Assembly (NCBI GenBank): GCA_964595725.1
Contig: CAZQRQ010000007.1
Coordinates: 6,039-70,038, forward strand
Length of the DNA stretch: 64,000 nt
DNA from: an uncultured Rikenellaceae bacterium
Lineage (GTDB): Bacteria; Bacteroidota; Bacteroidia; Bacteroidales; VadinHA17
Direction of reading: 5' to 3'
Shown: one piece after another, positions 1 to 64,000 of the stretch
Layout of the letters: every line of letters starts with the position of its first letter
Position numbering within the stretch: position 1 is the stretch's first letter
Position numbers and translations under genes: made by a program
The notes under the pieces: generated by a model
What the model saw: the letters and a program-made list of their open reading frames with translations, nothing else
Told to the model about the DNA's origin: nothing
Database searches by the model: none

Positions 1-1784
1 AGGATGAACCCAAGGACCGGGGCCTCCAGTAGTGTGATCATAAGATATTGCCTATCGGCAATTTTTCTTTTAAGGTCTCTTAACAGATATATGAACAACT
101 GGCGTCCCGGTGAAGGTCTTTCAAGATTTGTTGCCGGTGGTTCCGTGATCTCATCAAAAGGCTCTCCAGGATGTTTCAGCCGGAACTCTGATGCCCATTC
201 TTCGGGTTTAACTTTACGTTTTTCGGTATATCTGCCAAACTCATCCACTACCTGGGTTTCTATAATATTAAAGATCGTTTCAGGATTAACATTGCCGCAT
301 GAGGGGCATTCGCCGATGGTGGAATTGATTTGTGAATCAGCTGTTTTGAAATAAATGACCGAATCGACTGGATTCCCGAAGAATGCCATATTACCTCCCT
401 GATCAAGAATTATGACCTTGTCGAACATCTTGAATATTTCTGATGAGGGTTGATGAATAACCGTAATTATGAGCTTTCCTTTAAGAGTGAGTTCCATTAA
501 CAGGTCCATGAGGTTTTCTGAGTCACGCGATGAGAGCCCGGAAGTAGGTTCGTCGAGGAAAAGCACAGATGGCTCCCTGATAAGTTCAAGGGCTATATTG
601 AGCCTTTTCCTCTGTCCCCCGCTTATTACCTTATTCAGGGGTGATCCTACCTTAAGATCTCTTTTCTCAAGAAGACCTAGGCTTGCAAGAGTCTGGTCGG
701 TAAGCTGAATTATCTCTTTCCTGGATTTTGTGCCGAAGCACTGGCAGGCTGCAAAATAAAGGTTTTCAAATACGGTCAGGTCCTCAATAAGCAGATCATC
801 CTGTGGCACATATCCAAAAACCCCGTCAATTTCACCGCCACTGTCCTGTATGTCGATTCCGTTGATTTTTACATTTCCTGAAGCCGGTTTTAGTATGCCG
901 GCCATCAGGTTGAGAAGCGTGGTTTTTCCTGAGCCGCTTGATCCAAGGATGCCTATGAGATTACCTTCTCCGACCGAGAAGCTGACTTTATTAACTGCAG
1001 TTGTGCCCTCGCTGAACCTGTAGGTGAGGTCTTCAACAACGAAGGATAGCCTGCTGATATCTCTGTTAATCATCAGGTTCGACAGGATATCGCTGTAATA
1101 AATTGGATGTCCTGCTTGTGTTTTTACTGATCCGCCTTTGGCGAAGGTATAAATGCGTCCCTGATCAATAGGAAGTCCATTGAGGTAAAGTTGTTCATCG
1201 GAGAAATATTTAATAAAGAACAGGTCGACACTAGGGACCATCAGTATTGCAATGAGTGTATCCTGGTAACCCGACTGCATTTTATTGCAGAGATGGCATT
1301 TTTCAAAACTCGGGCTGAGAACGATGATAGAATGGTTTTTAAGAGTCTCAGACGTATCATTCTTTATGAACTGATCGATTGAACTGACCTCATCCTGTGA
1401 GATTTTAAATACTTCTGCAACAGTATTGATGATATTCATCCTCTGATTTGTGAACTGCCTGTCTGCGTTGACAAGTTCATATAATCTCATGAGAACGACT
1501 ACTTTTTGTTCCTGGTTGAGCGTCCGGTTAATCTTTTTGCAGATACCCAGGATTTTAACCGAATCTTTTACTGATGGCGAGGATTTTTTTGAACTTTCTT
1601 GAGCCTGGGTCAAAGGTCCGGCATGTTCATCGAAGAGGGCAAGGTATTCGAGCACGCTGTCTTTACTCAGTTGTTTTTCGAGAAAACTGACCACAAATTC
1701 CCTTTCAATTTCCAGAATACCAGCATCCTGTTTGACAATTAAGGCAAACAATTCCATAAGGGCCCTTAGAATCTCTTCACTCAT
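1..1784 (-). CDS. ABC transporter ATP-binding protein (ABC-2/ABCG-like), N-terminal part only; the gene runs off the left window edge
   Basis: Absent from the ORF track because it has no stop in the window. My minus-strand translation starts at the ATG at comp(1782-1784): MSEEILRALMELFALIVKQD... Walker A is LGSSGSGKTT (~920-950), the signature is VISGGQRKRL (~601-630) and Walker B is VLFLDEPTSGLS (~535-570). A long non-ABC region precedes the ATPase domain. Confidence 0.85.
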   Translation of the reverse strand, partial: MSEEILRALMELFALIVKQDAGILEIEREFVVSFLEKQLSKDSVLEYLALFDEHAGPLTQAQESSKKSSPSVKDSVKILGICKKINRTLNQEQKVVVLMRLYELVNADRQFTNQRMNIINTVAEVFKISQDEVSSIDQFIKNDTSETLKNHSIIVLSPSFEKCHLCNKMQSGYQDTLIAILMVPSVDLFFIKYFSDEQLYLNGLPIDQGRIYTFAKGGSVKTQAGHPIYYSDILSNLMINRDISRLSFVVEDLTYRFSEGTTAVNKVSFSVGEGNLIGILGSSGSGKTTLLNLMAGILKPASGNVKINGIDIQDSGGEIDGVFGYVPQDDLLIEDLTVFENLYFAACQCFGTKSRKEIIQLTDQTLASLGLLEKRDLKVGSPLNKVISGGQRKRLNIALELIREPSVLFLDEPTSGLSSRDSENLMDLLMELTLKGKLIITVIHQPSSEIFKMFDKVIILDQGGNMAFFGNPVDSVIYFKTADSQINSTIGECPSCGNVNPETIFNIIETQVVDEFGRYTEKRKVKPEEWASEFRLKHPGEPFDEITEPPATNLERPSPGRQLFIYLLRDLKRKIADRQYLMITLLEAPVLGFI

Positions 1785-1831
1785 AGATCAGGCAATTTAG
1801 CATCAAGATGAACGCCAGTAATGTAAATATA

Positions 1832-2917
1832 CTATTTCTTTTTGATGATTTTTGGAATAAATTTCCTGCTGACCCATCCGGGTACAATTATTGCACCGGC
1901 GATAAGTACCGGATAATAACCCACAAGTCTCCACAGAACAGCCATTGTCAGTCCCAGGCTGTGAACCACATCGGGGTTTGCGGGAATAAGGTCGGAGATA
2001 TAATTACCCAGTATCACCTCCGCAAAACCGCTCCCGCCAGGTGTAGGACTTATTATCATCATGATCCAGAGTACCAGCTGCCGCGCAAAAAGCAGAACAT
2101 GCTCCCTGAATATGAAGAAAGCCATAAGAATCCCATTTATTATCAGATACCTGGAGGTCCATGTAAAAAAAGTAGAAAATGCTGCCTTTATCCAAAATCC
2201 GGCAGGTTTCTTTTTAAGTTCCCGGGAACTTTCAACAATATCAATACCTGCTTTCTCTGCTGCCCCGTACCATCTTCTCAGAATGGGAAGCTTAAAAATT
2301 GCGATAAGCAGTCTCTTTATGCCCCGGGGGTTAAAAAAAAGCCCGTAACCTACGAGAATTACCCATAATAATATAATGGAAAAACCAAGGAGGGCGACCA
2401 CGATAAGATTATTCAGTATAAAGGTTTCTGCGTTGTTGCCGGTGTTTATCAGCAGTCTGTCAGGACCGATGAGTAAAAGCATTACAGGGAAAAGGACCAC
2501 GAAATAAAGTTCATCGAGGAAGGAGGTAAGCAGGACTATAGCGGTGCTTCTACCGACTGTTAATCCTTCCCTGTTAAGAAAAACTACAGCCACTGCAGTG
2601 CCACCTACGGTTGACGGTGAAATTGCAGAAGTAAACTCCCACAGTATTATTATCCTGAAAGATTGTCTCCATGTGAGCTCATTGTCGCTCAACACCCTGA
2701 TCCTCCACATATAGAAGAATGTTTCTGAGATGAGAAACATAAAAGCCACAAACAACCAGAAAACCGATGCCCATTTGAATTCAATATGTGTAAGAACATC
2801 AGTTTTTATTTCCCTCAATAATATCCACGCCACAACAGAAAGTCCGAGCAGAACAGGTATTACTATCCTGCCCGGCCTTAACTTTCTTCTTATTTCGTCA
2901 TGGCTGATTTCAGTCAT
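1832..2917 (-). CDS. Multi-pass membrane protein, flippase-like / lysylphosphatidylglycerol-synthase TM-region family
   Basis: 361-aa ORF that is hydrophobic throughout. The N-terminus RRKLRPGRIVIPVLLGLSVVAWILL and the overall layout resemble the UPF0104/LPG_synthase_TM family. Called from memory of the family, not searched. Confidence 0.5.
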   Translation of the reverse strand: MTEISHDEIRRKLRPGRIVIPVLLGLSVVAWILLREIKTDVLTHIEFKWASVFWLFVAFMFLISETFFYMWRIRVLSDNELTWRQSFRIIILWEFTSAISPSTVGGTAVAVVFLNREGLTVGRSTAIVLLTSFLDELYFVVLFPVMLLLIGPDRLLINTGNNAETFILNNLIVVALLGFSIILLWVILVGYGLFFNPRGIKRLLIAIFKLPILRRWYGAAEKAGIDIVESSRELKKKPAGFWIKAAFSTFFTWTSRYLIINGILMAFFIFREHVLLFARQLVLWIMMIISPTPGGSGFAEVILGNYISDLIPANPDVVHSLGLTMAVLWRLVGYYPVLIAGAIIVPGWVSRKFIPKIIKKK

Positions 2918-2923
2918 AGGCTC

Positions 2924-5638
2924 TTATTTTTCAGCCTTTTGCTCCTCTGTTTTCTTATCAAGGTATTTTTTCCCGCTCTTTATCCAGTCAGGTGGCCCGT
3001 CATCTTTCAGGTGATAATTAAAGAATTCATTTACTCTTTTTGTATAATCAAGCTGATTTTCTTTTTTTGAGAGATGATGATTTTCCCCGTCATACACCAG
3101 CATTATATAAGGCTTTTCCATGCGCCTCATGGTGGTGTACATTTCGATTCCCTGGTGCCAGTCGACAGCACCATCACTATTCCCGAAAGTAACCAGTAGG
3201 GGAGTTTTGATATTCTGGGCCTGAAACATTGGTGAATTGTCCATGTAATCCTGCATAATAACCCACCAGGGTTCCCTGAGCCGAGCCTGCGAGATCTCAA
3301 ATATATTCTGGTTTGGAGTGCCCGAATTCCAGTATATTTCATTGTACATACTTATCATATCAATCAGAGGCGCACCTGCAACTGCAGCCGCAAAAATGTC
3401 CGTCTGCGTTATTATGAAGCTTGTCTGGTATGCACCCCAGCTGTGTCCCATGATCCCAACTCTTTTTTCATCTATCATACCGGTTTTAAATACCTCTTCA
3501 ACAGCAGGGATCACACATTCAACTGCAGATTCCCCTGGATGATTGGTTTTATATACAATATCAGGCTGAAATACAAAATAGCCCTGATTGGTATAATTCG
3601 AAGTATTGTATGGGCTTCTAGGTGAGGGGATTACATATCTGTTAAGGAGATCTGACCTTATTTCATAGATATATACTATCATGGGGTATTTCTTCCCGGG
3701 CTCATAATCCGCCGGATAGAACAGGGCTCCCTGCAACGGTTTGCCATCTTGGTTCTTAAAGTTAACGAGTTCACTTTTACCCCAGGCAAATTTTGCCTGC
3801 TGGGGATTTATATCTGATATCTTTGTTCCCCTCGCGAACGAAGCATCAGTCCTGTATAGGTTTGGTGATGATGAATATGTTTCAGATGTATAGAGGAAAA
3901 AATCTGATTTTTCAGCTTTCTTAAGTCCGGAAATTGCCTTATTGTCATAAAGTAGTTTCTCGAACCTGTTCTTAGCTGTAAGCCTGTAATAGCCCATCTT
4001 TTTATCCAGGTCACCAAAAGCGCTGAAATATAAGTTATCGGCGGGATCAAGATATGGGTATTCGGTTGAAAGTCTTACTATTCTGAATATGGTATTTGAT
4101 TCTCTGCCATTTGTAAGGCGGACAGGTTCTGAACCATCCATAGGGACTTTCCAGACATCAAATTCATCATATAAAAGTACAGCCTTATCTTCTTTAAGCC
4201 AGACGCCATTACCGAAAGGAGGCTTTATATCACTCGGCCTATCGTCACGGGTGTTCCAGAATACCGAAGGAATATCCTCAGTAAGGTTAGTATGTTTCTC
4301 TTTATAAATATCATAAACCCACCATGAATTGTCATTAAAATAGAGGACATATTTACCCTCGGGAGATGATCCGTATACATGAATCGCCTTGGTCAGGAAT
4401 AATTTCTTCTCGCCGGTCAGTGAATTTACGGTATAATAATCAGCAAAACTCTCCCTGAATGCAGGCTGATAAGGTTTTTCGTCGGTCGCCAGGGCAAAAT
4501 GTCCGTCACCAGTAGGTGTGGCTTCGCGCATGTCGTCATCCGTGATTTTTATTATTTTGTCCTGGTCAGGCGTCCAGGCATACAGGTAGGTGAAATTTTT
4601 GTCTCGTTCATAGGTGTTTTTCTGCCTGGGCTGAACAGGATCGTCTTTCCAGTGCCAGATATCGACACCGGGGAGTTTCTCCTCATCTTCATCCTTTTTG
4701 CCTTTCTTCTCCTTAACGGTCCAGTCAAAGACACCAAAGTATAGAGTTTTCTGGTCTTTAGCGATGACAGGTTTGAAGTTCTCACTAATTCTCATCTTTT
4801 CGGGGAATCCTTTCTCAGATGAGGGATTATATCTCGTGATCTCCGGTTTGGCAAGTGCGTTTCTGACGGCAAAAAGAATATGGTTTTCTTCAACAAATCC
4901 GGTATCTGAGAATGCTTTCAGGAAAACGAAAGAACCACCTTCTCTTTCCCATACAAGATTTCTGTATGTGGCTGTGTCGTTATCGATAAATGATATGGAA
5001 TAATCCGCAAGGTTCATCATCTCAACACCATTTCCTTTTTTGTCTTCAGCATTAACAATATAAACCAGCCTGTTTCCCGGTTTATTTACGGAGTATTCAC
5101 TTATGTTCCCGATATTCTTAATTGTCCCGGTCTTAAGATTATAAATAAAGAGATTTCTTGTTTTGCTTTTTTCGTCAGGATAACCACTCATAATAATGTG
5201 GGATGCGTCCCTGGTGAACGCAAACGAAGATATGTTATCGAATATCCTCTCTTTTCCGGTCGACAACTCAAGAAGCCTGGTCTTATACCTGACAGGCTTC
5301 TTGAGTTCATTCATCTTTTCGACCTCGTCATCGCTGAACCCTACTCTGAACGCAGCCCACTTTGAGTTATTCGAGAAAGAAAGGCTGGAGCATAAAGCAT
5401 ATTTATAGATTTTTGATGTTGACGGGTTTTTAATGTAAAGGGTATCATCCCCGTCAACAAGTGAAATATTCCAGGCTATCCAGGCGCCGTCATCAGATAT
5501 TGAATTTGCACCGAGTGACTGCCATTTGGCATAATCAGCCGGTTTAGCAGTCGGCCTGGTATCCTGTCCGGTAAGTGAGACCAGGGTAACCGAATTTAAC
5601 AGGATGATCAGCAAAATTGAGATAAAGATTCTTTTCAT
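2924..5638 (-). CDS. S9 family serine peptidase (prolyl oligopeptidase / acylaminoacyl-peptidase type), secreted
   Basis: 904 aa with an N-terminal signal (MKRIFISILLIILLNSVTLVS). There is a long beta-propeller-like N-terminal region and a C-terminal alpha/beta hydrolase domain with nucleophile motif GIMGHSWGAYQT. Confidence 0.85.
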   Translation of the reverse strand: MKRIFISILLIILLNSVTLVSLTGQDTRPTAKPADYAKWQSLGANSISDDGAWIAWNISLVDGDDTLYIKNPSTSKIYKYALCSSLSFSNNSKWAAFRVGFSDDEVEKMNELKKPVRYKTRLLELSTGKERIFDNISSFAFTRDASHIIMSGYPDEKSKTRNLFIYNLKTGTIKNIGNISEYSVNKPGNRLVYIVNAEDKKGNGVEMMNLADYSISFIDNDTATYRNLVWEREGGSFVFLKAFSDTGFVEENHILFAVRNALAKPEITRYNPSSEKGFPEKMRISENFKPVIAKDQKTLYFGVFDWTVKEKKGKKDEDEEKLPGVDIWHWKDDPVQPRQKNTYERDKNFTYLYAWTPDQDKIIKITDDDMREATPTGDGHFALATDEKPYQPAFRESFADYYTVNSLTGEKKLFLTKAIHVYGSSPEGKYVLYFNDNSWWVYDIYKEKHTNLTEDIPSVFWNTRDDRPSDIKPPFGNGVWLKEDKAVLLYDEFDVWKVPMDGSEPVRLTNGRESNTIFRIVRLSTEYPYLDPADNLYFSAFGDLDKKMGYYRLTAKNRFEKLLYDNKAISGLKKAEKSDFFLYTSETYSSSPNLYRTDASFARGTKISDINPQQAKFAWGKSELVNFKNQDGKPLQGALFYPADYEPGKKYPMIVYIYEIRSDLLNRYVIPSPRSPYNTSNYTNQGYFVFQPDIVYKTNHPGESAVECVIPAVEEVFKTGMIDEKRVGIMGHSWGAYQTSFIITQTDIFAAAVAGAPLIDMISMYNEIYWNSGTPNQNIFEISQARLREPWWVIMQDYMDNSPMFQAQNIKTPLLVTFGNSDGAVDWHQGIEMYTTMRRMEKPYIMLVYDGENHHLSKKENQLDYTKRVNEFFNYHLKDDGPPDWIKSGKKYLDKKTEEQKAEK

Positions 5639-5987
5639 TTCTGGGATTTTTCAGGGTAAGTAATTTTAGCCAAATGTAATAAGATTCACTTATAATTAGA
5701 ATCACACATAGTTATTAATAATTGTCGTAATAATGCACTTACAAGCTCTGTTTGATATTTTACAGGTACAGTAAATAGTGTTAAAGTGAAAAACCAAGGA
5801 ACGTGACCGGTTAATCAACCAGCAGTGAAAAGATCAGCAAAGCCAATCCAGTGATTGTGTGAATAAGAAATAAGTTTAGCAAGTTACCACCAGGGGATGG
5901 CAATACAATCTGGTATTTGCAGCTTATAGTATTGTCTTTTCCAGGAAGTCCATGTAGTTCATACCAGTACCTTTTAAGCAAACAACC

Positions 5988-6821
5988 TTATTGTTTTATG
6001 GCACTCCACTTGACTGTTCCATTCCCGGTTGCAACTGTACCCTCCATCCTGTTGCCTTTTACAACACCTTTGTATGGTTCATTCCCGGCTTTGAAGGTAA
6101 TTTCCGCTCCTTTAAGTCTTCCTTCGGAAATGTCCAGCTTTCTGCTACCTGAATTAAGCTCACCCGAAATCATCTGGAATTCCTGGTCCAGTGTAATACT
6201 ACCCCCGTTGGAAAGAGCCCATTTGCCTTCCACCTTTGCCGGTACTATCCAGAGATAGCAGGTATTCCAGCTAGTCGCCATATCATCGATCTCAGCCCTG
6301 GCATCACTCTGCCAGTCCTGCATTGTAAAAGTATTGGAAACGACCCTAGTTCCCGGTTTCATATCGAGAATCTTGGGGCGCAGTCTCATATTGATATCTG
6401 GCAGCAGAAACATAGTGATTACGGTTGCCTTAGAAAAGTCGTACTCAAACAGGTCTGTCTCCAGGAACTGTGCCATTTTCGATACTCCTGCCTCTTCAGC
6501 ATTTTTCCTGGAGAGATCCACCATATTGGGATTATATTCTATGCCAATTGCATGGACACCACGCTTTGCAGCTGTTATTACCGTCCTCCCGTCTCCGGAT
6601 CCCAGGTCAATAAGAAAATCCTTTGGTGTGACCTGTGCGAGATCAAGCATTTTTTCCACGAGTGCCTGTGGAGTTGGCACCCAGACAACATCTTTACCTT
6701 CCTGACCCACTTCGGGCTGGAAACCGGGATTTTGCACTCTTTCCTGGGAAGAGAGAGTGACAGAACTCATGGCTAGGATTAAAACTACCATGAAGCGGAA
6801 CGTATGCTTATTTGTTTCCAT
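5988..6821 (-). CDS. Class I SAM-dependent methyltransferase-like protein with an N-terminal signal peptide and an extra C-terminal domain
   Basis: 277 aa. The signal-like N-terminus is FRFMVVLILAMSSVTLSSQE. SAM-binding motif I is FLIDLGSGDGRTVITAAKRG. Confidence 0.7.
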   Translation of the reverse strand: METNKHTFRFMVVLILAMSSVTLSSQERVQNPGFQPEVGQEGKDVVWVPTPQALVEKMLDLAQVTPKDFLIDLGSGDGRTVITAAKRGVHAIGIEYNPNMVDLSRKNAEEAGVSKMAQFLETDLFEYDFSKATVITMFLLPDINMRLRPKILDMKPGTRVVSNTFTMQDWQSDARAEIDDMATSWNTCYLWIVPAKVEGKWALSNGGSITLDQEFQMISGELNSGSRKLDISEGRLKGAEITFKAGNEPYKGVVKGNRMEGTVATGNGTVKWSAIKQ

Positions 6822-6840
6822 GTTAAGATTATTATGTAGT

Positions 6841-7557
6841 TTAGATTATATGTTTTCTCAGAAAACCGATGATTGTAAAAACACTAACCAGTACAAGTGC
6901 TATAATAGCGGTGAAGACAATTGATCTGTAATCGTCCTGTCTTTTAATCCAGATACCGATAAATGCCCATATCACTGCAATACCAATGAATGGATTTTTG
7001 AGCCTTATAATAGTCAAAACGACTATCAGTGCACTCATAAGTATCATTATTATCGTCCAGGTCTCCTGTCGTATACCCAATCCGCCCCATCCATAATTAA
7101 CGAGTAAGGCAGTTACATTTGCAACCGTTGCAACACATATCCATCCCAGATAAATGCCAAAGGCTGCTTTAATCAGCCCGGGTGCGACATGCCTCACATT
7201 CAGATTAATCAGAATAAGGGTAACCAGTAAGGCAAGCATTACAATAAGTGATAATGGCATTAGCCTGTAATGCCAGGTAATTATCCAGAGGGCATTAAGA
7301 ATGCATGTTATTGAAAAATATAATCCTATACTATCGATTATTTCCTGCTCCTTTATTGTAAACTGAATGATGCAGAATATCCCGAGCAGCAGATAGATAA
7401 GTCCCCAGATCGAAAAGGTAATTCCGGCAGGCACAAAAAGGTTTGGGTATGAATCGGACAGGTCTCCTGTTGTAACATTGTTTAAAGGAAGAGCATTGGC
7501 CAGGTAGTTCATCAGTATCATTACCGCAAAGAGGATAATATTTAAAATCTTGATCAT
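6841..7557 (-). CDS. Integral membrane protein, TspO/MBR-like (tryptophan-rich sensory protein family)
   Basis: 238 aa with about 6 TM segments. The motif NYLANALPLNNVTTGDLSDSYPNLFVPAGITFSIWGLIYLLL matches my memory of long TspO-like proteins. Not searched. Confidence 0.45.
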   Translation of the reverse strand: MIKILNIILFAVMILMNYLANALPLNNVTTGDLSDSYPNLFVPAGITFSIWGLIYLLLGIFCIIQFTIKEQEIIDSIGLYFSITCILNALWIITWHYRLMPLSLIVMLALLVTLILINLNVRHVAPGLIKAAFGIYLGWICVATVANVTALLVNYGWGGLGIRQETWTIIMILMSALIVVLTIIRLKNPFIGIAVIWAFIGIWIKRQDDYRSIVFTAIIALVLVSVFTIIGFLRKHII

Positions 7558-7648
7558 TGCCTTTGCTCTTGAGGTTTGATTATCAAATATAGTAATTTAT
7601 TATACTTATAGACGTACTTAACAATATCCATGCAATTTTGTTTTACCA

Positions 7649-8092
7649 ATGAAATTAAAACAGACAGAAATGAAAAGGTTCCTATTATCAGTCGTTATAC
7701 TGATATTAATATCTACAGGTATTTCGCATGCTCAAAACCTGATCACTGCCTCTCCGACGGATACACTTGTTGTATTATGGTCGAGCGGTGATCCTGAGGT
7801 TGCAGAGAAAGCATGCCTGATGTACACTCATGCCGCCAAGAGATTTAACTGGTTCAATGAGGTTATACTGATTGCCTGGGGGCCATCAGAGAAACTTATG
7901 GCAGAAAATGAATCCGTGAAGGCAAAAATTGCAGAAATGCAGAAAGACGGCATAAAAATCCAGGCGTGTATTGCCTGTTCTAATCTGTATGGTGTGACCG
8001 GAGAGTTGAAAGCATGTTCGGTTGATGTCAAGGGAATGGGAGGAGTGCTGACAGAATATCTTAAAAAAAGATATAGCATAGTATCATTCTAG
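7649..8092 (+). CDS. DsrE/DsrF-like family protein, secreted
   Basis: 147 aa with a signal peptide (LLSVVILILISTGISHAQ). The DsrE-like pattern is LVVLWSSGDPEVAEKACLMY...IQACIACSNLYG. Confidence 0.5.
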   Translation: MKLKQTEMKRFLLSVVILILISTGISHAQNLITASPTDTLVVLWSSGDPEVAEKACLMYTHAAKRFNWFNEVILIAWGPSEKLMAENESVKAKIAEMQKDGIKIQACIACSNLYGVTGELKACSVDVKGMGGVLTEYLKKRYSIVSF

Positions 8093-8104
8093 AGAGAGTC
8101 AGGG

Positions 8105-9391
8105 TCAATTGCCTATTTTGTACAAATAATTATCGGTCCTGAGGATTACAGCATTCCTGAGGAATGCAGGTGTTGCCCAGATACCTGATTCCATCTTGTT
8201 CTCTGCAATAACTTCATACTTCCTGCCTGCTTTGATGGTAATGACATCTCCCCGTACTGAAAAAAGCCATATGTTCCCGTTAAGATATATTGGTGAAGCA
8301 TTATAGTTTGCTGTCAGTCTCGTGGTCCAAATTTCGTTGCCTGTTCCTGCATCGACACACATCAGGATATTTCGGGTGGTTATTGTATATATCAGGCCGT
8401 CTTTGATTATCGGGGTGAGCATCTGATTATTCGTAAGAGGATCAGTTTTCTTCCAGATTATGTTGGTTTTTGTTATATCTCCTTTACCGTCAGGATTGAC
8501 GGCAACGAATTCCGAATATTTACTCCCTCTGCTATCGACTATATAACCATTATACCAGTAGAGGATACCATTCTCAGTGACGGGCATGGAAATAGTAGAT
8601 TCAGCACCACCGATCACTCTCCATATCTCTCTGCCTGTCGATGGATCGAGTGCCTGGCATACTGCCGATCCATTGGAAATAAGCATATCCTGGCCCCTGA
8701 CATTAATTAGCAGCGGAGTAACATATGCTTTTCTCCCGATTGATGTCAGAGGTCCATAAGGTTCAGTTGGTCTGTCAGTCTTCCATACCTGCTTACCTGT
8801 TGCCTTATCAAGACCAACAATAAATCTCATATCAGTGCCCTCGAAATGCAGGATAAGAAGATTCCTGTAAATTACCGGCGATGATGCCGGCCCCTGTACA
8901 TATCTTACAGAATAATCGTTGTTTTTCCATATAATTGATCCGTTTGATATATTTATGCAGGCAGTCCCGCTGCTACCATAATGAACGTAGACAAATCCTT
9001 TTTCTATTGATGGAGTTGGTGTTGCATAACTGTTGAAATTATGTTTTCCTTCAACTTTTTCAGGGCTAAATACCTTTATATCATATATAATTTTCCCTGT
9101 TTCATAATCGATACAGACAGCGTAAAGATTCCTGCCGTCAGCACTTGCAGTGGTAAGCCACACCTGGTTACCGTAAATAACAGGAGAAGAAAGGCCACGG
9201 TTATGAATAACTGTCTTCCATTTTACAGATGAATCATCCCATTTAAGAGGAACATCCCCTGATTCTGCAATTCCATTCAGATTACTGCCCCTGAAATGTG
9301 TCCAGTCACCTGACTGCGCGGAAATACTTCCAGAAGCCATAAACGATACGACCAGAATATTTAACCAGATAAACAATGTCTTACTTTTCAT
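8105..9391 (-). CDS. PQQ-like beta-propeller repeat protein (BamB-like fold), secreted
   Basis: 428 aa with a signal peptide. Repeated W-x-blade motifs are present (GKIIYDIKVF, GKQVWKTDRP, GREIWRVIGG, GNEIWTTRLT). Confidence 0.7.
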   Translation of the reverse strand: MKSKTLFIWLNILVVSFMASGSISAQSGDWTHFRGSNLNGIAESGDVPLKWDDSSVKWKTVIHNRGLSSPVIYGNQVWLTTASADGRNLYAVCIDYETGKIIYDIKVFSPEKVEGKHNFNSYATPTPSIEKGFVYVHYGSSGTACINISNGSIIWKNNDYSVRYVQGPASSPVIYRNLLILHFEGTDMRFIVGLDKATGKQVWKTDRPTEPYGPLTSIGRKAYVTPLLINVRGQDMLISNGSAVCQALDPSTGREIWRVIGGAESTISMPVTENGILYWYNGYIVDSRGSKYSEFVAVNPDGKGDITKTNIIWKKTDPLTNNQMLTPIIKDGLIYTITTRNILMCVDAGTGNEIWTTRLTANYNASPIYLNGNIWLFSVRGDVITIKAGRKYEVIAENKMESGIWATPAFLRNAVILRTDNYLYKIGN

Positions 9392-9601
9392 TATTATAAA
9401 GATTAAGCCCTAAATCTATGAAAATTAGCTGTCGGGATAATGATATATGATACTTCAGATATATTTTTATGATTAATTGACACTATTGTTTAAAAATGGT
9501 TAAGCAAAAAGGTTAATGATACTTAAAAAAATGGATGATTATTTCTGCTTTAAAAAAAAATTATAATCTTGCGTTTCTTAACCTAAAAAGGGTAATCTAT
9601 C

Positions 9602-11353
9602 ATGCAAAAAATGAAATTTGATATTTCCAGATTAAAGGGTAAACTGGGCAGGATGAGGGACTGGCTGGACGGACATAATATGCCTCCCAGGCTTCTTTTT
9701 TTTGTAATGGGTATTGCATCAACTATATGGTTCCTTGTCAGGGTCATACCTAAACCATCAAGGGCGACATACCCCTGTATGCGGGTGGCGGCACCATTTA
9801 TGTCGGGATTTGTTGCTTATCTTCTTGCAGTTGCCGGACTTACGGCTGTCTCGAGGAGGATGAAGAGGAAGATTATTAACGTAAGGCTTGGAGCTGCTGT
9901 CCTGCTGCTTACAGGAGTTGTTGCTGCGATGGCAATAATGCCTGAGAGCATAACTACCAGGCTGTTTCAGGATGCGGATGTATATACCGGACCTGACGAT
10001 GGTCCCAACCAGCCTATCGGAGAAGCCAGGGGGATTTATCCGGGTCGTGTGGTCTGGGTATGGAACCCTGATGCCACGAACGAGAAGTTTGAGCATAATG
10101 ACCTCGATACGTATAACTGGTTCGTAAACGCCGAGAATAATAATCCCGAAGTTATAGCTAAAATGTTCCGCGACGGTGTTCTTAAACTGACAGGTGAAAA
10201 GGATACCAAAAAAGCATGGGATACTATGTTCAGGTTTTTTAATGAGAAGAAGAAAGGCGAAAATATAGGATATACAAAAGGAGAAAAGATATTCATCAAG
10301 ATAAACCAGGGTCAGTCAAGATGGCTTCTTTCACAGGAAGACAAGGATAATGGTTTTGCAATTCCTCATACTCTTCAGAGTAGCCAGGAGAGAAGCAGAC
10401 GCAGTTACATACCTACGGAAACGGGTCCTTATGCTGTCCTTGAATTGTTGAGAGAGCTGGTTGATGCCGGGGTTAGTCAGGAGGACATATCGATTGGAGA
10501 TCCGATGTGTCCGATATGGGCTCATAACTATGATGTATGGGTAAAGGAATTCCCGAAAGTGAAATACCTTGACAGGAATACAACTGACTATGGACGGACT
10601 CTTACCTCTTATTCAGAAGAATCATTGGTTTTCTATTCAGATAAGACCATCACAGATAAGCTCTACGATGTAATTGAAAATGCTGATTACATGATCACAA
10701 GTGCTGTGCTTAAATGTCATGGTGCAGCAGGCGTTTCCATGACTGCAAAAAGTAATTTTGGTAATATCGGAAGACCTACAGCCGGTCATCTCCACTATTC
10801 ACATATAGCTAACAGAAGAGAAGGTATGCCTACCAATACCGGTTACCATAAATACAGGGTCTTTGTTGATCTTATGGGAAGCAAATATCTCGGACAGAAT
10901 ACCCTTTTCTGGTTTGTTGAGGGACTGTTTGGAGGAGGGTCAAGTGAAATACAGGGACCTGTAAAATACTTTTTGCCTCCATTTAATAACGACTGGAGTA
11001 ATTCCATGTTCATGTCACTCGACCCTGTTGCTATAGAATCAGTATGTTATGATTTTCTAAGGTCTGAGTGGAATGGAACCTATGAACATGATCCGGTGAA
11101 CAATGGATGGGAAAAAATGGCTAATACGAATGGTGTCGATGATTATATGCATCAGGCTGCAGATCCTACCAACTGGCCGGAAGGCATCGTCTATGATCCT
11201 GATAACAGTGGTAAGCCTGTTCCGGTTCTGGGAGTTCATGAACACTGGAATAACCCTGTTGACAAGCAGTATTCACGTAACCTGGGAACAGGAAATGGCA
11301 TAGAACTTGCATCTATACCTGAAGATCTTGTAAAAAATGTTAAAAGGAGGTGA
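9602..11353 (+). CDS. DUF362 domain-containing protein with N-terminal TM segments
   Basis: 583 aa with 2-3 N-terminal TM helices. The central and C-terminal region (KIFIKINQG..., LKCHGAAGVSMTAKSNFGNIG, SLDPVAIESVCYDFL) is DUF362-like and resembles ORF 61762-62844. Confidence 0.55.
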   Translation: MQKMKFDISRLKGKLGRMRDWLDGHNMPPRLLFFVMGIASTIWFLVRVIPKPSRATYPCMRVAAPFMSGFVAYLLAVAGLTAVSRRMKRKIINVRLGAAVLLLTGVVAAMAIMPESITTRLFQDADVYTGPDDGPNQPIGEARGIYPGRVVWVWNPDATNEKFEHNDLDTYNWFVNAENNNPEVIAKMFRDGVLKLTGEKDTKKAWDTMFRFFNEKKKGENIGYTKGEKIFIKINQGQSRWLLSQEDKDNGFAIPHTLQSSQERSRRSYIPTETGPYAVLELLRELVDAGVSQEDISIGDPMCPIWAHNYDVWVKEFPKVKYLDRNTTDYGRTLTSYSEESLVFYSDKTITDKLYDVIENADYMITSAVLKCHGAAGVSMTAKSNFGNIGRPTAGHLHYSHIANRREGMPTNTGYHKYRVFVDLMGSKYLGQNTLFWFVEGLFGGGSSEIQGPVKYFLPPFNNDWSNSMFMSLDPVAIESVCYDFLRSEWNGTYEHDPVNNGWEKMANTNGVDDYMHQAADPTNWPEGIVYDPDNSGKPVPVLGVHEHWNNPVDKQYSRNLGTGNGIELASIPEDLVKNVKRR

Positions 11354-11372
11354 AAACTGCTAAATATAAGCA

Positions 11373-12458
11373 ATGAGCAAACAAACACTAACCATTGATA
11401 TTCTGAAATTTTTAAGAGCAACCCGGTTGAGTATTTTGTCGGCATTATTAATGCTGTCAGGTATTTTTATTCAGGGTATCAGCGCCCAGCCTGCCGGAAA
11501 TGTAAATCCTATAGGAGAAGAAATTAATGCAAAGAAATTCTACTCATCAGCTGTTGATGAGGATAATACGGTCTGGTTTCTTTCTGATGCCGGAATAGTC
11601 AGTTTTGACGGAACAAAATGGTCCTTGCATAATAAGAACCGTAAAGTCAGCTCAACTGACCTTAAAGACGTGGTCTACGATTTCTCCTCATACGGGCCTG
11701 AGCTATGGCTGGCTACTCCCCAAGGTGCTACTGTTGTTTCCGTTCCGGTTGATGCAAGATCAGGTGCCACAACGTATTACAGCGAAAATTCTGAGATTAT
11801 TAGTGAGAATGTTCTGGCTGTGGCAGTCGGGAAGAAAGAGCTAAGATGGTTCGGCACGGACAGGGGGATTTCCGCATTTAAAGGCAGGAAGTGGCTGACC
11901 AACAATTACGCCAGGAAATACCCGGAAGGTATGTTCAAGGATTTCCCGATAACCGCTATGGCAACAAGCGTTGACGGGGATTCAGTATATGTTGCAACCA
12001 TGGGCGGCGGGGTATTCAGGCTATACAGGAACGACGTGGACGCTGTATCAGGTGCATCCGATTATGCAGGCTGGGGTCCTATTCTCATTCCTTCCGATAA
12101 TGTCTTCTGTGTTCATATCTCATCCGATGGAACACAGTGGTTCGGTACAGATATGGGAGTCGGGAAACACGCTGGATTCAATACACTTGAAGGCTGGGAA
12201 GTATTTACAACTGTTGAGGGCCTGGCAGATGATGTTGTCAAGGCTATCAATTCAGATACAAAAGGGAATATGTATTTTGGAACTAAGAACGGTTTTTCGG
12301 TATTTGACGGTAAAACCTGGACTACATACAGAACTGACTCGGGACTTGTGAGTAATAATATTTTAACAATTACGGTCGACAGGGCAGGGGCTGTCTGGCT
12401 TGGTACCGACAGCGGAGTCTCATGTTATAAGAAGGGTGAATTCACCAGTTATCAGTGA
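11373..12458 (+). CDS. Secreted beta-propeller protein with two-component-regulator-propeller (Reg_prop)-type repeats
   Basis: 361 aa with a signal peptide. Recurrent W(F/L)GT(D)xG(I/V)S motifs are present (WFGTDRGISAF, WFGTDMGVGKH, YFGTKNGFSVF, WLGTDSGVSCY). Confidence 0.6.
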   Translation: MSKQTLTIDILKFLRATRLSILSALLMLSGIFIQGISAQPAGNVNPIGEEINAKKFYSSAVDEDNTVWFLSDAGIVSFDGTKWSLHNKNRKVSSTDLKDVVYDFSSYGPELWLATPQGATVVSVPVDARSGATTYYSENSEIISENVLAVAVGKKELRWFGTDRGISAFKGRKWLTNNYARKYPEGMFKDFPITAMATSVDGDSVYVATMGGGVFRLYRNDVDAVSGASDYAGWGPILIPSDNVFCVHISSDGTQWFGTDMGVGKHAGFNTLEGWEVFTTVEGLADDVVKAINSDTKGNMYFGTKNGFSVFDGKTWTTYRTDSGLVSNNILTITVDRAGAVWLGTDSGVSCYKKGEFTSYQ

Positions 12459-13129
12459 AATACCGGGAATAAAATCCCAAAATCAATTGTAGTGCTGTTA
12501 TGTCCGCAATTAGGGAATTGAAAGTCGAGATTTGAAACGTGCCTTATACCCGGTCTTATCTCAAATACCAGGCGATCCATCTTATACTGAAAACCAAAAC
12601 CAAAAATATCAGAGAAAGCAAATCCCTTTGCAAGTCTTTCTGTTTCTTTATTTGTTATCATAGGTCCTGAACTCCCCAGGATGAAAAAGTTCATCCTTTC
12701 ACAGAGGCTTATCCGGACCTGCAGACCAAGGTTCAGAACATATTCCGTTATTGGTTTTTTTGTGGTATATAATTGCCTCAGTTCAAGATAATCCGGTCCA
12801 TATTCCGGTTGCACAAAATACTCGTTAAGAAGCTGGTGTTTTGCTGTGAATATCGAAGGTTACGCTACCAGGGCCAGTGTAACTTTCCCTTTTCTGATAG
12901 TGTAGTTTATAAGAAGCTTGACGTTCCTCGTATTATACGAGTAGTCTTTATTTCAGAAGGGAAAGATCTGTTGACTTCCTGTGCCACAGCTTAAACCGAT
13001 CATAGTCCGTCTCTCCTTCTCCTGGCATTCGGTAGCTTGAAGAAATACTACGCACAGGAGCAGGGATGATAATATCCTGAGAATAAGTCGGCTTCTTTTT
13101 TGTAGCTTTTTCTTATTGTGCAGGATCAT
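12452..13129 (-). pseudogene. Acyloxyacyl hydrolase / PagL-like outer-membrane protein pseudogene (two in-frame stops)
   Basis: A single minus-strand frame runs from ATG comp(13127-13129) to the stop at 12452. It is interrupted by TGA at comp(12953-12955) and TAA at comp(12860-12862). The N-terminus is signal-like (LILRILSSLLLCVVFLQA). The C-terminus IRHVSNLDFQFPNCGHNSTTIDFGILF resembles the PagL H-x-S-N / N-x-G-x-N end. Confidence 0.5.
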
Positions 13130-13215
13130 TTACATGAAAAGAATTATACTCAAATATAATTAAGTAAATTAAACCAGCACCATGTTTGGCCGTGTTAGTG
13201 TGAGTACGAGACTTG

Positions 13216-13289
13216 TGGAGATAAGGGGAATCGAACCCCTGACCTTGTGACTGCCAGTCACACGCTCTAGCCAACTGAGCTATATCCCC
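13216..13289 (-). tRNA. tRNA-Ala (anticodon GGC)
   Basis: The reverse complement folds as a cloverleaf: GGGGATA-TA-GCTC-AGTTGGCTA-GAGC-G-TGTGA-CTGGCAG-TCACA-AGGTC-AGGGG-TTCGATT-CCCCT-TATCTCC-A. The G3:U70 Ala identity pair is present and CCA is not encoded. Confidence 0.9.
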
Positions 13290-13555
13290 GTTCGACTTTG
13301 CTGCCCGGCAAATTTATAAAAAAAATTAATCCATATTGAAATATTACTGTCAGGACACATTTTTGTAGATTTGTGACTGACTTTTACTCAAACGACAGTG
13401 TCATTATTAAATAAACAGATTTGTTGTATGTCGCAACAATTAAAACTTGTTGAAGTGATTTTGAATTCTGGCATTATAATTGAAACTATTTAAGGATTAA
13501 ACCGTTTTACAGGCTGAAAAGTATTTTTACCAGCAAAAAGAGTCACAGGGGAATT

Positions 13556-14350
13556 ATGAAGATTTTAAAGGAGAGGGAGAATTTTAACGAGATCATCTTT
13601 GAGAACAGGAACAAGGAGTATGGTGCTTATTTTCTGAGAAAGAAGTATAACGGTTATGTTACGAGGGGCTTGTTGATCGCAGTGGTTATTGGTTCTTTAA
13701 TAGTCGGGATTCCTTTCCTTGTTGTTAAAAACAAGTCTGAAGAAATGAGGGTCGGTTCCAGGGGAAGAGTCGTCCAGCTCAGGATGGATAAACTCGAACC
13801 ACCCGAAGAGCAGATAATTATACCTCCTGCTGCACCACCCCCTCCGCCTGCAGCACAGGAAGTAGTAAAATATGTGGCGCCTGTCGTGGTAGATACTGTC
13901 TTACCTGCAGAAAAACTGGTTCCGATTGTAGATGAAGTACTGGCATCACCGGAAACTGAAACCGAGGAAATAGCGGTATTTTCAGATTCAGGGCAGGATG
14001 AGCTATTCGGGGATAACATCGGTGAAGGAGGCGATGAGCCTTTTGTGCTTGTTGAGGTGCCTCCATCTTTCAGAGGTGGTGATCTGGATAATTTCCGGGC
14101 ATGGATACAAAAACGGGTGATTTACCCCCAGGCTGCCCAGGAAAACGGCGTACAGGGAAAAGTATTTCTGACCTTTATTGTGGAACGCGATGGCTCAGTC
14201 TCGAATGTTAATGTACTCAAGAGTGTTGATAAATTGCTGGATGACGAGGCGAAGAGGGCAATAGAATCTTCTCCAAAATGGAGCCCCGGTCTTCAGCGTG
14301 GGCGACCGGTACGGGTTCGATTCTCCATTTATCTTAATTTTGCTCTTTGA
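13556..14350 (+). CDS. tonB: Energy transducer TonB family protein
   Basis: 264 aa with an N-terminal anchor and a Pro-rich spacer (IIIPPAAPPPPPAAQE). The C-terminal TonB domain reads PPSFRGGDLDNFRAWIQKRVIYPQAAQENGVQGKVFLTFIVERDGSVSNV. Confidence 0.85.
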   Translation: MKILKERENFNEIIFENRNKEYGAYFLRKKYNGYVTRGLLIAVVIGSLIVGIPFLVVKNKSEEMRVGSRGRVVQLRMDKLEPPEEQIIIPPAAPPPPPAAQEVVKYVAPVVVDTVLPAEKLVPIVDEVLASPETETEEIAVFSDSGQDELFGDNIGEGGDEPFVLVEVPPSFRGGDLDNFRAWIQKRVIYPQAAQENGVQGKVFLTFIVERDGSVSNVNVLKSVDKLLDDEAKRAIESSPKWSPGLQRGRPVRVRFSIYLNFAL

Positions 14351-14436
14351 CCGGATTATTTTACTTTAGATTGAACCTGATTTTTTTAATTGAATGATTT
14401 ATTTAACTTTAGTCGCAGTAACTAAAACCAGGAAAT

Positions 14437-15588
14437 ATGAAAAAAGTTATACCCTTCATTTTTATTCTGGCAATCATAATGGCGGGCTGCGGATCTTCCA
14501 AGAAGCAACTCGAGAGAGGCAATTATGATGCTGCAATAGACAGGGCGGTAAAACAGCTTCGCAGAGACCCAAATGATTCGAAGCAGATGTCAACCCTGAT
14601 GAATGCTTACAAAGTAGCAAAGGACCAGGATGAGGAAAGAGTAAGATTCCTGAAAATGGAAAACAGGCCTAACAGCTGGGATGAGATATACCAGGTCTAC
14701 CAGAGGCTTTATGACAGACAGAACCTGGTAAGGACAATACCGACAGCCAATATACAGTATGTGGATTACATGCCTGACCTGGTTGCTGCCAAGAGAAAAG
14801 CCGCAGATTTTTACTACGCGCATGGCATGGAACTTATGAATAGTAACAACAAAGAATCTTACCGCCAGGCCTATGCGGAGTTCATTCGAGCCAAGCAGTA
14901 TGTGGGTGATTATGAAGGAATTGACGACAAGATAATGGAAGCCAGATATCTTGGGATGAGCAGAGTGTTTGTGTCAATACAAAATAAGTCGATGCTCAGG
15001 TTTCCGAAAGAATTCGAGGACGACCTTCTCACCCTTGACCTTCCTATGCTTAATTCAGAATGGGTTGAATATCATACAGCAAATCTCGACCAGAACACAC
15101 AATTCGACTATTTTGTAAATATAAATATCAATAATATTGCAGTGAGTGATGACCAGACTACGGAAAGGGATTCGGTAATAAAGCGTGATATTGAGGATGG
15201 ATTTGAATATGTTCTCGACAATAACGGGAATGTTATGAAAGATACCCTGGGGAATGATGTCAAGATAAAGAAGTATAAGACTGTCCAGTGTGCACTCATT
15301 GAAACAATACAAAGAAAGGCCTGCAGGATAGACGGAGATGTGGAAGTAATACAGATGAATCCGAACAAAGTACTGAAAAAGGACCCGATCGGGGCAGAAT
15401 CAAATTTTGAAAACATTTCAGCCCGTGCCCTAGGAGATATACAGGCACTTACACCTCAGCAGCTTGAAAGGACAAGATCAGAGGCTGTGCCATTTCCAGC
15501 CGATATAGATATGGTGATAAGGTGTTCTGAAACCCTTAAGCTTGCTATAAGGGGAGCTATGCTCAATAACAGAAGATTTATCCTGTAG
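14437..15588 (+). CDS. Lipoprotein of unknown function
   Basis: 383 aa with lipobox FILAIIMAGCGSS. I recognise no other motif. Confidence 0.6.
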   Translation: MKKVIPFIFILAIIMAGCGSSKKQLERGNYDAAIDRAVKQLRRDPNDSKQMSTLMNAYKVAKDQDEERVRFLKMENRPNSWDEIYQVYQRLYDRQNLVRTIPTANIQYVDYMPDLVAAKRKAADFYYAHGMELMNSNNKESYRQAYAEFIRAKQYVGDYEGIDDKIMEARYLGMSRVFVSIQNKSMLRFPKEFEDDLLTLDLPMLNSEWVEYHTANLDQNTQFDYFVNININNIAVSDDQTTERDSVIKRDIEDGFEYVLDNNGNVMKDTLGNDVKIKKYKTVQCALIETIQRKACRIDGDVEVIQMNPNKVLKKDPIGAESNFENISARALGDIQALTPQQLERTRSEAVPFPADIDMVIRCSETLKLAIRGAMLNNRRFIL

Positions 15589-15615
15589 GGAAACAACATA
15601 AATATTTTTTATTGA

Positions 15616-15655
15616 ATATGCCGCAAATACCTAATTTTGCGGCATATATTTTTTG
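15616..15655 (+). terminator. Rho-independent terminator after the lipoprotein gene
   Basis: Perfect 12-bp stem: ATATGCCGCAAA (15616-15627) pairs with TTTGCGGCATAT (15636-15647). The loop is 8 nt and ATTTTTTG follows. Confidence 0.65.
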
Positions 15656-15669
15656 TTCGCATTAAAAAT

Positions 15670-16890
15670 ATGACCGAGACGGCAGAAATAACTGAGAAGG
15701 CAATACTTGTGGGGATCGTAAATCCTGGTCAGGATGAGAAGGAGGTGGATGATTACCTTGATGAACTCTCTTTTCTTACCGAAACTGCGGGAGGGGTGCC
15801 CCTGAAGAGATTCAGGCAGAAGCTGGATGTACCAAACCCGAGAACATTCGTGGGAGCAGGGAAGATAGTAGAGATAGCATCATACGTGGCGTCAAATAAA
15901 GTGGATATCGCAATATTTGACGATGAACTTTCACCAAGCCAGTTAAGAAATATAGAGAAACTGCTTGGGTGCAGGATACTCGACAGGACAAACCTGATAC
16001 TGGATATATTTGCCAGGCGTGCCAGGACTTCTTATGCCAGGACACAGGTCGAACTGGCTCAGTACCAGTATCTCCTTCCACGACTGACAAGGATGTGGAC
16101 TCACCTGGAACGGCAAAGAGGCGGGATAGGACTGAGAGGCCCGGGTGAGACGGAGATTGAAACCGACAGGAGAATTATAAGGGATAAGATTTCGAGGCTA
16201 AAATCCCGGCTTGAAAAAATTGATGTGCAGATGGCCATCCAGCGAAAAAACCGCGGAAAGCTGGTGCGTGTTTCACTTGTCGGCTATACCAATGTCGGTA
16301 AATCGACTATTATGAACCTGATCAGCAAATCGGACCTATTTGCAGAAAACAAACTGTTTGCCACCCTGGACACAACCGTAAGAAAGGTTGTTATAGGCAA
16401 CCTGCCATTCTTGCTTTCCGACACGGTCGGATTTATTAGAAAACTGCCGCATAACCTTATAGAATCATTTAAATCAACTCTTGATGAGGTGCGCGAATCA
16501 GATCTCCTGCTGCATGTGGTCGACATTTCCCACCCTGGCTTTGAAGAACAGATAAGAATTGTCGATGAGACTCTTCACGAACTAAAATCGTCAGGCAAGC
16601 CATCTGTCATTATATTTAATAAGATTGATGCTTTCAGGTACCGGGCAAAGGATGAATTTGACCTTACTCCGGCAACAAGGGAAAATTATTCACTTGAAGA
16701 TCTTAAAAGGATGTGGATTGCCGGCAACAAACACTCGGAAACAGTGTTTATCTCGGCAAAGACGGGGGAAAATATTGAAGAGCTGAGGCGTATTCTTTAC
16801 GATGAAGTGAAAAAGATCCACATCACGCGATATCCATATAATAATTTCCTGTACGATTCAGATATTTCAGGCAATAATAACTCCGTGTAA
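15670..16890 (+). CDS. hflX: GTPase HflX
   Basis: G1 is GYTNVGKSTIMN, G3 is DTVGFIRKLPHNLIESFKSTLDE, and HflX N-domain motifs are present. ATG 15670 (MTETAEI...) is preferred over the track start 15637, which lies inside the upstream terminator hairpin. Confidence 0.9.
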   Translation: MTETAEITEKAILVGIVNPGQDEKEVDDYLDELSFLTETAGGVPLKRFRQKLDVPNPRTFVGAGKIVEIASYVASNKVDIAIFDDELSPSQLRNIEKLLGCRILDRTNLILDIFARRARTSYARTQVELAQYQYLLPRLTRMWTHLERQRGGIGLRGPGETEIETDRRIIRDKISRLKSRLEKIDVQMAIQRKNRGKLVRVSLVGYTNVGKSTIMNLISKSDLFAENKLFATLDTTVRKVVIGNLPFLLSDTVGFIRKLPHNLIESFKSTLDEVRESDLLLHVVDISHPGFEEQIRIVDETLHELKSSGKPSVIIFNKIDAFRYRAKDEFDLTPATRENYSLEDLKRMWIAGNKHSETVFISAKTGENIEELRRILYDEVKKIHITRYPYNNFLYDSDISGNNNSV

Positions 16891-16945
16891 CCCTGTGTCC
16901 CTCTGTGTAATTTAAGATATTATTTCACAGAGAACCACAGAGAGG
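16891..16945. repeat. CTCTGTG/CACAGAG inverted-repeat element between convergent hflX and asd
   Basis: CCCTGTGTCCCTCTGTGTAA ... TCACAGAGAACCACAGAGAGG. Related copies lie at 30021-30040, 30306-30320 and 31262-31325. Confidence 0.7.
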
Positions 16946-16950
16946 ATTAT

Positions 16951-17940
16951 TCAGTAAAGATTGTTCTTAATCATGTACTCAGCTATCTGGATGGCGTTGG
17001 TAGCTGCACCCTTCCTTATGTTATCGGACACTACCCACATATTCAGGCATTTTTCCCTGGAATAGTCCCTTCTTAACCTTCCTACGAACACTTCATCCCT
17101 GTTGTGAGCGAGTACAGGCATCGGATATTCATTCCTGGCCGGATTATCATACACCACTACCCCGGGGAAATCCGCCAGCAACTTCCTTACATCATCTAAA
17201 TCATACTCTTTTTCAAACTCGATATTTACCGCTTCTGAGTGGCCGCCCACAACTGGTATCCTGACAACAGTCGCCGTTACCTGGATAGAGTTGTCTCCAA
17301 GTATTTTGCGGGTTTCATCGACCAGTTTCTGCTCCTCCGAAGTATATCCTGACGGAAGCCATGATCCGCCGAAGGGAATACAATTCATGTCTATCTGGTG
17401 GGGATAGGCCATTTCTCCCTTGATGCCCTGCCTCTCGTTTTGCATCTGGGCAACGGCTTTAACACCCGTACCGGTTACTGACTGGTAAGTTGCAACGACG
17501 ATCCTCTTTATCCTGTATGCCTTGTGAAGAGGGGCAAGGGCCATAACCATCTGGATGGTTGAACAATTAGGATTTGCAATTATCCTGTCTCCCTTCTGTA
17601 TCACATTACTGTTTATCTCGGGAACAATTAGAGGGACATTCTCCTCCATCCTCCATGCCGACGAATTATCTATCACGACAGTTCCATTTTCGGCAAATGC
17701 AGGAGCCCATTCTTTTGAAATGCCGGCACCGGCTGAAAAAATTGCAAAAACCGGTTTTGCCTCTACAGCTTCTTCAACACTTACTACCTTTACAGGTTTA
17801 CCGTTAAAAAGGATCTCTTTACCAGCTGACCTTGATGATGCAGCCGGTATTAACCGGTCAACCGGAAATTTTCTTTCCCCGAGAACCTGGATCATTGTTC
17901 TTCCTACCATTCCTGTTGCTCCGACTACAGCTGTTTTCAT
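16951..17940 (-). CDS. asd: Aspartate-semialdehyde dehydrogenase
   Basis: 329 aa. N-terminus MKTAVVGATGMVGRTM, active-site region IIANPNCSTIQMV, C-terminal region GAATNAIQIAE. Confidence 0.9.
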   Translation of the reverse strand: MKTAVVGATGMVGRTMIQVLGERKFPVDRLIPAASSRSAGKEILFNGKPVKVVSVEEAVEAKPVFAIFSAGAGISKEWAPAFAENGTVVIDNSSAWRMEENVPLIVPEINSNVIQKGDRIIANPNCSTIQMVMALAPLHKAYRIKRIVVATYQSVTGTGVKAVAQMQNERQGIKGEMAYPHQIDMNCIPFGGSWLPSGYTSEEQKLVDETRKILGDNSIQVTATVVRIPVVGGHSEAVNIEFEKEYDLDDVRKLLADFPGVVVYDNPARNEYPMPVLAHNRDEVFVGRLRRDYSREKCLNMWVVSDNIRKGAATNAIQIAEYMIKNNLY

Positions 17941-18032
17941 TTCCGGATAGTTTTGTTATTTACCTTAATTATTATGATATTTACATTAATAAAGGCTTCA
18001 AAATTAGCTTTTTTTTCAATTCGTCTCGCTGT

Positions 18033-20366
18033 ATGAAAAAAGTAATTTTGGGACTCTGTATTGTGCCTGTGCTGGTATCAGGCCAGATAACAGAGAACTT
18101 TGAGTCGGGTAATCTTGAAAACTGGACCCAGTCTGCTGATCACCACTGGGAAGCTGACACGATTTCACCTATCTCCGGCTCATTTTCGCTCCACCATGTA
18201 TTCGACAGTCCCGATGCGGGTTCAGACCAGGTAGCTGCTATCCTAAAAGACCTTGTGCCTTCAGAGGGTGAAACACAATGGTCATTCCTTGTCAGGCATG
18301 GATATGATCCATCTTCATCAAATAACTGGTCCGTTTTCCTTATGTGCGATGTCGGTCCTCCCGGGATTTTACCGGGAGGAAATTGTAACGGCTTTGCCGT
18401 TGGAGTAAACCTTACAGGTTATGATGATACTCTCAGGTTGTGGAAATTGAAGGATGGCGATCCATCAGTAGTTGTTACCACAACACTTAACTGGCAAAAT
18501 GACGCCGGTATCGATTCCCCTTTAAGGATTGACGTGACAAGGACTTCAGAAGGATGGTGGGAAATCGCTATTTCTGATATATCAGGAAATGCTAAAGGTG
18601 CCGGAACCGGCGCTGACAATGATTTGTTTGATATCTCCTGGTTTGGTGTTTTTTACGAGTATTCATCCACACACGACAGGCTCCTGTGGCTTGACGATAT
18701 TTCTGTTGACGGTCCGTTCATTGAAAACTATGTTCCGGTAAAGGCAGTTACCGGAGATGTAATAATAACCGAGGTCATGGCAGACCCTATCCCTTCTGTT
18801 AAACTTCCTGAATATGAATACCTTGAAATTTTCAACAGGAGTCTGAAAAAGCTGGACCTCAAGAACTGGGAACTGCGGTATGAGGATCACCGGTCATTAT
18901 TCCCCGACGTTTTAATTGAGTCCGGAGAATATTTATTGCTATGTTCTGCCACGGACACCTCTGCCCTTGCCTGTTATGCAAGAACGATAGGGCTCAAGTC
19001 CTTTCCTTCTCTTAATGATAATGGTCGATGGCTTGCATTATATAATAACAGTGGAGCGATAATACACTCTTTATGTTATTCAGACTCGTGGTATGGAAAC
19101 GTTCTTAAGTCGGATGGAGGTTGGTCGCTTGAAATGACGGACACTGGCTATCCGTTCTATGAAGAAGGTAACTGGAAGGTTTCTGTATCCCGTTCGGGTG
19201 GAACTCCGGGAAGCATAAACTCTGTTTCGGGAACCAACAGGGATAATATTTTCCGAGGTATCCTTAATGCCTTTCCTGTCGACAGCATCAATGTGTTGGT
19301 AACATTTTCTGAATTTGTGATAACGGACTCTGCTGATAAAATGGATATTAAAATTGATGACAGGGAAATTTCCGGGGCGGTCCGCTATGGTGAAACAGGA
19401 AAAGAATTGCTGGTAAAAACAGGAATGATTCTTAAGCCAGGGATTGTCTATTCTCTTTTCTGCCCTGAGGCGATAAGAGATTTTGCCGGCAACACAGCCG
19501 AAAAAAGTTATTTCGAATTTGGATTGCCTGAAGAGCCCGTAAAAAGTGATATTGTGTTTAACGAGATCCTGTTCAATCCTTTTCCCGGTGATGCAGATTT
19601 TATAGAGCTGTATAACCGTTCGGGCAAGATCGTTGATATTTCTAAGCTTTTTCTAGTTTCAGTAAATGACGTAACAGGTGATACATCTTCTCTTTACAGG
19701 CTCTCGGATATTGCCAGGTGCTTTCTGCCAGGTGATTATTTTGTATTTTCAACTGATCCGGAATCGATTATTACCCGCTATCACACCTGTTCCAGGGATA
19801 ATATTTTCGAAGTTAACCAGCTTCCCTCCATGCCGGATGATGAGGGTCACCTTGTGTTACTGAACAGGCAGATGGAGGCGGTTGATGATTTACGATATGA
19901 TGAGGATATGCATTTCCCTTTGCTGTCGGATAATGAAGGTTTCTCACTGGAGAGGATAAACCCGGAATGCAATACATGGCATTCCGCATCTGAAGTGTCG
20001 GGATGGGCAACCCCGGGATGTCCAAATTCTGTCTATTCTGAAAATCCTGTTCCCGAGGGTTCCGTATCTCTTTCAACAACAAGAATAACTCCTGATAATG
20101 ACGGGAATGATGATATTTTGCTAATAAGTCTGAATTTCCCAGATTACGGTGAAGTGATCAGTGTCCTTATCTTTTCTGAAACTGGTTTCCTGGTAAGGAG
20201 ACTTGCAGAAAATCAGCTGACCGGCCCTGATAACATTCTGGCCTGGGATGCTGCCGGTGATGATGGTTCTCTGGTTGACAGAGGTATTTATATAATATAT
20301 ATCTCATCCTTCAGTGAAAATGGAAGTAAAAAGGAGTGGAAAAAGGTATGTACTGTATTGAGGTAG
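18033..20366 (+). CDS. Secreted protein with two lamin-tail (LTD) domains and a CHU_C/T9SS-type C-terminal domain
   Basis: ATG 18033 gives a signal peptide (MKKVILGLCIVPVLVSGQ). LTD motifs are VIITEVMADPIP...EYLEIFNRS and IVFNEILFNPFPGDADFIELYNRS. The C-terminal motif is ITPDNDGNDDILLISL. The track start 17832 would overlap asd. Confidence 0.7.
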   Translation: MKKVILGLCIVPVLVSGQITENFESGNLENWTQSADHHWEADTISPISGSFSLHHVFDSPDAGSDQVAAILKDLVPSEGETQWSFLVRHGYDPSSSNNWSVFLMCDVGPPGILPGGNCNGFAVGVNLTGYDDTLRLWKLKDGDPSVVVTTTLNWQNDAGIDSPLRIDVTRTSEGWWEIAISDISGNAKGAGTGADNDLFDISWFGVFYEYSSTHDRLLWLDDISVDGPFIENYVPVKAVTGDVIITEVMADPIPSVKLPEYEYLEIFNRSLKKLDLKNWELRYEDHRSLFPDVLIESGEYLLLCSATDTSALACYARTIGLKSFPSLNDNGRWLALYNNSGAIIHSLCYSDSWYGNVLKSDGGWSLEMTDTGYPFYEEGNWKVSVSRSGGTPGSINSVSGTNRDNIFRGILNAFPVDSINVLVTFSEFVITDSADKMDIKIDDREISGAVRYGETGKELLVKTGMILKPGIVYSLFCPEAIRDFAGNTAEKSYFEFGLPEEPVKSDIVFNEILFNPFPGDADFIELYNRSGKIVDISKLFLVSVNDVTGDTSSLYRLSDIARCFLPGDYFVFSTDPESIITRYHTCSRDNIFEVNQLPSMPDDEGHLVLLNRQMEAVDDLRYDEDMHFPLLSDNEGFSLERINPECNTWHSASEVSGWATPGCPNSVYSENPVPEGSVSLSTTRITPDNDGNDDILLISLNFPDYGEVISVLIFSETGFLVRRLAENQLTGPDNILAWDAAGDDGSLVDRGIYIIYISSFSENGSKKEWKKVCTVLR

Positions 20367-20377
20367 GGTCGGATCCC

Positions 20378-21187
20378 TTATAGCGAGGAAATAAGCTCGG
20401 TCATTATTGTCGTCATCCTGGATTCAGTTTTTTCAGCTTCCCTCTGGACAGATTCGTGCGTCGTGTATTCTATCTTACCTTCAACGCCCAGGTCAGTTAT
20501 GATGCTCACCGCGAAGCATGGTAAACCCATATGCCGGGCTATGATTACTTCAGGCACGGTTGACATGCCTACCGCATCGGCGCCGATGATCCTGAAATAT
20601 TTGTATTCGGCCGGGGTTTCAAAAGTGGGCCCGCTTGTGGAGAGATATACTCCCTTGTGGATACGAATATTATTTGCTTCAGCAATAAGCAGGGCTCTCT
20701 TTATGAGGTAAGGATCATAGGCTTCACCCATATCCGGGAACCGGGGACCAATACGTTCGTCATTTGGTCCGATAAGAGGGTTAGGCAGAAGATTTATATG
20801 ATCGGTAATTATCATTATATCACCTATCTGGAAATCAGGATTCAAACCACCAGCCGCATTACTTAGAAAGAGACTCTGTATTCCCAGGTGTTTCAGGACA
20901 CGAACCGGAAAGGAGAGTTGGTCGGAATTATGTCCTTCGTAGAAATGGAATCTTCCTTTCATGGCAATAATTTTCCTTTTACCAAAATCGCCGTATATCA
21001 GCTTCCCTTCGTGGCCTTCGACCGTGGGTACCGGGAAGTTCGGAATTTCGCTGTAGTCTATTTCGACTGGATTCCTGATATTTGCAGCCAGGCCGCCAAG
21101 TCCTGTCCCCAGGACAATGCCTGCGTCAGGGGAATTGAAGCCCTTTGATTTAAGGAACTCAACTGTCTCTTTTATTTTTTCTAACAT
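20378..21187 (-). CDS. Purine nucleoside phosphorylase (inosine/guanosine type)
   Basis: 269 aa. Motifs are GIVLGTGLGGLA, GRFHFYEGH, LSNAAGGLNP and GADAVGMSTVPEVI. Confidence 0.85.
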   Translation of the reverse strand: MLEKIKETVEFLKSKGFNSPDAGIVLGTGLGGLAANIRNPVEIDYSEIPNFPVPTVEGHEGKLIYGDFGKRKIIAMKGRFHFYEGHNSDQLSFPVRVLKHLGIQSLFLSNAAGGLNPDFQIGDIMIITDHINLLPNPLIGPNDERIGPRFPDMGEAYDPYLIKRALLIAEANNIRIHKGVYLSTSGPTFETPAEYKYFRIIGADAVGMSTVPEVIIARHMGLPCFAVSIITDLGVEGKIEYTTHESVQREAEKTESRMTTIMTELISSL

Positions 21188-22244
21188 ATTTAAGAATCAG
21201 ATTGTTAAACTCATCCTGGTCGTCATTCAGAAATTCGATACCAACCGGTATATAATATAATGAAGATCGCAAAGGTTCAGCAATATTAGTAAATTCTGCT
21301 AACCGGACAGCATCTTTTTCAGTGGTAAATACACATTTTGTTTCAGAGCTTAGGTTATGAAGGGCTTCAGAAATTTTCAGCAGATCCTTTTCCGTGTATT
21401 TATGATGGTCTCTGTACCTGATGTGTACTACTTCGTCGTATTGATTTTCCAGGTATTCTTTTAATGGGTCAGGATTTGCGATGCCTGTTACCAGAACAAT
21501 CCCAAAACTGTCAGCGTTATCAATTTCTCCTTCCTTGTTTTCCGTTACAGTATGCTTGAATACAGGTAAAGGTTCCTGGTATCTGAAGCAGGTGAAATAA
21601 ATATTCTGGTAAGCAGCTTTATCCATCTCTTTGGCAATAAGCCGTCGTTGAATAGGCTGCAGATCAACAGGCGATTTTGTAACCAGGATGATATCAGCCC
21701 TGTACATGGCAAGCCTGCTCTCCCGGAGATCACCATACGGCAGAAGGTGGTCATTCATCATGAGCCGGTTGTAGTCGGTTAGCAGAATTGAATACCCTGG
21801 CGTTAGCCTCCTGTGTTGAAAACCATCATCAAGGATTATTACTTCCACTCCGACAGGAGATTTGATCAGTTTCCTTACACCATGAACCCTGTCGCGATCG
21901 ACAGCGATGGTGATATCCGGGTGTTTTCTGAATATCTGCAGGGGCTCATCACCAAGGTCGGCAACGGATGAAGAGCTGTCAGCAATCCTGAATCCCCTGC
22001 TATTTCTCATATAGCCCCTGCTGAGAGTGGCAACCCTGTATCTGCTTTTCAGGTGTTCAACAAGGTATTCGGTGTGAGGTGTTTTTCCCGTGCCGCCTAC
22101 TGTAATATTCCCGACACAGATTACAGGGATCCTGAATTTGAAGGAACGAAGGACACCTGTGTTGTACATGAAGTTTCTTATGCCTGTAACAGCACCATAA
22201 ATAAGTGCAATAGGATAAAGCAATATATTCCTCTTTCTTGTCAA
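21159..22244 (-). CDS. lpxK: Tetraacyldisaccharide 4'-kinase
   Basis: 361 aa. P-loop VICVGNITVGGTGKTP, then LSRGY and ILDDGFQHR. Confidence 0.9.
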   Translation of the reverse strand: MTRKRNILLYPIALIYGAVTGIRNFMYNTGVLRSFKFRIPVICVGNITVGGTGKTPHTEYLVEHLKSRYRVATLSRGYMRNSRGFRIADSSSSVADLGDEPLQIFRKHPDITIAVDRDRVHGVRKLIKSPVGVEVIILDDGFQHRRLTPGYSILLTDYNRLMMNDHLLPYGDLRESRLAMYRADIILVTKSPVDLQPIQRRLIAKEMDKAAYQNIYFTCFRYQEPLPVFKHTVTENKEGEIDNADSFGIVLVTGIANPDPLKEYLENQYDEVVHIRYRDHHKYTEKDLLKISEALHNLSSETKCVFTTEKDAVRLAEFTNIAEPLRSSLYYIPVGIEFLNDDQDEFNNLILKYVRKNKRDS

Positions 22245-22245
22245 A

Positions 22246-24015
22246 TCAATGTATCTCTATGAAATATGGTAATCTTGCCTGGATCCCTGTAAGAGTTGAT
22301 ATTTCTTTTATCTGGTTGTAGTATTTAATGTATTCTCCGAGCTCCTTAGCTGCTATCTTCATTCTGACATCTCCGGATATCGTTGCCAGTAGCTTCGTGT
22401 AAGGGTCTTCGAGGACCGGGTATTCCCTTATTGAATATTTATCGACGTCAGCCATCTCAATGGCCTCCACCACAGCATCTTCCAGGCCGCCAAGCTTATC
22501 AACCAGTCCTTTTTCAAGTGCCCTTGCACCGGTCCATACCCGACCCTGTCCTATACTGTCAACATATGAGGTATTCATATTCCTTCCGCTTGCAACCTTG
22601 CCAACAAAATCAGCATATACCTTTTCTATGCTCTTCTGCATAACTTCCCTTTCATATATATCCATAGGACGATAAAGAGAAGGAAAGTCTGAGTAACTGT
22701 TCGTATTAACATTTTCCATCGTGATTCCTATTTTGTCTCTCAGAAGCTTCGAAGCATTGGGAATAAGTCCAAATACTCCTATTGATCCAGAAAGTGTAGC
22801 GGGATCAGCAAATATCTCAGTAGCGGGTGCAGAAATATAATATCCTCCTGAGGCAGCATAGTTACCCATGGAAACGATAACAGGTTTCTGCTCCTTTGCC
22901 AGGGAGAGCTCCCTCCACATTACATCTGAAGCAATCGCATTGCCACCGGGTGAATTAACCCTGAGAACTATGGCTTTTACCGTGGTGTCTTTTCTTTGTT
23001 CCCTGATGATTTCAGCGTAATAATTGCCTCCGATGTTGGTTTCATTGCCTTTTCCCATTACAATATTCCCTTCAGCATAAATTACTGCAATTTTATTGCG
23101 GGAAGAGTAATTTCTGACGGATTCAGGGACCTTGGAATATCTGGTCATCGATACAAGCTCTATTTTATCATCCAAAGTGAGGCCCATATGTATCTTAATG
23201 GTATCAATCAGGGCATCACGGTATATCAGACCATCAACAAGGTCATTCTCAAGTGCTCCGGCAGGATCGGTACAGGAGAGGTTATCAGCCAGGCTGTTCA
23301 GCTTATCTTCAGTAATATTTCTTGATACGGATATCTCGCTGACAACATGGTTCCATATCGAACCTATATAGTCTTTTATCTGTGCCCTGTTCTCCTCGCT
23401 CAGTTCAGACAGCAGGTATGGCTCAACGGCACCCTTGAACTTACCGTGACGTACTACCTGTACTTCAACTCCTATCTTGTCAAGAGCTTTTTTATAAAAC
23501 ATGACCTCCCCGCTCAGACCTTTAAATTCCATCACGGAACCCGGGTTAACAAATATCTTATCAGCTGATGAAGAAAGGTAATATCCCTGCTGGGTCATTA
23601 CATAATCTGACCAGGCATAGACAAACTTACCGCTTTCACGGAATTCTGTCAGTGCTGATCTTATCTCTCCGGTGGTCGCCCATCCGGATGGGAGAGCTCC
23701 GTTCTCAATGAGGATTCCTTTTATATTATCGTCCGCAGCAGCTTTTTTTATGTTGCTGAGAATGTCATTAAGACCGGGAGTGGGAGAGAAACTCATATTT
23801 ATGATGTCAAAAGACGCCCATGGATTTGGATTGCTGCGATCAGGGACCGGCACACCGGCTTTAAGTATCAATACAGAATTATCGCTTATTGATACTGGTT
23901 TTTCACCTGATGCAATGATTGCGCTTAGGCTTGCAAGCATGATGACGAAGAATATTAAAGTTGAGAGGATTATCCCGGTAATCGTGGCCAGGGTATAGAT
24001 AATAAAGTTTTTCAT
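22246..24015 (-). CDS. sppA: Signal peptide peptidase SppA, 67K type
   Basis: 589 aa with an N-terminal TM and duplicated S49 domains (INSPGGNAIASD, YAASGGYYIS). Confidence 0.85.
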   Translation of the reverse strand: MKNFIIYTLATITGIILSTLIFFVIMLASLSAIIASGEKPVSISDNSVLILKAGVPVPDRSNPNPWASFDIINMSFSPTPGLNDILSNIKKAAADDNIKGILIENGALPSGWATTGEIRSALTEFRESGKFVYAWSDYVMTQQGYYLSSSADKIFVNPGSVMEFKGLSGEVMFYKKALDKIGVEVQVVRHGKFKGAVEPYLLSELSEENRAQIKDYIGSIWNHVVSEISVSRNITEDKLNSLADNLSCTDPAGALENDLVDGLIYRDALIDTIKIHMGLTLDDKIELVSMTRYSKVPESVRNYSSRNKIAVIYAEGNIVMGKGNETNIGGNYYAEIIREQRKDTTVKAIVLRVNSPGGNAIASDVMWRELSLAKEQKPVIVSMGNYAASGGYYISAPATEIFADPATLSGSIGVFGLIPNASKLLRDKIGITMENVNTNSYSDFPSLYRPMDIYEREVMQKSIEKVYADFVGKVASGRNMNTSYVDSIGQGRVWTGARALEKGLVDKLGGLEDAVVEAIEMADVDKYSIREYPVLEDPYTKLLATISGDVRMKIAAKELGEYIKYYNQIKEISTLTGIQARLPYFIEIH

Positions 24016-24083
24016 AATGATAATGAGTATGTTCAGGTTTTAAATATAACTCAAAATGAACAATAATAATAAAAAGGAATTAA

Positions 24084-24091
24084 TACTTTTG
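24084..24091 (+). promoter_or_regulatory. Candidate Bacteroidota -7 box (TAnnTTTG) upstream of folK
   Basis: TACTTTTG lies 20 nt upstream of the folK ORF start. This is a consensus match only. Confidence 0.35.
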
Positions 24092-24110
24092 CAATCAAAC
24101 CGTTTGAATA

Positions 24111-24602
24111 TTGAAAAAGGTATTTCTAGGATTGGGGTCTAATCTTGGAGACAGGCTTGAGAATATAGGTACTGCCATCATGATGATCGGGGAGCATGCA
24201 GGTAGTGTTATTGCATCGTCTTCCCTGTATGAGACTGAACCATGGGGATTCGAGGCCGACAACAAATTCATCAACAAGGTCATCTGTATCAACACTGATC
24301 TTTCTCCGTCTGCATTATTGGGAAGGTTGCTGATGATAGAGGCAAAGCTTGGCCGGCTAAGGTGTGAGGGAAAATATGTTTCACGAACAATTGATATTGA
24401 TATACTTTTTTATGGTAATGAAGTAATTGATGATAATGTACTTCAGATTCCACATCCGAGATTGCATGAGCGAAGATTTGTGCTTACGCCTCTTAATGAG
24501 ATTGCCCCCGGACTTATGCATCCGGTACTGAAGAAAAATGTAAGAATCCTCTCAGATGAATGCAGTGACAAATCCGGTGTTCTCCCTTATATTATTAACT
24601 AG
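24111..24602 (+). CDS. folK: 2-amino-4-hydroxy-6-hydroxymethyldihydropteridine diphosphokinase
   Basis: 163 aa. Motifs are FLGLGSNLGDR, SSLYETEPWG, IDIDILFYG and HPRLHERRFVLTPLNEIAP. The start is TTG in the track, so the exact start is uncertain. Confidence 0.85.
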   Translation: MKKVFLGLGSNLGDRLENIGTAIMMIGEHAGSVIASSSLYETEPWGFEADNKFINKVICINTDLSPSALLGRLLMIEAKLGRLRCEGKYVSRTIDIDILFYGNEVIDDNVLQIPHPRLHERRFVLTPLNEIAPGLMHPVLKKNVRILSDECSDKSGVLPYIIN

Positions 24603-24622
24603 CTAGGTTTTTCGTCAGTATC

Positions 24623-25306
24623 CTAAAGGAGCCCGTTATCAGCAAAGCTATAGTAGTCATTATCGGCTATAATAATGTGGTCAAGCAACTGTATGTCGAT
24701 CATATTGCCGGCTTCTTTTATCTTAGTTGTTATTCTGGCATCGGATTCGCTCGGGTTAAGGTTCCCCGAGGGATGATTATGGCAGATTATTATCCCGGAT
24801 GCAAGGTACTCAATGGCTTTCTTCATAACCATCCTGACGTCAGTGACTGTTCCGCTTATTCCTCCCTGGCTAAGTCGCATCCTGCCGATTACCCTGTTCG
24901 ACCTGTTAAGGAATAAGACCCAGAATTCTTCATGAGGAAGGTCTGACAGAAGCGGGCTGAGAACATCATGTACATCTTTGGAACATTTAATCTGGAAAAG
25001 TTCAGGTGATTCCGCCAGCTTCCTTCGTCTTCCAAGTTCGAGGGCAGCTGCTATGGTTATTGCTCTGGCATTTCCTATGCCCCTGATCTTTGTGATATCG
25101 GGTATGCTGAGCTTTCCCAGGGCGTTGAGGTTATTGTCGGCCAGCGACAACAGTTCCCTGCCAAGGTCAACTGCCGATCTGTCGCGTGTTCCGGAGCCAA
25201 TCAGGATACCAAGGAGTTCTGCATCACTCAATGCAGAAGTTCCTTTTTGATACAATTTTTCCCTGGGCCTGTCTTCGACAGCCCAGTCGGTTATTTTAAG
25301 AGACAT
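24623..25306 (-). CDS. radC: RadC-family JAB-domain protein
   Basis: Motifs are MSLKITDWAVEDRPREKL, ELLGILIGSGT and the JAMM motif IICHNHPSGNLNPSESD. The internal ATG (aa 27 of the track ORF) is preferred as the start. Confidence 0.85.
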   Translation of the reverse strand: MSLKITDWAVEDRPREKLYQKGTSALSDAELLGILIGSGTRDRSAVDLGRELLSLADNNLNALGKLSIPDITKIRGIGNARAITIAAALELGRRRKLAESPELFQIKCSKDVHDVLSPLLSDLPHEEFWVLFLNRSNRVIGRMRLSQGGISGTVTDVRMVMKKAIEYLASGIIICHNHPSGNLNPSESDARITTKIKEAGNMIDIQLLDHIIIADNDYYSFADNGLL

Positions 25307-25413
25307 TACAGCGAGAAAATGAAAGCATAAAAAAGAAAGATAATGAATAAATGGATTATTTAAAAGAAAAATAGAATAAATCATATACCTAAAGACCTTT
25401 ATGCAAAATTAAT

Positions 25414-25561
25414 ACCTCACCCTAAATCCCTCCCGGTTTAACGGGAGGGACTTAAAAGGAAGATATTGAATGCTTTACTCCCCTTCTCCTGAAGGAGGAG
25501 GGGCTTCCGCTGCTGCGCAATTGGTTGTCCCGAATTATCGGGAGGCCGGGGGATGAGGTGA
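25414..25561. repeat. Palindromic GC-rich intergenic element bounded by CCTCACCC ... GGATGAGGTG
   Basis: The termini ACCTCACCCTAAATCCCTCCC and GGGAGGCCGGGGGATGAGGTG are inverted. Internal hairpins are TCCCTCCCG-GTTTAA-CGGGAGGGA, CCCCTTCTCC-TGAA-GGAGGAGGGG and CCCGA-ATTA-TCGGG. Related copies lie at 30105-30187 and 33061-33262. Confidence 0.7.
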
Positions 25562-25592
25562 AAATAAAAAAGGCTGCCATTTCCGGCGGCCT
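25561..25592 (-). terminator. Rho-independent terminator of rpsT
   Basis: Minus-strand RNA AGGCCGCC-GGAAAU-GGCAGCCU pairs at 7 of 8 stem positions and is followed by UUUUUAUUUU. Confidence 0.6.
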
Positions 25593-25617
25593 GGTGACAT
25601 ATTCTGAAATAACAGAA

Positions 25618-25869
25618 TTAAAGGCTGTTTATGTGCTTGGTTATAGAAGACTTCAGGTTTGCGGCCTTGTTACGGTGAATGACATTTTGCTTTGCAAGCC
25701 TGTCGAGCATGGAGGATACTTTCGGCAGCATTTCTCCTGCTTCTTCCTTACTTGTCGTGGAGCGGATCTTCTTGAGGGCATTACGCATTGTCTTGGCGTA
25801 ATACTTGTTTTTTTCATTCCTTATAACGGTTTGTCTGATCCTTTTTTCAGCTGATTTATGATTTGCCAT
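25618..25869 (-). CDS. rpsT: 30S ribosomal protein S20
   Basis: 83 aa, beginning [13 protein letters not shown]... Confidence 0.9.
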
Positions 25870-25912
25870 TCTATGATGCTTTAATCTTACTTTAAATATA
25901 CTCTACTATTCG

Positions 25913-25984
25913 TAGTCCATAGGGGAATCGAACCCCTGTTACCAGGATGAAAACCTGACGTCCTAACCACTAGACGAATGGACC
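25913..25984 (-). tRNA. tRNA-Glu (anticodon UUC)
   Basis: Reverse complement: GGTCCAT-TC-GTCT-AGTGGTTA-GGAC-G-TCAGG-TTTTCAT-CCTGG-TAAC-AGGGG-TTCGATT-CCCCT-ATGGACT-A. Positions 1:72 form a G-U pair. Confidence 0.85.
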
Positions 25985-26116
25985 ATAAAAGAACTTAAAA
26001 AAGAACTTCAAAATGCGGATGCAAAGAAAATACCTTTTTTCCGAACTGCAAAATTTTTCCTGAAAAAAGGTATTATATATCGTATAGTGTTACAGAGACT
26101 TTGGCAGGCTGGCTTT

Positions 26117-26587
26117 TCAGAATACATACCTTATGGAAAGGCCGCCATTTAATCCTCCCCAACCGACATTTCCGATAATATTAATAGTAGGAAGAAGGTC
26201 AAGAGAAAGGTTCAAGGGTATCTCATCGAAAGTATATTCAAGGCCCAGTATGCCATCTGCTCCCAATGCCGGACCTGAATATGTTGCGTCAAGCCAGGGA
26301 TTTGTCCCTGCATCCCAGAAGCCTACATGGGCACCAAGGCCCCAGAACCAGTTCAGACCAGGAAACTGTCCGGTCCAGTGTTCATTTTCAAAAAGCCCGG
26401 TAACCACAAATCCGCCCCATTTTCCGGCAAGTATCCCTTCAAGTGCGTTTGTTTTATTTACAAAATGTTTGAGAGTTGCACCATAAGGGTACCCTGCCCT
26501 CAATCCCAGGGCTGTTTTATATTCCTGTGCTTTTGACAGGGAACTGAGACAAATTGCCAGTGTGATCAGTAAAAATATTCTTTTCAT
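26117..26587 (-). CDS. Small outer-membrane beta-barrel protein (unknown function)
   Basis: 156 aa with a signal peptide. It is Gly/aromatic-rich with alternating strands and a C-terminal ...LSIRYVF typical of OMPs. Confidence 0.55.
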   Translation of the reverse strand: MKRIFLLITLAICLSSLSKAQEYKTALGLRAGYPYGATLKHFVNKTNALEGILAGKWGGFVVTGLFENEHWTGQFPGLNWFWGLGAHVGFWDAGTNPWLDATYSGPALGADGILGLEYTFDEIPLNLSLDLLPTINIIGNVGWGGLNGGLSIRYVF

Positions 26588-26685
26588 AATTTCTTGTTTT
26601 GAGTTGCAATATTAGTCAATAATCATTTAGAATAACAACTATTCACAATGATTTGCTCAATAATTTTATTAAAAATTACCATAAT

Positions 26686-28044
26686 TCACTCGAGTAATTC
26701 CTTCGCCAGTTTCTGCATGTCTGTACCATTGAAATCTCCCGAACTCATCAGCAGGAAAACCTGGTTGGAAGACCTGTTGTGTTTCAGTTCGTCAAACAGC
26801 TTATCAGAATTATCAAAAACCTTCAGGTTATCGCCTCCAAAGTGCCTGGCTATATCTTCCTTTGACACCGGTTCCAGTTTTTTGATCTCAACAGCATGCG
26901 GATTAAAATAAATATAGGCTGCGGTGGCATTCCCGAGTGTGCCCTGGTAATTAGGTAAAAACCCTGTGTTAAGACTTGAGTAGGTATGTAATTCAAGGCA
27001 GGCAACAATACGTTTCCCGGTATACCTCTCGGCCACAGCATCCAGGGTGGCTTTTACTTTCGAGGGGGCATGGGCAAAATCCAGAAAGACAACTGAATTA
27101 TCTGATTCGCCAAGTTTCTGGAGTCTCTTCGATGTCCCTTCGAATGATGTAATTGCCTGGTAAAACTGTTCCTCTGATATGCCGGCTGAAAGAGAAGCTT
27201 CTCTGGCAGCTGAAAGATTCTGCATATTATGTTCTCCGAATATATGCAATGGTATAGTCCTGCTGTGCGTGGCAGCGTAGAATCCTTTCCTGTTCTGGAA
27301 ATAACCATGTGTCCTGTAAGGGATTTTTAATATATCTGCCCTGGCTTCAGCGGCAAGCATTTTAACCTCCTTATCATCCTCATTATATATCAGCGTTCCG
27401 CCCGGTAATATTGTATCGACGAAAATCCTGAACTGATCGACATAGTTTTCGAAAGTGGGGAATACATTTATATGATCCCATGCAATGCCTGTTATAACTG
27501 AAATTACAGGCCTGTAGAGATGAAACTTGGGCCTTCTGTCGATAGGAGAGGTGAGATACTCGTCTCCTTCAAAGACAGCTACCCCGGTATTATCCGAGAG
27601 CCCGACCATCGTTTCATAACCTTCTATGAGGGAACCGACCATATAGTCAAAGTCGACTTCATTATATTTCAGGGCATGCATAATCATCGCCGTGGTTGTT
27701 GTCTTGCCATGGCTTCCGGCAACCACTATCCTCTTCTTGGTTTTAGTCTGTTCGTACAAGTACTCCGGGAACGACCATATTTTAATGCCAACATCCCTGG
27801 CCTTAATGAGTTCCGGATTATCAGCTTTAGCATGCATACCCAGTATTATGGCATCCAGGTCAACAGATATCCTTGAGGGATCCCAGCCTGTTCCTTCAGG
27901 CAGCAGGCCATAAGCTGCCAGCCTGTTTCTCGATGGTTCAAATATCTCATCATCGGATCCCGTGACCTCGTATCCTTTCTTGTGCAATGCAATTGCAAGG
28001 TTATGCATTACGGCTCCGCCTATAGCTATGAAATGTATTCTCAT
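26686..28044 (-). CDS. mpl: Mur ligase family, UDP-N-acetylmuramate:L-Ala-D-Glu-meso-DAP ligase (Mpl)-like
   Basis: 452 aa. N-terminus MRIHFIAIGGAVMHNLAIAL..GYEVTGSD, P-loop VVAGSHGKTTTTAM, followed by a Mur ligase middle and C domain. Confidence 0.7.
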   Translation of the reverse strand: MRIHFIAIGGAVMHNLAIALHKKGYEVTGSDDEIFEPSRNRLAAYGLLPEGTGWDPSRISVDLDAIILGMHAKADNPELIKARDVGIKIWSFPEYLYEQTKTKKRIVVAGSHGKTTTTAMIMHALKYNEVDFDYMVGSLIEGYETMVGLSDNTGVAVFEGDEYLTSPIDRRPKFHLYRPVISVITGIAWDHINVFPTFENYVDQFRIFVDTILPGGTLIYNEDDKEVKMLAAEARADILKIPYRTHGYFQNRKGFYAATHSRTIPLHIFGEHNMQNLSAAREASLSAGISEEQFYQAITSFEGTSKRLQKLGESDNSVVFLDFAHAPSKVKATLDAVAERYTGKRIVACLELHTYSSLNTGFLPNYQGTLGNATAAYIYFNPHAVEIKKLEPVSKEDIARHFGGDNLKVFDNSDKLFDELKHNRSSNQVFLLMSSGDFNGTDMQKLAKELLE

Positions 28045-28070
28045 TTAGTTATTATGCCTGTTCCAAGCTC

Positions 28071-29957
28071 TTATTTCCTTATTTCAATGTCGGTATGACC
28101 TGGTTCCAGATCAATCTTACCATCAGTTACACTGATCCGGTTATTGTTGACCATCACCTGGTCGTAGTCTTCTAATATAAATTCGGCACGCATGCCCGGC
28201 GGTATTTCAAAACCGTAAATACATGCATTGTCGCTTATTGATTTGTAGATAGCATTTATTGTGCCGCGTATGGTAGGGACTCTTATCATGGAATATGAAA
28301 GCTTCCCGGGCCGGGGTTTTATAAGGGCCTTTCTGAAGCCGGGTTCAAGGGGCATGATGCCCCAGAGCCGTCTAACTATTATGTTGGCAGGTGCTGCTCC
28401 CCAGGCATGGTTCCAGTCTGAATTAGGCTTATATTTCATATCCCATGCTTCCATCGTAATGGTTGATCCTGACCGGATCATATTATACCAGCTCCTGTCA
28501 GAAGTTGAAGTGAGAAGATTAAGAGCAAAATCCTCTTCACCTGCTGTATAAAGCCCGTCTAAAAGAATCTGTGAACCGTATACACTGCAAGCCATCCCCC
28601 TTGACTTAATAAACTCAACAACAGTGTCAATATGATCATCCGGCACCAGGCCAAAAGCAAGCGGGAACATATTGGCATGAAGCGAGGAATGTACTGAGCC
28701 CTCACCATCCACGTAAATTCCTTTTCTCCTGTCAAACAGTATCCTGTTTATTGATTCACGAACCTTGTCCTTTTCATTGCTGAACCATTCAGAGTCATCT
28801 TTTTCCCCCAGTATTTCAGCAATTTCTGCCATAATTTTCAGGTTTTCATAATACAGAGCATTGACGACAGTATTAACGGGAACCATTTCATAGCCGTTTC
28901 TTTCACCTTCTTCAGTTGCAAGTATCCATCCTGTATCTTTCTGTGCAGGTGGCCAGTCGACAATATCCCTGATTCGTTGAGTGGTATCCTTAAAGCCCAG
29001 TTTCAACATGAATTCGTTTGTCAGTTTAGGAGAAGAAGAGGTGATAAGGCCATCATCTCCTGCCAGCTCTGACAGGGTTTTTACTTTAAGAGCCTCGTAA
29101 TTCCTTTCAATGGCGCTGATGTCGCCAGTATACATGTAATCGTTGTAAAAAAGCAGGACATTAAATAACTGCCATTCTGTAGGCCACGTGGGATTAGTGA
29201 TGAAATATTCGTTGGTTCTTCGTGCAACTGAATACTCGTCATCAACGCTGTAATGGCTTAGCTGGTTGATATAGGCATCTGCTTCATATGGTATCCTTTC
29301 CCTGTCGCCATCAATGTAAACTCCGCAGAAACTTGTTGCTTTAATACTGTACTTACACAATTCCCAAACCATGTTAAGAATTGTGTCGGATGAGGTGAAA
29401 TAGCTTGCTGAATCATTAAACCTGTAATTAAAGACTTTCTGTTTTATGTCAAATGATGCTGGTGTAACCGTCAGGTTCGTGATCTCGCAGTAACGGAAAG
29501 GCATAATCACACCGAATGATTCCGGTAGCGGAATTGCAGGAGGGTTGGTATTACGTTCATCAGCCGGTAGCTTGACAGTATAAGTGCTGACAGCGGGATT
29601 TACCGGAAGCAATATTTTTTGATACCTGATCGATCCGCCCGGATCAGGATCAATAGAACCTGTGGACTCCAGCTTCTCTCCAAGTTCGATAATCAAAGTG
29701 TCTGGTTTTTCAACCCTTATGTTGATTACGACTGTACCAAAGGCGTCTTTACCAAAATCAAAGAAATAATGGACTGATCCTTTCTTTATAGACTCTGCCG
29801 GACTTTTCAGGGTAACTTCGAATACCGGGCTGCCAGCTGTTCCTTCACCTGGTTGAGCAGATATGTCATGCACAGATAAGGCTGCCAGGAATAGTATTAT
29901 TATGGATGTATTCCTTTTCATAATTAATTTACAGTCCGAATCGTTTAAGAAACTCAT
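28071..29957 (-). CDS. Alpha-L-rhamnosidase-like (GH78-type six-hairpin) glycoside hydrolase, secreted
   Basis: 628 aa. The motifs GVYIDGDRERIPYEADAY and C-terminal WNHAWGAAPANII resemble the GH78 catalytic domain. The probable true start is the ATG at comp 29921 (MKRNTSIIILFLAALSV). Confidence 0.5.
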   Translation of the reverse strand: MSFLNDSDCKLIMKRNTSIIILFLAALSVHDISAQPGEGTAGSPVFEVTLKSPAESIKKGSVHYFFDFGKDAFGTVVINIRVEKPDTLIIELGEKLESTGSIDPDPGGSIRYQKILLPVNPAVSTYTVKLPADERNTNPPAIPLPESFGVIMPFRYCEITNLTVTPASFDIKQKVFNYRFNDSASYFTSSDTILNMVWELCKYSIKATSFCGVYIDGDRERIPYEADAYINQLSHYSVDDEYSVARRTNEYFITNPTWPTEWQLFNVLLFYNDYMYTGDISAIERNYEALKVKTLSELAGDDGLITSSSPKLTNEFMLKLGFKDTTQRIRDIVDWPPAQKDTGWILATEEGERNGYEMVPVNTVVNALYYENLKIMAEIAEILGEKDDSEWFSNEKDKVRESINRILFDRRKGIYVDGEGSVHSSLHANMFPLAFGLVPDDHIDTVVEFIKSRGMACSVYGSQILLDGLYTAGEEDFALNLLTSTSDRSWYNMIRSGSTITMEAWDMKYKPNSDWNHAWGAAPANIIVRRLWGIMPLEPGFRKALIKPRPGKLSYSMIRVPTIRGTINAIYKSISDNACIYGFEIPPGMRAEFILEDYDQVMVNNNRISVTDGKIDLEPGHTDIEIRK

Positions 29958-30104
29958 TTTACCGGATAGTAAATCAGAAAGATACTATAAATTGTATTAT
30001 TTTATTAATGTTTTGCTTTACACCTCTGTGGATACCTGTGAATAAGATAATTATGTAATACTTCAGAATTCTGGCAAAAAAAGCTATTCTTTCTTTTTTA
30101 TCTT

Positions 30105-30187
30105 TCACCCCCTTTCCCGTTTCCCCCATGGGGGAAAAGACAGAAATTTGCACCTTCCCCTTTGGGGGAAGGATTGGATGGGGGTAA
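30105..30187. repeat. Palindromic GC-rich intergenic element (same family as 25414 and 33061)
   Basis: TCACCCCCTTTCCCG, then TTCCCCC-ATG-GGGGAA, then CCTTCCCC-TTT-GGGGGAAGG, then GATGGGGGTAAAA. It is nested between CTCTGTG-type arms at 30021-30040 and 30306-30320. Confidence 0.6.
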
Positions 30188-30403
30188 AATGAATAAGAAG
30201 GAGATAGAATTTTGTATTTATAAATATAACGAAGAACTATTAATTGAATTTTGAAGAAGTCCGTAGTTATCGCAAATCAACAACTCCGTGTCAGTTCCTT
30301 TTTTTACACAGAGGGACACAGCGTTTTATACTAAGAATGAGAACATTTTTGCGCTGAGAAGGGTTTAGTTTTTATTAATATTGTATTTCAATAAATAATA
30401 AGC

Positions 30404-31249
30404 ATGAAGCTGGACTTATTTAATATAGCAAATTTTAAAATCGATGGGGGAGCTATGTTCGGTGTTGTACCGAAAGCCCTCTGGTCGAGGGTTTACAGTG
30501 CAGATGAGAATAATCTTATCGTGTTGACGCTGAGGTCCCTGATTGTGGAGACTGGTGGGCATGTGATACTGGTGGATACAGGCTGGGGCGATAAGCAGGA
30601 TGAAAAGTTTTTTCGTCATGTTCATCTTCATAACGGAGAAGGCCTTTTTGAAGGTCTCAGTGCCAGAGGCTACAGGACGGAAGATATAACTGATGTTTTC
30701 CTCACCCACCTGCATGCTGATCATTGTGGCGGAGCGGTGGTAAGGAACACTGCAGGTACAGGATATGAGTTGGCATTTCCTGGTGCAATATACCACGTAA
30801 GCCGCACCCAGTGGGAGTGGGCTCTGAGGAACAATCCCAGGGAAGCTGATTCATATCCCGAAGAGAATATACTCCCCATAGGACAGAGCGGACGTTTAAA
30901 CCTTGTTGACGATGAGACGGAACTGTTTCCCGGATTCTCTGTAATGATGTGCGAAGGGCATACGCCCGGCCTAATGATTCCGGTCATAAAGCATAAGGGA
31001 AAGACAATTGTCTATACCGGCGATCTTATCCCTACCGTGGCGCATATACCGCTTATCTGGAATATGAGCTACGATATCGAAAGCCTGAAAACGATAGATG
31101 AAAAGCAGAAACTGCTCCAGGAGGCACTTGAACATGATTACATCTTTGTATTTCAGCATGATGAAAATGTTGAGTGCTGTAACCTGGAGATGACTCCCAA
31201 AGGAATAAGGGCGAAAGACAAATTCCGGTTTTCGGAAATTGGATTTTAA
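30404..31249 (+). CDS. MBL-fold metallo-hydrolase
   Basis: 281 aa with the motif THLHADHCGG and downstream His/Asp ligands (CEGHTPG). Confidence 0.8.
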   Translation: MKLDLFNIANFKIDGGAMFGVVPKALWSRVYSADENNLIVLTLRSLIVETGGHVILVDTGWGDKQDEKFFRHVHLHNGEGLFEGLSARGYRTEDITDVFLTHLHADHCGGAVVRNTAGTGYELAFPGAIYHVSRTQWEWALRNNPREADSYPEENILPIGQSGRLNLVDDETELFPGFSVMMCEGHTPGLMIPVIKHKGKTIVYTGDLIPTVAHIPLIWNMSYDIESLKTIDEKQKLLQEALEHDYIFVFQHDENVECCNLEMTPKGIRAKDKFRFSEIGF

Positions 31250-31261
31250 GAAAAGAAGGTA

Positions 31262-31325
31262 CGCAGAGTGGCACAGAGGATAACAGAGTTCCACTGAGTA
31301 TTTGCTCTGTGTCTCTCTGTGTAAC
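31262..31325. repeat. CTCTGTG/CACAGAG inverted-repeat element directly after the MBL gene
   Basis: GCAGAGTGGCACAGAGGATAACAGAG ... CTCTGTGTCTCTCTGTGTAAC. Confidence 0.65.
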
Positions 31326-31450
31326 AAAAAACCTTGTCAATTTATTATCCTGTCTTGTATGACGAATATTATATGTTTATTATCTTATTTGTTCATATCT
31401 TTGAAATAAGCGATCCAACTAACTTGCTGTTAATAAAATAACATAATGTC

Positions 31451-33061
31451 ATGGCAGAATTTATCTACGAAAAACCTTTCCAGATTGAGAAGGACTCCAC
31501 TAATTACCGTAAGCTGACCACAGACTATGTAAGTACTGTTGAAATTGATGGCCGCAAAATCCTGAAAGTGGATCCTGAAGGGATTGAGATGCTGGCCAGG
31601 GAAGCAATTACTGATCTCTCATTCTTTCTCCGTACATCACATCTTGAGAAAGTAAGGAAAATTCTCGACGACCCTGAAGCAACTGATAATGACAGGTTTG
31701 TGGCATATATCAACCTGAGAAATACAGTGATTTCGGCAAAGGGAGACCTGCCATGGTGCCAGGATACCGGAACCGCCATAGTGATTGCGAAGAAAGGTGA
31801 GCAGGTATGGACCGGGGCAAATGATGCGCTTCACCTGTCAAAAGGTGTGTTTGAGACCTACAGGAACAAAAACCTGAGGTATTCCCAGATCGTACCGCTG
31901 AGCATGTTTGATGAAAAAAACTCGGGATCAAACCTGCCGGCACAGATAGATATATATGCCACTGAAGGTTATACTTATGAATTCCTGTTTATTACAAAGG
32001 GAGGCGGATCTGCCAACAAGAGCTTCCTTTACCAGCAGACAAAATCTCTTCTTAATGAAGAGTCTCTTACAAAATTCATCAGGGAAAAGATAAAGGACCT
32101 TGGGACTTCTGCATGTCCTCCTTATCACCTTGCGCTGGTAATAGGAGGCACGTCTGCAGAGGCGACACTTAAATGTGTCAAGGAGGCCTCGGCGGGCTAT
32201 CTGGATCATCTTCCGACAACGGGCAGTGAGAGCGGCAGGGCTTTCCGCGACCTGGAGTGGGAGAAAAAGATTGAGAAGATCTGCCACGAATACGGAGTGG
32301 GAGCCCAGTTCGGTGGCAAGTACTTTGTTCACGATGTCAGGGTGATCCGCCTGCCAAGGCATGCTGCTTCCTGTCCTGTAGGACTTGGTGTGAGTTGCAG
32401 CGCCGACAGGAATATAAAAGGCAGGATCGATGAAACAGGCATATACCTGGAGCAGCTCGAAAAAAATCCTGAACGTTTCATGCCTGAGAAGGCTCCCGAA
32501 CTCGAAAAGCCTGTTGAGATAGACCTTGACAGGCCGATGAAAGAGGTGCTGGCGGAACTTACAAGGTACCCGGTAAAGACAAGGCTGAGCCTGACAGGAA
32601 CACTTATTGTTGCCAGGGATGCGGCACATGCAAGAATCAAGCAGTTGCTTGACGAAGGGAAACCCATGCCTGAGTATTTCAAGAATCATCCCGTTTATTA
32701 TGCTGGGCCGGCAAAGACTCCGGCCGGAATGCCTTCAGGGAGCTTCGGACCTACTACGGCAGGCAGGATGGACAGCTATGTTGATCTTTTCCAGAGCCAT
32801 GGCGGTTCTATGATAATGCTTGCCAAAGGGAACAGGGGAAGGCAGGTGATAGACGCCTGTAAAAAATACGGAGGTTTCTACCTTGGATCAATAGGCGGTC
32901 CGGCAGCTATCCTTGCTGCTGAGAATATAAAGTCGGTGGAGCTGGTCGATTTCGAAGACCTGGGAATGGAAGCTGTACGTAAAATAAAGGTTGAAAATAT
33001 GGCTGCTTTCATCATCACCGATGACAAGGGGAACGACTTCTTTGATGAGTACAATAAATAA
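31451..33061 (+). CDS. fumB: Fumarate hydratase, class I (Fe-S hydro-lyase)
   Basis: 536 aa. Motifs are [19 protein letters not shown] and a C-terminal beta-domain ([16 protein letters not shown]). Confidence 0.85.
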
Positions 33062-33262
33062 CCTCACCCCAAGCCCCTCTCCCATGAGAGAGGGGCTTAA
33101 GATTTACAGAGTACTGTTGATGGTTAATAAAGACAAGACAATTGTAAGAGACATGTATTTTAATGTAAAGTCTGAGCTATTCGGACTTGCAAACTATATG
33201 AGAAAGCATCCGACTGAAGCGGAAAGAATTCTTTGGGAGAGGGGGATAAGAGGGGGTGAGGT
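33061..33262. repeat. Palindromic element bounded by CCTCACCCC ... GGGGGTGAGG, enclosing a truncated DUF559-type endonuclease remnant
   Basis: The termini are ACCTCACCCCAAGCCCCTCTCCC and GGGAGAGGGGGATAAGAGGGGGTGAGGTC. An internal hairpin is GCCCCTCTC-CCATGA-GAGAGGGGC. The interior (33153-33240, +) encodes ...LANYMRKHPTEAERILWE, which resembles the N-terminus of DUF559/Vsr-like endonucleases and is then cut off by the terminal repeat. Confidence 0.6.
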
Positions 33263-34692
33263 CAATTCAGCACTTCAATATCGAAAACCTCGTGCCTGTC
33301 AAGTTCCCTCCAGTACTTGATCGAGTTCTTTCTCACCAGCTCCCAGTATATGTTGCTGTCCAGGCCATATACAAAATTGAATTCCTTTAGCTCTCCGCTT
33401 ATTTTTTCAGCGAGATCAGGTTTCAGCCTGAGACGGATCCTGTGGTTTAGGTAGGTAAAGTCGACCATCGGTAGCTTTGCCGTATCGCTTCGTACTGTAA
33501 GAAGCCCGTGTCCGGGTGTTGCACCGGTACTAACCTGTATGCCGTCGTTCATGCAGCTTAAGGGTGGCTCTGAGCCGGCATATGAGACAGCAGTAAATTC
33601 ATCCACTCCGGTATTGAAATATTCCCTTGCTCTTATACCCATCTTGACACCTATAATGGAAAATGTTCCGAGATGCCTGTGCAACTCATTACCGATAACT
33701 CCAGATATCCATTCATCATGCCCGTATTTGTCAATAATCTCAGTAACATAGGGTTGGATGTCGTCGAAATAGAACCCCGGATCCTCAGGGATATTCTTGA
33801 TCACCTGGTTATGCTCCACTGTTTCGCCGCCGACTATTTTCAGGTACCCTTCCTTTAGCCCGGGAATGTCAGCCGGCCTGTATTCCGAGTTGGTTCCCGA
33901 TTCTGTTCTACTGAAATGTTGCGGGTATTGAAGATACAAAGGCACAAGTTCGTCATAAGGAATCATAGCAAAATCATGGTTTCTTGCTGTTTCTGAATCA
34001 AGAAAGAGGCTTATTTTATTAGCATAAGGTGTCTTTACATTTTTGATACCGGTCATCAGGCCGGCATCATAGAAGCCGGTTGCTCCGCCAGTGATAACTG
34101 CAGCTACCGGGATTTCCCGGTCGAGTATATACCTGGAGGCCTGTTTGTCAACACTGTAATTGAATCCCTTAGTATCCTTCAGCCCGTCGCAGCTCCAAAT
34201 GATCTGTTTTAGATGGTCTTTAAGATCAGTTACCTCCCGGAGAGCAGTGGCCACGGTCGACAAACCGCCAAGGCAGACAAAGTTGATCTTCGAGGGCTCA
34301 TATTTAATGACATCTTTTACGAAAGTCGTAAAATCAGGGGCACCTGAGGGTGTAATCAGGGTTTCATCTCCCCAATGATAACCAAGTGCAGCAGCCATAT
34401 CCGGTGATTTAAAACTGCAAAAGCGATTGACCGTAACCGGTATGCCTTCATGGTAGTAGGAATTGAGCATGCTTTTCACCTTAACATATGTGTTTTCGGC
34501 ACTAAGAGAGCCGGGTGAACAGACAATGCCGAGCACTCTTACATCTGGCGAAGCCAGCATCATGCTTATCGCCTTCATATCGTCAATCCCTCCGTCGGTA
34601 TCTATAATGACATAATGACTTGGTTTCCAGGGATGAGCTGCCAGCAAAGAATACATAACCAGCCCACAGAGAAGCAGAACAATCCTTTTCAT
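33262..34692 (-). CDS. Exported inosine-uridine nucleoside hydrolase-like domain fused to an FmdE-like C-terminal domain
   Basis: 476 aa with a signal peptide. The IUNH motif is IIDTDGGIDDMKAISM. The C-terminal segments ELHRHLGTFSIIGVKMGIRA and CMNDGIQVSTGATPGHGLL look FmdE-like with most Cys ligands replaced. Confidence 0.55.
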   Translation of the reverse strand: MKRIVLLLCGLVMYSLLAAHPWKPSHYVIIDTDGGIDDMKAISMMLASPDVRVLGIVCSPGSLSAENTYVKVKSMLNSYYHEGIPVTVNRFCSFKSPDMAAALGYHWGDETLITPSGAPDFTTFVKDVIKYEPSKINFVCLGGLSTVATALREVTDLKDHLKQIIWSCDGLKDTKGFNYSVDKQASRYILDREIPVAAVITGGATGFYDAGLMTGIKNVKTPYANKISLFLDSETARNHDFAMIPYDELVPLYLQYPQHFSRTESGTNSEYRPADIPGLKEGYLKIVGGETVEHNQVIKNIPEDPGFYFDDIQPYVTEIIDKYGHDEWISGVIGNELHRHLGTFSIIGVKMGIRAREYFNTGVDEFTAVSYAGSEPPLSCMNDGIQVSTGATPGHGLLTVRSDTAKLPMVDFTYLNHRIRLRLKPDLAEKISGELKEFNFVYGLDSNIYWELVRKNSIKYWRELDRHEVFDIEVLN

Positions 34693-34806
34693 AGCTGTAA
34701 ATTATTTTTTACAAAAGTATTTATCTATCCTTTATTTCCAAAGTTGATATTTACTTTTTCCGGTGATGATTTAATTTTATATATTGAGTGCCATAACAAA
34801 TCGTGG

Positions 34807-36333
34807 GTGAAGAAAAAAATACTTCTCTGGTTTTTACCCGGCATCCTGGTGGGAGTTTTGATTATTCTTGGTTCCGGGAAAGTTATCGAAAGAACATCGG
34901 CTAATGAATATTGCATGTCGTGTCATATACACCCTGGCGCGGATGCCATGTGGAAGAGATCTGTACACTATGAAACCTCATCGGGAGTCAGGACATCATG
35001 CGTAGACTGCCATCTTCCGCCAAAGGGACACGGGTATCTTTGGGCCAAGGCAAGAACCGGCCTTCGTGACCTGTGGAGCTTCTGGACAAAAGACTCTGCA
35101 TCGTTTGACTGGGATGAAAGGGGAAGGCTGGAAATCGCAAGGACCCATGTCTATGAGAGCAGTTGTACAAATTGCCATGAAAACCTTTTTCCCCTGGAAC
35201 TGACAACGGAAGGCGAGAACGCTCATCTTTATTACAGGCAGAACAGGGAGAAGATGGAAGACCTTCACTGTATCAACTGTCATCTTAATTCAGGCCATTA
35301 TATTGAAGGATACACTCATGGCAGCAATGCGACTTTTGGGAAAGCAACGTCAGCCCCCATGGAGGTTTTCCGTGAGCCGGCGGAGGTTACTTCTTTCGTT
35401 TCCTACAGGGAGCAGATACCTAACTCTACTGTTTCTTTCAATATGCTGACAATACCTGGAGGGACATTCATGATGGGAAGTCCTCCTGATGAATCTTTCA
35501 GGTCTGAGAATGAAGGACCGGTCCGCCAGGTGGAGATAAGCCCTTTCTTTATGGCAGAGGTTGAAGTAACATGGGATGAGTATCTTGCATTTTATGCACA
35601 GACAGCCTCGGAGGGAAGAAGTTCAGACACCAAGGCTATGAGAGCAGGATCTGAAAAGAATGTCGATGCTATCTCGGGAGCCACGCCTCCTTACGGGCAG
35701 CCTGACCAGGGCTGGGGAATGGGGCAGCGGCCGGCAATATCGATCACTTACCATGCAGCTGAAACCTATTGCAGGTGGCTTTCCCAGGTGACCGGCAAGA
35801 CATACAGGCTGCCAACCGAGGCAGAGTGGGAATACGCCTGCAGGGCAGGAACTCAGACTCCCTATTTCTTTGAAGGTGATCCTGAAAAATTTCAAAAAAC
35901 CGGTCTCAGGGCCAGGTTATCAAGGAATGATACTGCTGTAATAAATACATACGTTATATACAAAGGCAACAGTGCATCCAAGACGCAGCCCCCGGAAAAG
36001 GTTAAGGCCAACCCGTTCGGTTTGAAAAATATGCTCGGCAATGTCGCGGAATTCTGTTCAGACTGGTACCAGGAAGTCATATTTTCTTCGTATAATAATG
36101 AATCTGTTAAAGATCCCCGTGGTCCGGAAAATGGTTCTGAACATGTGATACGCGGCGGCTCATTCAGGGATTTGGCTGGCAGGGTTCGTTCTGCTGTGCG
36201 CGATTATACAAGAACTGATGACTGGCTGAAGACAGATCCCCAGATCCCTAAAAGCATATGGTGGTACTCGGATTGTTTCAATGTTGGCTTCAGGGTAGTG
36301 TGTGAGTTTGACGAAAAGACAGGAAAGTTGTAA
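34807..36333 (+). CDS. NapC/NirT-type tetrahaem cytochrome c fused to an FGE/SUMF1-family domain
   Basis: There are four CXXCH motifs (CMSCH, CVDCH, CTNCH, CINCH) after a TM helix (ILLWFLPGILVGVLIILG). The C-terminal half carries FGE-sulfatase motifs (GGTFMMGSP, WEYACRAG, GNVAEFCSDWY, VIRGGSF). GTG 34807 is preferred as the start because the track start 34615 overlaps the divergent gene. Confidence 0.75.
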   Translation: MKKKILLWFLPGILVGVLIILGSGKVIERTSANEYCMSCHIHPGADAMWKRSVHYETSSGVRTSCVDCHLPPKGHGYLWAKARTGLRDLWSFWTKDSASFDWDERGRLEIARTHVYESSCTNCHENLFPLELTTEGENAHLYYRQNREKMEDLHCINCHLNSGHYIEGYTHGSNATFGKATSAPMEVFREPAEVTSFVSYREQIPNSTVSFNMLTIPGGTFMMGSPPDESFRSENEGPVRQVEISPFFMAEVEVTWDEYLAFYAQTASEGRSSDTKAMRAGSEKNVDAISGATPPYGQPDQGWGMGQRPAISITYHAAETYCRWLSQVTGKTYRLPTEAEWEYACRAGTQTPYFFEGDPEKFQKTGLRARLSRNDTAVINTYVIYKGNSASKTQPPEKVKANPFGLKNMLGNVAEFCSDWYQEVIFSSYNNESVKDPRGPENGSEHVIRGGSFRDLAGRVRSAVRDYTRTDDWLKTDPQIPKSIWWYSDCFNVGFRVVCEFDEKTGKL

Positions 36334-36367
36334 ATTAACAGAACGGATTATCATTAAATAAACCTAT

Positions 36368-37744
36368 ATGAAAAAATCAGAAATTTCAAGACGCAGGTTC
36401 CTCGGAACCACAGCAATTGCCGGAGCTGCAGGATTTGTGGCGCCATCTATAATTACCGGATGCTCATCCTCATCCAGGGATAAGGAGAAAAACTTTGTTC
36501 CGGTTGCAGACCACGAGTGGCTCGACCAGGCTCCTGACGGTGCTGAATTAAGGGCCGGTATAATAGGGTGCGGCGGTCGCGGTACAGGGGCGGCTCGTAA
36601 TTTCCTCAGTGCGGGATCTAACCTGAAGATTATCGCACTTGGTGATACTTTCAAGGACAGGATAGACGATTGTAATGCAGCCATAAAGGAAAAATCCGGC
36701 GAAGCTGTACCTGAAGATAAATGCTTCGTTGGTTTTGACGCATTTGAAAAAGTAATTGCCGAACCTGTCGATATTGTAATACTGGCCACACCACCATATT
36801 TCCGGCCTGTACACCTTGCAGCTGCTGTCGCTGCCCGGAAACACATTTTTGCCGAGAAACCGATATGTGTCGATCCGGTCGGCGCACGCTCGGTGATGGC
36901 AACAGCTCTGAAGGCTAAGGAATTGGGTTTGACAATAGTGACAGGAACACAAAGACGCCACCAGCGCGATTATGTAGCTTCATATCAGCAGATCCAGGCT
37001 GGAGCTATCGGAGAGATAGTCGGCGGAAACATCTGGTGGAACGGTGGAAAACTATGGCATAAGGATAAAAATCCTGACTGGACAGAAATGGAGTGGATGA
37101 TCCGCGACTGGGTTAACTGGACATGGCTGTCGGGAGACCATATAGTTGAACAGCACGTTCACAATATTGATGTAATGAACTGGTTCACCGGATCACACCC
37201 GGTAAAGGCTGTTGGAATGGGTTCACGCCTCAGACGAATTACCGGCGATCAGTTTGATAATTTCAGTGTTGATTTTGTATTTGATAATGATATGCATTTT
37301 CATAGTATGTGCCGCCAGATCAACGGATGTGCAAATAATGTTTCTGAAAGGATTCAGTGTAGCAAAGGAGCTGCCTACTTATTCCAGAGCCAGGAAGTCT
37401 ACCAGACCAACCTTGCAAATGAGGAAATATGGAGGTATGAGTATCCGCTGGATGATGAAGGGAAAACTTCAAAAAGTAAAATGAAGGATCCTTATGTGCA
37501 GGAGCATATTGACATGGTAGCTGCAATACGAAATGGCAAACCTTTTAATGAACTCGAAAACACTGCGATATCAGTAATGACTGCAATAATGGGCCGTGTA
37601 TCGGCCTACACCGGGAAGGAAACTACCTGGGAAGAGATGATGAACTCAGATCTTAAACTCGGACCAAAAGTACTGGCTTTCGGTCCTGTTGATATACCTA
37701 AAGAGGTCCCTGTTGCTGGGGATGCTTATCAGCCTGAAGCTTAA
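36368..37744 (+). CDS. Gfo/Idh/MocA family oxidoreductase with a TAT signal
   Basis: 458 aa. The twin-arginine leader is SRRRFLGTTAIAGAAGF and the Rossmann motif is LRAGIIGCGGRGTGAA. Confidence 0.8.
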   Translation: MKKSEISRRRFLGTTAIAGAAGFVAPSIITGCSSSSRDKEKNFVPVADHEWLDQAPDGAELRAGIIGCGGRGTGAARNFLSAGSNLKIIALGDTFKDRIDDCNAAIKEKSGEAVPEDKCFVGFDAFEKVIAEPVDIVILATPPYFRPVHLAAAVAARKHIFAEKPICVDPVGARSVMATALKAKELGLTIVTGTQRRHQRDYVASYQQIQAGAIGEIVGGNIWWNGGKLWHKDKNPDWTEMEWMIRDWVNWTWLSGDHIVEQHVHNIDVMNWFTGSHPVKAVGMGSRLRRITGDQFDNFSVDFVFDNDMHFHSMCRQINGCANNVSERIQCSKGAAYLFQSQEVYQTNLANEEIWRYEYPLDDEGKTSKSKMKDPYVQEHIDMVAAIRNGKPFNELENTAISVMTAIMGRVSAYTGKETTWEEMMNSDLKLGPKVLAFGPVDIPKEVPVAGDAYQPEA

Positions 37745-37783
37745 GCAGTAATCCCTTTTTTTGAACAAAAAAAATATAAATCT

Positions 37784-38731
37784 ATGAATACCTCCAGAAG
37801 GAATTTCATAAAAAAAGCGACGGCATCAGGTGCAGCGATAATAACTGCGCCCGCTGTTTTCGGTTCTTCTGTCTCCATCAGGAAACAAAAGACCCAGGAT
37901 GCTGCTACTCCGTTTAAGCTTAAATATGCTCCCGGCCTGACCATGTTCAGGCAAAATGCAGGTGATGACTTTGTGGATAATATTAAGTTCTGCCACGACC
38001 AGGGTTTCAGGGCAATATTTGACAACGGCCTTCCCAACAGGTCGCCCGAAGACCAGGAGAGAATTGCCGCTGAGGTGCAGAGGCTTGGTATGGATATGGG
38101 TCCCTTTGTTCTGAGAGGTGACCCGGGAATACCCGACTTCGTTCTTAACAAAAAGGACGTACGCGAAATGCTTATCGGAGTGATGAAATCGGCTGTCGAG
38201 GTTTCTAAGCGGACCGGCGTAAAACAGGCCCTGATAGTACTTGGGAGATATGATGATAAGCTCCATATTGATTTCCAGACTGCCAACGCGATCGATAACC
38301 TCAGGGCTTGCTGTGATGTACTTGAACCCGAAGGTATACAGCTTGTCCTTGAATCATTGAACAACCTTATAAATCATCCTGGCCTGTTTCTAACCAGGAT
38401 TCCGCAGGCTTATATGATCTGCAGGGCAGTTAACAGGCCATCATGCAAGGTACTCGACGATCTTTACCACCAGCAGATCACCGAGGGTAATCTTATCCCG
38501 AACATTGATGCGGTCTGGAGTGAGCTGGGGGCTTTCCACTGCGGGGATCACCCTGGCAGGAATGAGCCAGGGACAGGTGAGATAAACTTCAAAAACGTCT
38601 TCAGGCATATTTACGAAAAGGGATATGACGGTACTATATGCATGGAGCATGGAATAAGCCTGAGAGGCACGAAAGAGGGTGAACTTAAGGTGATCCAGGC
38701 TTACCGCGATGCCGACAGCTTTGATGTATAA
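37784..38731 (+). CDS. Xylose-isomerase-like TIM-barrel protein (sugar phosphate isomerase/epimerase or hydroxypyruvate-isomerase-like) with a TAT signal
   Basis: 315 aa. The leader is SRRNFIKKATASGAAIITAPAVFG. Conserved segments are LVLESLN and CMEHG. Confidence 0.65.
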   Translation: MNTSRRNFIKKATASGAAIITAPAVFGSSVSIRKQKTQDAATPFKLKYAPGLTMFRQNAGDDFVDNIKFCHDQGFRAIFDNGLPNRSPEDQERIAAEVQRLGMDMGPFVLRGDPGIPDFVLNKKDVREMLIGVMKSAVEVSKRTGVKQALIVLGRYDDKLHIDFQTANAIDNLRACCDVLEPEGIQLVLESLNNLINHPGLFLTRIPQAYMICRAVNRPSCKVLDDLYHQQITEGNLIPNIDAVWSELGAFHCGDHPGRNEPGTGEINFKNVFRHIYEKGYDGTICMEHGISLRGTKEGELKVIQAYRDADSFDV

Positions 38732-39842
38732 AAGGATATTAAAGTCAGTTGTCTTATCAGCGTTGGTGCCAGTAATGCTTACAGGTTGTTCTGAGAATCC
38801 CTTATTCTTCGCCGGAAGGTACACCGGGAGCGGGGACCCATCGGGCCTGTACCTTTTTGAGATGAACAGGCGTAATGGTGATATCCGGCATGTGAGGGAA
38901 TTCAACGCAGGGCCGAATCCTTCGTTTTTCTGTTTGAACAGGGAGAGGAAGATCATCTACCTTATAAATGAAGTTAATGAGTACAGAGGAGAAAAGGGAG
39001 GCGGGCTTTCCACTTTCATCTATAATCCCGGGAGAGGCAATGTCGTTTTAGCTGGTGAGATGCTTATTCCTTTCGGCGGCCCGTGTTATGTGTCCCTTAC
39101 TCCTGATGAGGATTATCTTCTGATAGCGAACTATCAGAATGCATCAGTACTTGCAGTGAGACTAGATGAAGAAAAAATACCTGAAGTCGTTTCGGATACT
39201 GTTTTATACCAGCCCGGCGACAGCACCCTTTCTCATGCCCATATGATCAGCTATGATCCCCGGGGTGAATTCATATACGTAACAGATTTGGGGACGGACA
39301 AGATACTTACCTATTATTTTAACAGGGATTCAGCCAGATTTGACCTTATAAATAACGGAATAGCATATTTACCGGATAAATCAGGTCCGAGGCATTTTGT
39401 TTTTAATGCCGAAGGCACAAGGATGTATGTAATTAATGAACTGGCATCGACATTGTCTGTTTTCAGCAGGGAGGAAAACGGAGAGCTCAGGTTACTTCAG
39501 ACCTGCAGCACATTGCCTGATAACTATAAAGGAACCAGCTATTGCGCGGAAATATGTATCAGCAATGACGGCAGATTTATCTACGGATCGAACCGGGGCC
39601 ATAACTCAATTGTTATATTCAGTATCGGTGATGATGGCCAGCTGACCCCGTCCGGAATTGTTTCGTGTGGTGGAGAATGGCCCAGATATTTTACCCTGGA
39701 TCCTTCGGGGAATTATCTCCTTGTCGGAAACCAGGAATCAGGCGATATATCAGTATTCAGGGTAAACAGAAGGACAGGCATGCTAAAAGGCCCAATATCA
39801 CGAGAGAATATTCCTGATGTTGCATGCATTGCTTTCCTGTGA
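38724..39842 (+). CDS. Lactonase, 7-bladed beta-propeller family lipoprotein
   Basis: The start ATG 38724 overlaps the upstream stop (ATGTATAA) and gives lipobox VMLTGCS. Repeated ...Y(V/L)..N..S..(I/L)(S/A)VF blades are present (ASVLAVRL, LSVFSRE, IVIFSIG, ISVFRVN). Confidence 0.7.
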   Translation: MYKRILKSVVLSALVPVMLTGCSENPLFFAGRYTGSGDPSGLYLFEMNRRNGDIRHVREFNAGPNPSFFCLNRERKIIYLINEVNEYRGEKGGGLSTFIYNPGRGNVVLAGEMLIPFGGPCYVSLTPDEDYLLIANYQNASVLAVRLDEEKIPEVVSDTVLYQPGDSTLSHAHMISYDPRGEFIYVTDLGTDKILTYYFNRDSARFDLINNGIAYLPDKSGPRHFVFNAEGTRMYVINELASTLSVFSREENGELRLLQTCSTLPDNYKGTSYCAEICISNDGRFIYGSNRGHNSIVIFSIGDDGQLTPSGIVSCGGEWPRYFTLDPSGNYLLVGNQESGDISVFRVNRRTGMLKGPISRENIPDVACIAFL

Positions 39843-39929
39843 AGATATAGTTGGTTAGAGGTTTAAAAAAGTATCAGGATTTAAAATCATTCAGTTGAGT
39901 TATATTTGAAAAAAAATAGGAAAGGAAAT

Positions 39930-41174
39930 ATGAAGCTTACACTTTTCGATGAAAATAGAAGACTTAGGTTCATTATCGGTATTGTGCTGGTTGGTGTCAT
40001 ACTTTTAGTTAGTTTTTTGACGGTAGGCAATAAGCCTTACAGGAATTATGTTGTTATGGTTTCTTTTGATGCATTCAGGTGGGATTATGACAGTGTCTAC
40101 CAGACTCCTTACATGGATAGACTTGCCGAGCAAGGAGTTATGGCTGAGAAGTTAATATCCTGTTTTCCATCAAATACATTCCCAAATCACTATGCTATAG
40201 CAACAGGACTATATCCTGATCATCACGGTATTGTCAATAACAGTTTTTATGCTCCGGATCTTGGACTTTCATACAGGATAAGCGACAGGGAGGCGGTCGG
40301 GAATCCCGACTTTTACAAAGGGGAACCAGTTTGGGTGACAGCAATGAAACAGGGGAAAATTGCAGCTTCTTTTTTCTGGGTTGGATCGGAAGCTCCTGTT
40401 TCAGGGATGCACCCGACATACTGGAAGATTTACGATGAAAATATCACATACAGCGAGAGAATAGATACAGTCATCAAATGGCTTAAGTATCCAAGAGGCA
40501 GAAGGCCTCAGCTTGTAACTCTTTATTTTGATGAACCGGATGCAACAAGCCATGACTTTGGCCCGGTATCACCTGAAACGGGAAAGGTGGTTACCAGGCT
40601 CGACAGCCTGCTGGGGGTAATCCGGGACAAGCTTTCATCTCTTCCATACGGGAAAAGGATTAATCTGATCCTGCTTTCCGATCATGGCATGTCGCAGGTA
40701 TCATCAAAGAGATATAATAACATTCGTGATATCATTCCTGAAAGAATGATAAGTTCCATCAATGGGGGTAATCCTGTATATATGATCGACCCCTCCAAAG
40801 GAAAGGCTGACAGTATAGTCCTGCTTATCAATAAAACTGTCGGAGTGAAAGCCTGGAAGAAAGAAAATCTGCCATCTGAATGGCATTACGGAACAAATCC
40901 CAGGATTGCTGAAATTATAGCTGTGGCAGACAGCGGCTGGTATCTGGGTATGCGTCCGAACACAAGAGAATTTACTGGAGGTGCTCATGGTTATGACAAC
41001 ATGAACAGCGACATGGCAGGGATCTTCTACGCGAGTGGACCTGCATTTAGGAGGGGATATTCCGTGCACAGGCTAAACAATATTGACATATATAACCTTG
41101 TTTGCAGGATACTGGATCTTGAACCTGCCAGGAATGACGGCGATCCATCTCATATTACTGAACTTTTAAAATAA
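39930..41174 (+). CDS. Ectonucleotide pyrophosphatase/phosphodiesterase (alkaline-phosphatase superfamily)
   Basis: Motifs are VSFDAFRWDY, FPSNTFPNHYAIATGLYPDHHGIV, YFDEPDATSHDFGP, LSDHGM and GAHGYDN. Confidence 0.8.
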   Translation: MKLTLFDENRRLRFIIGIVLVGVILLVSFLTVGNKPYRNYVVMVSFDAFRWDYDSVYQTPYMDRLAEQGVMAEKLISCFPSNTFPNHYAIATGLYPDHHGIVNNSFYAPDLGLSYRISDREAVGNPDFYKGEPVWVTAMKQGKIAASFFWVGSEAPVSGMHPTYWKIYDENITYSERIDTVIKWLKYPRGRRPQLVTLYFDEPDATSHDFGPVSPETGKVVTRLDSLLGVIRDKLSSLPYGKRINLILLSDHGMSQVSSKRYNNIRDIIPERMISSINGGNPVYMIDPSKGKADSIVLLINKTVGVKAWKKENLPSEWHYGTNPRIAEIIAVADSGWYLGMRPNTREFTGGAHGYDNMNSDMAGIFYASGPAFRRGYSVHRLNNIDIYNLVCRILDLEPARNDGDPSHITELLK

Positions 41175-41243
41175 AATAGTAAGGCACGGTTCATAGTTTC
41201 TCACGGATTTTCAGTAATATTATTATTCCAATATCTTTCCAGC

Positions 41244-42803
41244 ATGAAGCGTGAAAATCTTATCAGCGAACTGAAAGGTCAACCGGAGCCGGGATGGGAA
41301 GTTATCATAATAGGTGGTGGTGCTACAGGTCTTGGAATCGCGTTGGATTCTGTGACAAGAGGATATAAAACACTTTTGCTTGAGAAAGTTGACTTTTCAC
41401 AGGGAACGTCTTCGAGGAGCACTAAACTTGTCCATGGCGGAGTGCGATATCTTGCGCAGGGTGATATCTTACTCGTAATTGAAGCTCTCAGGGAACGTGG
41501 AAGGATACTAAGAAACGCTCCTCATATAACTTCTGACCAGGAGTTTATAATACCTCTTTACAGTTTATTCAATGTTTTCCTGTATTATTTTGGATTGAAA
41601 TTCTACGATATCCTGTCCGGAAGGCTCAGCCTGGGTAAGTCATATTATATTTCGAAGGAAGAAGTAGCCGGAAGGTTGCCATTAATAAATAAGGCAGGTC
41701 TTAAAGGTGGAATTGTATATCACGATGGCCAGTTTGATGATTCGCGAATGGCAATTTCTATTGCGGCAGAATATATCAGCAGAGGAGGTATTGCACTAAA
41801 TTATTTTCCGGTCAAAGAGCTTCTTAAGGATGGGAATGGAAATATATCCGGGGTTGTAGCTGTCGATACCCAATCCGGCATAAGGTATGAATTAAGAAGC
41901 AGGCTGGTAATAAATGCAACCGGAGTGTTTGCTGACGAGATACTGAAGCTTGATGATCCGGATTCAGAAAATATAATAAGGCCTAGCCAGGGTGTTCATA
42001 TCGTACTCGATAAGAAATTTCTGCAGGGTGATTCAGCAATAATGATTCCAAAGACTGACGACGGCAGGGTGCTTTTTGCTATCCCCTGGTACAACAGGGT
42101 TGTCGTCGGGACAACAGATACACCCCTTGATGAGATCTCATCTGAACCTACTGCTCTCTATGAGGAAATCGATTTTATCCTTTCCACGGCAGGTAAATAC
42201 CTCTCAGTGCAGCCTGTCCGATCTGATATCCTGTCGGTATTTGCCGGGCTGCGCCCGCTCGCTTCTGATCCCGGCAATCCCGATTCAACAAAGGAGATAT
42301 CAAGAAGACATAAGATCCTTCTCTCTTCTTCCGGTTTGCTGTCGATAACTGGAGGTAAGTGGACAACATACAGGATGATGGCTGAAGAAACCCTCAACAA
42401 AGCTATTAAAGCCGGAATTTTACGCAAGTCAGCTTGTATAACGAAAGAATTGGTCATTGATCATAAACCGGATAACCTTCTAAAAGGCCATCTGTCAGCA
42501 TATGGCGCAAAAGCTCAGGAGATCATTGGGTTAATGAGTGAGAACCCCGGTCTGGGTTCTACACTTTGCCCATCGTTGCCATATACAAGAGCTGAAATAG
42601 TATGGATATGCAGAAACGAAATGCCTGTAAATATTGATGATATACTGGCCAGAAGAACCAGGGCACTATTTCTCGATGCCAAAGCGAGTATGAAAGTGTC
42701 GGGTGAAGTGGCTGAGATAATGGCCAGGGAAATGGGGCGGGATGAAAACTGGCAGAAGGAACAGGTTGATTCATTCCATAGATTAGCGGGTAATTATTTG
42801 TAA
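41244..42803 (+). CDS. glpD: FAD-dependent glycerol-3-phosphate dehydrogenase
   Basis: 519 aa. The FAD motif is VIIIGGGATGLGIALD, followed by KLVHGGVRYL. It lies upstream of glpK and glpF. Confidence 0.85.
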   Translation: MKRENLISELKGQPEPGWEVIIIGGGATGLGIALDSVTRGYKTLLLEKVDFSQGTSSRSTKLVHGGVRYLAQGDILLVIEALRERGRILRNAPHITSDQEFIIPLYSLFNVFLYYFGLKFYDILSGRLSLGKSYYISKEEVAGRLPLINKAGLKGGIVYHDGQFDDSRMAISIAAEYISRGGIALNYFPVKELLKDGNGNISGVVAVDTQSGIRYELRSRLVINATGVFADEILKLDDPDSENIIRPSQGVHIVLDKKFLQGDSAIMIPKTDDGRVLFAIPWYNRVVVGTTDTPLDEISSEPTALYEEIDFILSTAGKYLSVQPVRSDILSVFAGLRPLASDPGNPDSTKEISRRHKILLSSSGLLSITGGKWTTYRMMAEETLNKAIKAGILRKSACITKELVIDHKPDNLLKGHLSAYGAKAQEIIGLMSENPGLGSTLCPSLPYTRAEIVWICRNEMPVNIDDILARRTRALFLDAKASMKVSGEVAEIMAREMGRDENWQKEQVDSFHRLAGNYL

Positions 42804-42831
42804 ATTGTAATAAATCAATATTAGGCGGCTT

Positions 42832-44334
42832 ATGACAAAGTACATTCTGGCTCTTGACCAGGGCACCACGAGTTCAAGGGCTATAATATTCGATTATACA
42901 GGGATGCCTGTTGCTACTGCTCAGAAAGAATTCAGGCAGTTATTCCCTGAGCCGGGATGGGTAGAGCACGATCCCGAGGAGATATGGTCGTCGCAATCGG
43001 AAGTCGCAATTAAATCGCTTTCTGATTCCGGGATCAGGATAGATGAAATTGCAGCACTTGGGATTACAAATCAGCGGGAAACGACACTTGTCTGGGACAG
43101 GAGGACGGGCAAGCCGGTTTATAATGCCATTGTATGGCAGGACCGACGAACTTCTGAATATTGCGACAGGTTAAACTCAAAGGGATATGGGGAGATAGTA
43201 CAACGAAAAACAGGTTTGATTATCGATGCGTATTTTTCTGCCACTAAAATAAGATGGATCCTTGATAATGTGGAGGGAGCCGGCGAATTGGCAGAAAAAG
43301 GGAACCTTGCCTTCGGTACTGTTGATTCCTGGCTAATATGGAAACTTACCGGGGGGAAGCTGCATGTAACGGATGTTACAAACGCATCGAGAACGATGCT
43401 ATTCAATATTAACACCCTCGAGTGGGACGATGATCTTATTGAGCTTTTTGAAATACCACGATCAGTGTTGCCCGAGGTCAGGTCATCCAGTGAAGTCTAT
43501 GGAGAAACAAGCGAATGTTTCTCATCACCTGTAAAAATTGCAGGTATAGCAGGAGATCAGCAGGCTGCTCTTTTCGGTCAGATGTGTGTCGAGCCGGGCA
43601 TGGTAAAAAACACTTACGGCACCGGCTGCTTCATGGTCATGAATGTGGGTAAGGAGCCGATACGCTCCAATAACCAGCTGTTAACAACAATCGCATGGCA
43701 GATAAATGATACAGTTCATTATGCAATTGAAGGAAGTATATTCATCGCAGGGGCTGTTGTTCAATGGCTTCGCGATGGGTTGGGTGTTATCAGGGAGTCA
43801 GGAGAGATTGAGAAGCTGGCCTCAGAGGTAAATGATTCAGACGGTGTATATTTTGTACCTGCCTTTGCCGGTCTTGGTGCTCCGCACTGGATTCAACATG
43901 CCAGGGGAACCATTGTCGGGATAACACGTGGAACAACGTCAGCAAACATAGCCAGGGCTGCCCTCGACAGCATCGCCTTTCAGACTTATGATGTGCTCCG
44001 TGGCATGCAGGAAGACGCAAAACTGGCTATCAGTGAACTCAGGGTCGATGGCGGTGCAACCGTAAATAATAAACTGATGCAGTTTCAGGCCGACCTGCTT
44101 CAGGCAAGCGTTGTGAGACCTAAGATAACCGAAACAACCGCGCTTGGAGCTGCATACCTGGCAGGACTGGCTGTTAAGTTCTGGAACTCCCTGGAAGATA
44201 TCAGGGGCCAATGGCAGGTTGACAGGAGCTTTACTCCGGGATTGAATAACCAGCAGGTAATGGAGCTTGTCCAGGGTTGGCACAGGGCTGTCAGGACTGC
44301 AATAGCATGGGCTGATGACAGGGGAAGTGCTTAA
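42832..44334 (+). CDS. glpK: Glycerol kinase
   Basis: 500 aa. Motifs are [29 protein letters not shown] and [10 protein letters not shown]. Confidence 0.92.
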
Positions 44335-44365
44335 AGTGCCTAAAGTACTTAGAGTACCTAGAGTT
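44325..44365. repeat. Degenerate 9-bp tandem repeat (about 4.5 units) spanning the glpK stop codon
   Basis: AAGTGCTTA AAGTGCCTA AAGTACTTA GAGTACCTA GAGTT. Confidence 0.6.
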
Positions 44366-44457
44366 GTTTTTCTGTTGTCTTAACTTTGGCTCACTCCCTG
44401 TCTGACGACAGGCAGACAAACTTCTAAATCATATGATAACAACTTAATAATCAAACT

Positions 44458-45168
44458 ATGAACGCATTCTTTGCTGAGTTTTTCGGGACAGCCATGATCC
44501 TTGTCTTCGGAAGCGGCGTTGTTGCTAATGTCGTACTAGACAAAACAAAGGGGAATAACAGCGGATGGGTAGTGATCTCCTTCGGATGGGCCATAGGGGT
44601 TTTTACCGGTGTCCTGATTGCCGCAACCTACAGTGGAGCTCATCTCAACCCTGCTGTCACCCTGGCTCTTGTACTGGCGCATAAGTTCTCACCTTCCCTG
44701 ATGCCTCTTTACATACTTGCACAGATCCTTGGAGCGATGTTTGGATCGGGCCTTGCCTGGCTTGCATACAAGAAGCATTTTGATGCAACTGATAATCCTG
44801 ACCTCAAGCTAGCGGTTTTCTGTACGGCTCCGAATATCAGAAGCTACTGGTATAATGTAATAACAGAGGTTGTCGGCACTTATATTCTTGCCCTGGCCGT
44901 TTTATACATGGCTGCCCCTGACGTAGGACTCGGCGCACTGAATGCACTGCCCGTAGCGCTGGTTGTCCTTGGAATAGGGTTATCACTTGGCGGTCCTACG
45001 GGTTACGCTATCAATCCCGCCCGTGACCTTGGTCCCAGGATACTGCACTTTTTACTTCCGATCAGGGGTAAGCGCGATTCGGACTGGAAGTATTCATGGG
45101 TGCCGGTACTGGGTCCAATGGCAGGCGCAGCACTTGCAGCATTAATGTACCTTCTTTTTGCAGGTTAG
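44458..45168 (+). CDS. glpF: MIP-family glycerol uptake facilitator (aquaglyceroporin)
   Basis: 236 aa with two NPA boxes (HLNPAVT, INPARD). Confidence 0.9.
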   Translation: MNAFFAEFFGTAMILVFGSGVVANVVLDKTKGNNSGWVVISFGWAIGVFTGVLIAATYSGAHLNPAVTLALVLAHKFSPSLMPLYILAQILGAMFGSGLAWLAYKKHFDATDNPDLKLAVFCTAPNIRSYWYNVITEVVGTYILALAVLYMAAPDVGLGALNALPVALVVLGIGLSLGGPTGYAINPARDLGPRILHFLLPIRGKRDSDWKYSWVPVLGPMAGAALAALMYLLFAG

Positions 45169-45175
45169 AAAATCG

Positions 45176-46495
45176 TCAGGTTTTCTCCTGATGATCCGGG
45201 GCAGGATCTTCTTGCAGCTTGGTCTGCCTGATGGTGAGGATCAGTATTCCCATCAGAAGGAGTGCTGCGCCCAGTATCCAGAGCGACATTTCAATGCTGC
45301 CTGTTCTGTCGCTGATTACCCCTACCATTGTAGGTCCTACAAATCCCCCGAGGTTGCCAACTGAGTTGATAAGTGCTATACCCCCGGCTGCTGCTGTTCC
45401 GCTAAGGAAGGTCGTTGAAAGAGCCCAGAAAGGTCCCATCGCGGATTTTAATCCCATCAGAGCAGCCATCAGGGCCAGCAAAGCCAGGTAGGGATTCTGC
45501 AGGTACGCACTTAAACCGAAACCTGCAGCAGCAGCAAATGCCGCAACCGCAACATGCCATCGCCTTTCACCTGTTTTATCCGAATGGTAGCCAATGATCA
45601 GCATTGCCGCAATAGCAGCTACGTATGGTATTCCATTTATTATTCCAACCATTGAGTAACTTAAGCCTGATAAATCTTTAATGATTGAGGGCAGCCACAT
45701 TTCGTAACCGTAGATACCGACTGTAAGCAGAAAATATATAAAGCATAAGAGCCATATTCTCCCACTGGTAAATGCTTCTGAAAGACGGAAATGAGCATGC
45801 CCCTTCGATTGTTTTGTCTCTTCATCGAGCCTGGACTGTATCCAGTCTTTTTCAGTGGACGAAAGCCATTTGGCTTTCCCGGGACGGTCGGGAAGCACGA
45901 AAATAACCACCACCCCCATTAATACAGCTGGTATGCCCTCAAGGAGGAACAGCCACTGCCATCCTTCAAGGCCTCCCAGCCCATGCAGATCGAGGATGGC
46001 ACCTGATAGAGGTGAACCAACAATTCCGGCAATAACGGTACCTGTTGCAAAAAGAGCCACGGTATGGGCCCTCTCTTTGTCGGGAAACCAGTATGTAAGA
46101 TATAGTATTACTCCCGGATAGAATCCCGCTTCGGCAATTCCGAGCAGAAAACGCACTACATAGAATGCCGTGGTACTTCTGATGAATAGCATCATAGCGG
46201 AAATAATACCCCAAACTATCATTATCCTTGCTATCCATATCCGTGCCCCGACCCGCTGCAAAATCAGGTTACTGGGCACTTCAAACAGGAAATACCCGAT
46301 AAAAAAAAGCCCCGCTCCCAGGCCATAGACACTGCCGAAGACACTTGCGTCAACACCCAGTACTTCCTGGAGCTGCAGCTTTGCAAAGCCTACATTTATA
46401 CGGTCTACATACGCTATTATATAACAGATAAATAGCAGGGGAATAAGGCGCCATGTTATTTTTGAATAAAGTTGACGGGATTGTTCAGGTGTCAT
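45176..46495 (-). CDS. MFS transporter (anion:cation symporter/ACS-like)
   Basis: 439 aa with 12 predicted TM segments. The N-terminal motif is YIIAYVDRINVGFAKL. Confidence 0.75.
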   Translation of the reverse strand: MTPEQSRQLYSKITWRLIPLLFICYIIAYVDRINVGFAKLQLQEVLGVDASVFGSVYGLGAGLFFIGYFLFEVPSNLILQRVGARIWIARIMIVWGIISAMMLFIRSTTAFYVVRFLLGIAEAGFYPGVILYLTYWFPDKERAHTVALFATGTVIAGIVGSPLSGAILDLHGLGGLEGWQWLFLLEGIPAVLMGVVVIFVLPDRPGKAKWLSSTEKDWIQSRLDEETKQSKGHAHFRLSEAFTSGRIWLLCFIYFLLTVGIYGYEMWLPSIIKDLSGLSYSMVGIINGIPYVAAIAAMLIIGYHSDKTGERRWHVAVAAFAAAAGFGLSAYLQNPYLALLALMAALMGLKSAMGPFWALSTTFLSGTAAAGGIALINSVGNLGGFVGPTMVGVISDRTGSIEMSLWILGAALLLMGILILTIRQTKLQEDPAPDHQEKT

Positions 46496-46502
46496 TTCTA
46501 TA

Positions 46503-47249
46503 TTAATAATTTACAGGTTCATTTCTGAAAAACGCTTTTCTGAAATCCCCCGTCTCCGGCAGGACCATTTTATAAACAGGTTTAATATCATACCCGATTT
46601 CAAGTGACCTGGCTGTGAATTCCATCAGATGACCGCCCATGCTGTGATCATCTGCAATAAAATGAAGGTGGAATCCTGCAGTATTAATGTCACCAATATA
46701 TGCGGGACACCAGAATCCGACAAGTGTTCCTTTAGTATTCCTGCCTTCATACTGGGGCCTGTCTGCAAGCATCTGGTCAAGGGGTTCATTATAAGGCTTC
46801 TCCTGACGGTCGGCGCCACCGCATCTAATATAATCGAATTCTCCGCGTATACGGAAAGCGTAGAACAGGTTCCTGGATGGAACATGTCTTTCAGCAAATG
46901 CCTTAAGTGCCGGGTAATTTATTTCACCTCTCATCAGTAACGTATCATCCTGGCGATAAAAAGTGACAATTGAATAAGGAATAAGGGAATCGTCATCCGC
47001 TTGCATTACCGTGCCATCCTGGGCAACCCTGTAAACAACATGATCCAGTACCACCATTTCCCCGTTCATCCTGTTGTATGTGCCCAGTCCGAAATCACCA
47101 TGCTGTTTAAGTTCCCCTACTTTCATATCGCCTTCGAGCACTCCGTTGTCGAGAGCTTTGAGGATTGAATAATGAAAGATCATATCCTCCTCATTTGATG
47201 AACACCCTGCCAGAAGCAAGGCAGCGATCAGGAATAATATCTTCTTCAT
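46503..47249 (-). CDS. Alpha-acetolactate decarboxylase-family lipoprotein
   Basis: 248 aa with lipobox ALLLAGCSS. ALDC motifs are HGDFGLGTYNRMNGEMVVLD, GFHLHFI and GGHL. Confidence 0.7.
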   Translation of the reverse strand: MKKILFLIAALLLAGCSSNEEDMIFHYSILKALDNGVLEGDMKVGELKQHGDFGLGTYNRMNGEMVVLDHVVYRVAQDGTVMQADDDSLIPYSIVTFYRQDDTLLMRGEINYPALKAFAERHVPSRNLFYAFRIRGEFDYIRCGGADRQEKPYNEPLDQMLADRPQYEGRNTKGTLVGFWCPAYIGDINTAGFHLHFIADDHSMGGHLMEFTARSLEIGYDIKPVYKMVLPETGDFRKAFFRNEPVNY

Positions 47250-47428
47250 TTTTCCCGGGAGTTTTGTTAAACATTTTTATTGGCTGTTTAAATGTACCAT
47301 AAAAATTAAAAAATGAGAAAGAAAGGACAAACCTATTAAGTCGTGCAATAAGACAAGCTGGTATATGGCATCAGTGAATAAAATGTTTAATTTTATAACA
47401 AACAGAATAACAGTTAATCCTGATTATC

Positions 47429-50146
47429 ATGAAAGATAAGCCTTTATCCAAAGGTGTTACCAGGCGGCACTTTGTAAAAGTATCCGGTATTACGGCATTG
47501 GGATTTTCTTCAATAGGTATTGCCGGTTGCTCATCAAGCGGAGTTGCAATAGTGCAAATTCCTGATGACCCGGCTGCCATTTCTCCTGTTGTAGAATGGG
47601 CAGCAAATGAATTAGTTAAAGCTCTCCTCTCGAAGGGCATAAGGGTGCATAAATTCAGCCGGATACCGGAGGAGAAAGGTTTTGACATGTGTATTTTAAT
47701 TGCGGGTTCAGATTCCATGGTTGCCTCGGAATTACTGAAATCTGTAAATGTATCAGTCCACGAATTGCCTGAAGCTATTGGATTGGTTCCAGCCGGTACT
47801 CCTGACCAGCAGATACTTCTAGCAACAGGATATGATATCCGGGGGCTGATGTATGCAGTCCTTGAACTTACAGACAGGGTTATTTACTCGACACATCCGG
47901 TTGAAGCCCTGACCATTGATCAACCTGTTATTGAGAAACCAGCAAACCGGGTCAGAGGCATAAACAGGCTTTTTGTCAGCGACATTGAGGATAAGGGCTG
48001 GTTTAATGACAGGGAAATGTGGCCGGAGTATCTTACAATGCTGGCAACGCAAAGGTTTAACCGTTTCAGTCTGAGTTTTGGAATTGGTTATGATTTTCTG
48101 CAGGATGTCACCGATGCGTATTTCCTGTTTGCATACCCGTTCTTTTTATCAGTACCGGGGTATGATGTGAGAGTTCCGGAATTACCGGATATAGAGCGTG
48201 ATCAAAACCTGGATATGCTCCGGTTCATAAGTGATCAGACTGCAGCAAGGGGATTGCATTTCCAGCTGGGTATATGGATGCATGGCTATAAATGGCTTAA
48301 CAGCCCGAATCCGAATTATACCATCGAAGGATTGACTCAGGATAACCATGCTGCATACTGCCGTGATGCTGTGCGTGAACTTCTTGTTAGGTGCCCTTCG
48401 ATTAGCGGAATTACTTTCCGGATACATGGAGAAAGCGGAGTAACAGAAGGCAGTTACAATTTCTGGATGACAATATTTGAAGGAGTGGCCACCTGTGGAC
48501 GTAAGGTCGAAATCGATATGCACGCCAAGGGAATGAGCCCTGCAATGATCGAGACAGCTTTATCCACAGGTGTGCCGGTAAACATCTCGCCGAAATACTG
48601 GGCAGAGCACCTGGGTCTGCCATATCACCAGGCTGATATCAGATCGTTGGAAATACCGAGAGCGAATATAGGGGGAAGAGGATTGATGAATCTGAGCGCA
48701 GGATCAAGAAGCTTTACCCGTTACGGTTATGCTGATCTGTTTAAAGAGAACAGGGAATATGGTGTTATCCACCGTATATGGCCCGGCACTCAGCGCCTGC
48801 TTCTCTGGGGAGACCCCCTTTTAAGTGCAGCTCATTCCAGGGCGTTCAGCTTTTGTGGAAGTGCCGGGGCTGACCTTATGGAGCCTTTGTCGTTCAAGGG
48901 ACGTCGTGGATCAGGAATTGCCGGGGGACGTTGCGGTTATCTGGACGAATCTCTGAAACCACGCTGGGACTGGCAAAAATATCTTTACAGTCTGAGGGTT
49001 TTTGGACGACTTGCATATAATCCTGAAACTGATCCCGATGTCTGGCAGCGTTATTTAAGAACAGAATTCGGGCAGGCATCAGAAGATGTTGAAAAAGCAC
49101 TGGCTAATGCAACAGGGATATTGCCCGTAGTGCTGACTGTACATGGTGCATCGGCTGCAAATAATATGTACTGGCCTGAAATGTATACAAACATGTCAAT
49201 TGCTGATCCCCAGTATAAGAATCCCTATTCTGACACACCCTCTCCAAAAGTATTCGGTAATGTAAGCCCTATGGATCCGCAGTTATTCCTTTCAGTTAAT
49301 GAATTTGCCAGGGAGCTTATTAACCGGTCACGAAGCGGAAAGTACTCACCCGTTGATGCTGCACAATGGATAGAAGACTATTCTGATGCAGCTGAAGGAT
49401 TCCTTGAGAGTGCAAAAACCAGTAATCATGATATTGGGAAACCTGAATTTCGACGATTGGTAACTGATATAGGTATTCTGATCGGTCTTGGACGATTCTT
49501 TTCCGCCAAGCTGCGTGCAGGTGTATTGTTCGGAATTTATGAGCAGACTGGAAACAGAACAGCACTCGAAAAGTCTCTTCAGTATTACAGGAAAGCCCGC
49601 GATACATGGGATGAGTTCTCATCGGAAGCGGTACCTGTATATAAAAGCGATATAACAATAGGAGAAAATCCTGAGATACGAGGGCATTGGCGCGACAGGT
49701 TACAAGCCATAGATGATGACATTGCTATTATTTCCGGATTGCTGGAAAAAGTTAAGGATAAACAGAATGATCCGGAAGGTAAAATTATGACGGCCATTGA
49801 GGAAGCATCAGGAAGGCCTGTAAGGTTATCGGGATCCGTTAACCATGTTCCTGCTGAACGGTTTACACCAGGTAATCCGATGACGCTGAAATTATCGACT
49901 GGCCGTAAACCATCTGCGGTTCTATTACATTACCGTCATGTTAACCATGCCGAAAGATTCAGAACAGCGGGGATGATAGCAGATGGGATTACATTCCAGG
50001 CAACAATTCCCGGATCATATACTGATACAGAATACCCGATACAATACTATTTTGAATTCACAGAAAAACCGGGGAATGCCTGGTTATTCCCTGGATTCAA
50101 TCCGGATCTGGCCAGCCAGCCATATTATGTTGTGCGTAGTGTTTAG
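47429..50146 (+). CDS. Large exported protein of unknown function, possibly glycoside-hydrolase-like (TAT/lipoprotein leader)
   Basis: 905 aa. The leader is TRRHFVKVSGITALGFSSIGIAGCSS. The N-terminal GYDIRGLMYAVLEL and RVRGINR... pattern is reminiscent of GH20b/GH67N-type N-domains followed by a barrel. It shows distant by-eye similarity to ORF 59423-61747. Confidence 0.35.
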   Translation: MKDKPLSKGVTRRHFVKVSGITALGFSSIGIAGCSSSGVAIVQIPDDPAAISPVVEWAANELVKALLSKGIRVHKFSRIPEEKGFDMCILIAGSDSMVASELLKSVNVSVHELPEAIGLVPAGTPDQQILLATGYDIRGLMYAVLELTDRVIYSTHPVEALTIDQPVIEKPANRVRGINRLFVSDIEDKGWFNDREMWPEYLTMLATQRFNRFSLSFGIGYDFLQDVTDAYFLFAYPFFLSVPGYDVRVPELPDIERDQNLDMLRFISDQTAARGLHFQLGIWMHGYKWLNSPNPNYTIEGLTQDNHAAYCRDAVRELLVRCPSISGITFRIHGESGVTEGSYNFWMTIFEGVATCGRKVEIDMHAKGMSPAMIETALSTGVPVNISPKYWAEHLGLPYHQADIRSLEIPRANIGGRGLMNLSAGSRSFTRYGYADLFKENREYGVIHRIWPGTQRLLLWGDPLLSAAHSRAFSFCGSAGADLMEPLSFKGRRGSGIAGGRCGYLDESLKPRWDWQKYLYSLRVFGRLAYNPETDPDVWQRYLRTEFGQASEDVEKALANATGILPVVLTVHGASAANNMYWPEMYTNMSIADPQYKNPYSDTPSPKVFGNVSPMDPQLFLSVNEFARELINRSRSGKYSPVDAAQWIEDYSDAAEGFLESAKTSNHDIGKPEFRRLVTDIGILIGLGRFFSAKLRAGVLFGIYEQTGNRTALEKSLQYYRKARDTWDEFSSEAVPVYKSDITIGENPEIRGHWRDRLQAIDDDIAIISGLLEKVKDKQNDPEGKIMTAIEEASGRPVRLSGSVNHVPAERFTPGNPMTLKLSTGRKPSAVLLHYRHVNHAERFRTAGMIADGITFQATIPGSYTDTEYPIQYYFEFTEKPGNAWLFPGFNPDLASQPYYVVRSV

Positions 50147-50186
50147 AGCGGGGCCACAGCTAATTCTGTTTTAGGCTGAACCAGGT

Positions 50187-51500
50187 TTATTTCATCCCGG
50201 GAGTTATGATCCTGTAATTACCACTTAAGTGCATCAGGCTGAAGAGGTACAGTAAACCGTCGTAATACGGATCAAAATAACCGTCTTTGTAAGGCTCCAG
50301 CCTGGCATTCCATACAGCATCAACAAACTTCCAGCTCTTAGCCTGGGTTCCCATTATTGAAGCTGCTCCGGAAGTAGAAACCAGCCCGAGTGAATGGCGC
50401 AGGGTCCTGAAACCTCCGGCAGGCATAACAAATTCCGGTAATGTCCCGTCTGTATTGAATTGATCCTCGAAGGTGTCGATACCCCGGCAATAGAGGAAAT
50501 TCTGGATACGTCTTGCATAATCCTTCTGCCAGTCTTTGTCTTTGGCGAACCACGAATAATCCATGGCTATGTTCATAGGAACCCTCCACGAATCGAAACG
50601 AAAAGCAGTACGCATCCTGGAATTTGAAGGAGGTTTTCCGCTGTATTCACTGTAATCAGGATTCAGCCCGGTTACCGGGTCGCATGCCCTGTGAAGGAAG
50701 ACCCGTGAAGTATCCGCGCAGTCGCGGTAGAACTGTTCATGACCATCTTTCGCATATTCGGCCCAGATCTCGAAAAATGCAGGCAGGTGATAGGAGGGAT
50801 CGGTAGTATTATACCTGTCGCTTTCAGGCACGAATGAGATCTGTTTGTGTTCGACATTCAGGATATTATTAATTCCTTCCGAGCCGTCCTTGCTCCACAT
50901 GGCATCGAGGATCCTCCTGGCTTCACCGTAATAATCTATACCGGTATTGTTGCCCCAGCGATTGGAAGCAAAGAGCAGATCTGTCACAAAGTAGAGTTCA
51001 CCATCAGAAGCGGTTCCTTCTGAATTATGCTTTCCCGTTTCAGGATTTACCGACCAGGCGAAATATCCATCGCGTGGCCCTCCCTGGTGCTGCATATATT
51101 TTTTTGTCCATCTCCATAAGCGGTCAAAAACATCCTTTTTGTTCATCTGAACGGCCACCATCAGACCATATGATAATCCTTCAGTACGTGCGTCGTGATT
51201 CTTAAGGTCAGACACATATGCCATCGAGTCCCCCACTTCAAAATAGACCCTGTTGGGCCCTTCGAAGACATCGTAGTATGCTTTGGCCAGTTTAGCATCT
51301 ATATCGGCCTGTTTATAGCCTGCATAAAGAAACACGTTACGGTATTTCCCTGTTTCCCAGGCTCCTTTTTCCCAGGGTTTCATTTTGCCACGGCTGTCTT
51401 TAATATCTTTATTGCAGTCTTCCTCACGGGACTGTCCGTATGAATATCCGACAATGCATAAGGCAATTGCCATCAGGCTTAATTCTATAATTTTCTTCAT
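50187..51500 (-). CDS. Glycoside hydrolase family 8 (exo-oligoxylanase/endoglucanase type), secreted
   Basis: 437 aa with a signal peptide. The GH8 motif region is RTEGLSYGLMVAVQMN, with DGELYF and the WRVPMNIAMDY (alpha/alpha)6 pattern. Confidence 0.7.
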   Translation of the reverse strand: MKKIIELSLMAIALCIVGYSYGQSREEDCNKDIKDSRGKMKPWEKGAWETGKYRNVFLYAGYKQADIDAKLAKAYYDVFEGPNRVYFEVGDSMAYVSDLKNHDARTEGLSYGLMVAVQMNKKDVFDRLWRWTKKYMQHQGGPRDGYFAWSVNPETGKHNSEGTASDGELYFVTDLLFASNRWGNNTGIDYYGEARRILDAMWSKDGSEGINNILNVEHKQISFVPESDRYNTTDPSYHLPAFFEIWAEYAKDGHEQFYRDCADTSRVFLHRACDPVTGLNPDYSEYSGKPPSNSRMRTAFRFDSWRVPMNIAMDYSWFAKDKDWQKDYARRIQNFLYCRGIDTFEDQFNTDGTLPEFVMPAGGFRTLRHSLGLVSTSGAASIMGTQAKSWKFVDAVWNARLEPYKDGYFDPYYDGLLYLFSLMHLSGNYRIITPGMK

Positions 51501-51628
51501 TACAAGGAATTGTTTACTAATTTGTTGATTGTGAAAGTTAAAAAATATTTTCTAGACATTTAGTGCAGGTGGTTTATAATATTCTGTTAATTTTGGTAAT
51601 CAATAATAGAATCTAATCTCTCTGCCTT

Positions 51629-52750
51629 ATGAAAAGAAAAGGTTTTCTTTCAATTATTTTTGTTTTTCCTGCCATGATTGCCTGCCAGGTGATGGCACAA
51701 AATTCTGAACCAGTTTTTAAAGAGGTGCTTGGAAGTCAAAATGACAAGGAAGTATATCTCTATACTCTTACAAACAAAGCAGGCAACACTTTGAAGCTGA
51801 CAAACTATGGAGCAAGGATTGTTGGTATAGAAGTGCCGGACAAGGATGGCGTCAAGGCTAATATTACTACCGGTACCGACAGGCTCGAATCAATTGTAAG
51901 AGATGCTTTCGGCGGAGCTGTTATAGGCAGGTACGCCAACAGGATAGCGAATGGAAAATTTACTCTCGACGGTAAAGAGTATGATCTGCCAATTAACAAT
52001 AAGCCGAACACGCTGCACGGTGGCAGGAACGGGTGGTATACAAAGGTGTGGGATGCAGAAATCACAGGTGGCAGGAAACCGGCAATTAAATTCACTTATC
52101 TAAGTCCTGATATGGAGGAAGGATTTCCCGGAACGGTTACCATTGAAGCGACTTATACATGGACAGACAAAAACGAAATTATTATCGAGTATGCTGCAGC
52201 AACTGATAAGAAGACAGTTATAAATGTTACGAATCATGCCTATTTCAACCTGCACGGTGCCGGGAACGGATATATTTTCGATCATATTCTAACTCTCAAT
52301 GCCCAGGCTTATACACCGGTTGATGCAACTTTGATCCCTACAGGGGAGATTAGGCTGGTGGAAGGGACACCATTTGATTTTACTTCTCCTCATACCATGG
52401 GTGAAAGGATAGGGGAGACCTACGACGGATCAGTTCTCAACGGATATGATCATAATTTTGTGCTCGATAACAAAGGGAAGGTGGATGCCACGGTTTATGA
52501 TCCGGTAAGCGGACGTTTTATGGAGGTAATTACCGACCAGCCCGGGATGCAGTTTTATTCAGGCAGCGGCATGATGTGGAAAAGGGCTCAGGAGTCGGGC
52601 AACATTCCTGCAAATACCCGTTCTTCGTTTGCATTGGAAACTCAGCATTTCCCCGATAGCCCCAACCATCCAGGTTTCCCTTCAACAGTATTAAACCCGG
52701 GAGAACAATTCAAATCGAGAACCATTTACAGGTTCTCTGTAAAAAAATAG
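51629..52750 (+). CDS. galM: Aldose 1-epimerase (galactose mutarotase), secreted
   Basis: 373 aa. Motifs are GRYANRIANGKFTLDGKEY, NTLHGG, NHAYFNL and ETQHFPDSPN. Confidence 0.85.
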   Translation: MKRKGFLSIIFVFPAMIACQVMAQNSEPVFKEVLGSQNDKEVYLYTLTNKAGNTLKLTNYGARIVGIEVPDKDGVKANITTGTDRLESIVRDAFGGAVIGRYANRIANGKFTLDGKEYDLPINNKPNTLHGGRNGWYTKVWDAEITGGRKPAIKFTYLSPDMEEGFPGTVTIEATYTWTDKNEIIIEYAAATDKKTVINVTNHAYFNLHGAGNGYIFDHILTLNAQAYTPVDATLIPTGEIRLVEGTPFDFTSPHTMGERIGETYDGSVLNGYDHNFVLDNKGKVDATVYDPVSGRFMEVITDQPGMQFYSGSGMMWKRAQESGNIPANTRSSFALETQHFPDSPNHPGFPSTVLNPGEQFKSRTIYRFSVKK

Positions 52751-52803
52751 TTTTATAAATATAGGGTGAAAATTAATTATTGAAGCCATTGGTACAAGAC
52801 ATT

Positions 52804-52900
52804 TTATTTACCTAATTGAGGGTCATAAAACCTTGCACCATAATCGTACCAGTAGGAGTTGTTACTGCTGACTGATAATATGTTATGCTGATTTTGGAAC
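52804..52900 (-). pseudogene. Rhs/YD core-junction stub (junction 1), truncated right after the junction
   Basis: The minus-strand frame reads ...[32 protein letters not shown] with the stop at comp(52804-52806). No toxin domain follows. Confidence 0.7.
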
Positions 52901-53096
52901 AATTTTCTTGGCGATATTATGGTAATTTGAAGCTTTGAAAACAGATCTATCAACTTTATCAATATGAAAATTAATGTTTTTGTGGGATTTTGAATACTTA
53001 ACTATTAAAATAACTGAGGCATTCCATGTTGGTATTTCTCATGATGATCTTATAGCTGAGATTTTTGTTATTCTTTAAAGTAGGAGTATCTTTGTA
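52821..53096. repeat. Copy A of a ~276-bp repeat (junction stub plus promoter region); copy B is at 57191-57466
   Basis: It aligns collinearly by eye with copy B. Most positions are identical, with scattered substitutions and small indels. Confidence 0.8.
53087..53094 (+). promoter_or_regulatory. Candidate Bacteroidota -7 box TATCTTTG (TAnnTTTG) for the ParE-type TA operon
   Basis: It lies at the conserved end of repeat copy A. A TTTG sits at 53064-53067, 19 nt upstream, and the antitoxin ATG is 43 nt downstream. Copy B has the same spacing. Confidence 0.5.
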
Positions 53097-53137
53097 CAAG
53101 AGGACAAGCTTGTGGATCTCGTTTAGTTCAGCTGAAT

Positions 53138-53314
53138 ATGAAAACAAAAAATATAAAATCAAAAGAAAAAGAAAATTGGGCGTTACCAGGCAATCCTATT
53201 TCCCATAATGAATTCAAGAGTGGGATTAAAAAAGCAGAGGAAGGTCCATTTTATACTGTGGAGGAGTCAAAAAACATGCTCGAAGAATGGAGGAAGAAAA
53301 AAAGCTCCGTGTAA
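53138..53314 (+). CDS. Putative antitoxin (58 aa, below the ORF-track size cutoff)
   Basis: My translation is MKTKNIKSKEKENWALPGNPISHNEFKSGIKKAEEGPFYTVEESKNMLEEWRKKKSSV*. It sits immediately upstream of the ParE-like ORF and overlaps it by 28 nt. Confidence 0.5.
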   Translation: MKTKNIKSKEKENWALPGNPISHNEFKSGIKKAEEGPFYTVEESKNMLEEWRKKKSSV

Positions 53315-53622
53315 AAGTATCCAAATCATTTATCATTGATCTTGATAGCATTTTTCAATATGGCGTAGAGACCTTTGGCCTCCGGCAGACTCAACTTTAT
53401 GAGAATGAGATCTGGAAGCTGGTGGACGGACTTTCAAGCAATTGGCAACTCTTTTCTGAGTGCCGTCATCTGTCAACAAAGTCGAAGATGTACAGATGGA
53501 TTATACTGGAATCTCACCTTATCATTTATCGTATCACAGTCAAAGAAATACAGGTACTTCGGATACTGCATTCTAACCGCAGCATAACAAAAATAAAGGC
53601 TTCGAGAGGGGTAAAACCATAG
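53287..53622 (+). CDS. Type II toxin, RelE/ParE superfamily (ParE-like)
   Basis: 111 aa. Segments LRVKVSKSFIIDLDSIFQYG and YRWIILESHLIIYRITVKEIQVLRILHSNRS are typical of the ParE_toxin family. Confidence 0.7.
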   Translation: MEEEKKLRVKVSKSFIIDLDSIFQYGVETFGLRQTQLYENEIWKLVDGLSSNWQLFSECRHLSTKSKMYRWIILESHLIIYRITVKEIQVLRILHSNRSITKIKASRGVKP

Positions 53623-53735
53623 AATAAAGATTCATATGAGAACAAGAGGATCCATTCATGCAAGGCTGGGAAAGAACCAATTTATCGATAAATTCGGCAA
53701 CCGGATTGTTCACGCTCAAAAAAAACAATAAAATA

Positions 53736-53765
53736 AAAACCCGGCGTCGAACCGGGTTTCTTGTT
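53736..53765. terminator. Hairpin terminator between the convergent ParE gene and immunity/toxin cassette 2
   Basis: AAAACCCGG-CGTCGA-ACCGGGTTT followed by CTTGTT. A-rich sequence upstream could make it bidirectional. Confidence 0.55.
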
Positions 53766-53804
53766 ACGTTACCTATTGGAAAAATCACTAATTCAAAACA
53801 AAAC

Positions 53805-54008
53805 CTAATTCTTTGATCTAATATTATCCAAAGAGTCTTTGTAAGCTTTGATCAACAGTTTGGTCGAGTCACGATAATAAGAATATTCTTTATATATTTC
53901 TTCAGTGTAGATTATTTGCCTTTTGTTTTCAATGTTTTTAAGGAAGACAAATATTAATAACACTATAATTATCAGAGTAATAAATACAGATTTAATTATC
54001 TTTTTCAT
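53805..54008 (-). CDS. Candidate immunity protein for cassette 2 (N-terminal TM anchor)
   Basis: 67 aa beginning MKKIIKSVFITLIIIVLLIFVFL... It starts 5 nt after the stop of the toxin ORF on the same strand. Confidence 0.45.
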   Translation of the reverse strand: MKKIIKSVFITLIIIVLLIFVFLKNIENKRQIIYTEEIYKEYSYYRDSTKLLIKAYKDSLDNIRSKN

Positions 54009-54013
54009 TCCAT

Positions 54014-54769
54014 TTATTTTCGTTTATTATCATTTTGATTTTTCAGAATAAGTTGAAGCGTTCCTTCTTGGAGTAATTCGCTTGAAGTAGTAAATGGTCC
54101 GTGTATTTGACTTCCAATAGTCATAAAGAAATTTAATGGGGCACTAAGGAGTGCATTTAGAATCCGCATCGGTTCGCTATATGCAAATCTTTCCCCAGCT
54201 GTATTTAAAACAGGGTGAGATCTAATTACATCATACCTGTTTTTACTAAATTCAGGTGCATGTGCGAAAACCATATATTCCCACTTTTTACTATAGAACT
54301 TCTTATCTTCAAGTTCTGCATTATTCACAATAATGTCTGCAGCTTCTTGTTTAAACACGTTGACGTCAGTCATAGCATTGCCTTCATAGTCTAAAAATGT
54401 ACTTACAGTTGGGGTTTCACCTATATTTTTACCTCCCGCAGAAGTGTTGTTCTTCCCGTAATTCTTCAGTACTACCTTGCTTGCTCTTTTTTCGTTGCCT
54501 TTATGTTTATAAATGGTTTTATCTCCATCATCATATACAGCAACAATTTTCCCCTTCTTACTTGTATGAGTTGACATTCCATTTGCATCGATGAAAATTA
54601 TTGGATTATCAATCGTATAATTATAAGGAGACCATCTATAATACTTCTCCGCCATCGGATCCACCACATGCCATCTCCCGATCTGCGGATCATAAAACCT
54701 TGCGCCGTAATCGTACCAGTAACCAGAGTTACTTTTGATTGATAGTATGTTACCCTGTCTTTGAAGCAA
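54014..54769 (-). CDS. Orphan Rhs-junction C-terminal toxin module (cassette 2), toxin domain of unknown type
   Basis: The peptide reads ...[59 protein letters not shown] followed by about 185 aa of unique sequence. The frame opens only 8 codons upstream, after TAA at comp(54794-54796). There is no ATG before the junction. Confidence 0.7.
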
Positions 54770-54915
54770 GTTTTTAACGGTTTTTGGGCTACTTTACCTT
54801 CCGAAATTGCTATTTATACTCTATTCAGGTATGAAAATAAGGAAATAATGACGATTTATTGGTGATTTTACAATGGGATTTAATAGTCAGTAAGATTATA
54901 TGGGATTTGTAGTGA

Positions 54916-55461
54916 TTATTTATCCTTTCGGGAAGGCTTGAATCCTTTTACCTGGACAGGCTTTTTGGTGTCGTGCTTCTCTATCAGCTCATCGAGGTAG
55001 CTGAAGACAAGTTCTATGTTTTTGTCCTGGTTGGTGAGTTTCTTTTTAATTTCTTCAATTTCAAGTCGTATACTCATGTTATCCATTAGGATCTCCCGCA
55101 CCTTGGTGAATACTCGCATGATCTGGATATTAACCTTTATGGCTCTCTCACTGTTCAACACCCCTGATAACATTGCTACACCTTGCTCGGTAAACGCATA
55201 TGGCAGTTTTCGACGACCACCCCAGCTTGATGTTCCAGTTTGGAATATCAAGACTTCGAACTCTGCCTTTGTCAACTGGAACATAAAATCTTCCGGGAAG
55301 CGGTCTAGGTTACGCTTTACCTGTTCATTTAATCTGCGGGTTTCAACATCATATAGTTCTGCCAGGTCTTCATCAAGCATCACTTTTTTATCTCTTATGA
55401 GGTAGATTTTGCTTGTTATAATTTCATCAGGTACAGCCAGAAGATTACTTCTTTTTGTCAT
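54916..55461 (-). CDS. ORF6N (KilA-N-like) DNA-binding domain protein
   Basis: 181 aa. Motifs are IRDKKVMLDEDLAELYDVETRRLNEQVKRNLDRFPEDFMFQLT and SSWGGRRKLPYAFTEQGVAMLSGVLNSERAIKVNIQIMRVF. Confidence 0.8.
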   Translation of the reverse strand: MTKRSNLLAVPDEIITSKIYLIRDKKVMLDEDLAELYDVETRRLNEQVKRNLDRFPEDFMFQLTKAEFEVLIFQTGTSSWGGRRKLPYAFTEQGVAMLSGVLNSERAIKVNIQIMRVFTKVREILMDNMSIRLEIEEIKKKLTNQDKNIELVFSYLDELIEKHDTKKPVQVKGFKPSRKDK

Positions 55462-55504
55462 TATGAGCTTTGTGTTATGGTTTTGTAAAGTTACTTATTT
55501 AAAC

Positions 55505-55529
55505 TTGATGTCGCATTTTGCGATATCAA
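55505..55529. promoter_or_regulatory. Palindrome 1 upstream of the ORF6N gene (operator candidate)
   Basis: TTGATGTCGCA-TTT-TGCGATATCAA, located 44-68 nt upstream of the ORF6N start codon. Confidence 0.45.
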
Positions 55530-55583
55530 AATTGTATTTAACGGATTGTTGGCATATCGGATTTTACAATTTATGATTTCTTA

Positions 55584-55610
55584 CTTGATATCGCAAAGTG
55601 CGATATCAAG
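55584..55610. promoter_or_regulatory. Palindrome 2 upstream of the ORF6N gene (operator candidate)
   Basis: CTTGATATCGCA-AAG-TGCGATATCAAG is a perfect 12-bp inverted repeat with the same half-site as palindrome 1, 79 bp away. Confidence 0.45.
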
Positions 55611-55743
55611 AATGGTAATGCCATATTAACCACTCTATTATATATTTATCGATGGCGCTGATATATTGGAATCCTTCTAATCCTTCAGGCTGATGGCACG
55701 GTATTGTCCCTCTTGCTGTCTACACTGTAGTCAAACCCCGCTA

Positions 55744-55896
55744 TTACCAGGATTGTTGCAAAACACTTATTGCGTTATTGCAACAGATTTTTACACTTTT
55801 GCATTTAGGATTCCGTATTCTAGATACTCCAGCGAGTGGATTTACAGTAGTAAATCGTCCTATTTGCGGACTATAAGATCTCGCTCCATAATTGTA
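55744..55896 (-). pseudogene. Diverged Rhs-junction remnant (junction 5)
   Basis: Minus strand reads *YNYGARSYSPQIGRFTTVNPLAGVSRIRNPKCKSVKICCNNAISVLQQSW*. It is bounded by TAA at comp(55897-55899) and the stop at comp(55744-55746). Confidence 0.5.
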
Positions 55897-55991
55897 TTAA
55901 TACAAAATCAAAGAACTTATAAATGTAAGACGTTATCATTAATACTAAAATCCAGAAATCCTATTCTAATTTTGTGTGAATGTTTAACAAT

Positions 55992-56566
55992 CTAATAAGG
56001 TATCCAGAAATAGAATTCTAAAATTACTTTATCATATACAACAATTCTAAATTCCCCATTATAAGGACCATACTTATCCTTGATAAGTACTGAATATATT
56101 GAGTACTTTTCCCCAGAAGGTGTATAATTTTTAAATTTAATTTTATAGTGTTTCCTAATGAAATTATTTATCTTATCCCCAACTTTAATCTCAGGAAATA
56201 TTCCAGTTAGACTATTGTCTTGACATGAAAAAGCTTGAACCTCATTATGAACACTTCAAAATATGATTTTGAGTAATATATGTACCTTGAACTATCACTT
56301 GGGATTACCTTACTATAATTACTGATTACAGAATCAGGTTTCCCATTTAGTTTATAAATTACCATTGCCTTATCTCCCAAGTGGATACCAGAGATACAAA
56401 TTCGATCAAAGTTTATGAAATCTTCTTTGTTCTTTTGACTGTAACAAAATTTACAGAAAAGTAATGAAACTACTACTCCTACAAAACAAATTGACCTTAT
56501 GCGCTTTAAGTAATACTCCAAATGTAATCTTAAACCAAATAATATATTATCCCTTTCCTTTTTCAT
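55992..56566 (-). pseudogene. Candidate immunity gene for the M23 toxin, apparently frameshifted
   Basis: The track ORF 56207-56566 (signal-like ICFVGVVVSLLFCKFCYSQ) ends at TAA. A second frame stays open for about 76 codons to comp(55992-55994) with no Met or plausible start (SVHNEVQAFSCQDNSLTGIFPEIKVGDK...FYFWIPY*). An A5/T5 run at 56227-56231 lies in the frame-overlap window. Confidence 0.45.
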
Positions 56567-57167
56567 ACTCAGATTCTTTATTTACTTCTTCTTTTTGTAT
56601 AGATTCTGGTTGTATAGGATTTCCATCAGAATCAAACTTAGTATCCAAATAGTCTTCTGGGTTAGTTTCTGTGGCTTCATCCCAGTTATCAGACTCTCCC
56701 TCTCTCGTAATTATATGTACATGCTCTCGATCTTCTGGTAAACCTTTGGCATTACCAGTCGTACCGGAAACACCAATAATATCTCCTTCATTGACTAACC
56801 CACTCACTGTCGGGATATCTTGTAAATGTGCATACAAGGTAAATAAGTCATTACCAGACTCAAGCTTTGATCTAATAATTAAATAATTTCCTAGTTTGCC
56901 TTCTGTATTTGCTGAGTACACTGTACCACCCTTGATGCTCATTAGATTGGTTCCTTTTAGAGCCTTTATGTCCAATCCATTATGATGCCTGCCTCGTGCG
57001 TCTCCCCATCTTCCTCCAGCTATATTATTGTTCTCTGTTGGACATATCCGGGGGTTCTTTACAGGATCACCAGAGACAAGACCAGCTATATCAATAAATA
57101 GGATGGGATTGTTAAATGTATATGCGTACGGGCTATAATTATTCATTTTTTCAGCTAATGGATCCAC
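56547..57167 (-). CDS. Orphan Rhs-junction C-terminal toxin module (cassette 3) with an M23 (LytM-type) peptidase domain
   Basis: The junction reads [58 protein letters not shown], with TGA at comp(57219-57221) where other copies have the Trp codon. M23 motifs are [20 protein letters not shown] and EHVHI. Confidence 0.75.
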
Positions 57168-57190
57168 CGAATTCCACCTCCCGATCTGCG

Positions 57191-57466
57191 GGTCATAGAA
57201 TCTTGCTCCGTAATCATATCAGTGACTAGGATGACCGTTGACTGATAATATGTTATACTGATTTTGGAACAATTTTCCTGGCTATATTAAGGTTATTTGA
57301 AGCTTTATAAACAGGTTTATCAACTTATCAGTATGAAAATTAGTGCTTTTTCTGGGATTTTTAATACTTATCTATTGAAATATCTGAGTAATTACTTGTT
57401 GGAATATCTTCTAATGATCCTAGGTTTAAAATTATTGTTATTCTATAAAGTAGGAGTATCTTTGTA
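57191..57466. repeat. Copy B of the ~276-bp repeat (junction stub plus promoter region)
   Basis: See copy A (52821-53096). Confidence 0.8.
57457..57464 (+). promoter_or_regulatory. Candidate Bacteroidota -7 box TATCTTTG for the RelE-type TA operon
   Basis: The octamer and context (AAAGTAGGAGTATCTTTGTA) are identical to copy A. The antitoxin ATG is 43 nt downstream. Confidence 0.5.
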
Positions 57467-57507
57467 TTGCCTGGGAAACTAGTACTTGGAGTAATGAAAG
57501 AACTAAA

Positions 57508-57702
57508 ATGGAAGAGAACTATGTGATTGATAAAAGTGGCCGCAAAATAGCCGTTCAGGTTCCAATTAAGACCTATAAAAAACTAGTAGCGGATTCTGAA
57601 GAACTGGATGAAATAAAGGAATACCGTAAGGCCAAAACCCATAAGAGCGATCCTATACCCTTTAAACAGGCTTTCAACGAGATTGAAGAAGCTACAAAAT
57701 GA
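57508..57702 (+). CDS. Type II antitoxin (partner of the RelE-like toxin)
   Basis: 64 aa, acidic C-terminus. It overlaps the toxin start by 4 nt (ATGA). Confidence 0.65.
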   Translation: MEENYVIDKSGRKIAVQVPIKTYKKLVADSEELDEIKEYRKAKTHKSDPIPFKQAFNEIEEATK

Positions 57703-57953
57703 GGTATACCATTTTTATTGAACGTTATGCCCAAAAGCAAATCTTAAGGCTTGACAGAAAAGTAATACCTATTATTAAATCAGCCATTGCAGGTCTTGCT
57801 GATAACCCCAGACCACAGGGATATAAAAAACTCAAAGGTGAAGATGCTTACCGTATCCGGGTAGGTGATTACCGGGTTATCTATGAGATTGATGATGACA
57901 GGATAATCATTGTTGTAGTATCTGTTGGACACAGGAAAGACATTTATAAATAA
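57699..57953 (+). CDS. relE: Type II toxin, RelE/ParE family (RelE/StbE-like mRNA interferase)
   Basis: 84 aa with the motif YRIRVGDYRVIYEIDDDRIIIVVVSVGHRKDIY. Confidence 0.8.
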   Translation: MRYTIFIERYAQKQILRLDRKVIPIIKSAIAGLADNPRPQGYKKLKGEDAYRIRVGDYRVIYEIDDDRIIIVVVSVGHRKDIYK

Positions 57954-57954
57954 A

Positions 57955-57985
57955 AAGCCCGGCTTTTAAACCGGGTTTTATGTTT
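57955..57985. terminator. Hairpin terminator between the convergent RelE gene and immunity/toxin cassette 4
   Basis: AAAGCCCGG-CTTTTAAA-CCGGGTTTTATGTTT, the same CCCGG/CCGGG stem type as at 53736. Confidence 0.55.
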
Positions 57986-58009
57986 CTGTTCATTTTATTC
58001 CAAGGTTGG

Positions 58010-58201
58010 CTAAAATACTATCAAGACTACAACTCCCAATATGATTACAACTGTAGCCACTCCAATAATGTAGTTCTCCGTGTCATAGGTTCCGCCCAAG
58101 ACCGCATTGAAGTTCCCTTCGACTTCATCTTGTAAACGTGTTTTGCAACCTTTTAATAACCATCGGATAAAACCACCTATCCATCTTGCTGTTTCTGGCA
58201 T
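58010..58201 (-). CDS. Candidate immunity protein for cassette 4 (C-terminal TM anchor)
   Basis: 63 aa ending ...NYIIGVATVVIILGVVVLIVF. It starts 5 nt after the toxin stop on the same strand. Confidence 0.45.
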   Translation of the reverse strand: MPETARWIGGFIRWLLKGCKTRLQDEVEGNFNAVLGGTYDTENYIIGVATVVIILGVVVLIVF

Positions 58202-58206
58202 AACTT

Positions 58207-59043
58207 TTACTTTTCTAATTCCTTCTTAGTTGCGGTTCCAATATTTAACACATTTCTGACTATATCTAATTCTTTCAGACCTTGCTGATTAACTTTATTC
58301 GTTTGAAATAGTTTTCCTGCTCTTTGCTGCCATTTCATGCCAGTTGGCAATCCTTTTGTGGCAGTGATCCCCGGGGTATTGTTAACAAACTGATTAAATC
58401 CCTGTAGTCCTTCATTGGATGTTTTAACTACCTGCCCTGTCGTGGTTAATCCTCCTGATATTAATGCCGGAACTACGTCAATAAAAGCATCCATCTTTTT
58501 GTCCGCATTTGCTGGAGTTCCACCCAGGGATTTTCCAGTTAATAAAGTTACAGGTGAATTAACTATTGAATAACCAATAATAGCTGCAACTTTTAAAGAC
58601 CCTTCTCCAAACGAACCTGATGGAGAGTCAAGCCAATTTTTAAAAGCAGATAATGTACCTGATTTATTAATTTCTCCTGAACCAGTACTATTTATCAATT
58701 CTGGCCCAAAGTAAGATGTTTTGGCAAGGTTAAATGTTTCCTTATTATCCGTGAATTTCATCCATAGCTTACTGTCATTTACAATCAGGTCAGCAGTTTC
58801 ATTATCAAACCATTTATATTCACCAGATACGCTTTGATATCTATCAACTCCCATTCCATCAGGGTCAATAAATCTCATAGGATTATCTACAGTGTAGTTA
58901 TATGGCGACCACCTTCTGTACTTTTCAGCTAATGGATCCACCGCATTCCACCTCCCTATCTGTGGATCGTAAAACCTTGCACCGTAATCGTACCAACTAA
59001 AAGGGAAATTTTCAGATGAGATAATATCTTCCTTTATTTGCAT
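58207..59043 (-). CDS. Orphan Rhs-junction C-terminal toxin module (cassette 4), toxin domain of unknown type
   Basis: The peptide is [64 protein letters not shown] followed by about 210 aa of unique Gly/Ser/Thr-rich sequence. Its ATG is immediately preceded by an in-frame TAA at comp(59044-59046). Confidence 0.7.
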
Positions 59044-59131
59044 TTAACCCAAAGTATAAGTCCACTTTAGAAATTGATTACTCCAAGACATTTTTGAATG
59101 ATCTGTGAGGAGAACAAAACTTATGAAACAA

Positions 59132-59368
59132 CTAAAGTAAAGCAGATACAGAAATATCTTCGTCTATACTCTTCCAGTGAATCCCAACACCATTACCAAT
59201 AAGTCTCCAATCCTTAAGCTGGTCTTCGCTGGCTTTTCTTAGTCTTGGGAACCATAATAATGGAACACCGATTTCTCGCCCATCCTGTAATTGAACATAG
59301 AGCATGTCCTTTGTGAACCACACTTTTGAAGCGAGGGCATTTACTTGTTTATTGGCTAAAGTGCTCAT
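59132..59368 (-). CDS. DUF2442 domain protein
   Basis: 78 aa with the motif LYVQLQDGREIGVPLLWFPRLRKASEDQLKDWRLIGNGVGIHWKSIDEDISVSALL. Confidence 0.75.
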   Translation of the reverse strand: MSTLANKQVNALASKVWFTKDMLYVQLQDGREIGVPLLWFPRLRKASEDQLKDWRLIGNGVGIHWKSIDEDISVSALL

Positions 59369-59422
59369 TCCATTTATCTCTTATTAACACCTCATTCTTC
59401 TTAGTAATTTATTTAATATCAA

Positions 59423-61747
59423 TTATTTCCTAAAGGTGGCCTCAGTACTGGTTTTCTTTGAATATCCCTTTATTTCACCCGGCTTCCAATCTCTTGCCAT
59501 CTGGATGTCGTTATCGACTTTTTCAGTTAGTAAAGGGATGTTCACATAGCCAACCCTGTTATAGATAGCAGGTTTATATTTTGAATCATACAATTCTGCA
59601 TATTTTATCCAGTAAGTTTTTGCCCGTGTAAGATGGTCAATTGCTTCTTCTTTGTCCTGCTCCAGCCCGTAAAAATTGTAAAGTGCCAGGGAGCATGCGC
59701 CCCTGATCTTTTCTGCATAGTAGAATCCTATGGCAGCAAACGCCTCGATATCACCAAGTGTCTGACCAAGTTCAGTTTCCGTTCCCTGTTTCGATGGAAG
59801 AAGTTTTTGCAGACCGATCATTGAGAGCCTGGCATATTTTGAAATTGTATCTGCAACTGCAGTGGGAGGTAAAAGGGTGGCGGACTTATTTTCACCATAG
59901 TATTGTGCCCACTGGGTGATGTTCTGAATATTGCTCCCTGCAACCGGATCGACTTCCATGAAATCCCTGACGGTATAAAAACCCTTATACCAGGAGGGAT
60001 TACTGTAGCAGGCTTCGGGGAACCATTTAAGATCGATGTCACCCCATACCAGCCTTGTTGTCCATGGAAAAATCATTGAGGCATCTGACCAGGTCTTCAT
60101 AAGGATATCGGGTGAAACTGAGGGAAAGTGAGAAGCCAGGGTCTGCCTGAAAAGCTCATCCTGCAAACCAGGGTCATAGCTCAGCCGTCCCCAGAGCATG
60201 AAGGAATACCACTGCTTCTGTATTATCAGTGATCCGGAAAGGGTTTGTCCCCGTGTCAGGAAATCTTTCCCCCAGCAGTATCCGTCAGGACCCATATAAA
60301 ATCCTGATATCTTATCAACGGACGGGATATTCATAATATATTCCCTGGCATATCGGGGATTACCCCAGCGGAAACTATATACATCATCATTTCTTACGGT
60401 CAGCCATGTCTTCTGTCCGGCAGGAAGAGCTTCAAATGCAGTATTGCTGAAAGGCGGATTGGTTATGGAATACATGTGGGCGATGGAATACTTTATACTC
60501 AGGTCCATAGTTCCGGGGTAATCCCTAAACTCGTTCAGGATCTCGGTCATTCCGGTCTGGTGAAACCTGTGTATGAGCCTGAATTTTCTGTCCGGCTGTT
60601 TCCGAAGAGCATCTCTTATTCCCTCACCATAAGTTTTCCACAGCCATTGTTCATTGGTATACTTTTCGTTTCTGCCACCCATGTTTTCTCCAGCTGTGAT
60701 ACCAAAACCGGCCAGAAGAGGATAGGTAAGTACCATCTCCCTCATAGATGCCCTGAAATATGCTATTGTTGTGTCATTGCTGCGGTTGCTTGTTATCCCG
60801 TACTTTCCCTGTTCCCCGTATGTGAAAATGTTCCATGTGAAGAAATAGACTTCTATGCCTCGGTCATTTGCATATTCCATTACCTTTCTCCAGAATCCTA
60901 TTTTTTCCTTGATTGTTATTTTCTTAACAATCTCATGATTATCAAGCAATTCTGGATTCAGGTTCCCGGTGCCGGTTGTTGAATAAGTATTGTCAATATC
61001 TGCTGTAGTTTTCCAGACATCATCCAGTGCGACTTCGGGGTATTCTGGAACCTTTACCAGTGACGGGAAAGGATTCAGGCTCCATAAAGTAATTACATTA
61101 TATCGGTTCCTGGCCATCTCATCAAATTGCTGTTTCCAGAAATCCATATCCCAGACAACGGGAATATTCTGCTGGAAAGCATCAGACAGGTCTGAATAAC
61201 TGGGTGTCCTCAGATCGAGCGGGATGTTGAATTTGATGCCCCTTCGTTCGAGATATGGCTTGTTATCAGACTCAGGGAGAGCATCTATTGTGCCGTTAGT
61301 GATTGCCTCTGCAATATCGAGACAACCATACATTAAACCTGTTTTATCACTGCTCAGGATCCAAAATTCGAGGTTATTTCCTTCTTTTCTCTTCCTGATA
61401 GAATAACATTGCCAGCCTGTATACTCCGGTGGCCTTAATCCCATTTTTTTCAGGGCAGCTAAAGACTGATCTTTTTCAGCGGGAATATTAACAATGATAC
61501 AATTTGAACTGGCTGCCTGCCTGGTACGGCCCCTCATTATTTCTATGCCTCTTTCATCTGACGCCTTTTCCAATTCGCTGATCCCAAAGAGTATTTGCTG
61601 GTCTTTGGATTCTGATAAAAGAATGATTTTATGGTAATTGGAAATTTTCTGTTCCTGGTAGCTAATGGCAGATGAAGAAACACTTTGAGCCGAAAGACTG
61701 TAAACAGCAAACAGCAAGATGACCGGTATATGATATTTAATTTTCAT
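59423..61747 (-). CDS. Large secreted protein of unknown function, possibly glycoside-hydrolase-like
   Basis: The internal ATG at comp 61747 gives a signal peptide (MKIKYHIPVILLFAVYSLSAQS). The N-terminal SSDKTGLMYGCLDIAEAI and ERRGIKFN... pattern is like ORF 47429. The track start 61789 would overlap the upstream DUF362 gene. Confidence 0.35.
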   Translation of the reverse strand: MKIKYHIPVILLFAVYSLSAQSVSSSAISYQEQKISNYHKIILLSESKDQQILFGISELEKASDERGIEIMRGRTRQAASSNCIIVNIPAEKDQSLAALKKMGLRPPEYTGWQCYSIRKRKEGNNLEFWILSSDKTGLMYGCLDIAEAITNGTIDALPESDNKPYLERRGIKFNIPLDLRTPSYSDLSDAFQQNIPVVWDMDFWKQQFDEMARNRYNVITLWSLNPFPSLVKVPEYPEVALDDVWKTTADIDNTYSTTGTGNLNPELLDNHEIVKKITIKEKIGFWRKVMEYANDRGIEVYFFTWNIFTYGEQGKYGITSNRSNDTTIAYFRASMREMVLTYPLLAGFGITAGENMGGRNEKYTNEQWLWKTYGEGIRDALRKQPDRKFRLIHRFHQTGMTEILNEFRDYPGTMDLSIKYSIAHMYSITNPPFSNTAFEALPAGQKTWLTVRNDDVYSFRWGNPRYAREYIMNIPSVDKISGFYMGPDGYCWGKDFLTRGQTLSGSLIIQKQWYSFMLWGRLSYDPGLQDELFRQTLASHFPSVSPDILMKTWSDASMIFPWTTRLVWGDIDLKWFPEACYSNPSWYKGFYTVRDFMEVDPVAGSNIQNITQWAQYYGENKSATLLPPTAVADTISKYARLSMIGLQKLLPSKQGTETELGQTLGDIEAFAAIGFYYAEKIRGACSLALYNFYGLEQDKEEAIDHLTRAKTYWIKYAELYDSKYKPAIYNRVGYVNIPLLTEKVDNDIQMARDWKPGEIKGYSKKTSTEATFRK

Positions 61748-61761
61748 TTGTTGTTCCGGTG

Positions 61762-62844
61762 TTATTGCATTTTTACCGGGTTCTTCCATTCAAGCTGTTC
61801 ATCAATATTTTCGTGCAGCTTATATTTAATTACATGATCATCGGGATTGGCATTTCCTATAATATCTATTTTTGCGCGGTCGGTATTTCCAAATCCTGCG
61901 GCTCCCAGGTAGTTCAGATACCCGACATTCTCCAGGGGTATGCCCATCAGCCTGGCACACATGCTGTCAACGGCCACTACATCTTCGCCTGCAAGGGCTA
62001 TCCTGTGATCGACAGGTGTTCCGCTAACAGGGCCGTTACCTTCCATCCCTTCAACCCCATCGATTATTGTAAAATCCGGTCGCAATTGCTGACCAACCAG
62101 AAATATATTGTAATGTAAAAATCTCTCTCCTCCGGAATGCATCCTGCTTTTGTAATGCTTACCACTGCTCCTGTCGTCAGATATAACCAGTGGTGCTCCC
62201 ATGACTATATTCTTGACCCCTGCCGTCATCACCACACGATTGTGGGTTTTTAGCCGGGATAATGACATGATGTAGTTATTTGGATCAACATAGGTTTTTG
62301 CAACCGGTATCTCCTCCTGGTGAAGGTTGGGATCTATAATGAAGAAAGGTGTCCCATTATCTTTATTAAGGTCTACGAATTTAATATTATAGTCTTTCTG
62401 CAAGTCGAGATACCCGTAATTTTTAAATCCTTCAGCGGAGTCAACCACAGAGCTTGATTCGGCAATGATGATCTGCTTTTTGTAGATAGGCTTCATGTAT
62501 TCGAGCAGGGCACGTATTGCATCGACATGAGTTGCACAAAGAGGTGTACTGGTTGCTACCATATTAACCTTAATGATCAGCTGTTTATCTGTCAATCCTT
62601 TTCTGATCTCTGCTTCAAAAGGTTTAATTACCTCGTAAAGCATCTGCTGCCTTTCGGTTCCGGTAGTGAAGGCAACACTGCTATTACCTCTTGCTAATGG
62701 TATTTTAGGTTCAGGTTTAATGTCTGCAGGCTCTGTAGCCAAAATATCAGAAAATCCGCCTGCCAGCATACCGGCAGCACCAAGTCCAAGCATTTTTAAT
62801 GCGTTGCGTCTCCCAACCGCGAGTTGTTTACCTGATGTTTTCAT
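61762..62844 (-). CDS. DUF362 domain-containing protein with a TAT signal
   Basis: 360 aa. The leader is GRRNALKMLGLGAAGMLAGG. The DUF362 core reads IIKVNMV, LSRLKTHN, IIDGVEGMEGNGPVSGTPVD and VAVDSMCARLMGI. Confidence 0.7.
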   Translation of the reverse strand: MKTSGKQLAVGRRNALKMLGLGAAGMLAGGFSDILATEPADIKPEPKIPLARGNSSVAFTTGTERQQMLYEVIKPFEAEIRKGLTDKQLIIKVNMVATSTPLCATHVDAIRALLEYMKPIYKKQIIIAESSSVVDSAEGFKNYGYLDLQKDYNIKFVDLNKDNGTPFFIIDPNLHQEEIPVAKTYVDPNNYIMSLSRLKTHNRVVMTAGVKNIVMGAPLVISDDRSSGKHYKSRMHSGGERFLHYNIFLVGQQLRPDFTIIDGVEGMEGNGPVSGTPVDHRIALAGEDVVAVDSMCARLMGIPLENVGYLNYLGAAGFGNTDRAKIDIIGNANPDDHVIKYKLHENIDEQLEWKNPVKMQ

Positions 62845-63078
62845 ATCTCCGATTTGTTTTTGATTTATTGTAGGTTAGTGAAATAAAGGTAGAAAAAGGA
62901 AAACCCAAAGTCAAATTTTATTATACGATAAAATAATTGAAGGAGGATTAGAGAATAACTTCTTAATTTTTAATTTTAGGACATTGAAACCCTGTTTGAG
63001 AATTTCCAGAAAGTATGATCAGGGCAGAACATTTAAAAACAAGATAACTAACCGATGTCAAATTAATTAATACCTGAA

Positions 63079-64000
63079 ATGAAAGGATACCCGTTAACTG
63101 CTGTATTTATTTTAATATGCAGCTTGATTTATGGGCAACAGGCCCAGAATGTTAATATAAATATTAAGTCCGGGACTCCTTCCGGAATAATTGATCCAAA
63201 GATCTATGGTCAGCTTTTCGAACACATTTATTTTTCAGCCGATGGAGGATTATGGGGTGAAATGATTGCAGAGCGCTCCTTTGAGCCCGAGCAGTACCCC
63301 GGGATAACTCCGCGCGCAGGATTTTTCGACGGGTGGTATGAAGGCGAAAACAACATACTCCACTCGCCAACCCTTTTTGAACAACCCGTTCCATTGGTAA
63401 CCATAGATGGTGAAGATTATGTTATAAGCACCGATCTTAAATGGCGTTCATATAAGCTTGCCAGGCATATGTGGAGCGGAGGTTATGCCGACATCAGGGT
63501 TTCCTTCAGGAGCCTTCCGGGTGGTAAGAGTTATCGATTCCGGCTGCATGATCCGCAGTACGAGTCGGTATCACGCAGAAGCCAGCAGCAGGAACAGGAG
63601 CCGCAGGTTGCCACATTTTCTATCGAGAAGGAGACTGAAACGGAGCGTCAGGGTCGTGACGGTAAACCAAGAATTGTCACAGTATGGGAGCCTGTTTCGA
63701 GTGTCGACGTGAAGCCGGGACAGATAGATGCGGATGGTGCATGGCATAGCCTGAGGATTCATTGCAGTGGCAAAACCGTAAGGATATACTGGGATGAAAA
63801 ACTTGTGCTCAGGTTCAACGATCCGGAAAATATTGCATCAAAGAATGCCATATCTTTTGGAGTCAACAATACGGAGGCCCAATTTAAAAATATCAGGATC
63901 ACCTCAGGTAACGGAAAGGAAATCTACCTGGAAGGCATGCCGGAGGTGGTAAAAAATCCTCCCGTTGCCCCGCAGTGGAAATCTTTCGGTAATGGCTCGT
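63079..64000 (+). CDS. Secreted glycoside hydrolase, GH51 alpha-L-arabinofuranosidase-like N-terminus with a DUF1080/3-keto-disaccharide-hydrolase-like insert; 3' end beyond the window
   Basis: Not in the ORF track because it has no stop. My translation is MKGYPLTAVFILICSLIYGQQ...IDPKIYGQLFEHIYFSADGGLWGEMIAERSFEP... followed by ...WHSLRIHCSGKTVRIYWDEKLVLRF...AQFKNIRITS. Confidence 0.4.
   Translation, partial: MKGYPLTAVFILICSLIYGQQAQNVNINIKSGTPSGIIDPKIYGQLFEHIYFSADGGLWGEMIAERSFEPEQYPGITPRAGFFDGWYEGENNILHSPTLFEQPVPLVTIDGEDYVISTDLKWRSYKLARHMWSGGYADIRVSFRSLPGGKSYRFRLHDPQYESVSRRSQQQEQEPQVATFSIEKETETERQGRDGKPRIVTVWEPVSSVDVKPGQIDADGAWHSLRIHCSGKTVRIYWDEKLVLRFNDPENIASKNAISFGVNNTEAQFKNIRITSGNGKEIYLEGMPEVVKNPPVAPQWKSFGNGS

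Follow-up and report, generated by a model that had tools for sequence, protein, structure and literature searches.

The locus lies in a 64,000-nucleotide stretch of the genome of an uncultured Rikenellaceae bacterium, hereafter the window, and is headed by a gene for a 508-residue protein in which a tetrahaem cytochrome c module of the NapC/NirT type is joined to a domain of the FGE fold (Table 1). As the initial annotation had it, the gene stands at the head of a same-strand cluster of Tat-exported redox and sugar enzymes, on which Pfam matches and signal sequences agree. The N-termini of homologues (MKKI...) coincide with position 34807, which makes the GTG codon there the likely start; with the more upstream ATG at 34615 as start, the gene would run into the divergent one at 33262-34692 on the reverse strand.

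The fusion is not an artefact of assembly or frameshift. Among the matches listed, both Pfam domains occur together in more than 100 clusters of about 506 residues, and the same genome encodes a second full-length paralogue (contig C61, 54% identity), likewise with a Tat-Gfo gene directly after it. These findings exclude two separate genes joined by a masked frameshift, and the FGE-sulfatase match of the C-terminal half (about residues 212-466; E = 4.4e-46; 158 bits, cut-off 23.3) excludes that this half is of another fold. The architecture described in the initial annotation, one transmembrane helix, four CxxCH motifs and an FGE-sulfatase fold within one open reading frame, is borne out by Pfam and by the sequence: Pfam maps Cytochrom_NNT to the N-terminal and FGE-sulfatase to the C-terminal part, as had been expected, and comparisons with Pfam, the PDB and Foldseek agree on a single periplasmic polypeptide. 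The statement that no characterised example is known also stands, as literature searches, which included part of the eLife 2021 supplement, returned no account of the fusion, of flavinylation of an FGE fold or of a link between ApbE and Gfo. The fusion protein is a widespread, uncharacterised membrane protein.

Table 1. Features of the fusion gene and of the genes downstream of it (positions in the window)
Feature	Position	Strand	Residues	Basis or remark
Fusion gene, GTG start	34807..36333	+	1-508	Open reading frame and translation
Membrane anchor, one TM helix	34807..34893	+	1-29	Hydrophobic ILLWFLPGILVGVLIILGSG; aligned to NrfH TM helix
Haem motif 1, CMSCH	34912..34926	+	36-40	I-H next; His42 at NrfH Met-ligand position
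Haem motif 2, CVDCH	34999..35013	+	65-69	Sequence and relatives' alignment
LWAKARTGLRD segment with K81 and D88	35038..35070	+		Aligned with NrfH by phmmer (2j7a chain C)
Haem motif 3, CTNCH	35164..35178	+	120-124	Sequence and relatives' alignment
Haem motif 4, CINCH	35269..35283	+	155-159	Sequence and relatives' alignment
Linker between haem module and FGE-like domain	35302..35391	+	166-195	Variable among fused relatives, poorly conserved
FGE-fold (PvdO/FGE-like) domain	35392..36330	+	196-508	Pfam, phmmer, AF2, Foldseek
Variable, probably disordered loop	35611..35664	+	269-286	pLDDT <50; precedes flavin motif
DAISGAT, predicted FMN site Thr293	35665..35685	+	287-293	Exact ApbE-motif match
Former Cu-site segment RGGSFRDLAGRVRSAVR	36151..36201	+		Aligned to T. 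curvata FGE GGSFLCHESYCNRYR; Cys-less here
C-terminal family-specific insertion WLKTDPQIPKSIWWYSD	36223..36273	+	473-489	Many invariant Trp, Lys and Asp
Gfo/Idh/MocA Tat-exported lipoprotein, NAD(P)-binding Rossmann dehydrogenase	36368..37744	+		Pfam GFO_IDH_MocA, C-terminal domain, TAT_signal
Xylose-isomerase-like TIM-barrel enzyme, Tat-exported	37784..38731	+		Pfam AP_endonuc_2 2e-27; Tat signal
7-bladed beta-propeller lactonase, lipoprotein	38709..39842	+		Pfam Lactonase 1.5e-86; lipobox MLTGC
Type I phosphodiesterase/nucleotide pyrophosphatase (NPP), exported	39906..41174	+		Pfam Phosphodiest 7.7e-87

The Gfo protein encoded directly downstream carries a Tat signal and lipobox (SRRRFLG...ITGC), and its best relative in the PDB is the C-glycoside 3-oxidoreductase DgpA1. 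The TIM-barrel protein is an enzyme of the sugar isomerase, epimerase, lyase or dehydratase type, and its gene recurs beside the FGE-like/Gfo pair in many related loci. The lactonase gene overlaps the TIM-barrel gene by 23 nt and was not found beside the pair in the other loci scanned; of those loci, a single one (L041) has an NPP homologue close to the pair, and the membership of the NPP gene in the module is uncertain.

A tetrahaem module joined to an FGE fold

The N-terminal module matches Cytochrom_NNT (NapC/NirT, PF03264) over residues 2-164 of the 508-residue form, with 96.7 bits where the cut-off is 24.1 (E = 1.7e-27), and shares with NrfH, CymA and NapC the single transmembrane helix, found at residues 2-29 of the AF2 model, and the four CxxCH motifs within about 165 residues. 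The Lys and Asp that NrfH has at its quinol site are kept, K81 and D88 aligning with Lys82 and Asp89 (phmmer, PDB 2j7a chain C), and both are invariant, together with G85, among the fused relatives. In contrast to NrfH, where the Met of CxxCHxM is the proximal ligand of haem 1, the fusion protein reads CMSCHIH, with His in place of the Met; C36, C39, H40 and H42 are invariant in the alignment of fused relatives. CxxCHxM is a feature of the NrfH subtype and not a trait of the whole Pfam family PF03264. The NCBIfam equivalog scores fall far under their cut-offs (NrfH 67 versus 134, napC_nirT 59 versus 311, TorC 76 versus 478). The fusion protein further differs from NapC/NirT cytochromes in the added FGE-fold domain of 310 residues, in being partnered with an NAD(P)-dehydrogenase where those cytochromes have a terminal reductase, and in that its likely direction would be quinone reduction. 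Two further weak Cytochrom_NNT matches in the genome (contigs C66 and C55) are unrelated proteins with five to six haems and no FGE domain.

Beyond a linker with pLDDT below 50 at residues 161-174 and 180-185, the AF2 model, built from a 76-row alignment, gives the C-terminal domain a pLDDT mostly above 90. Its best phmmer match in the PDB is T. curvata FGE (2e-24), and the best Foldseek match is PvdO (5hha, E = 1.4e-18, TMt 0.74), followed by FGEs (about E = 1e-17). The fold and hallmark motifs of FGE/SUMF1 (RLPTEAEWEYA, GNVxEW/F, RGGS) are shared, and the motifs quoted in the initial annotation are present as GGTFMMGSP (residues 218-226), WEYACRAG (341-348), GNVAEFCSDWY (411-421) and RGGSF (449-453).

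Alignment of the catalytic residues upholds the fold but neither the Cu-Cys pair nor an invariant His. The Cu-binding Cys pair after GGS[FW] in T. curvata FGE is absent from the fusion protein, no conserved Cys occurs at this segment in the alignment of relatives, and no His or Cys is invariant anywhere in the FGE-like domain across them; the domain is therefore unlikely to be a catalyst of the FGE or EgtB type. A Pfam search of the protein found no DinB/3-His module of the EgtB kind, and the NCBIfam scores remain under the cut-offs for EgtB (65 versus 360), SenA (72 versus 420), OvoA (38 versus 400), PvdO (103 versus 500 bits) and GldK (113 versus 350 bits). The protein also lacks the lipobox of the GldK/PorK lipoproteins, its N-terminus being a membrane-anchored cytochrome. 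Judged by its residues, the domain has lost the catalytic site, and the delivery of quinol electrons to an FGE-fold active site, as the initial annotation proposed, finds no metal site of the FGE, EgtB or OvoA type to feed.

Two further features set the fusion protein apart from FGE/SUMF1, namely two insertions flanking the former substrate groove and a gene neighbourhood without a conserved sulfatase partner. PvdO of Pseudomonas, which is needed for the oxidation of dihydropyoverdine, is the best structural match and is likewise periplasmic, Cys-less and tied to an oxidation step, but it has neither of the two insertions, is not fused to a cytochrome and has no Gfo or ApbE gene as neighbour; at the fusion locus, in turn, there are no pyoverdine genes, the neighbours being Gfo, TIM-barrel and lactonase genes.

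A distinct FGE-like subfamily and its link to Gfo and ApbE

The two insertions define a distinct FGE-like subfamily, and a survey of its distribution and neighbourhoods placed it in at least six phyla, with Gfo, TIM-barrel and ApbE genes as the conserved neighbours. Every family member has the insertion of the WLKTDPQIPKSIWWYSD type, at which the outgroup FGE-like proteins, a true FGE-type sequence among them, show a gap. The other insertion, a loop absent from generic FGE-like proteins in the alignment, reads DAISGAT in the fusion protein and follows a stretch whose length ranges from 8 to 34 residues among relatives. To our knowledge, no described ApbE accepts the variant form of this motif that prevails in the family: while the canonical flavinylation motif is D-x-x-[ST]-G-A-[ST] (PMC12052999), the family-wide pattern of the loop is D-[AG]-[IV]-[ST]-x-[AP]-[TS], with the final [TS] and the [AP] present in 51/51 diverse relatives and with the canonical G and A usually R and P, i.e., [ST]-R-P-[TS]. 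A strict scan for D..[ST]G[AS][ST] matched only two of the first 30 loci, and it was the alignment that revealed the conserved variant at the same loop. A search of 1.84 billion representatives returned mainly giant proteins with repeated FGE domains and only about eight useful family members.

In Verrucomicrobia and Acidobacteria the domain occurs joined to PSCyt1 modules, so that a fusion with a cytochrome c has arisen a second time, independently. Stand-alone family members mostly have no cytochrome gene nearby, so that the cytochrome link is specific to the fusions. A Gfo orthologue lies directly adjacent in 28/30 loci of the phylum sample and in 38/55 loci across all phyla, and this adjacency holds for NapC-fused, PSCyt1-fused and stand-alone proteins; overall, about 80% of loci have a Gfo gene next to the family gene, and about 20-30% have none adjacent. 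No other partner occurs consistently in the Gfo-less loci, with the exception of YceI together with ApbE in the Flavobacteriaceae.

An apbE gene adjoins 19 of the 55 family loci versus none of 25 outgroup loci (Fisher, 4e-4). In an unbiased genome sample, 14 of the 33 family-positive genomes have it at a distance of no more than 5 kb (chance about 1% per genome, P about 7e-20). Across both data sets, apbE thus stands beside the family gene in 35-42% of loci versus about 1% by chance. ApbE is present in all 33 family-positive genomes versus 230/368 others (p = 9e-7, phylogeny being partly corrected for), and within one taxonomic family in 4/4 positive versus 5/16 other genomes. Most of the adjacent ApbEs are one dedicated lineage: 25/32, from five phyla, form a single clade (SH-aLRT 99) that contains no ApbE from elsewhere in the genomes, and the ApbE tree needs two label changes versus about 19 in shuffles. 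The Gfo partners carry no conserved flavinylation motif (2/36 sporadic matches, none in the Gfo of the window), and some loci hold an FGE-like gene and ApbE without any Gfo, which together make the FGE-like protein the candidate substrate of ApbE. In the NapC-fused clade of Bacteroidales, which includes the gene of the window, apbE is adjacent in 0/10 loci, and its link to ApbE therefore consists of the motif and of the single, unlinked apbE of the genome, which encodes a protein with a lipobox (contig C4, 57888-58724).

Likeness to known ApbE-flavinylated carriers (NqrC, RnfG, PplA and other FMN_bind proteins, NosR) extends to the periplasmic location, a loop-borne D-x-x-[ST]-G-A-[ST], the coupling to a membrane electron-transfer module and an apbE in the genome, adjacent in many relatives of the fusion gene. 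The fold is different, being FGE/PvdO-like and neither FMN_bind nor any class named in the surveys (PMC8238504), as are the subfamily consensus [ST]-R-P-[TS] and the separate ApbE clade; flavinylation is here a prediction from the sequence.

A possible respiratory outlet for bound NAD(P)H

With moderate confidence, we suggest that the fusion protein is a membrane-anchored electron-transfer subunit that would pass electrons from the bound NAD(P)H of Gfo via a tethered FMN and the four haems to menaquinone. Facing the periplasm, it would form a respiratory dehydrogenase with the product of the gene immediately downstream. The Gfo lipoprotein would oxidise a periplasmic sugar, glycoside or cyclitol, using an NAD(P) bound before export and shut off from exchange with any pool. 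The ApbE of the genome would covalently flavinylate the FGE-like domain at Thr293 of DAISGAT, and the loop-tethered FMN could then accept the hydride from the NAD(P)H of Gfo and split it into two one-electron steps, from where the c-type haems of the NapC/NirT module would carry the electrons to menaquinone at the membrane surface. The exported TIM-barrel enzyme and the lactonase may process the oxidised sugar. We infer the attachment of FMN, its contact with the dehydrogenase, the direction of flow and the substrate.

Of the known systems, the glucose-fructose oxidoreductase of Zymomonas and the Tat-exported Gfo enzymes of the BT2158 type of Bacteroides are comparable with the Gfo partner, which shares with them its export and an expected non-exchangeable NAD(P); its gene stands beside a xylose-isomerase-like TIM-barrel gene, as in 3-keto-glycoside pathways. 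In those systems, a redox-neutral ping-pong with a second sugar is thought to recycle the cofactor, whereas at the fusion locus the dedicated haem (and probably flavin) partner points to a net oxidation that feeds respiration. The Gfo partner scores only 32 bits versus a cut-off of 750 with the BT_2158 family model.

It is unlikely that the FGE-like domain takes no part in redox steps and, as an adaptor or lectin-type module, would dock Gfo or its glycan substrate onto the cytochrome, with a loop that would be structural and whose likeness to a flavin motif would mean something else. In favour of this, the FGE fold goes back to that of C-type lectins, non-catalytic FGE-fold proteins exist (GldK/PorK, immunity proteins of T6SS), the conserved aromatics (WW, Y, W) would suit carbohydrate binding too, and the canonical G and A of the ApbE motif are not kept family-wide. 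However, such a module leaves the adjacency of apbE, the dedicated ApbE clade and the 33/33 co-occurrence unexplained; no other protein in the minimal clusters of FGE-like protein, Gfo and ApbE (with or without TIM-barrel enzyme) has a flavinylation motif, and haem needs a converter between two-electron and one-electron steps to take the hydride of NAD(P)H.

A little less likely again is a flow in reverse, with the NapC module oxidising menaquinol and reducing the FMN to drive a periplasmic reduction, be it of a keto-sugar through the NAD(P) of Gfo or, at the flavin itself, of some other acceptor, in the manner of CymA and flavinylated reductases. NapC/NirT proteins are usually quinol oxidases and not quinone reductases, which counts against our proposed direction. 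The quinol-site residues of NrfH are kept, the CymA of Shewanella serves periplasmic flavoprotein reductases of which some are flavinylated by ApbE, and the Bacteroidales with the fusion include anaerobes. Members of the family such as cM552 and ImoA have, however, been proposed as quinone reducers, so that family membership leaves the direction unfixed. Transfer from menaquinol (about -75 mV) to NAD(P)+ (-320 mV) would be strongly uphill, ketone/alcohol couples lie below menaquinone, hence net reduction would be unfavourable, and catabolism is what the conserved partners (dehydrogenase, TIM-barrel enzyme, lactonase) suggest. Given these thermodynamics and the gene context, electrons more likely run from the dehydrogenase to the quinone pool, opposite to the direction in the initial annotation.

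It is very improbable that the FGE-like protein serves in maturation or assembly, modifying Gfo or loading its cofactor after Tat export instead of carrying electrons at steady state; the tight pairing with the Gfo gene and the founding members of the FGE family, which are protein-modifying maturases, would fit, but the catalytic residues of FGE are missing, and two independent, permanent cytochrome fusions and the ApbE link fit electron transfer better. Least probable of all is the original reading as a periplasmic oxidative catalyst of the FGE, EgtB or PvdO type fed by quinol via the tetrahaem module, since, although PvdO and FGE are nearest in fold and sequence and PvdO (dihydropyoverdine dehydrogenase in NCBIfam) is also a Cys-less periplasmic FGE fold with a redox role, the domain has no Cu-Cys pair, conserved His or Cys or DinB domain, scores far under the PvdO, EgtB, SenA and GldK equivalog cut-offs, and has Gfo, TIM-barrel and ApbE genes nearby instead of conserved sulfatase or pyoverdine genes.

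Beyond transfer of electrons from Gfo to menaquinone at this locus, we put forward a broader proposal that may equally well hold or fail: the FGE/PvdO-fold subfamily would be a class of ApbE-flavinylated carriers, in most lineages with an ApbE clade of its own that reads [ST]-R-P-[TS], and its FMN would re-oxidise the non-exchangeable NAD(P)H of Gfo, yielding respiratory dehydrogenases in at least six phyla and, through fusion to a NapC/NirT quinone reductase in the Bacteroidales, a two-gene entry into menaquinone. A similar logic is known from the mycofactocin system, in which a dedicated partner re-oxidises the non-exchangeable NAD of enzymes, although its components are unrelated and involve a cytoplasmic, peptide-derived cofactor in Actinobacteria (PMC3023750).

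Bacteroidota, Planctomycetota, Verrucomicrobiota and Acidobacteriota are rich in Gfo/Idh/MocA enzymes exported by Tat, and these are central to periplasmic 3-keto-glycoside pathways that were described recently. The recycling of their tightly bound NAD(P) is a stated open question, and a haem/flavin outlet would answer how it is re-oxidised without a periplasmic nucleotide pool (PMC8121099). If our proposal is right, the module would represent a novel type of respiratory dehydrogenase, the catalogue of post-translational flavinylation would gain the FGE fold as well as a variant recognition motif served by a separate ApbE lineage, and thousands of annotations, e.g., "SUMF1/EgtB/PvdO family nonheme iron enzyme", would need correcting. 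Gut and sediment Bacteroidales would gain an uncounted route for conserving energy from sugars, in which the electrons of menaquinone would continue to oxidases or other terminal reductases; the source genome also encodes a cytochrome bd oxidase and two haem-copper oxidase homologues.

The cytochrome/FGE-like fusion and its domains

The reading frame proposed in the initial annotation runs uninterrupted from a GTG at 34807 to the stop at 36333 (508 aa). An alternative upstream ATG at 34615 would run into the divergent neighbouring gene, and since homologues begin with MKKI... at the position of 34807 in the alignment, the shorter frame is likely to be the gene. Both proposed domains score far over the curated Pfam cut-offs (Cytochrom_NNT, 96.7 bits, E = 1.7e-27; FGE-sulfatase, 158 bits, E = 4.4e-46), and the four CxxCH and all the FGE-type motifs quoted for it were found in the protein. 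The two domains are joined in the best 120 database clusters listed, each of about 506 aa, and another contig of the same genome (C61) encodes a second full-length fusion paralogue of 54% identity; with at least 120 two-domain clusters listed and this paralogue, the fusion stands as a real gene rather than an artefact.

By Pfam the N-terminal module belongs to the NapC/NirT family, but it lies outside all named equivalogs of that family. The quinol-site residues Lys82 and Asp89 of NrfH (structure 2j7a) align with K81 and D88, both invariant among fused relatives, and an invariant His (CMSCHIH) takes the place of the haem-1 Met ligand of NrfH. In an AlphaFold model calculated from a 76-sequence alignment, the FGE-fold domain has pLDDT values mostly above 90, the exceptions being aa 269-286 (<50) and the residues that follow (53-75). 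A Foldseek search with this domain placed PvdO closest (TMt 0.74) and FGEs next.

Alignment with FGE, one of the checks proposed in the initial annotation, revealed that the FGE Cys pair is not retained. The two Cu-binding cysteines of Thermomonospora curvata FGE lie in the segment GGSFLCHESYCNRYR, to which RGGSFRDLAGRVRSAVR corresponds in the fusion protein. No invariant His or Cys was found in the FGE-like domain in alignments of 12 fused relatives and of 76 members of the family, and the fusion protein has no DinB domain. The suggested feed of electrons into an FGE-type metal site is therefore not supported, as these absences together leave no such site for the electrons. Against the NCBIfam equivalogs GldK, PvdO, SenA, EgtB and OvoA the protein scores three- to ten-fold under every cut-off. 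An identity as FGE was rejected on the defining Cys-pair test, the FGE fold being present, and identities as PvdO, EgtB or GldK were rejected on the NCBIfam scores.

Features of the fusion protein, its neighbourhood and related loci (L, family locus from another genome; G and C, sampled genome and contig; C alone, contig of the window's source genome)
Feature	Location	Remarks
Single TM helix	aa 1-29	fusion protein
Haem sites	C36, C65, C120, C155	haem module after the TM helix
Linker	aa 166-195	poorly conserved; joins haem module to FGE-fold domain
FGE-fold domain	aa 196-508	fusion protein
Divergent upstream gene	33262-34692 (-)	signal peptide; inosine-uridine nucleoside hydrolase (Pfam, 2.4e-21) and FmdE (6.2e-13) domains, an unusual pairing
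Gfo	36368-37744 (+)	Gfo/Idh/MocA dehydrogenase
TIM	37784-38731 (+)	xylose-isomerase-like, exported
Lactonase	38709-39842 (+)	lipoprotein
NPP phosphodiesterase	39906-41174 (+)
Glycerol operon	41244-45168 (+)	GlpD-like FAD dehydrogenase, glycerol kinase, MIP-family facilitator
Second module copy	C61:94-5568	outside the window; fusion paralogue, two Tat-Gfo, 407-aa lipoprotein
Multihaem cytochrome, 507 aa	C66:~10600-12130 (-)	6 CxxCH; weak Cytochrom_NNT match, no FGE domain
Multihaem cytochrome, 459 aa	C55:~8100-9500 (-)	5 CxxCH; weak Cytochrom_NNT match, no FGE domain
Dedicated-clade apbE, examples	L061:10270-11286; L054:9627-10538; G388:C9:257109-257909	beside FGE-like family
YceI variant loci	L054:7896-10538; L086:7875-10487; G295:C1:2231275-2233744	Flavobacteriaceae
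PSCyt1-fused loci	L050:3167-5203; L053:7179-8948; L056, L047, L052, L060, L068	Verrucomicrobiota, Bryobacteraceae
NapC-fused member with 3 CxxCH	L042:7953-13554	Acidobacteriota MAG

Distribution of the FGE-like family and its Gfo partner

The survey of relatives and neighbours envisaged in the initial annotation shows the FGE-like family spread over several phyla, with Gfo as a recurrent neighbour. Of 401 genomes from the organism's phylum that were searched in six frames, three only yielded the full NapC fusion; about 30 further genomes encode a stand-alone homologue of aa ~195-500 with a signal peptide and 35-46% identity. When all phyla were scanned with one genome per species, the NapC-fused form was seen in the Bacteroidales, plus single cases in KSB1 and Acidobacteriota, and stand-alone forms in Flavobacteriia, Sphingobacteriia, Chitinophagia and Cytophagia as well as in Planctomycetota, Verrucomicrobiota, Acidobacteriota and Gemmatimonadota. 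Near stand-alone members there are mostly no cytochrome genes. In Verrucomicrobia and Bryobacteraceae the FGE-like domain is preceded in the same protein by a PSCyt1 (“Planctomycete cytochrome C”) domain or by two of them, which is a second, independent joining of this domain to a c-type cytochrome. Alignment with generic FGE-like proteins sets the subfamily apart by two insertions, the loop D-[AG]-[IV]-[ST]-x-[AP]-[TS]-x-P-[YWF] and a C-terminal W-x3-D-P-Q-x-P-K-S-x-W-W, the latter being the Trp-rich insertion at aa 473-489 of the fusion protein.

At locus L051 the N-terminal fusion partner of the FGE-like domain is a large FG-GAP-like region. The NapC-fused member of the Acidobacteriota MAG has only three CxxCH and a loop reading RAMSGPT, with a weak apbE-like stretch immediately upstream and a downstream Gfo matched as several pieces, features that point to decay or sequencing frameshifts.

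An orthologue of the window Gfo directly adjoins the FGE-like gene at 28 of the 30 phylum-sample loci and at 38 of 55 across phyla, independently of the fusion state of the FGE-like gene; 20-30% of family loci lack a Gfo. These partners share 35-60% identity with the window Gfo, as opposed to 22% for another Tat-Gfo of the same genome. The window Gfo itself combines a Tat signal, a lipobox and the GxGxxG Rossmann motif; among solved structures the C-glycoside 3-oxidoreductase DgpA1 comes nearest to it. Downstream of the second fusion paralogue a Tat-Gfo gene again follows; of the two such genes in that copy, one is 49% identical to the window Gfo and the other, more distant, 22%. Across loci the module often has a third gene, which encodes a Tat-exported xylose-isomerase-like TIM barrel.

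Flavin motif and linkage to ApbE

The flavin transferase ApbE recognizes D-x-x-[S/T]-G-A-[S/T] and esterifies FMN to its last residue (review PMC12052999), a motif with which the loop DAISGAT of the fusion protein agrees exactly. A strict motif scan left most relatives without a match; the alignment made afterwards showed a variant of the same loop to be conserved in them. Among 51 diverse sequences the first four positions read D (49), [AG] (45), [IV] (46) and [ST] (46), followed by R (23) or G (13), P (43) or A (8), and a terminal T/S in 51/51. The C61 paralogue has DAISGPT. The stretch preceding the motif is 8 to 34 residues long among relatives and is disordered in the model. The loop presumably aligns with the “APWW” segment, which in human FGE lines the groove for the peptide; in that case the flavin would lie at the entrance to the former active site, beside the Trp-rich insertion.

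Four independent genomic tests tie the FGE-like family to ApbE. An ApbE is encoded in 33/33 family-positive genomes of the 401-genome sample versus 230/368 others (Fisher p = 9e-7), and inside one taxonomic family in 4/4 versus 5/16 (p = 0.03), statistics in which phylogeny is corrected in part only. A Pfam-confirmed apbE directly adjoins the FGE-like or Gfo gene at 19/55 family loci, compared with 0/25 for generic FGE-like loci (p = 4e-4). Of the 33 family-positive genomes in the unbiased phylum sample, 14 have an apbE no more than 5 kb away, the expectation being ~1% per genome (P about 7e-20). Finally, in a maximum likelihood tree of 58 ApbEs (32 adjacent, 26 from elsewhere in the same genomes), one clade (SH-aLRT 99) takes in 25 adjacent copies, which stem from five phyla, and 0/26 of the others, and the remaining seven adjacent copies form a second clade in the Sphingobacteriaceae; the adjacency label changes twice on this tree versus ~19 times in shuffles (0/500). 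Together with the variant motif [ST]-R-P-[TS], the dedicated clade suggests that substrate specificity has shifted in this flavin transferase lineage. We know of no described ApbE that accepts the R-P variant.

Minimal clusters consist of FGE-like, Gfo and ApbE genes, sometimes with TIM, and among 36 Gfo partners no conserved flavinylation motif was found, with two sporadic matches. Some Flavobacteriaceae loci comprise an FGE-like lipoprotein gene, then a YceI-like gene, then apbE, with Gfo not adjacent. Because the Gfo partners are motif-less and some clusters have no Gfo, the FGE-like protein is the only consistent candidate substrate of ApbE. YceI-like proteins are a polyisoprenoid/quinone-binding family, and where a lineage has no cytochrome fusion YceI might act as the partner on the quinone side.

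Lineages with the R-P motif tend to have the dedicated ApbE. In the NapC-fused Bacteroidales, apbE is adjacent at 0/10 loci, and the loop keeps G at position 5 with A or P at position 6, nearer the canonical motif; lacking an adjacent copy, they would have to rely on a housekeeping ApbE. The window's source genome has exactly one ApbE. For the fusion gene itself, the predicted ApbE link is based on the loop motif and this single unlinked gene.

Candidate electron path and its alternatives

We suggest that the Tat-exported Gfo would carry NAD(P) that does not exchange, a property established in Zymomonas GFOR and proposed in BT2158 (PMC8121099), and would oxidise a periplasmic sugar, glycoside or cyclitol. 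FMN tethered to Thr293 could then accept hydride from the Gfo-bound NAD(P)H and split it into single electrons, which the four haems would carry to menaquinone at the NrfH-like site, while the TIM-barrel enzyme and lactonase may process the oxidised sugar. We infer this path and the partner roles, and consider the reading as a whole more likely than not. A redox-inert adaptor or lectin in place of the flavin carrier would agree with the non-canonical R-P motif, but it accounts neither for the ApbE evidence nor for the hydride-to-haem problem and is in our view unlikely.

Two arguments favour a flow from dehydrogenase to quinone. One is the order of potentials, with NAD(P)H at -320 mV, sugar ketone/alcohol couples lower than about -150 mV and menaquinone near -75 mV; the other is that the partner genes look catabolic. 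Reversed, the system would be a quinol-driven periplasmic reductase, in agreement with the usual role of the NapC/NirT family; however, reduction of NAD(P) or a ketone would be thermodynamically unfavourable, and we judge this a little less likely still than the adaptor. NapC homologues proposed as quinone reducers exist (e.g., ImoA), and the same genome encodes a cytochrome bd oxidase and two haem-copper oxidase homologues as possible quinol drains. That the FGE-like protein serves as a maturation factor for Gfo sits poorly with two permanent cytochrome fusions and seems very doubtful, and an FGE/PvdO-type catalyst in line with the initial annotation, which would have to work in a domain without any metal site, is the least credible reading.

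The closest working likeness of the favoured dehydrogenase-to-quinone system is found in the ApbE-flavinylated extracytosolic electron-transfer modules (Meheust et al., PMC8238504; 2024 follow-up); the main text of that paper and of the follow-up survey mentions neither FGE, sulfatase, NapC nor Gfo. Our literature search found no publication that links flavinylation to formylglycine, or ApbE to both MocA and the periplasm. In logic, the fusion/Gfo module resembles mycofactocin, a solution for nicotinoproteins (PMC3023750). The fusion family is uncharacterised and widely mis-annotated, and its predicted flavinylation would make it a flavinylated periplasmic electron transfer system coupled to a NapC-type anchor.

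Further downstream in the window, the lactonase gene overlaps the end of the TIM gene by 23 nt (38709-38731), which suggests translational coupling; lactonase was not a conserved module member in the other loci examined. The glycerol operon lies directly 3' of the periplasmic cluster, and with the NPP phosphodiesterase it raises the possibility that this neighbourhood handles glycerophosphodiester-type substrates.

Follow-up and report, generated by a model that had tools for sequence, protein, structure and literature searches.

A low-GC island of orphan Rhs toxin/immunity cassettes with no shell gene in an uncultured Rikenellaceae bacterium

How do the C-terminal tips of Rhs toxins come to lie where no Rhs protein is encoded, and what might they do there? 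The question is raised by an island in a 64-kb stretch of DNA from an uncultured Rikenellaceae bacterium (the whole stretch analysed, henceforth the window), for which an initial annotation had described Rhs core junctions detached from any shell gene.

Rhs core-end junctions and the cassettes behind them

Five Rhs-core junctions were found, all on the minus strand between 52.75 and 59.42 kb and none elsewhere in the window, with YDYGAR starts at 52848, 54715, 55896, 57218 and 58992, where the initial annotation had placed its five conserved peptides. The back-translated junction pattern TAYGGNGCNMGNNNNTAYNNNCCNCAR matched exactly these five sites in 64 kb (expected 0.00, 100 shuffles). The copies are 67-80% identical, and their longest exact matches are only 14-22 nt. 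Three of them, CT1, CT2 and CT3, exceeded the 32.5-bit cut-off of TIGR03696 (Rhs_assc_core) with 44.6, 46.1 and 47.3 bits, covering positions 27-76, 31-76 and 29-76 of the 76 in the model; the match is thus limited to the last ~50 positions, much as had been foreseen. Profile comparison placed the CT3 and CT1 families at the very C-terminus of solved TcC/Rhs shells, among them TccC3 and YenC2 (608-690 of a 690-residue shell construct). Each cassette consists of the last ~50 shell residues, comprising the RxYDP…DPxG(L/M) self-cleavage region, a toxin domain and a small membrane-anchored candidate immunity gene, with ~140 nt of conserved junction at the 5' end of each of the three toxin ORFs. 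The original reading of Rhs core-end junctions leading into mutually unrelated toxin domains and small membrane-anchored ORFs holds. The upstream frames, said to close within 10-30 codons, do so after 0, 0, 17, 26 and 51 codons.

CT1 (54014-54769, minus strand) is a 251-aa orphan cassette with junction J1 at 54575-54715, the cleavage-motif variant DANGM and a toxin domain without recognised fold. Its candidate immunity gene imm1 (67 aa, 53805-54008, minus) has an N-terminal transmembrane (TM) segment and is followed by a terminator-like hairpin (53735-53761, minus); the CT1 homologue P0122 precedes a 71-aa ORF that resembles imm1 by position. CT2 (56547-57218, minus) carries J2, a DIAGL motif and the M23 peptidase toxin already recognised in the initial annotation (PF01551, E 4.8e-15), with HxxxD and HxH motifs intact. 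An in-frame stop precedes J2, and the GTG at 57167 is the first start codon available. The 119-aa imm2 (56207-56566, minus) overlaps the end of CT2 by 20 nt and has a hydrophobic N-terminal segment; it is a candidate by position only, and no homologue adjoins the M23 cassette of the related locus L168. CT3 (58207-59043, minus) is a 278-aa orphan cassette with J3, a DPDGM motif and a helix-rich toxin domain without recognised fold, followed by the 63-aa candidate imm3 (58010-58201, minus) with a C-terminal TM segment. ORFs of 63-64 aa resembling imm3 (43-64% identical) follow CT3 homologues in L081, L082, L083/84 and L085/86, and the pair is conserved in four other contexts. Each of the three small ORFs has one strongly hydrophobic segment, as had been proposed. 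The CT1 and CT3 ORFs are intact, with TTG a possible start codon in CT1 and ATG in CT3, which a pure immunity store would not require.

The other two junctions are decayed, and both are too short or too degraded for a TIGR03696 score. The J0 stub (52751-52848, minus) is a decayed Rhs core end followed by point-mutated junction sequence, and it extends to the stop codon of an aldose-epimerase gene. The degenerate junction at 55.87 kb (YNYGARSYSPQIGRFTTVNPLAG; 55807-55896, minus) is flanked by stop codons and has lost any toxin or immunity gene; it is present in the independent contigs L171 (99.8% identical) and L172 (100%).

Setting, companion genes and the missing shell

The island (52.75-59.42 kb, ~6.7 kb) holds three intact and two decayed Rhs C-terminal toxin/immunity cassettes. 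Interspersed with them are addiction modules of ParE and RelBE type, an ORF6N gene and a truncated DUF4160/DUF2442 pair. Its AT-richness, earlier judged by eye, was borne out by a GC content of 35.4% against 43.7% and 43.4% in the left and right flanks. The convergent flanking genes are indeed an aldose 1-epimerase gene (earlier galM-like) and a 788-aa gene for a large exported protein, called GH-like before and without a Pfam match. The left edge is marked by the J0 stub and the right edge by the 3' remnant of a DUF4160 gene (…EVLIRDKWNEHFSQ and stop; 59352-59420, minus) that ends at the stop codon of the 788-aa gene. Since both edges are cut elements, the island is a fragment of something larger, and its low GC, cut edges and housekeeping flanks point to a foreign origin. 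As had been noted for integrases, no mobility gene lies within the island: no recombinase was found there or in seven flanking genes, and tblastn with two tyrosine recombinases gave no match in 64 kb. The acquisition route can therefore be read only from related loci.

Both addiction modules lie on the plus strand. The first (53138-53622) comprises a 58-aa putative antitoxin (53138-53314) and a 111-aa ParE-family toxin (53287-53622; PF05016, 36.9 bits against a cut-off of 23), and the second (57508-57953) a RelB-like antitoxin (57508-57702) and a RelE/StbE toxin (57699-57953), with 76% nucleotide identity to a module in L089. [quoted passage not shown] On the minus strand no -7 box (TAnnTTTG) was found upstream of any junction, an observation that runs against the explanation favoured below. 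The first promoter match falls inside U0 (52849-53096, minus), a non-coding leader repeat upstream of J0 with a second copy, U2, at 57219-57466 (minus); U0 and J0 together form a ~300-nt direct repeat of 57169-57466 (81-88% identity), and U0 folds no better than shuffles. A bidirectional terminator-like hairpin (57954-57979) separates the RelE/StbE toxin gene from imm3.

Two further genes stand directly upstream of cassettes on the minus strand, and domain searches confirmed their assignments along with that of RelE. The ORF6N/KilA-N-type gene (54916-55461), upstream of CT1, encodes a protein matching the PADLOC candidate defence family PDC-S05 (E 8.5e-68) as well as phage anti-repressor PHROGs; PADLOC gave no match for any toxin or immunity ORF. 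Two copies of an operator-like palindrome with 12-bp arms (CTTGATATCGCA-N3-TGCGATATCAAG; 55504-55610) precede it, and in 8/8 loci with an ORF6N homologue the gene lies upstream of an orphan cassette. The DUF2442 gene (59132-59368; PF10387) precedes CT3, and the order DUF2442 then junction recurs in L089. The search for terminator-like sites gave none in the interval from ORF6N to CT1 and, on the minus strand, none in that from the 788-aa gene to CT3.

The absence of YD repeats, a shell gene and a secretion-associated N-terminus was upheld: tblastn with five full-length shells matched only the junctions in 64 kb, the longest ORF in the window is at most 905 aa, and the island has no N-terminal trafficking domain. 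A shell lost through collapsed repeats or mis-joined contigs has a close to negligible probability, and this reading is already largely refuted. Junction repeats do break short-read assemblies, and L171 and L172 end just upstream of J1 (at 54845 and 54841), but L167, from another assembly, runs through the 788-aa gene, DUF2442 and CT3 at 99.8% identity, L171 and L172 cover ORF6N together with the degenerate junction (99.8-100%), and the shell-less design recurs in L168, L169 and L170, each from a separate assembly. Because these independent contigs confirm two stretches of the island (the aldose-epimerase gene-J0 edge lies outside them), the missing shell is not an assembly artefact.

Parent proteins, related loci and known systems

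The parent is a Bacteroidota protein of ~1,200 aa with a signal peptide, DUF6443, a YD/RHS shell, the core junction and a variable toxin. Full-length relatives are ORFs of 1,157-1,200 aa with signal-peptide-like N-termini and DUF6443. A CT3-type toxin forms the C-terminus of P0221, a 2,075-aa DUF6443/RHS protein (56% identity), real shell sequence lies upstream of CT3-type toxin in the fragments P0017 and P0020, and in L116 the full-length gene carries an M23-type tip that can be aligned with CT2 across 114 aa, junction included, at 43% identity.

Among 80 metagenome loci, about two thirds of junctions were orphans, and about half of the assessable ones had no shell upstream. Many such orphans lack a start codon, and ~85% of those with short leaders retain a full-length toxin (~220-290 aa). 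Within the 1.5 kb upstream, 12/36 orphan junctions have a TA, ORF6N, HTH or integrase-type gene, against 0/18 full-length genes (p = 0.0036), and tyrosine recombinases lie just upstream of orphan cassettes in L085, L124, L154 and L163. L089 has the RelBE and DUF4160/DUF2442 modules in common with the island (76-79% nucleotide identity) but carries other toxins. A second island of the same architecture (L168-170, uncultured bacterium; one assembly is NCBI GCA_022703405.1), for which we found no published description, has a GC of 34.9% against 44.3% and 42.9% in its flanks, lies between housekeeping genes and has no shell. Its contents are two TA pairs, one ParE-type and divergent and the other MNT/HEPN, together with two cassettes of junction, toxin and immunity gene (M23 in one case) and two stubs of junctions. 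It differs in its insertion site and immunity genes and in having no ORF6N or DUF2442 gene. The detached, TA-interleaved arrangement, first taken for an oddity, is thus common in the sample, and TA, ORF6N and DUF2442 genes are recurrent cassette companions.

The claim that the locus could not be mapped to a described system overstated its novelty: except in position, the cassettes fit the published definition of orphan rhs-CT/immunity pairs (PMC4436062, PMC3967940, 10.1101/2025.05.08.652813). Enterobacterial orphan rhs-CT/rhsI (Salmonella LT2 rhs-orphan, Dickeya rhsC o1/o2, Serratia) likewise have a 5'-truncated core 3' end up to a DPxGL-type motif, an alternative toxin tip and their own immunity gene, without an N-terminal trafficking region (same sources). 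However, their place is immediately after a full-length rhs/immunity pair, and they serve as T6SS cargo. In the window, by contrast, the 64 kb contain no rhs gene, the parent family is of the DUF6443-RHS kind with a Sec signal, and the cassettes are interspersed with TA modules and with ORF6N and DUF2442 genes. The AID-1/2 and rAID-1 clusters of gut Bacteroidales are also low-GC, apparently acquired islands with orphan immunity genes away from the toxin-delivery gene, and AID-1 also holds pseudogenised remnants (10.1101/471110, PMC12247911); unlike them, the island has intact toxin domains adjoining its candidate immunity genes, and it lacks the 5' XerD-like recombinase and co-oriented genes of rAID-1. 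Standalone cassettes and polyimmunity loci of polymorphic toxins likewise pair C-terminal toxins with immunity genes. In the parts of the Zhang et al. 2012 survey available to us, such cassettes are "associated with" polymorphic toxin loci, outnumber active toxins by a median of about 3:1 and diversify toxins via recombination, and those parts hold no description of shell-less, TA-/ORF6N-interleaved islands (PMC3482391). Orphan cdiA-CT/cdiI and mafB-CT/mafI arrays (CDI loci; Neisseria maf genomic islands) are also promoterless toxin-tip/immunity modules with a short conserved junction common to modules and full-length gene (PMC4436062), but their toxin families, delivery routes and junction motifs (VENN in CdiA) differ, and they normally still include the full-length gene.

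Competing explanations and the likely role of the island

Might the island be inert wreckage of an old rhs locus or mobile element, kept since TA modules make its loss costly? Elements truncated at both edges, a degenerate junction with nothing behind it, the stop codon at the CT2 junction, cassettes with no upstream promoter match and the absence of mobility genes all suit this explanation, which we regard as possible if on balance unlikely, given that no damage is seen in CT1, CT3, the M23 catalytic motifs or any of the three small ORFs, that the CT3/imm3 pair is conserved at 43-64% identity in distant loci without frameshifts, that terminator-like hairpins stand precisely after imm1 and imm3, and that contigs from two different JGI samples are 99.8-100% identical. 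We are more doubtful of an active library of silent cassettes whose toxin tips would be copied into a distant full-length DUF6443-Rhs expression gene, the conserved junction serving as the site of recombination or gene conversion, in the manner of pilS cassettes and pilE. The three intact toxin ORFs with their conserved 5' junctions, the full-length toxins of most short-leader orphans and the occurrence of the same toxin families on full-length proteins would fit, as would the recombination shown between orphan and main rhs genes in Salmonella (PMC3967940). That precedent, however, acts on an adjacent orphan. Here, with longest exact matches of only 14-22 nt, the junction copies are poorly suited to homologous recombination. 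There is also no evident block of homology on the 3' side and no partner gene within 64 kb; of the five cassettes, two are decayed and a third has a stop at its junction.

It seems improbable that the toxin/immunity pairs, perhaps with ORF6N, act inside the producer as addiction or anti-phage abortive-infection modules instead of as interbacterial weapons. The PDC-S05 match, the constant position of ORF6N upstream of orphan cassettes, the possible start codons of CT1 and CT3 and the neighbouring TA modules speak for such a role; yet there is no target in the cytoplasm for an M23 peptidoglycan hydrolase, the shell fragment retained by the cassettes is of no use, start codons are absent from many such orphans, PDC-S05 is a candidate only and is defined as a single-gene system, and the toxin and immunity ORFs drew a blank in PADLOC. 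Very improbable is a recombinase-driven, rAID-1-like or integron-like array capturing cassettes site-specifically. Low GC, repeated intergenic sequence (U0/U2, junctions), short genes and the recombinases near orphans in four related loci recall rAID-1, whose definition rests on a recombinase, low-GC genes in one orientation and motifs between genes (10.1101/471110), but the recombinase searches above came back empty, both TA modules run on the opposite strand, no hairpin recurs at cassette boundaries, and no crossover point is shared, since the junction stubs of the window and L168 break at different positions.

We consider it probable that these orphan Rhs C-terminal toxin/immunity cassettes form a partly decayed collection, acquired horizontally, in which immunity is kept while the toxins are undeliverable. 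Since Rhs/TcC toxins need the shell for encapsulation and export, we infer from this established biology that no toxin can be delivered from this locus. At present the island most likely retains immunity next to toxin cassettes that cannot be delivered, with addiction modules stabilising the whole; expression, toxicity and protection are here predicted from sequence. The immunity genes would be kept against neighbours' Rhs toxins of the same types, and the toxin parts would be silent or harmlessly neutralised passengers, able to return to service only by junction recombination with a full-length DUF6443-Rhs gene elsewhere. The ParE, RelBE and DUF4160/DUF2442 modules and ORF6N are typical cargo of mobile elements or "conflict islands"; they probably brought the cassettes in and stabilise them, and may provide their transcription. 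Since similar islands recur in related bacteria, this one is a modest variation on a known theme.

Five Rhs core junctions in a low-GC island

The peptide …Y(D/N)YGAR(F/S)Y(D/S)PQ(I/L)G… occurs five times on the minus strand between 52.75 and 59.42 kb (YDYGAR starts at 52848, 54715, 55896, 57218, and 58992), just where the initial annotation had reported it, and a back-translated DNA pattern matches exactly these five sites in the 64-kb window (0.00 in shuffles). The prediction that the Rhs-associated core model TIGR03696 would cover only the end of the core also held: the three orphan toxin cassettes (CT1 to CT3) score 44.6-47.3 bits (cut-off 32.5) and match model positions 27-76 of 76 only. 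Each carries a variant of the DPxGL-type cleavage motif (DANGM in CT1, DIAGL in CT2, DPDGM in CT3). Sequence profiles of the CT3 and CT1 families match the PDB in the junction only, which aligns with the very C-terminus of TcC/Rhs shells of solved structure (YenC2 608-690, TccC3) and therefore includes the RxYDP…DPxG(L/M) self-cleavage region. Reading frames shut 0-51 codons upstream of the junctions, not 10-30 as first given, and what is present is a 5'-truncated fragment with the 3' end of the core, as in orphan rhs-CT modules.

The island (52751-59422) has a GC content of 35.4%, against 43.7% in the left and 43.4% in the right flank, which puts numbers on a difference earlier judged by eye. 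Its composition is foreign and both its ends cut through elements. At the right end, a 3' remnant of a DUF4160 gene (59352-59420, minus) abuts the stop codon of a flanking gene encoding a 788-aa protein, and a DUF2442 gene (minus) lies between this remnant and the first cassette, J3-CT3 (58207-59043, minus, 278 aa), which is followed by the candidate immunity gene imm3 (minus, 63 aa, C-terminal TM segment). Between imm3 and a RelB-like/RelE pair (AT2/T2) on the plus strand stands a bidirectional terminator-like hairpin (57954-57979). A non-coding leader of 248 nt (U2) then precedes J2-CT2 (56547-57167, minus, with the junction reaching back to 57218 behind an in-frame stop), which encodes an M23 peptidase and overlaps imm2 (minus, 119 aa, hydrophobic N-terminus) by 20 nt. 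The degenerate junction on the minus strand at 55896 has stops on both sides and nothing behind it. It is followed by two palindromes with 12-bp arms (55504-55529 and 55585-55610) upstream of an ORF6N gene (54916-55461, minus; PF10543, E 5.5e-36), by J1-CT1 (54014-54769, minus, 251 aa), and by imm1 (minus, 67 aa, N-terminal TM segment) with a terminator-like hairpin at its 3' side. Beyond this hairpin lie a ParE-family pair (AT1/T1, plus), the leader U0, and the stub J0 (YDYGAR start 52848, minus), a point-mutated junction that runs into the end of an aldose 1-epimerase gene.

The flanks consist of ordinary carbohydrate-metabolism genes (Aldose_epim, GH8, DUF362, and others). No tRNA gene was found near the island and no integrase in it or in seven flanking genes, and tblastn with two tyrosine recombinases was negative over the 64 kb, in agreement with the first inspection, which had seen no integrase in the island. 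Synteny between the epimerase and 788-aa genes gave no information on the island, since the nearest genomes of the GTDB set have an epimerase only 75% identical and, of the surrounding genes, just the adjacent GH8 gene in common. Two large exported proteins without a Pfam match flank the region (47429-50146, 905 aa; 59423-61789, 788 aa); since both match one and the same ORF of contig L010 at 21-25% identity, the two may be remotely paralogous members of a family that is uncharacterised and probably related to glycans.

That the window holds no Rhs shell, the YD/RHS-repeat body of a full-length toxin, had been claimed from inspection and is confirmed by searches: tblastn with five full-length shells matches only the junctions, RHS_repeat has no match, and the longest ORF is 905 aa. 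Nor was an N-terminal trafficking region (signal peptide plus DUF6443) found upstream of the junctions. Upstream of CT3 lie DUF2442 and the 788-aa gene without Pfam match rather than a full-length rhs/immunity pair, an order confirmed by contig L167. Matches to the window were found in three independent JGI contigs, which come from two samples: L167 covers 58440-60347 (788-aa gene, DUF2442, CT3) at 99.8% identity, L171 covers 54845-56036 (ORF6N, palindromes, degenerate junction) at 99.8%, and L172 covers 54841-55861 at 100%. An assembly artefact, the alternative named at the outset, is not borne out over these ranges, outside which the left edge of the island lies. The ends of L171 and L172, at 54845 and 54841, fall just upstream of J1, which fits junction repeats breaking assemblies; metagenomes therefore probably under-represent such orphan arrays in their assembled contigs.

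Toxin tips, candidate immunity partners and the parent family

The assignment of an M23 peptidase downstream of one junction is supported by a PF01551 match in CT2 (E 4.8e-15) with intact HxxxD and HxH motifs. The tip domains of CT1 and CT3 match nothing in Pfam, PADLOC, or PHROGs, and the AlphaFold2 models of CT3 and CT1 (mean pLDDT 57.5 and 50.8) are too poor for use. In CT1 (residues ~66-110, window 54560-54450) and in the homologues P0124-P0141, the cleavage motif is followed by a short beta-rich 'pre-toxin' segment, STHT(D/S)…G..(V/I)AVYDDGD..(V/I)Y.H.G. It is present in many otherwise different tips, and homologues covering 43-63% of CT1 are matches to this segment, which may be a common linker or translocation module.

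The proposal of three toxin-immunity cassettes fared unevenly. The order of a tip followed by a small same-strand ORF holds in all three cassettes, and the CT3/imm3 pairing recurs in four other contexts (L081, L082, L083/84, and L085/86), where each CT3 homologue is followed by a 63-64-aa ORF 43-64% identical to imm3; the closest CT1 homologue is likewise followed by a 71-aa ORF. No imm2 homologue was found beside the M23 cassette of locus L168, so imm2 is a candidate immunity gene by its position and export-type N-terminus. Among homologues represented here by DNA sequence, the closest reach at most 68% nucleotide identity, at which synonymous sites would be saturated for a dN/dS estimate.

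We scanned metagenome contigs with the junction and obtained 80 loci, whose long ORFs (1,157-1,200 aa) begin with signal-peptide-like N-termini and contain a DUF6443 domain together with RHS repeats. DUF6443 was seen only in the full-length genes of these other loci; the same signal/DUF6443/RHS architecture on Bacteroidota plasmids is named 'DUF6443 domain-containing protein' by NCBI. Clustered at 50% identity, the toxin domain of CT3 falls into 99 groups, and its place is C-terminal in every case. It sits, at 56% identity, on a 2,075-aa BACON/Ig/DUF6443/RHS protein (P0221), and two contig-truncated fragments (P0017 and P0020) have genuine shell sequence upstream of a CT3-type toxin. In a full-length gene of L116, the M23-type tip aligns with CT2 at 43% identity over 114 aa including the junction. 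Given these CT3-type and M23-type tips on shell-bearing or full-length proteins, the tips in the window are real Rhs toxin tips. Plasmid and phage carriage was seen as junction-level matches only (23 Bacteroidota plasmid records and one phage record), and a set of 2.9 million viral contigs yielded only 15 loci.

The 80 loci contain 92 junctions, 73 of them not cut by a contig end. An ORF of at least 300 aa lies upstream of 25 of these 73; the other 48 have less than 300 aa, including 24 with fewer than 40 codons. Where a short-leader junction has 5 kb or more of sequence upstream, five stand behind a shell gene in the classic arrangement (L146, L124, L154, L113, and L139, the last suggested to be a pseudogene by its broken shell ORF), five loci have no shell at all (L162, L121, L109, L150, and L089), and L100 and L126 have short shell remnants only. 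A second shell-less island of the same design is found in L168, L169, and L170, three assemblies of one locus (5700-10650, GC 34.9% against 44.3/42.9%). Between housekeeping flanks it has two cassettes of junction, toxin, and immunity gene, one of them with an M23 tip, besides two junction stubs, a ParE pair in divergent orientation, and a pair of the MNT/HEPN type.

Toxin-antitoxin modules, leaders and the ORF6N gene

T1 matches PF05016 (36.9 bits, cut-off 23), AT2 matches PF18506 (29.2 bits, cut-off 27), and T2 matches TIGR02385 (29.5 bits, cut-off 27.9); AT1 has no family match. The genes overlap by 28 nt in the first pair and by 4 nt in the second, the type II layout of an antitoxin overlapping a ParE/RelE-fold toxin. 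The two operons are not homologous to each other, yet both stand behind the same direct repeat of ~300 nt (U0+J0 and U2+J2, 4,370 bp apart, 81-88% identical), whose distal end holds, by pattern match, a Bacteroidetes-type promoter, TTTG-N19-TATCTTTG, 44 nt before the start codons of both. The two matches (53064-53094 and 57434-57464) have the same -7 box, TATCTTTG, and it looks as if the TA coding regions had been swapped behind a conserved promoter. This outward-facing match is the sole feature we could assign to U. U folds no better than shuffles do (z-scores 0.68 and -0.76), Rfam gave no match to U better than E 0.2, and a sigma-70 promoter scan found 25 sites, no excess over the 29.2 in shuffles.

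Elsewhere, eight cassettes spread over three contigs keep a non-coding leader of ~170 nt directly upstream of their orphan junctions (nhmmer E 1e-24 to 1e-40): at 797-964, 2849-3017, and 5083-5251 in L089, at 2861-3022 in L101, and at 4048-4215, 6257-6427, 7265-7429, and 9406-9577 in L121, with the core AAAAAGTTCTTTGAAAA. Two types of orphan can be told apart. One retains a variable stretch of shell tail (YYPFG…NKYLYNGKELQ), which is what simple displacement would leave; the other, to which the window belongs, has a non-shell, stop-ridden leader abutting the junction ~10 codons before WYDYGAR. Descent of such leaders from a decayed shell tail was rejected, an HMM of 47 shell tails giving the translated leaders at most 2.1 bits, no better than shuffles. 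A single universal leader element was likewise discarded, the leader of L089, L101, and L121 having no match to the window's U and that of L168 matching the window only at E 0.08; likeness between lineages seen by eye in MAFFT alignments had no statistical support. Leaders are conserved within lineages and lack a detectable shell-tail derivation. A crossover point shared by the junction stubs was also dismissed, those of the window and L168 breaking at different positions; the window stub is a point-mutated junction with no clean cut.

Wherever an ORF6N gene is present, in eight independent loci (window 54916-55461, L083, L085, L095, L105, L121, L128, and L158), it immediately precedes an orphan junction of the same strand, and in L121 gene and junction form an in-frame fusion. 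The window copy matches the PADLOC profile PDC-S05, a candidate single-gene phage defence (E 8.5e-68, profile positions 7-169 of 177), as well as phage anti-repressor PHROGs. The palindrome CTTGATATCGCA-N3-TGCGATATCAAG, with 12-bp arms, stands 42 and 122 nt upstream of its start codon, and a weaker third copy lies at 55225-55256; the first two copies look like an operator. In L085, the ORF6N gene is preceded by another palindrome, whose arms measure 14 bp. In the literature searched we found nothing that links ORF6N to Rhs orphans in this sense or mentions DUF6443.

The initial annotation had regarded the interleaving with TA, ORF6N, and DUF2442 genes as odd, a view the relatives do not support. 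In L089, the RelBE and DUF4160/DUF2442 modules are 76-79% identical in nucleotides to those of the window and occupy the same positions relative to the junctions, next to different toxins; the P0122 contig has a RelB/ParE pair divergently upstream of a CT1-like cassette. In a crude census, 12/36 orphan junctions and 0/18 full-length genes had a TA, ORF6N, DUF2442, HTH, or integrase-type gene in the 1.5 kb before them (one-sided Fisher p = 0.0036). With the L168-L170 island and the eight ORF6N loci, this recurrence makes such genes the normal company of these cassettes.

In some relatives, namely L085 (4203-8871), L128 (2916-6160), L124, L154, and L163, orphan cassettes adjoin tyrosine recombinase genes (a tandem pair of them in L085), an HTH gene, and a gene for a primase of ~920 aa; in L124 and L154 an integrase stands between the full-length rhs gene and the first orphan. 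These neighbours hint that some cassettes may ride on integrative elements. L081 (1-17732; ENA ERZ21831104, contig ctg89650c) consists of ~4.5 copies of a 3,967-bp unit at 99.7% identity, each with a Y1-transposase-N/HicB-like gene, an antitoxin and ParE, a CT3-like orphan (60% amino acid identity), and an immunity gene of 63 aa. Either an orphan cassette unit has been amplified in tandem here, or a small circle was assembled as a concatemer.

Known systems and the probable role of the island

Orphan rhs-CT/immunity modules consist of a truncated core end, a tip, and an immunity gene directly downstream of a full-length rhs gene (PMC4436062, PMC3967940, 10.1101/2025.05.08.652813), and the window shows all of these features save the position behind full-length rhs. 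Zhang et al. (PMC3482391) had already described standalone toxin cassettes as more numerous than active toxins. The functionally nearest idea is that of the acquired interbacterial defence clusters of gut Bacteroidales. rAID-1 has a XerD-like tyrosine recombinase 5' of the array, at least two co-oriented downstream genes with GC of at most 41%, and conserved intergenic motifs (10.1101/471110); the island has a GC of 35.4% and no such recombinase was found in it, its orientation is mixed, with the cassettes on the minus and both TA modules on the plus strand, and its local repeats are U0/U2 and the junctions. For an integron or CALIN, an inverted-repeat search found no recurrent inverted repeat at the cassette boundaries, and there is no integrase. 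The locus is a shell-less, TA- and ORF6N-interleaved variant of orphan Rhs toxin/immunity cassettes, and appears to be one example of a common but little-described island type in environmental Bacteroidota. The identity first proposed, Rhs core-end orphan cassettes, stands, and its novelty was overrated.

The window holds shell-less Rhs tips with adjacent small membrane-protein genes, and the same design recurs elsewhere. In Rhs/TcC biology the tip is enclosed in the shell and exported with it, so no toxin would be deliverable from this locus. We consider it likely that we are dealing with an orphan Rhs cassette island and, jointly, that it serves as an undeliverable store. No terminator-like site was found between the genes of two minus-strand sets, ORF6N-CT1-imm1 and (788-aa gene)-DUF2442-CT3-imm3, so these would form transcription units ending at the two hairpins. 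Immunity proteins made from such a store would shield the cell from Rhs toxins of matching type sent by its neighbours, the toxin parts would be passengers that come back into use only via recombination with a DUF6443-Rhs gene elsewhere, and the TA modules would hold the island in place. Easy recombination is disfavoured by the local junction copies, which are 67-80% identical and share exact matches only 14-22 nt long. Pure decay of the locus is at odds with the intact state of CT1, CT3, the M23 motifs, and all three small ORFs.

A bolder account would see the shell-less cassettes of Bacteroidota as distinct, mobile, self-stabilising toxin-tip/immunity islands rather than mere rhs debris: junction-toxin-immunity units would travel with addiction modules and the ORF6N (PDC-S05) regulator on small integrative elements, expression would be driven by ORF6N/DUF2442 upstream genes or a shared leader, and ready-made immunity and exchangeable tips would spread between genomes. 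The integrase and primase genes next to cassettes in L085 and L128 speak for this account, as does the repeated 3,967-bp unit of L081, which we nevertheless hold to be unlikely.

Rhs toxins are a major currency of bacterial competition. To our knowledge, mechanistic work has dealt almost entirely with T6SS-linked rhs genes of Proteobacteria and the orphans right behind them. Our analysis suggests that in environmental Bacteroidota most Rhs core-junction copies are orphans, that many of these lie in shell-less, low-GC islands stabilised by addiction modules, and that an ORF6N/PDC-S05 gene is their regular upstream partner. For annotation, it suggests that a short Bacteroidota protein labelled 'RHS repeat-associated core domain-containing' is usually a cassette that cannot be delivered and not an effector. 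Should the immunity genes be expressed, the idea of acquired interbacterial defence would extend beyond gut Bacteroides and beyond recombinase-linked arrays, and if the tips are re-used, such islands would be a route for the horizontal exchange of toxin/immunity pairs.

Follow-up and report, generated by a model that had tools for sequence, protein, structure and literature searches.

The low-GC island described here lies in a 64-kb stretch of a Bacteroidales genome (the window) and is a set of spare Rhs toxin tips with immunity genes, among which two toxin–antitoxin (TA) operons are interspersed. Two parallel units can be recognized in it, each composed of a repeat followed by a ParE/RelE-family operon, a hairpin and a convergent immunity/Rhs-tip pair. 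The modular mosaic is real: the payloads of the two units are unrelated and the breakpoints are sharp at the −7 box of the TA promoter, in line with the modular architecture, as opposed to simple duplication, that had been proposed from the sequence. Because the layout recurs in other genomes, the comparison suggests, rather than proves, that the TA operons help to keep the island in place. Among the kinds of element already known, orphan Rhs arrays, rAID-like islands and the TA cassettes of integrons are closest to it.

Anatomy of the island

The island extends from position 52751 to 59422 and has a GC content of 35% versus 43–45% in its flanks, a foreign-looking composition that we counted in favor of a foreign origin. 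Its size is about 6.6 kb. Neither a full-length rhs gene nor a recombinase homologue was found within the 64-kb window. A previous sequence-only reading had described two parallel units, and all of their features were recovered where it had placed them (open reading frames, profile matches and alignment). That reading counted four Rhs junctions; a tblastn search revealed a fifth, degenerate one that it had overlooked.

All five junctions are in direct orientation on the minus strand. Junction 1 lies at the island's left edge (52795–52906, identified by tblastn with the junction peptide and by translation; open reading frame 52804–52962). It is a truncated stub of the Rhs core end that has already lost the toxin tip behind it. 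Junctions 2 (54718–54575) and 5 (58995–58852) are parts of the genes for toxins 1 and 2 and are covered by TIGR03696, junction 3 (55831–55896, tblastn and further hits) is a degenerate Rhs remnant, YNYGARSYSPQIGRFTTVNPLA, the translation of which contains stop codons, and junction 4 (57218–57078, tblastn and translation) belongs to the M23 cassette. The present-day copies share only 14–22 bp of exact identity, which would make them poor substrates for RecA.

Toxins 1 (54014–54769, minus strand, 251 aa) and 2 (58207–59043, minus strand, 278 aa) are orphan Rhs tips that score 44.6 and 47.3 bits, respectively, against TIGR03696 (Rhs_assc_core, cutoff 32.5 bits). They resemble each other only over their first 64 residues (66% identity), and this common start corresponds to the end of Rhs_assc_core. 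The C-terminal domain of toxin 1 matches no known family and only three full-length relatives of the tip were found; about 15 of the 150 junction matches in the toxin 1 search are Rhs proteins of more than 1000 aa. The tip of toxin 2 contains long hydrophobic, glycine-rich helices, has about 55 homologues of 157–481 aa each and yielded a structure model of low confidence (pLDDT 56). A third orphan tip carries a peptidase M23 domain (56547–57221, minus strand; PF01551, 4e-15). In this cassette, the Trp codon preceding YDYGAR is replaced by TGA (57221–57219), and the reading frame restarts at the GTG at 57167.

Small open reading frames accompany all three tips on the same strand. The first (53805–54008, 67 aa, N-terminal transmembrane helix, hydropathy 3.08) follows toxin 1 at a distance of 6 nt and the second (56207–56566, 119 aa, N-terminal segment hydrophobic by its hydropathy) overlaps the end of the M23 gene; we infer that they encode putative immunity proteins for toxin 1 and the M23 toxin. 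Immunity protein 2 (58010–58201, 63 aa, C-terminal transmembrane helix, hydropathy 3.29) has been kept alongside toxin 2 in another locus, L043, at 68% and 60% identity. The space between the two units is taken up by the M23 toxin, its 119-aa partner and the junction 3 remnant, none of which comes with a TA operon.

Both TA operons are encoded on the plus strand. The first comprises a putative 58-aa antitoxin (53138–53314, called as an open reading frame) and a 111-aa ParE-family toxin (53287–53622; PF05016 ParE_toxin, 5.8e-9) with 186 homologues, the second (57508–57953; 1272 homologues) a RelB-like antitoxin (57508–57702; PF18506, 29.2 bits, cutoff 27) and a RelE/ParE-family toxin (57699–57953; PF05016, 1.6e-13). 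As in ParDE/RelBE type II systems, toxins matching PF05016 are each preceded by a small overlapping antitoxin gene and equipped with their own promoter and terminator; unlike in those systems, the putative antitoxin of unit 1 matches no known family. Its DNA is 92% identical to that of L027 and L037, and small genes stand immediately 5′ of ParE in related loci, encoding 58 aa in L027, L028, L030, L036 and L037, 78 aa in L038 and L039, 57 aa in L040 and 73 aa in L041. The two TA toxins of the window show no pairwise similarity in BLASTP.

The shared frame and its breakpoints

Homology between the units is confined to the repeat, the junction-coding part of the toxins (about 145 bp) and the hairpin. 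Repeat A (52817–53096), which spans the junction stub, a non-coding spacer and the TA promoter, is 81.6% identical to repeat B (57187–57466), which spans junction 4, spacer and promoter (283 alignment columns, E 1e-72). A third copy is not present in the 64-kb window, and the other three junctions lack the repeat. The spacer of repeat A has stop codons in every frame and neither resembles the Rhs core nor matches Rfam, and the folding of the spacer RNA is not unusual (z 0.10 and 0.45). An exact 20-mer of the spacer was absent from all other genomes and metagenome contigs searched, so the spacer is not a widely conserved element.

The ParE operon has a Bacteroidetes-type promoter (TTTG, 19 nt, TATCTTTG; 53064–53094, plus strand) with its −7 box at 53087–53094; in repeat B, the −33 TTG is located at 57435–57437 and the −7 box, TATCTTTG, at 57457–57464. 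A motif scan of the island for the full pattern (TTG-N19-TAnnTTTG) returned only these two matches, both inside the repeat. The repeat ends 2 nt past the −7 box, and in both units the differing ParE/RelE-family operon starts 42 nt further on. A CCCGG/CCGGG terminator hairpin lies in the gap between ParE and immunity gene 1 (53735–53761) and a bidirectional one immediately 3′ of RelE (57954–57979). The hairpin after ParE is of the RelE type: hairpins of this kind come straight after RelE in the window as well as in L019 and L022, and L020 has a variant with a longer stem. The scaffold comprises junction, spacer, promoter and hairpin, and the proposal of a conserved scaffold with replaced payload was borne out.

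Up to the −7 box, counted from the left, identity of repeat A is 80–94% to repeat B versus 61–67% to its own ParE relatives L027 and L037. To the right of it, the repeat A side is 85–93% identical to L027 and L037 versus 33–41% to unit 2, to which it is unrelated. The homology breakpoint falls at the 3′ end of the ParE operon's promoter. Another breakpoint is inside the junction, where L027 and L037, which have the block in common, part ways: one continues with a small open reading frame, the other with a PF09000 toxin tip accompanied by DUF7683. The unit inherited together is a block of about 0.9 kb, consisting of junction, spacer, promoter and TA operon. Of the super-module envisaged in the earlier reading, only this block is co-inherited; the whole arrangement from stub to accessory gene is not, and the convergent neighbor of ParE is variable.

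Nor did the pairing of ORF6N and DUF2442 as parallel accessories hold. The ORF6N-domain DNA-binding protein (54916–55461, minus strand; PF10543, 5.5e-36) has two palindromes upstream of its gene (55504–55529 and 55585–55610), and its DNA is 78.7% identical to L021 14856–15452, next to a gene for a XerD-like recombinase (6.7e-24). The segment 59132–59408 (minus strand) contains DUF2442 (59132–59368; PF10387, 1.7e-19) and about 40 nt of the 3′ end of a DUF4160 gene, and is 83% identical to L027 10063–10339, where both genes are intact. Judging by this comparison, DUF2442 is what remains of a third TA-like pair, DUF4160/DUF2442, whose DUF4160 partner has been lost. ORF6N and DUF2442 differ in origin and are not equivalent accessories. 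The DUF2442 relic forms the right-hand border of the island.

Recurrence in other genomes

The arrangement was found again in L021, L022–25, L027–36, L037, L038, L040 and L043. Eight other distinct contexts allowed a judgment (L019 did not), and in six of them relatives of both TA operons adjoin Rhs junctions, with the junction at most about 2.7 kb from the TA operon (L021, L022–25, L027–36, L037, L038 and L040/41); in L020 and L042, the TA operon occurs without any Rhs junction or remnant nearby. The sample comprises only ten other distinct contexts. Sampling started from homologues (73–87% identity) of the TA genes in the window itself, so that much of the recurrence may stem from a single ancestral linkage spread as a block.

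L021 has the order of unit 2, a junction, about 275 bp, RelB–RelE and a convergent immunity/Rhs-tip pair, and in this related island the XerD-like recombinase adjoins the ORF6N gene. RelE is accompanied by a convergent junction remnant in L022–25, and HepT/MNT follows the remnant in L022. L027–36 and L037 are two other chromosomal settings of the ParE block (stub, spacer, antitoxin and ParE; about 81% identity over about 900 bp). In L027, the TA operon stands beside a decayed stub only and the DUF4160/DUF2442 pair is present, and in L037 HigB lies between two junctions; such islands thus house further TA families. Rhs-tip/immunity pairs are what ParE converges on in L038 and L040; the convergent neighbor differs in every ParE context. 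L043 is an independent sample, reached from a toxin 2 homologue. It has an unrelated ParE operon next to its counterparts of toxin 2 and immunity gene 2, and a 3967-bp unit of TA operon, Rhs tip and immunity gene is repeated 4.2 times at 99.8% identity. A small replicon or a circular intermediate could account for this unit.

Discussion

In Enterobacteria, orphan rhs toxin/immunity arrays reportedly consist of displaced C-terminal tips downstream of the main rhs gene. The island resembles them in its repeated, directly oriented core-end junctions, each followed by an unrelated tip and a small immunity frame, and in mosaic breakpoints at the junction; it differs in lacking a full-length rhs gene anywhere in the 64 kb, in the opposite-strand TA operons interleaved among the cassettes and in the non-coding spacer with promoter conserved upstream of two junctions. 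In the superintegrons of Vibrio chromosomes, TA cassettes are said to stabilize cassette arrays. Here, too, type II TA operons, each with a promoter of its own, are interspersed among exchangeable cassettes, and an addiction-based stabilizing role is plausible by analogy. Unlike superintegrons, the window has neither an IntI integrase nor attC sites; Rhs junctions and a spacer that carries a promoter serve as its joints, and therefore exchange would proceed by homologous recombination. Islands of the rAID type are defined by low GC content and co-oriented short genes (bioRxiv 10.1101/471110; PMC12247911). The island shares these traits, immunity candidates and repetitive intergenic sequence, and in the related island L021 a XerD-like recombinase stands at the head. 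It departs from them in having no recombinase, in keeping apparently intact toxin tips and not immunity genes alone, and in its TA operons, which are not part of the published rAID description.

That the two units arose by simple segmental duplication and drift, with TA operons and Rhs tips thrown together by chance in a junkyard island, would fit the presence of only two units and the general abundance of TA operons in genomic islands. We consider this highly improbable: the payloads are unrelated and not diverged copies, the breakpoints are sharp, and the comparative loci already contradict it: Rhs junctions flank TA relatives in six of the eight judged contexts, and L043, which was reached by way of the toxin, also has a TA operon. 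A remnant integron-like array, into which tip/immunity pairs and TA operons were inserted by a since-lost XerD-family recombinase with the 280-bp repeat as a relic of its site, is rather doubtful. The homologous array L021 with its recombinase and ORF6N, the GC content and co-oriented short genes of the island and the nearly identical unit copies of L043 speak for it, but the window holds no recombinase homologue, the breakpoints fall at coding or promoter homology (Rhs junction, −7 box) and not at a distinct site-like motif, and two copies of the repeat leave three junctions without one.

Somewhat better placed, though still unlikely, is a purpose-built cassette platform in which the super-modules are functional units and TA operons were selected against recombinational cassette loss, as in superintegrons. 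In its favor are the conserved frame with its exchanged payload and the position of the TA operons between directly repeated junctions: if repeats A and B, junctions 2 and 1 or junctions 5 and 4 recombined and the DNA between them was deleted, a TA operon would go with it. The TA–Rhs geometry is also found again in other loci. Against this stand the variable convergent partner of ParE, with only the 0.9-kb block inherited together, TA operons that outlast the cassettes in L027, L020 and L042, the tip already missing at junction 1, the M23 cassette and the junction 3/ORF6N segment without TA operon, the scant exact identity of the junction copies, and the different origins of ORF6N and DUF2442.

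The best overall explanation, which we regard as probable, is that orphan Rhs toxin tips and immunity genes were acquired horizontally as an island that has since eroded and become a recombination mosaic, one of a kind in which type II TA operons are habitual residents. The island would be rAID-like in that a XerD-like recombinase and an ORF6N gene can stand at the head of kindred islands in Bacteroidales. Each TA operon sits between two cassettes, diverging from one Rhs junction over a promoter-bearing spacer of 190–290 bp and converging on the preceding cassette's immunity gene, with a hairpin terminator common to both. The mosaic was probably built through homologous recombination where short joints are conserved, namely Rhs junction, spacer/promoter and terminator. 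In this lineage, one frame of junction, spacer, promoter and hairpin was probably duplicated or gene-converted to give two parallel units; the transcribed TA payload would then have been swapped in one copy and the toxin tips beside the junctions exchanged independently. We infer that the TA operons act in the manner of addiction modules, such that loss of their own block of about 0.9 kb, or a deletion spanning it, would be costly. The TA operons would thus hitch-hike with cassette islands and may partly hold them, without being a dedicated anti-deletion device.

Rhs cassettes of the island

The island (52751-59422) has a GC content of 35% versus 43-45% on both sides and is bordered by an aldose 1-epimerase gene on the left (51629-52750, PF01263) and a 788-aa ORF on the right (59423-61789). 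Eight genes of 63-278 aa lie on its minus strand, and tblastn located five Rhs core-end junctions there. Junction 5 (58995) heads toxin 2 (278 aa), junction 4 (57218) a peptidase-M23 tip, with TGA instead of a Trp codon, and junction 2 (54718) toxin 1 (251 aa), while junction 1 (52851) has lost its tip and survives as a stub with YDPQLGK and a stop codon at its end. These four had already been recognized in the sequence-only reading, which had overlooked junction 3 (55831-55896), a degenerate remnant with stop codons. The latter lies inside a non-coding stretch of about 590 bp (55620-56206) between the M23 immunity gene and the ORF6N gene.

In a pairwise comparison, residues 1-64 of toxins 1 and 2 proved to be 66% identical and the remaining sequences unrelated. 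The N-terminal part of the cassettes corresponds to the final stretch of the RHS repeat-associated core domain (YDxxGRxxxxDPxG[LM]; TIGR03696, 44.6 bits for toxin 1 and 47.3 bits for toxin 2, cutoff 32.5). Past the junction, neither tip gave a sequence match in Pfam, NCBIfam or the PDB, and the AlphaFold model of toxin 2 (pLDDT 56) was not good enough to be searched by fold. Directly 3' of each complete tip lies a small ORF (67, 63 and 119 aa), and each of these putative immunity proteins has a hydrophobic helix. Homologues of toxin 2 and immunity 2 occur together in L043, which of the long contigs carries the homologue nearest to toxin 2 (60% and 68% identity to the pair in the window). The toxin 2 tip is shared by about 55 proteins, all of 157-481 aa and none of them a full-length Rhs protein, and only about 15 of the best 150 junction matches to toxin 1 are longer than 1000 aa, so that short proteins with nothing but a tip prevail among these homologues.

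No full-length rhs gene is present in the 64-kb window, where the longest ORF has at most 905 aa, and no Rhs or junction match was obtained within the window beyond the island. Both ends of the island are truncated elements, which points to the erosion of a larger array. The PLSDB plasmids contained no DNA match, and among the IMG/VR viral contigs relatives of ParE were absent and those of RelE reached only 38-42% identity. A metagenome contig of 1080 bp (L001, JGI 3300077105) is 99.9% identical to window positions 57390-58469; it begins within repeat B, where a break of the assembly caused by the repeat would be expected.

Repeats, toxin-antitoxin operons and hairpins

The repeat proposed from the sequence was recovered as repeat A (52817-53096) and repeat B (57187-57466) with 81.6% identity over 283 alignment columns, and there is no third copy in the window. 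Each copy consists of a junction stub, a spacer of about 190 bp and a promoter of the Bacteroidetes type (TTTG, 19 nt, TATCTTTG). A motif scan of the island found only these two full matches to the promoter consensus. Both promoters face away from the junction, and the start codon of the antitoxin gene lies 42 nt beyond the end of the repeat in either unit. Transcription is predicted to begin some 7 nt past positions 53094 and 57464.

Two candidate explanations for the spacer were rejected. Its folding z-scores (0.10 and 0.45) speak against a structured RNA, and Rfam returned nothing below an E value of 0.19 and nothing within the spacer. Decayed Rhs core coding sequence is excluded by stop codons in all frames; upstream of the junctions, the resemblance to Rhs proteins extends for a few tens of codons at the most and stops short of the spacer. 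The exact spacer 20-mer CTGATTTTGGAACAATTTTC had only 6 and 11 chance matches in genome and metagenome collections, respectively, none of which extended past 21-30 nt; at about 80% identity, a scan for exact words has little sensitivity, and the block was later found via protein contexts.

The two coding payloads do differ, as had been stated: unit 1 encodes a 58-aa ORF and a ParE-family toxin, unit 2 a RelB-like antitoxin (29.2 bits, cutoff 27) and a RelE/ParE-family toxin. The two toxins score 36.9 and 51.4 bits against PF05016 (cutoff 23) and have no pairwise similarity. The 58-aa ORF overlaps the ParE gene by 28 nt and is conserved along with it in relatives; for ParE itself, an exact-sequence look-up returned no record. 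A 71-aa ORF that overlaps the 3' end of the ParE gene was dismissed as a gene, its N-terminal part being unconserved as protein in L027 and L037, two of the genomic loci with ParE relatives. The toxin-antitoxin (TA) operons of the window are presumably active addiction modules.

In agreement with the sequence-only reading, each operon has a CCCGG/CCGGG hairpin, a terminator motif, close to its end and is convergent with an immunity gene. The hairpin of unit 1 is of the type found immediately after the RelE stop codon, both in the window and in two loci with RelE relatives (L019, L022), and a third (L020) has a longer-stemmed variant. After ParE, this RelE-type hairpin is absent in L027, L037, L038 and L040.

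Mosaic structure of unit 1

Both units were aligned with their relatives from other genomes, and identity at the DNA level was compared along the alignment. Left of the -7 box, repeats A and B share 80% identity in the spacer and 94% in the promoter, versus 33-41% to the right of it. The reverse is seen when repeat A is compared with the ParE relatives L027 and L037, with 61-67% identity to the left and 85-93% to the right of the -7 box. From this switch in identity, the breakpoint of a recombination lies no more than a few bases away from the -7 box. On the far side of the operon, L027 and L037 remain homologous up to about 80-110 nt past the ParE stop codon. The DNA of the approximately 100 nt after this codon (53623-53732) is conserved with both loci and apparently non-coding. 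L027 and L037 themselves have a common left flank and diverge exactly inside the junction. On the simplest reading, this lineage would have duplicated or converted one frame of junction, spacer, promoter and hairpin, after which one of the two frame copies would have received another transcribed TA unit.

Recurrence in other genomes

Further contexts were reached by protein-based look-ups that started from 1272 homologues of RelE and 186 homologues of ParE. In L021, a locus related to unit 2, a junction is followed by about 275 bp, RelB-RelE and then a convergent 123-aa ORF and Rhs tip; the order is that of unit 2, the tips are different and the locus has four junctions. In L022-25, a junction remnant converges on RelE, starting about 140 bp after it. 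No junction lies near the RelE relative in L020 and L042, and L019 ends too early to be judged. Window positions 52811-53701 are 81.7% identical over 898 bp to the group L027-36, in which the stub has decayed, and the ParE block is 80.9% identical to L037 over 928 bp. There, the junction continues into a PF09000 cytotoxic tip and DUF7683. In L038 and L040/41, ParE converges on Rhs-tip/immunity pairs at a distance of 0.9-2.7 kb. The proposed arrangement thus recurs, with an Rhs junction at most about 2.7 kb away in six of the eight other TA-sampled contexts that could be judged, all of them homologous to the window operons and possibly tracing to a few ancestral linkages. The toxin-sampled context, L043, also has a TA operon, a ParE operon unrelated to either of those in the window. 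Given both observations, co-occurrence of TA operons and Rhs tips by chance is not tenable. Further TA families found within such islands are HigB, HepT/MNT and DUF4160/DUF2442.

Several of these loci have features of their own. L027 and L037 share a gene for a 751-aa glycosyltransferase as left flank, and L037 and L042 share peptidase M16 and methyltransferase genes (79% identity) as right flank. The contents in between differ, namely stub and ParE in L027, HigB, cytotoxic tip and ParE in L037 and RelBE alone in L042, and the site has the appearance of a chromosomal hot spot for modules of this kind. In L040/L041, an HTH gene precedes the ParE relative, and the element that carries them also encodes a DnaG-like primase and two tyrosine integrases; ParE is separated from the convergent Rhs-tip/immunity pair by an inserted group II intron reverse transcriptase. 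L043 (ENA ERZ21831104 ctg89650c) contains at 1-16732 a 3967-bp unit repeated 4.2 times with 99.8% identity and differences that are mostly indels. The unit comprises a HicB-like gene, an antitoxin gene, and genes for a 99-aa ParE, a 265-aa Rhs tip and a 63-aa immunity protein; the repetition could be a small-circle concatemer, a tandem amplification or a long-read assembly artefact.

Extent of the heritable unit

It had been suggested that everything from junction stub to accessory gene forms one super-module. The block conserved with ParE comprises junction stub, spacer, promoter, antitoxin gene, ParE gene and about 100 bp more, and it lacks a constant convergent neighbour: this is immunity 1 in the window, peptidase M19 in L027, peptidase M16 in L037 and other tips in L038 and L040. 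The super-module is therefore not a single heritable unit. The ORF6N and DUF2442 genes exist as described, but they are not equivalent parallel accessories, since their affiliations differ. ORF6N belongs to the recombinase end of such islands, as in L021, where a gene with 78.7% DNA identity, palindrome included, adjoins a XerD-like recombinase. DUF2442 retains about 40 nt (59369-59408) homologous to the 3' end of its partner DUF4160 in L027 and hence is the broken remainder of a third TA-like pair at the edge of the island. The rest of the DUF4160 gene has been removed there, 15 nt from the neighbouring 788-aa ORF. Upstream of ORF6N lie two near-perfect 26-nt palindromes (TTGATATCGCA…TGCGATATCAA; 55504-55529 and 55585-55610) that are probably operator sites, and one of them is also found upstream of the ORF6N gene of L021 (15418-15446).

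Discussion

The layout described from the sequence was confirmed throughout, while its interpretation stands only in part. [quoted passage not shown] The island resembles them in GC content, gene size and gene orientation. It differs in that the window has no recombinase, whereas the related locus L021 has a XerD-like one, and in its TA operons, which are not part of the published description (bioRxiv 10.1101/471110; PMC12247911). As to intergenic sequence, the island has one 280-bp repeat in two copies; the published motif is available as a figure only. Integrons differ by their IntI integrase and attC sites, neither of which occurs in the window, where no site-like inverted repeats recur between the cassettes, so that the analogy with the TA cassettes of superintegrons is functional only. 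In the literature that we searched, a coupling of TA operons to Rhs junctions is not described.

Why, then, do TA operons reside here? If recombination between junctions 5 and 4, junctions 2 and 1 or repeats A and B deleted the DNA in between, a TA operon would go with it, and the deletion should hence be counter-selected. It had been suggested as plausible that the operons protect the cassettes from deletion, since the repeated junctions invite recombinational loss. We consider a dedicated role of this kind, as a selected platform that stabilizes the array, unlikely, because TA operons outlast the cassettes in L027, L020 and L042 and next to the tipless junction 1, because a TA operon is lacking in both the M23 segment and the junction-3 segment, and because the longest exact identity between the present junction copies is only 14-22 bp. 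These three points favour the reading that the operons are selfish addiction modules which travel with the islands and anchor them incidentally, and this is probably the case. That the cassettes were inserted purely by a recombinase appears improbable; with the L021 recombinase as query, tblastn detected no tyrosine recombinase in the 64-kb window.

A further idea, which we regard as a long shot, is that the block of about 0.9 kb made up of TA operon, promoter-bearing spacer and Rhs junction is a portable landing pad for tip/immunity cassettes. If this were true, the addiction module would retain the adjoining bare Rhs junction in the genome, and toxin-tip/immunity cassettes would be captured and swapped there via homologous recombination, with no need for a full-length rhs gene or a recombinase; the pad would thus resemble an integron that lacks an integrase. 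The unit of 3967 bp that is repeated in L043 could then be the excised or amplified form of the pad.

In dense communities, warfare between bacteria is shaped by arrays of orphan toxin and immunity genes, which are mostly silent. A recurrent coupling of addiction modules to Rhs junctions would supply a concrete, testable mechanism for the retention of such arrays and would carry the concept of TA-stabilized cassette arrays from Vibrio integrons over to the polymorphic-toxin islands of Bacteroidales. A TA operon divergent from an Rhs junction would also be a practical marker for these islands in metagenomes.
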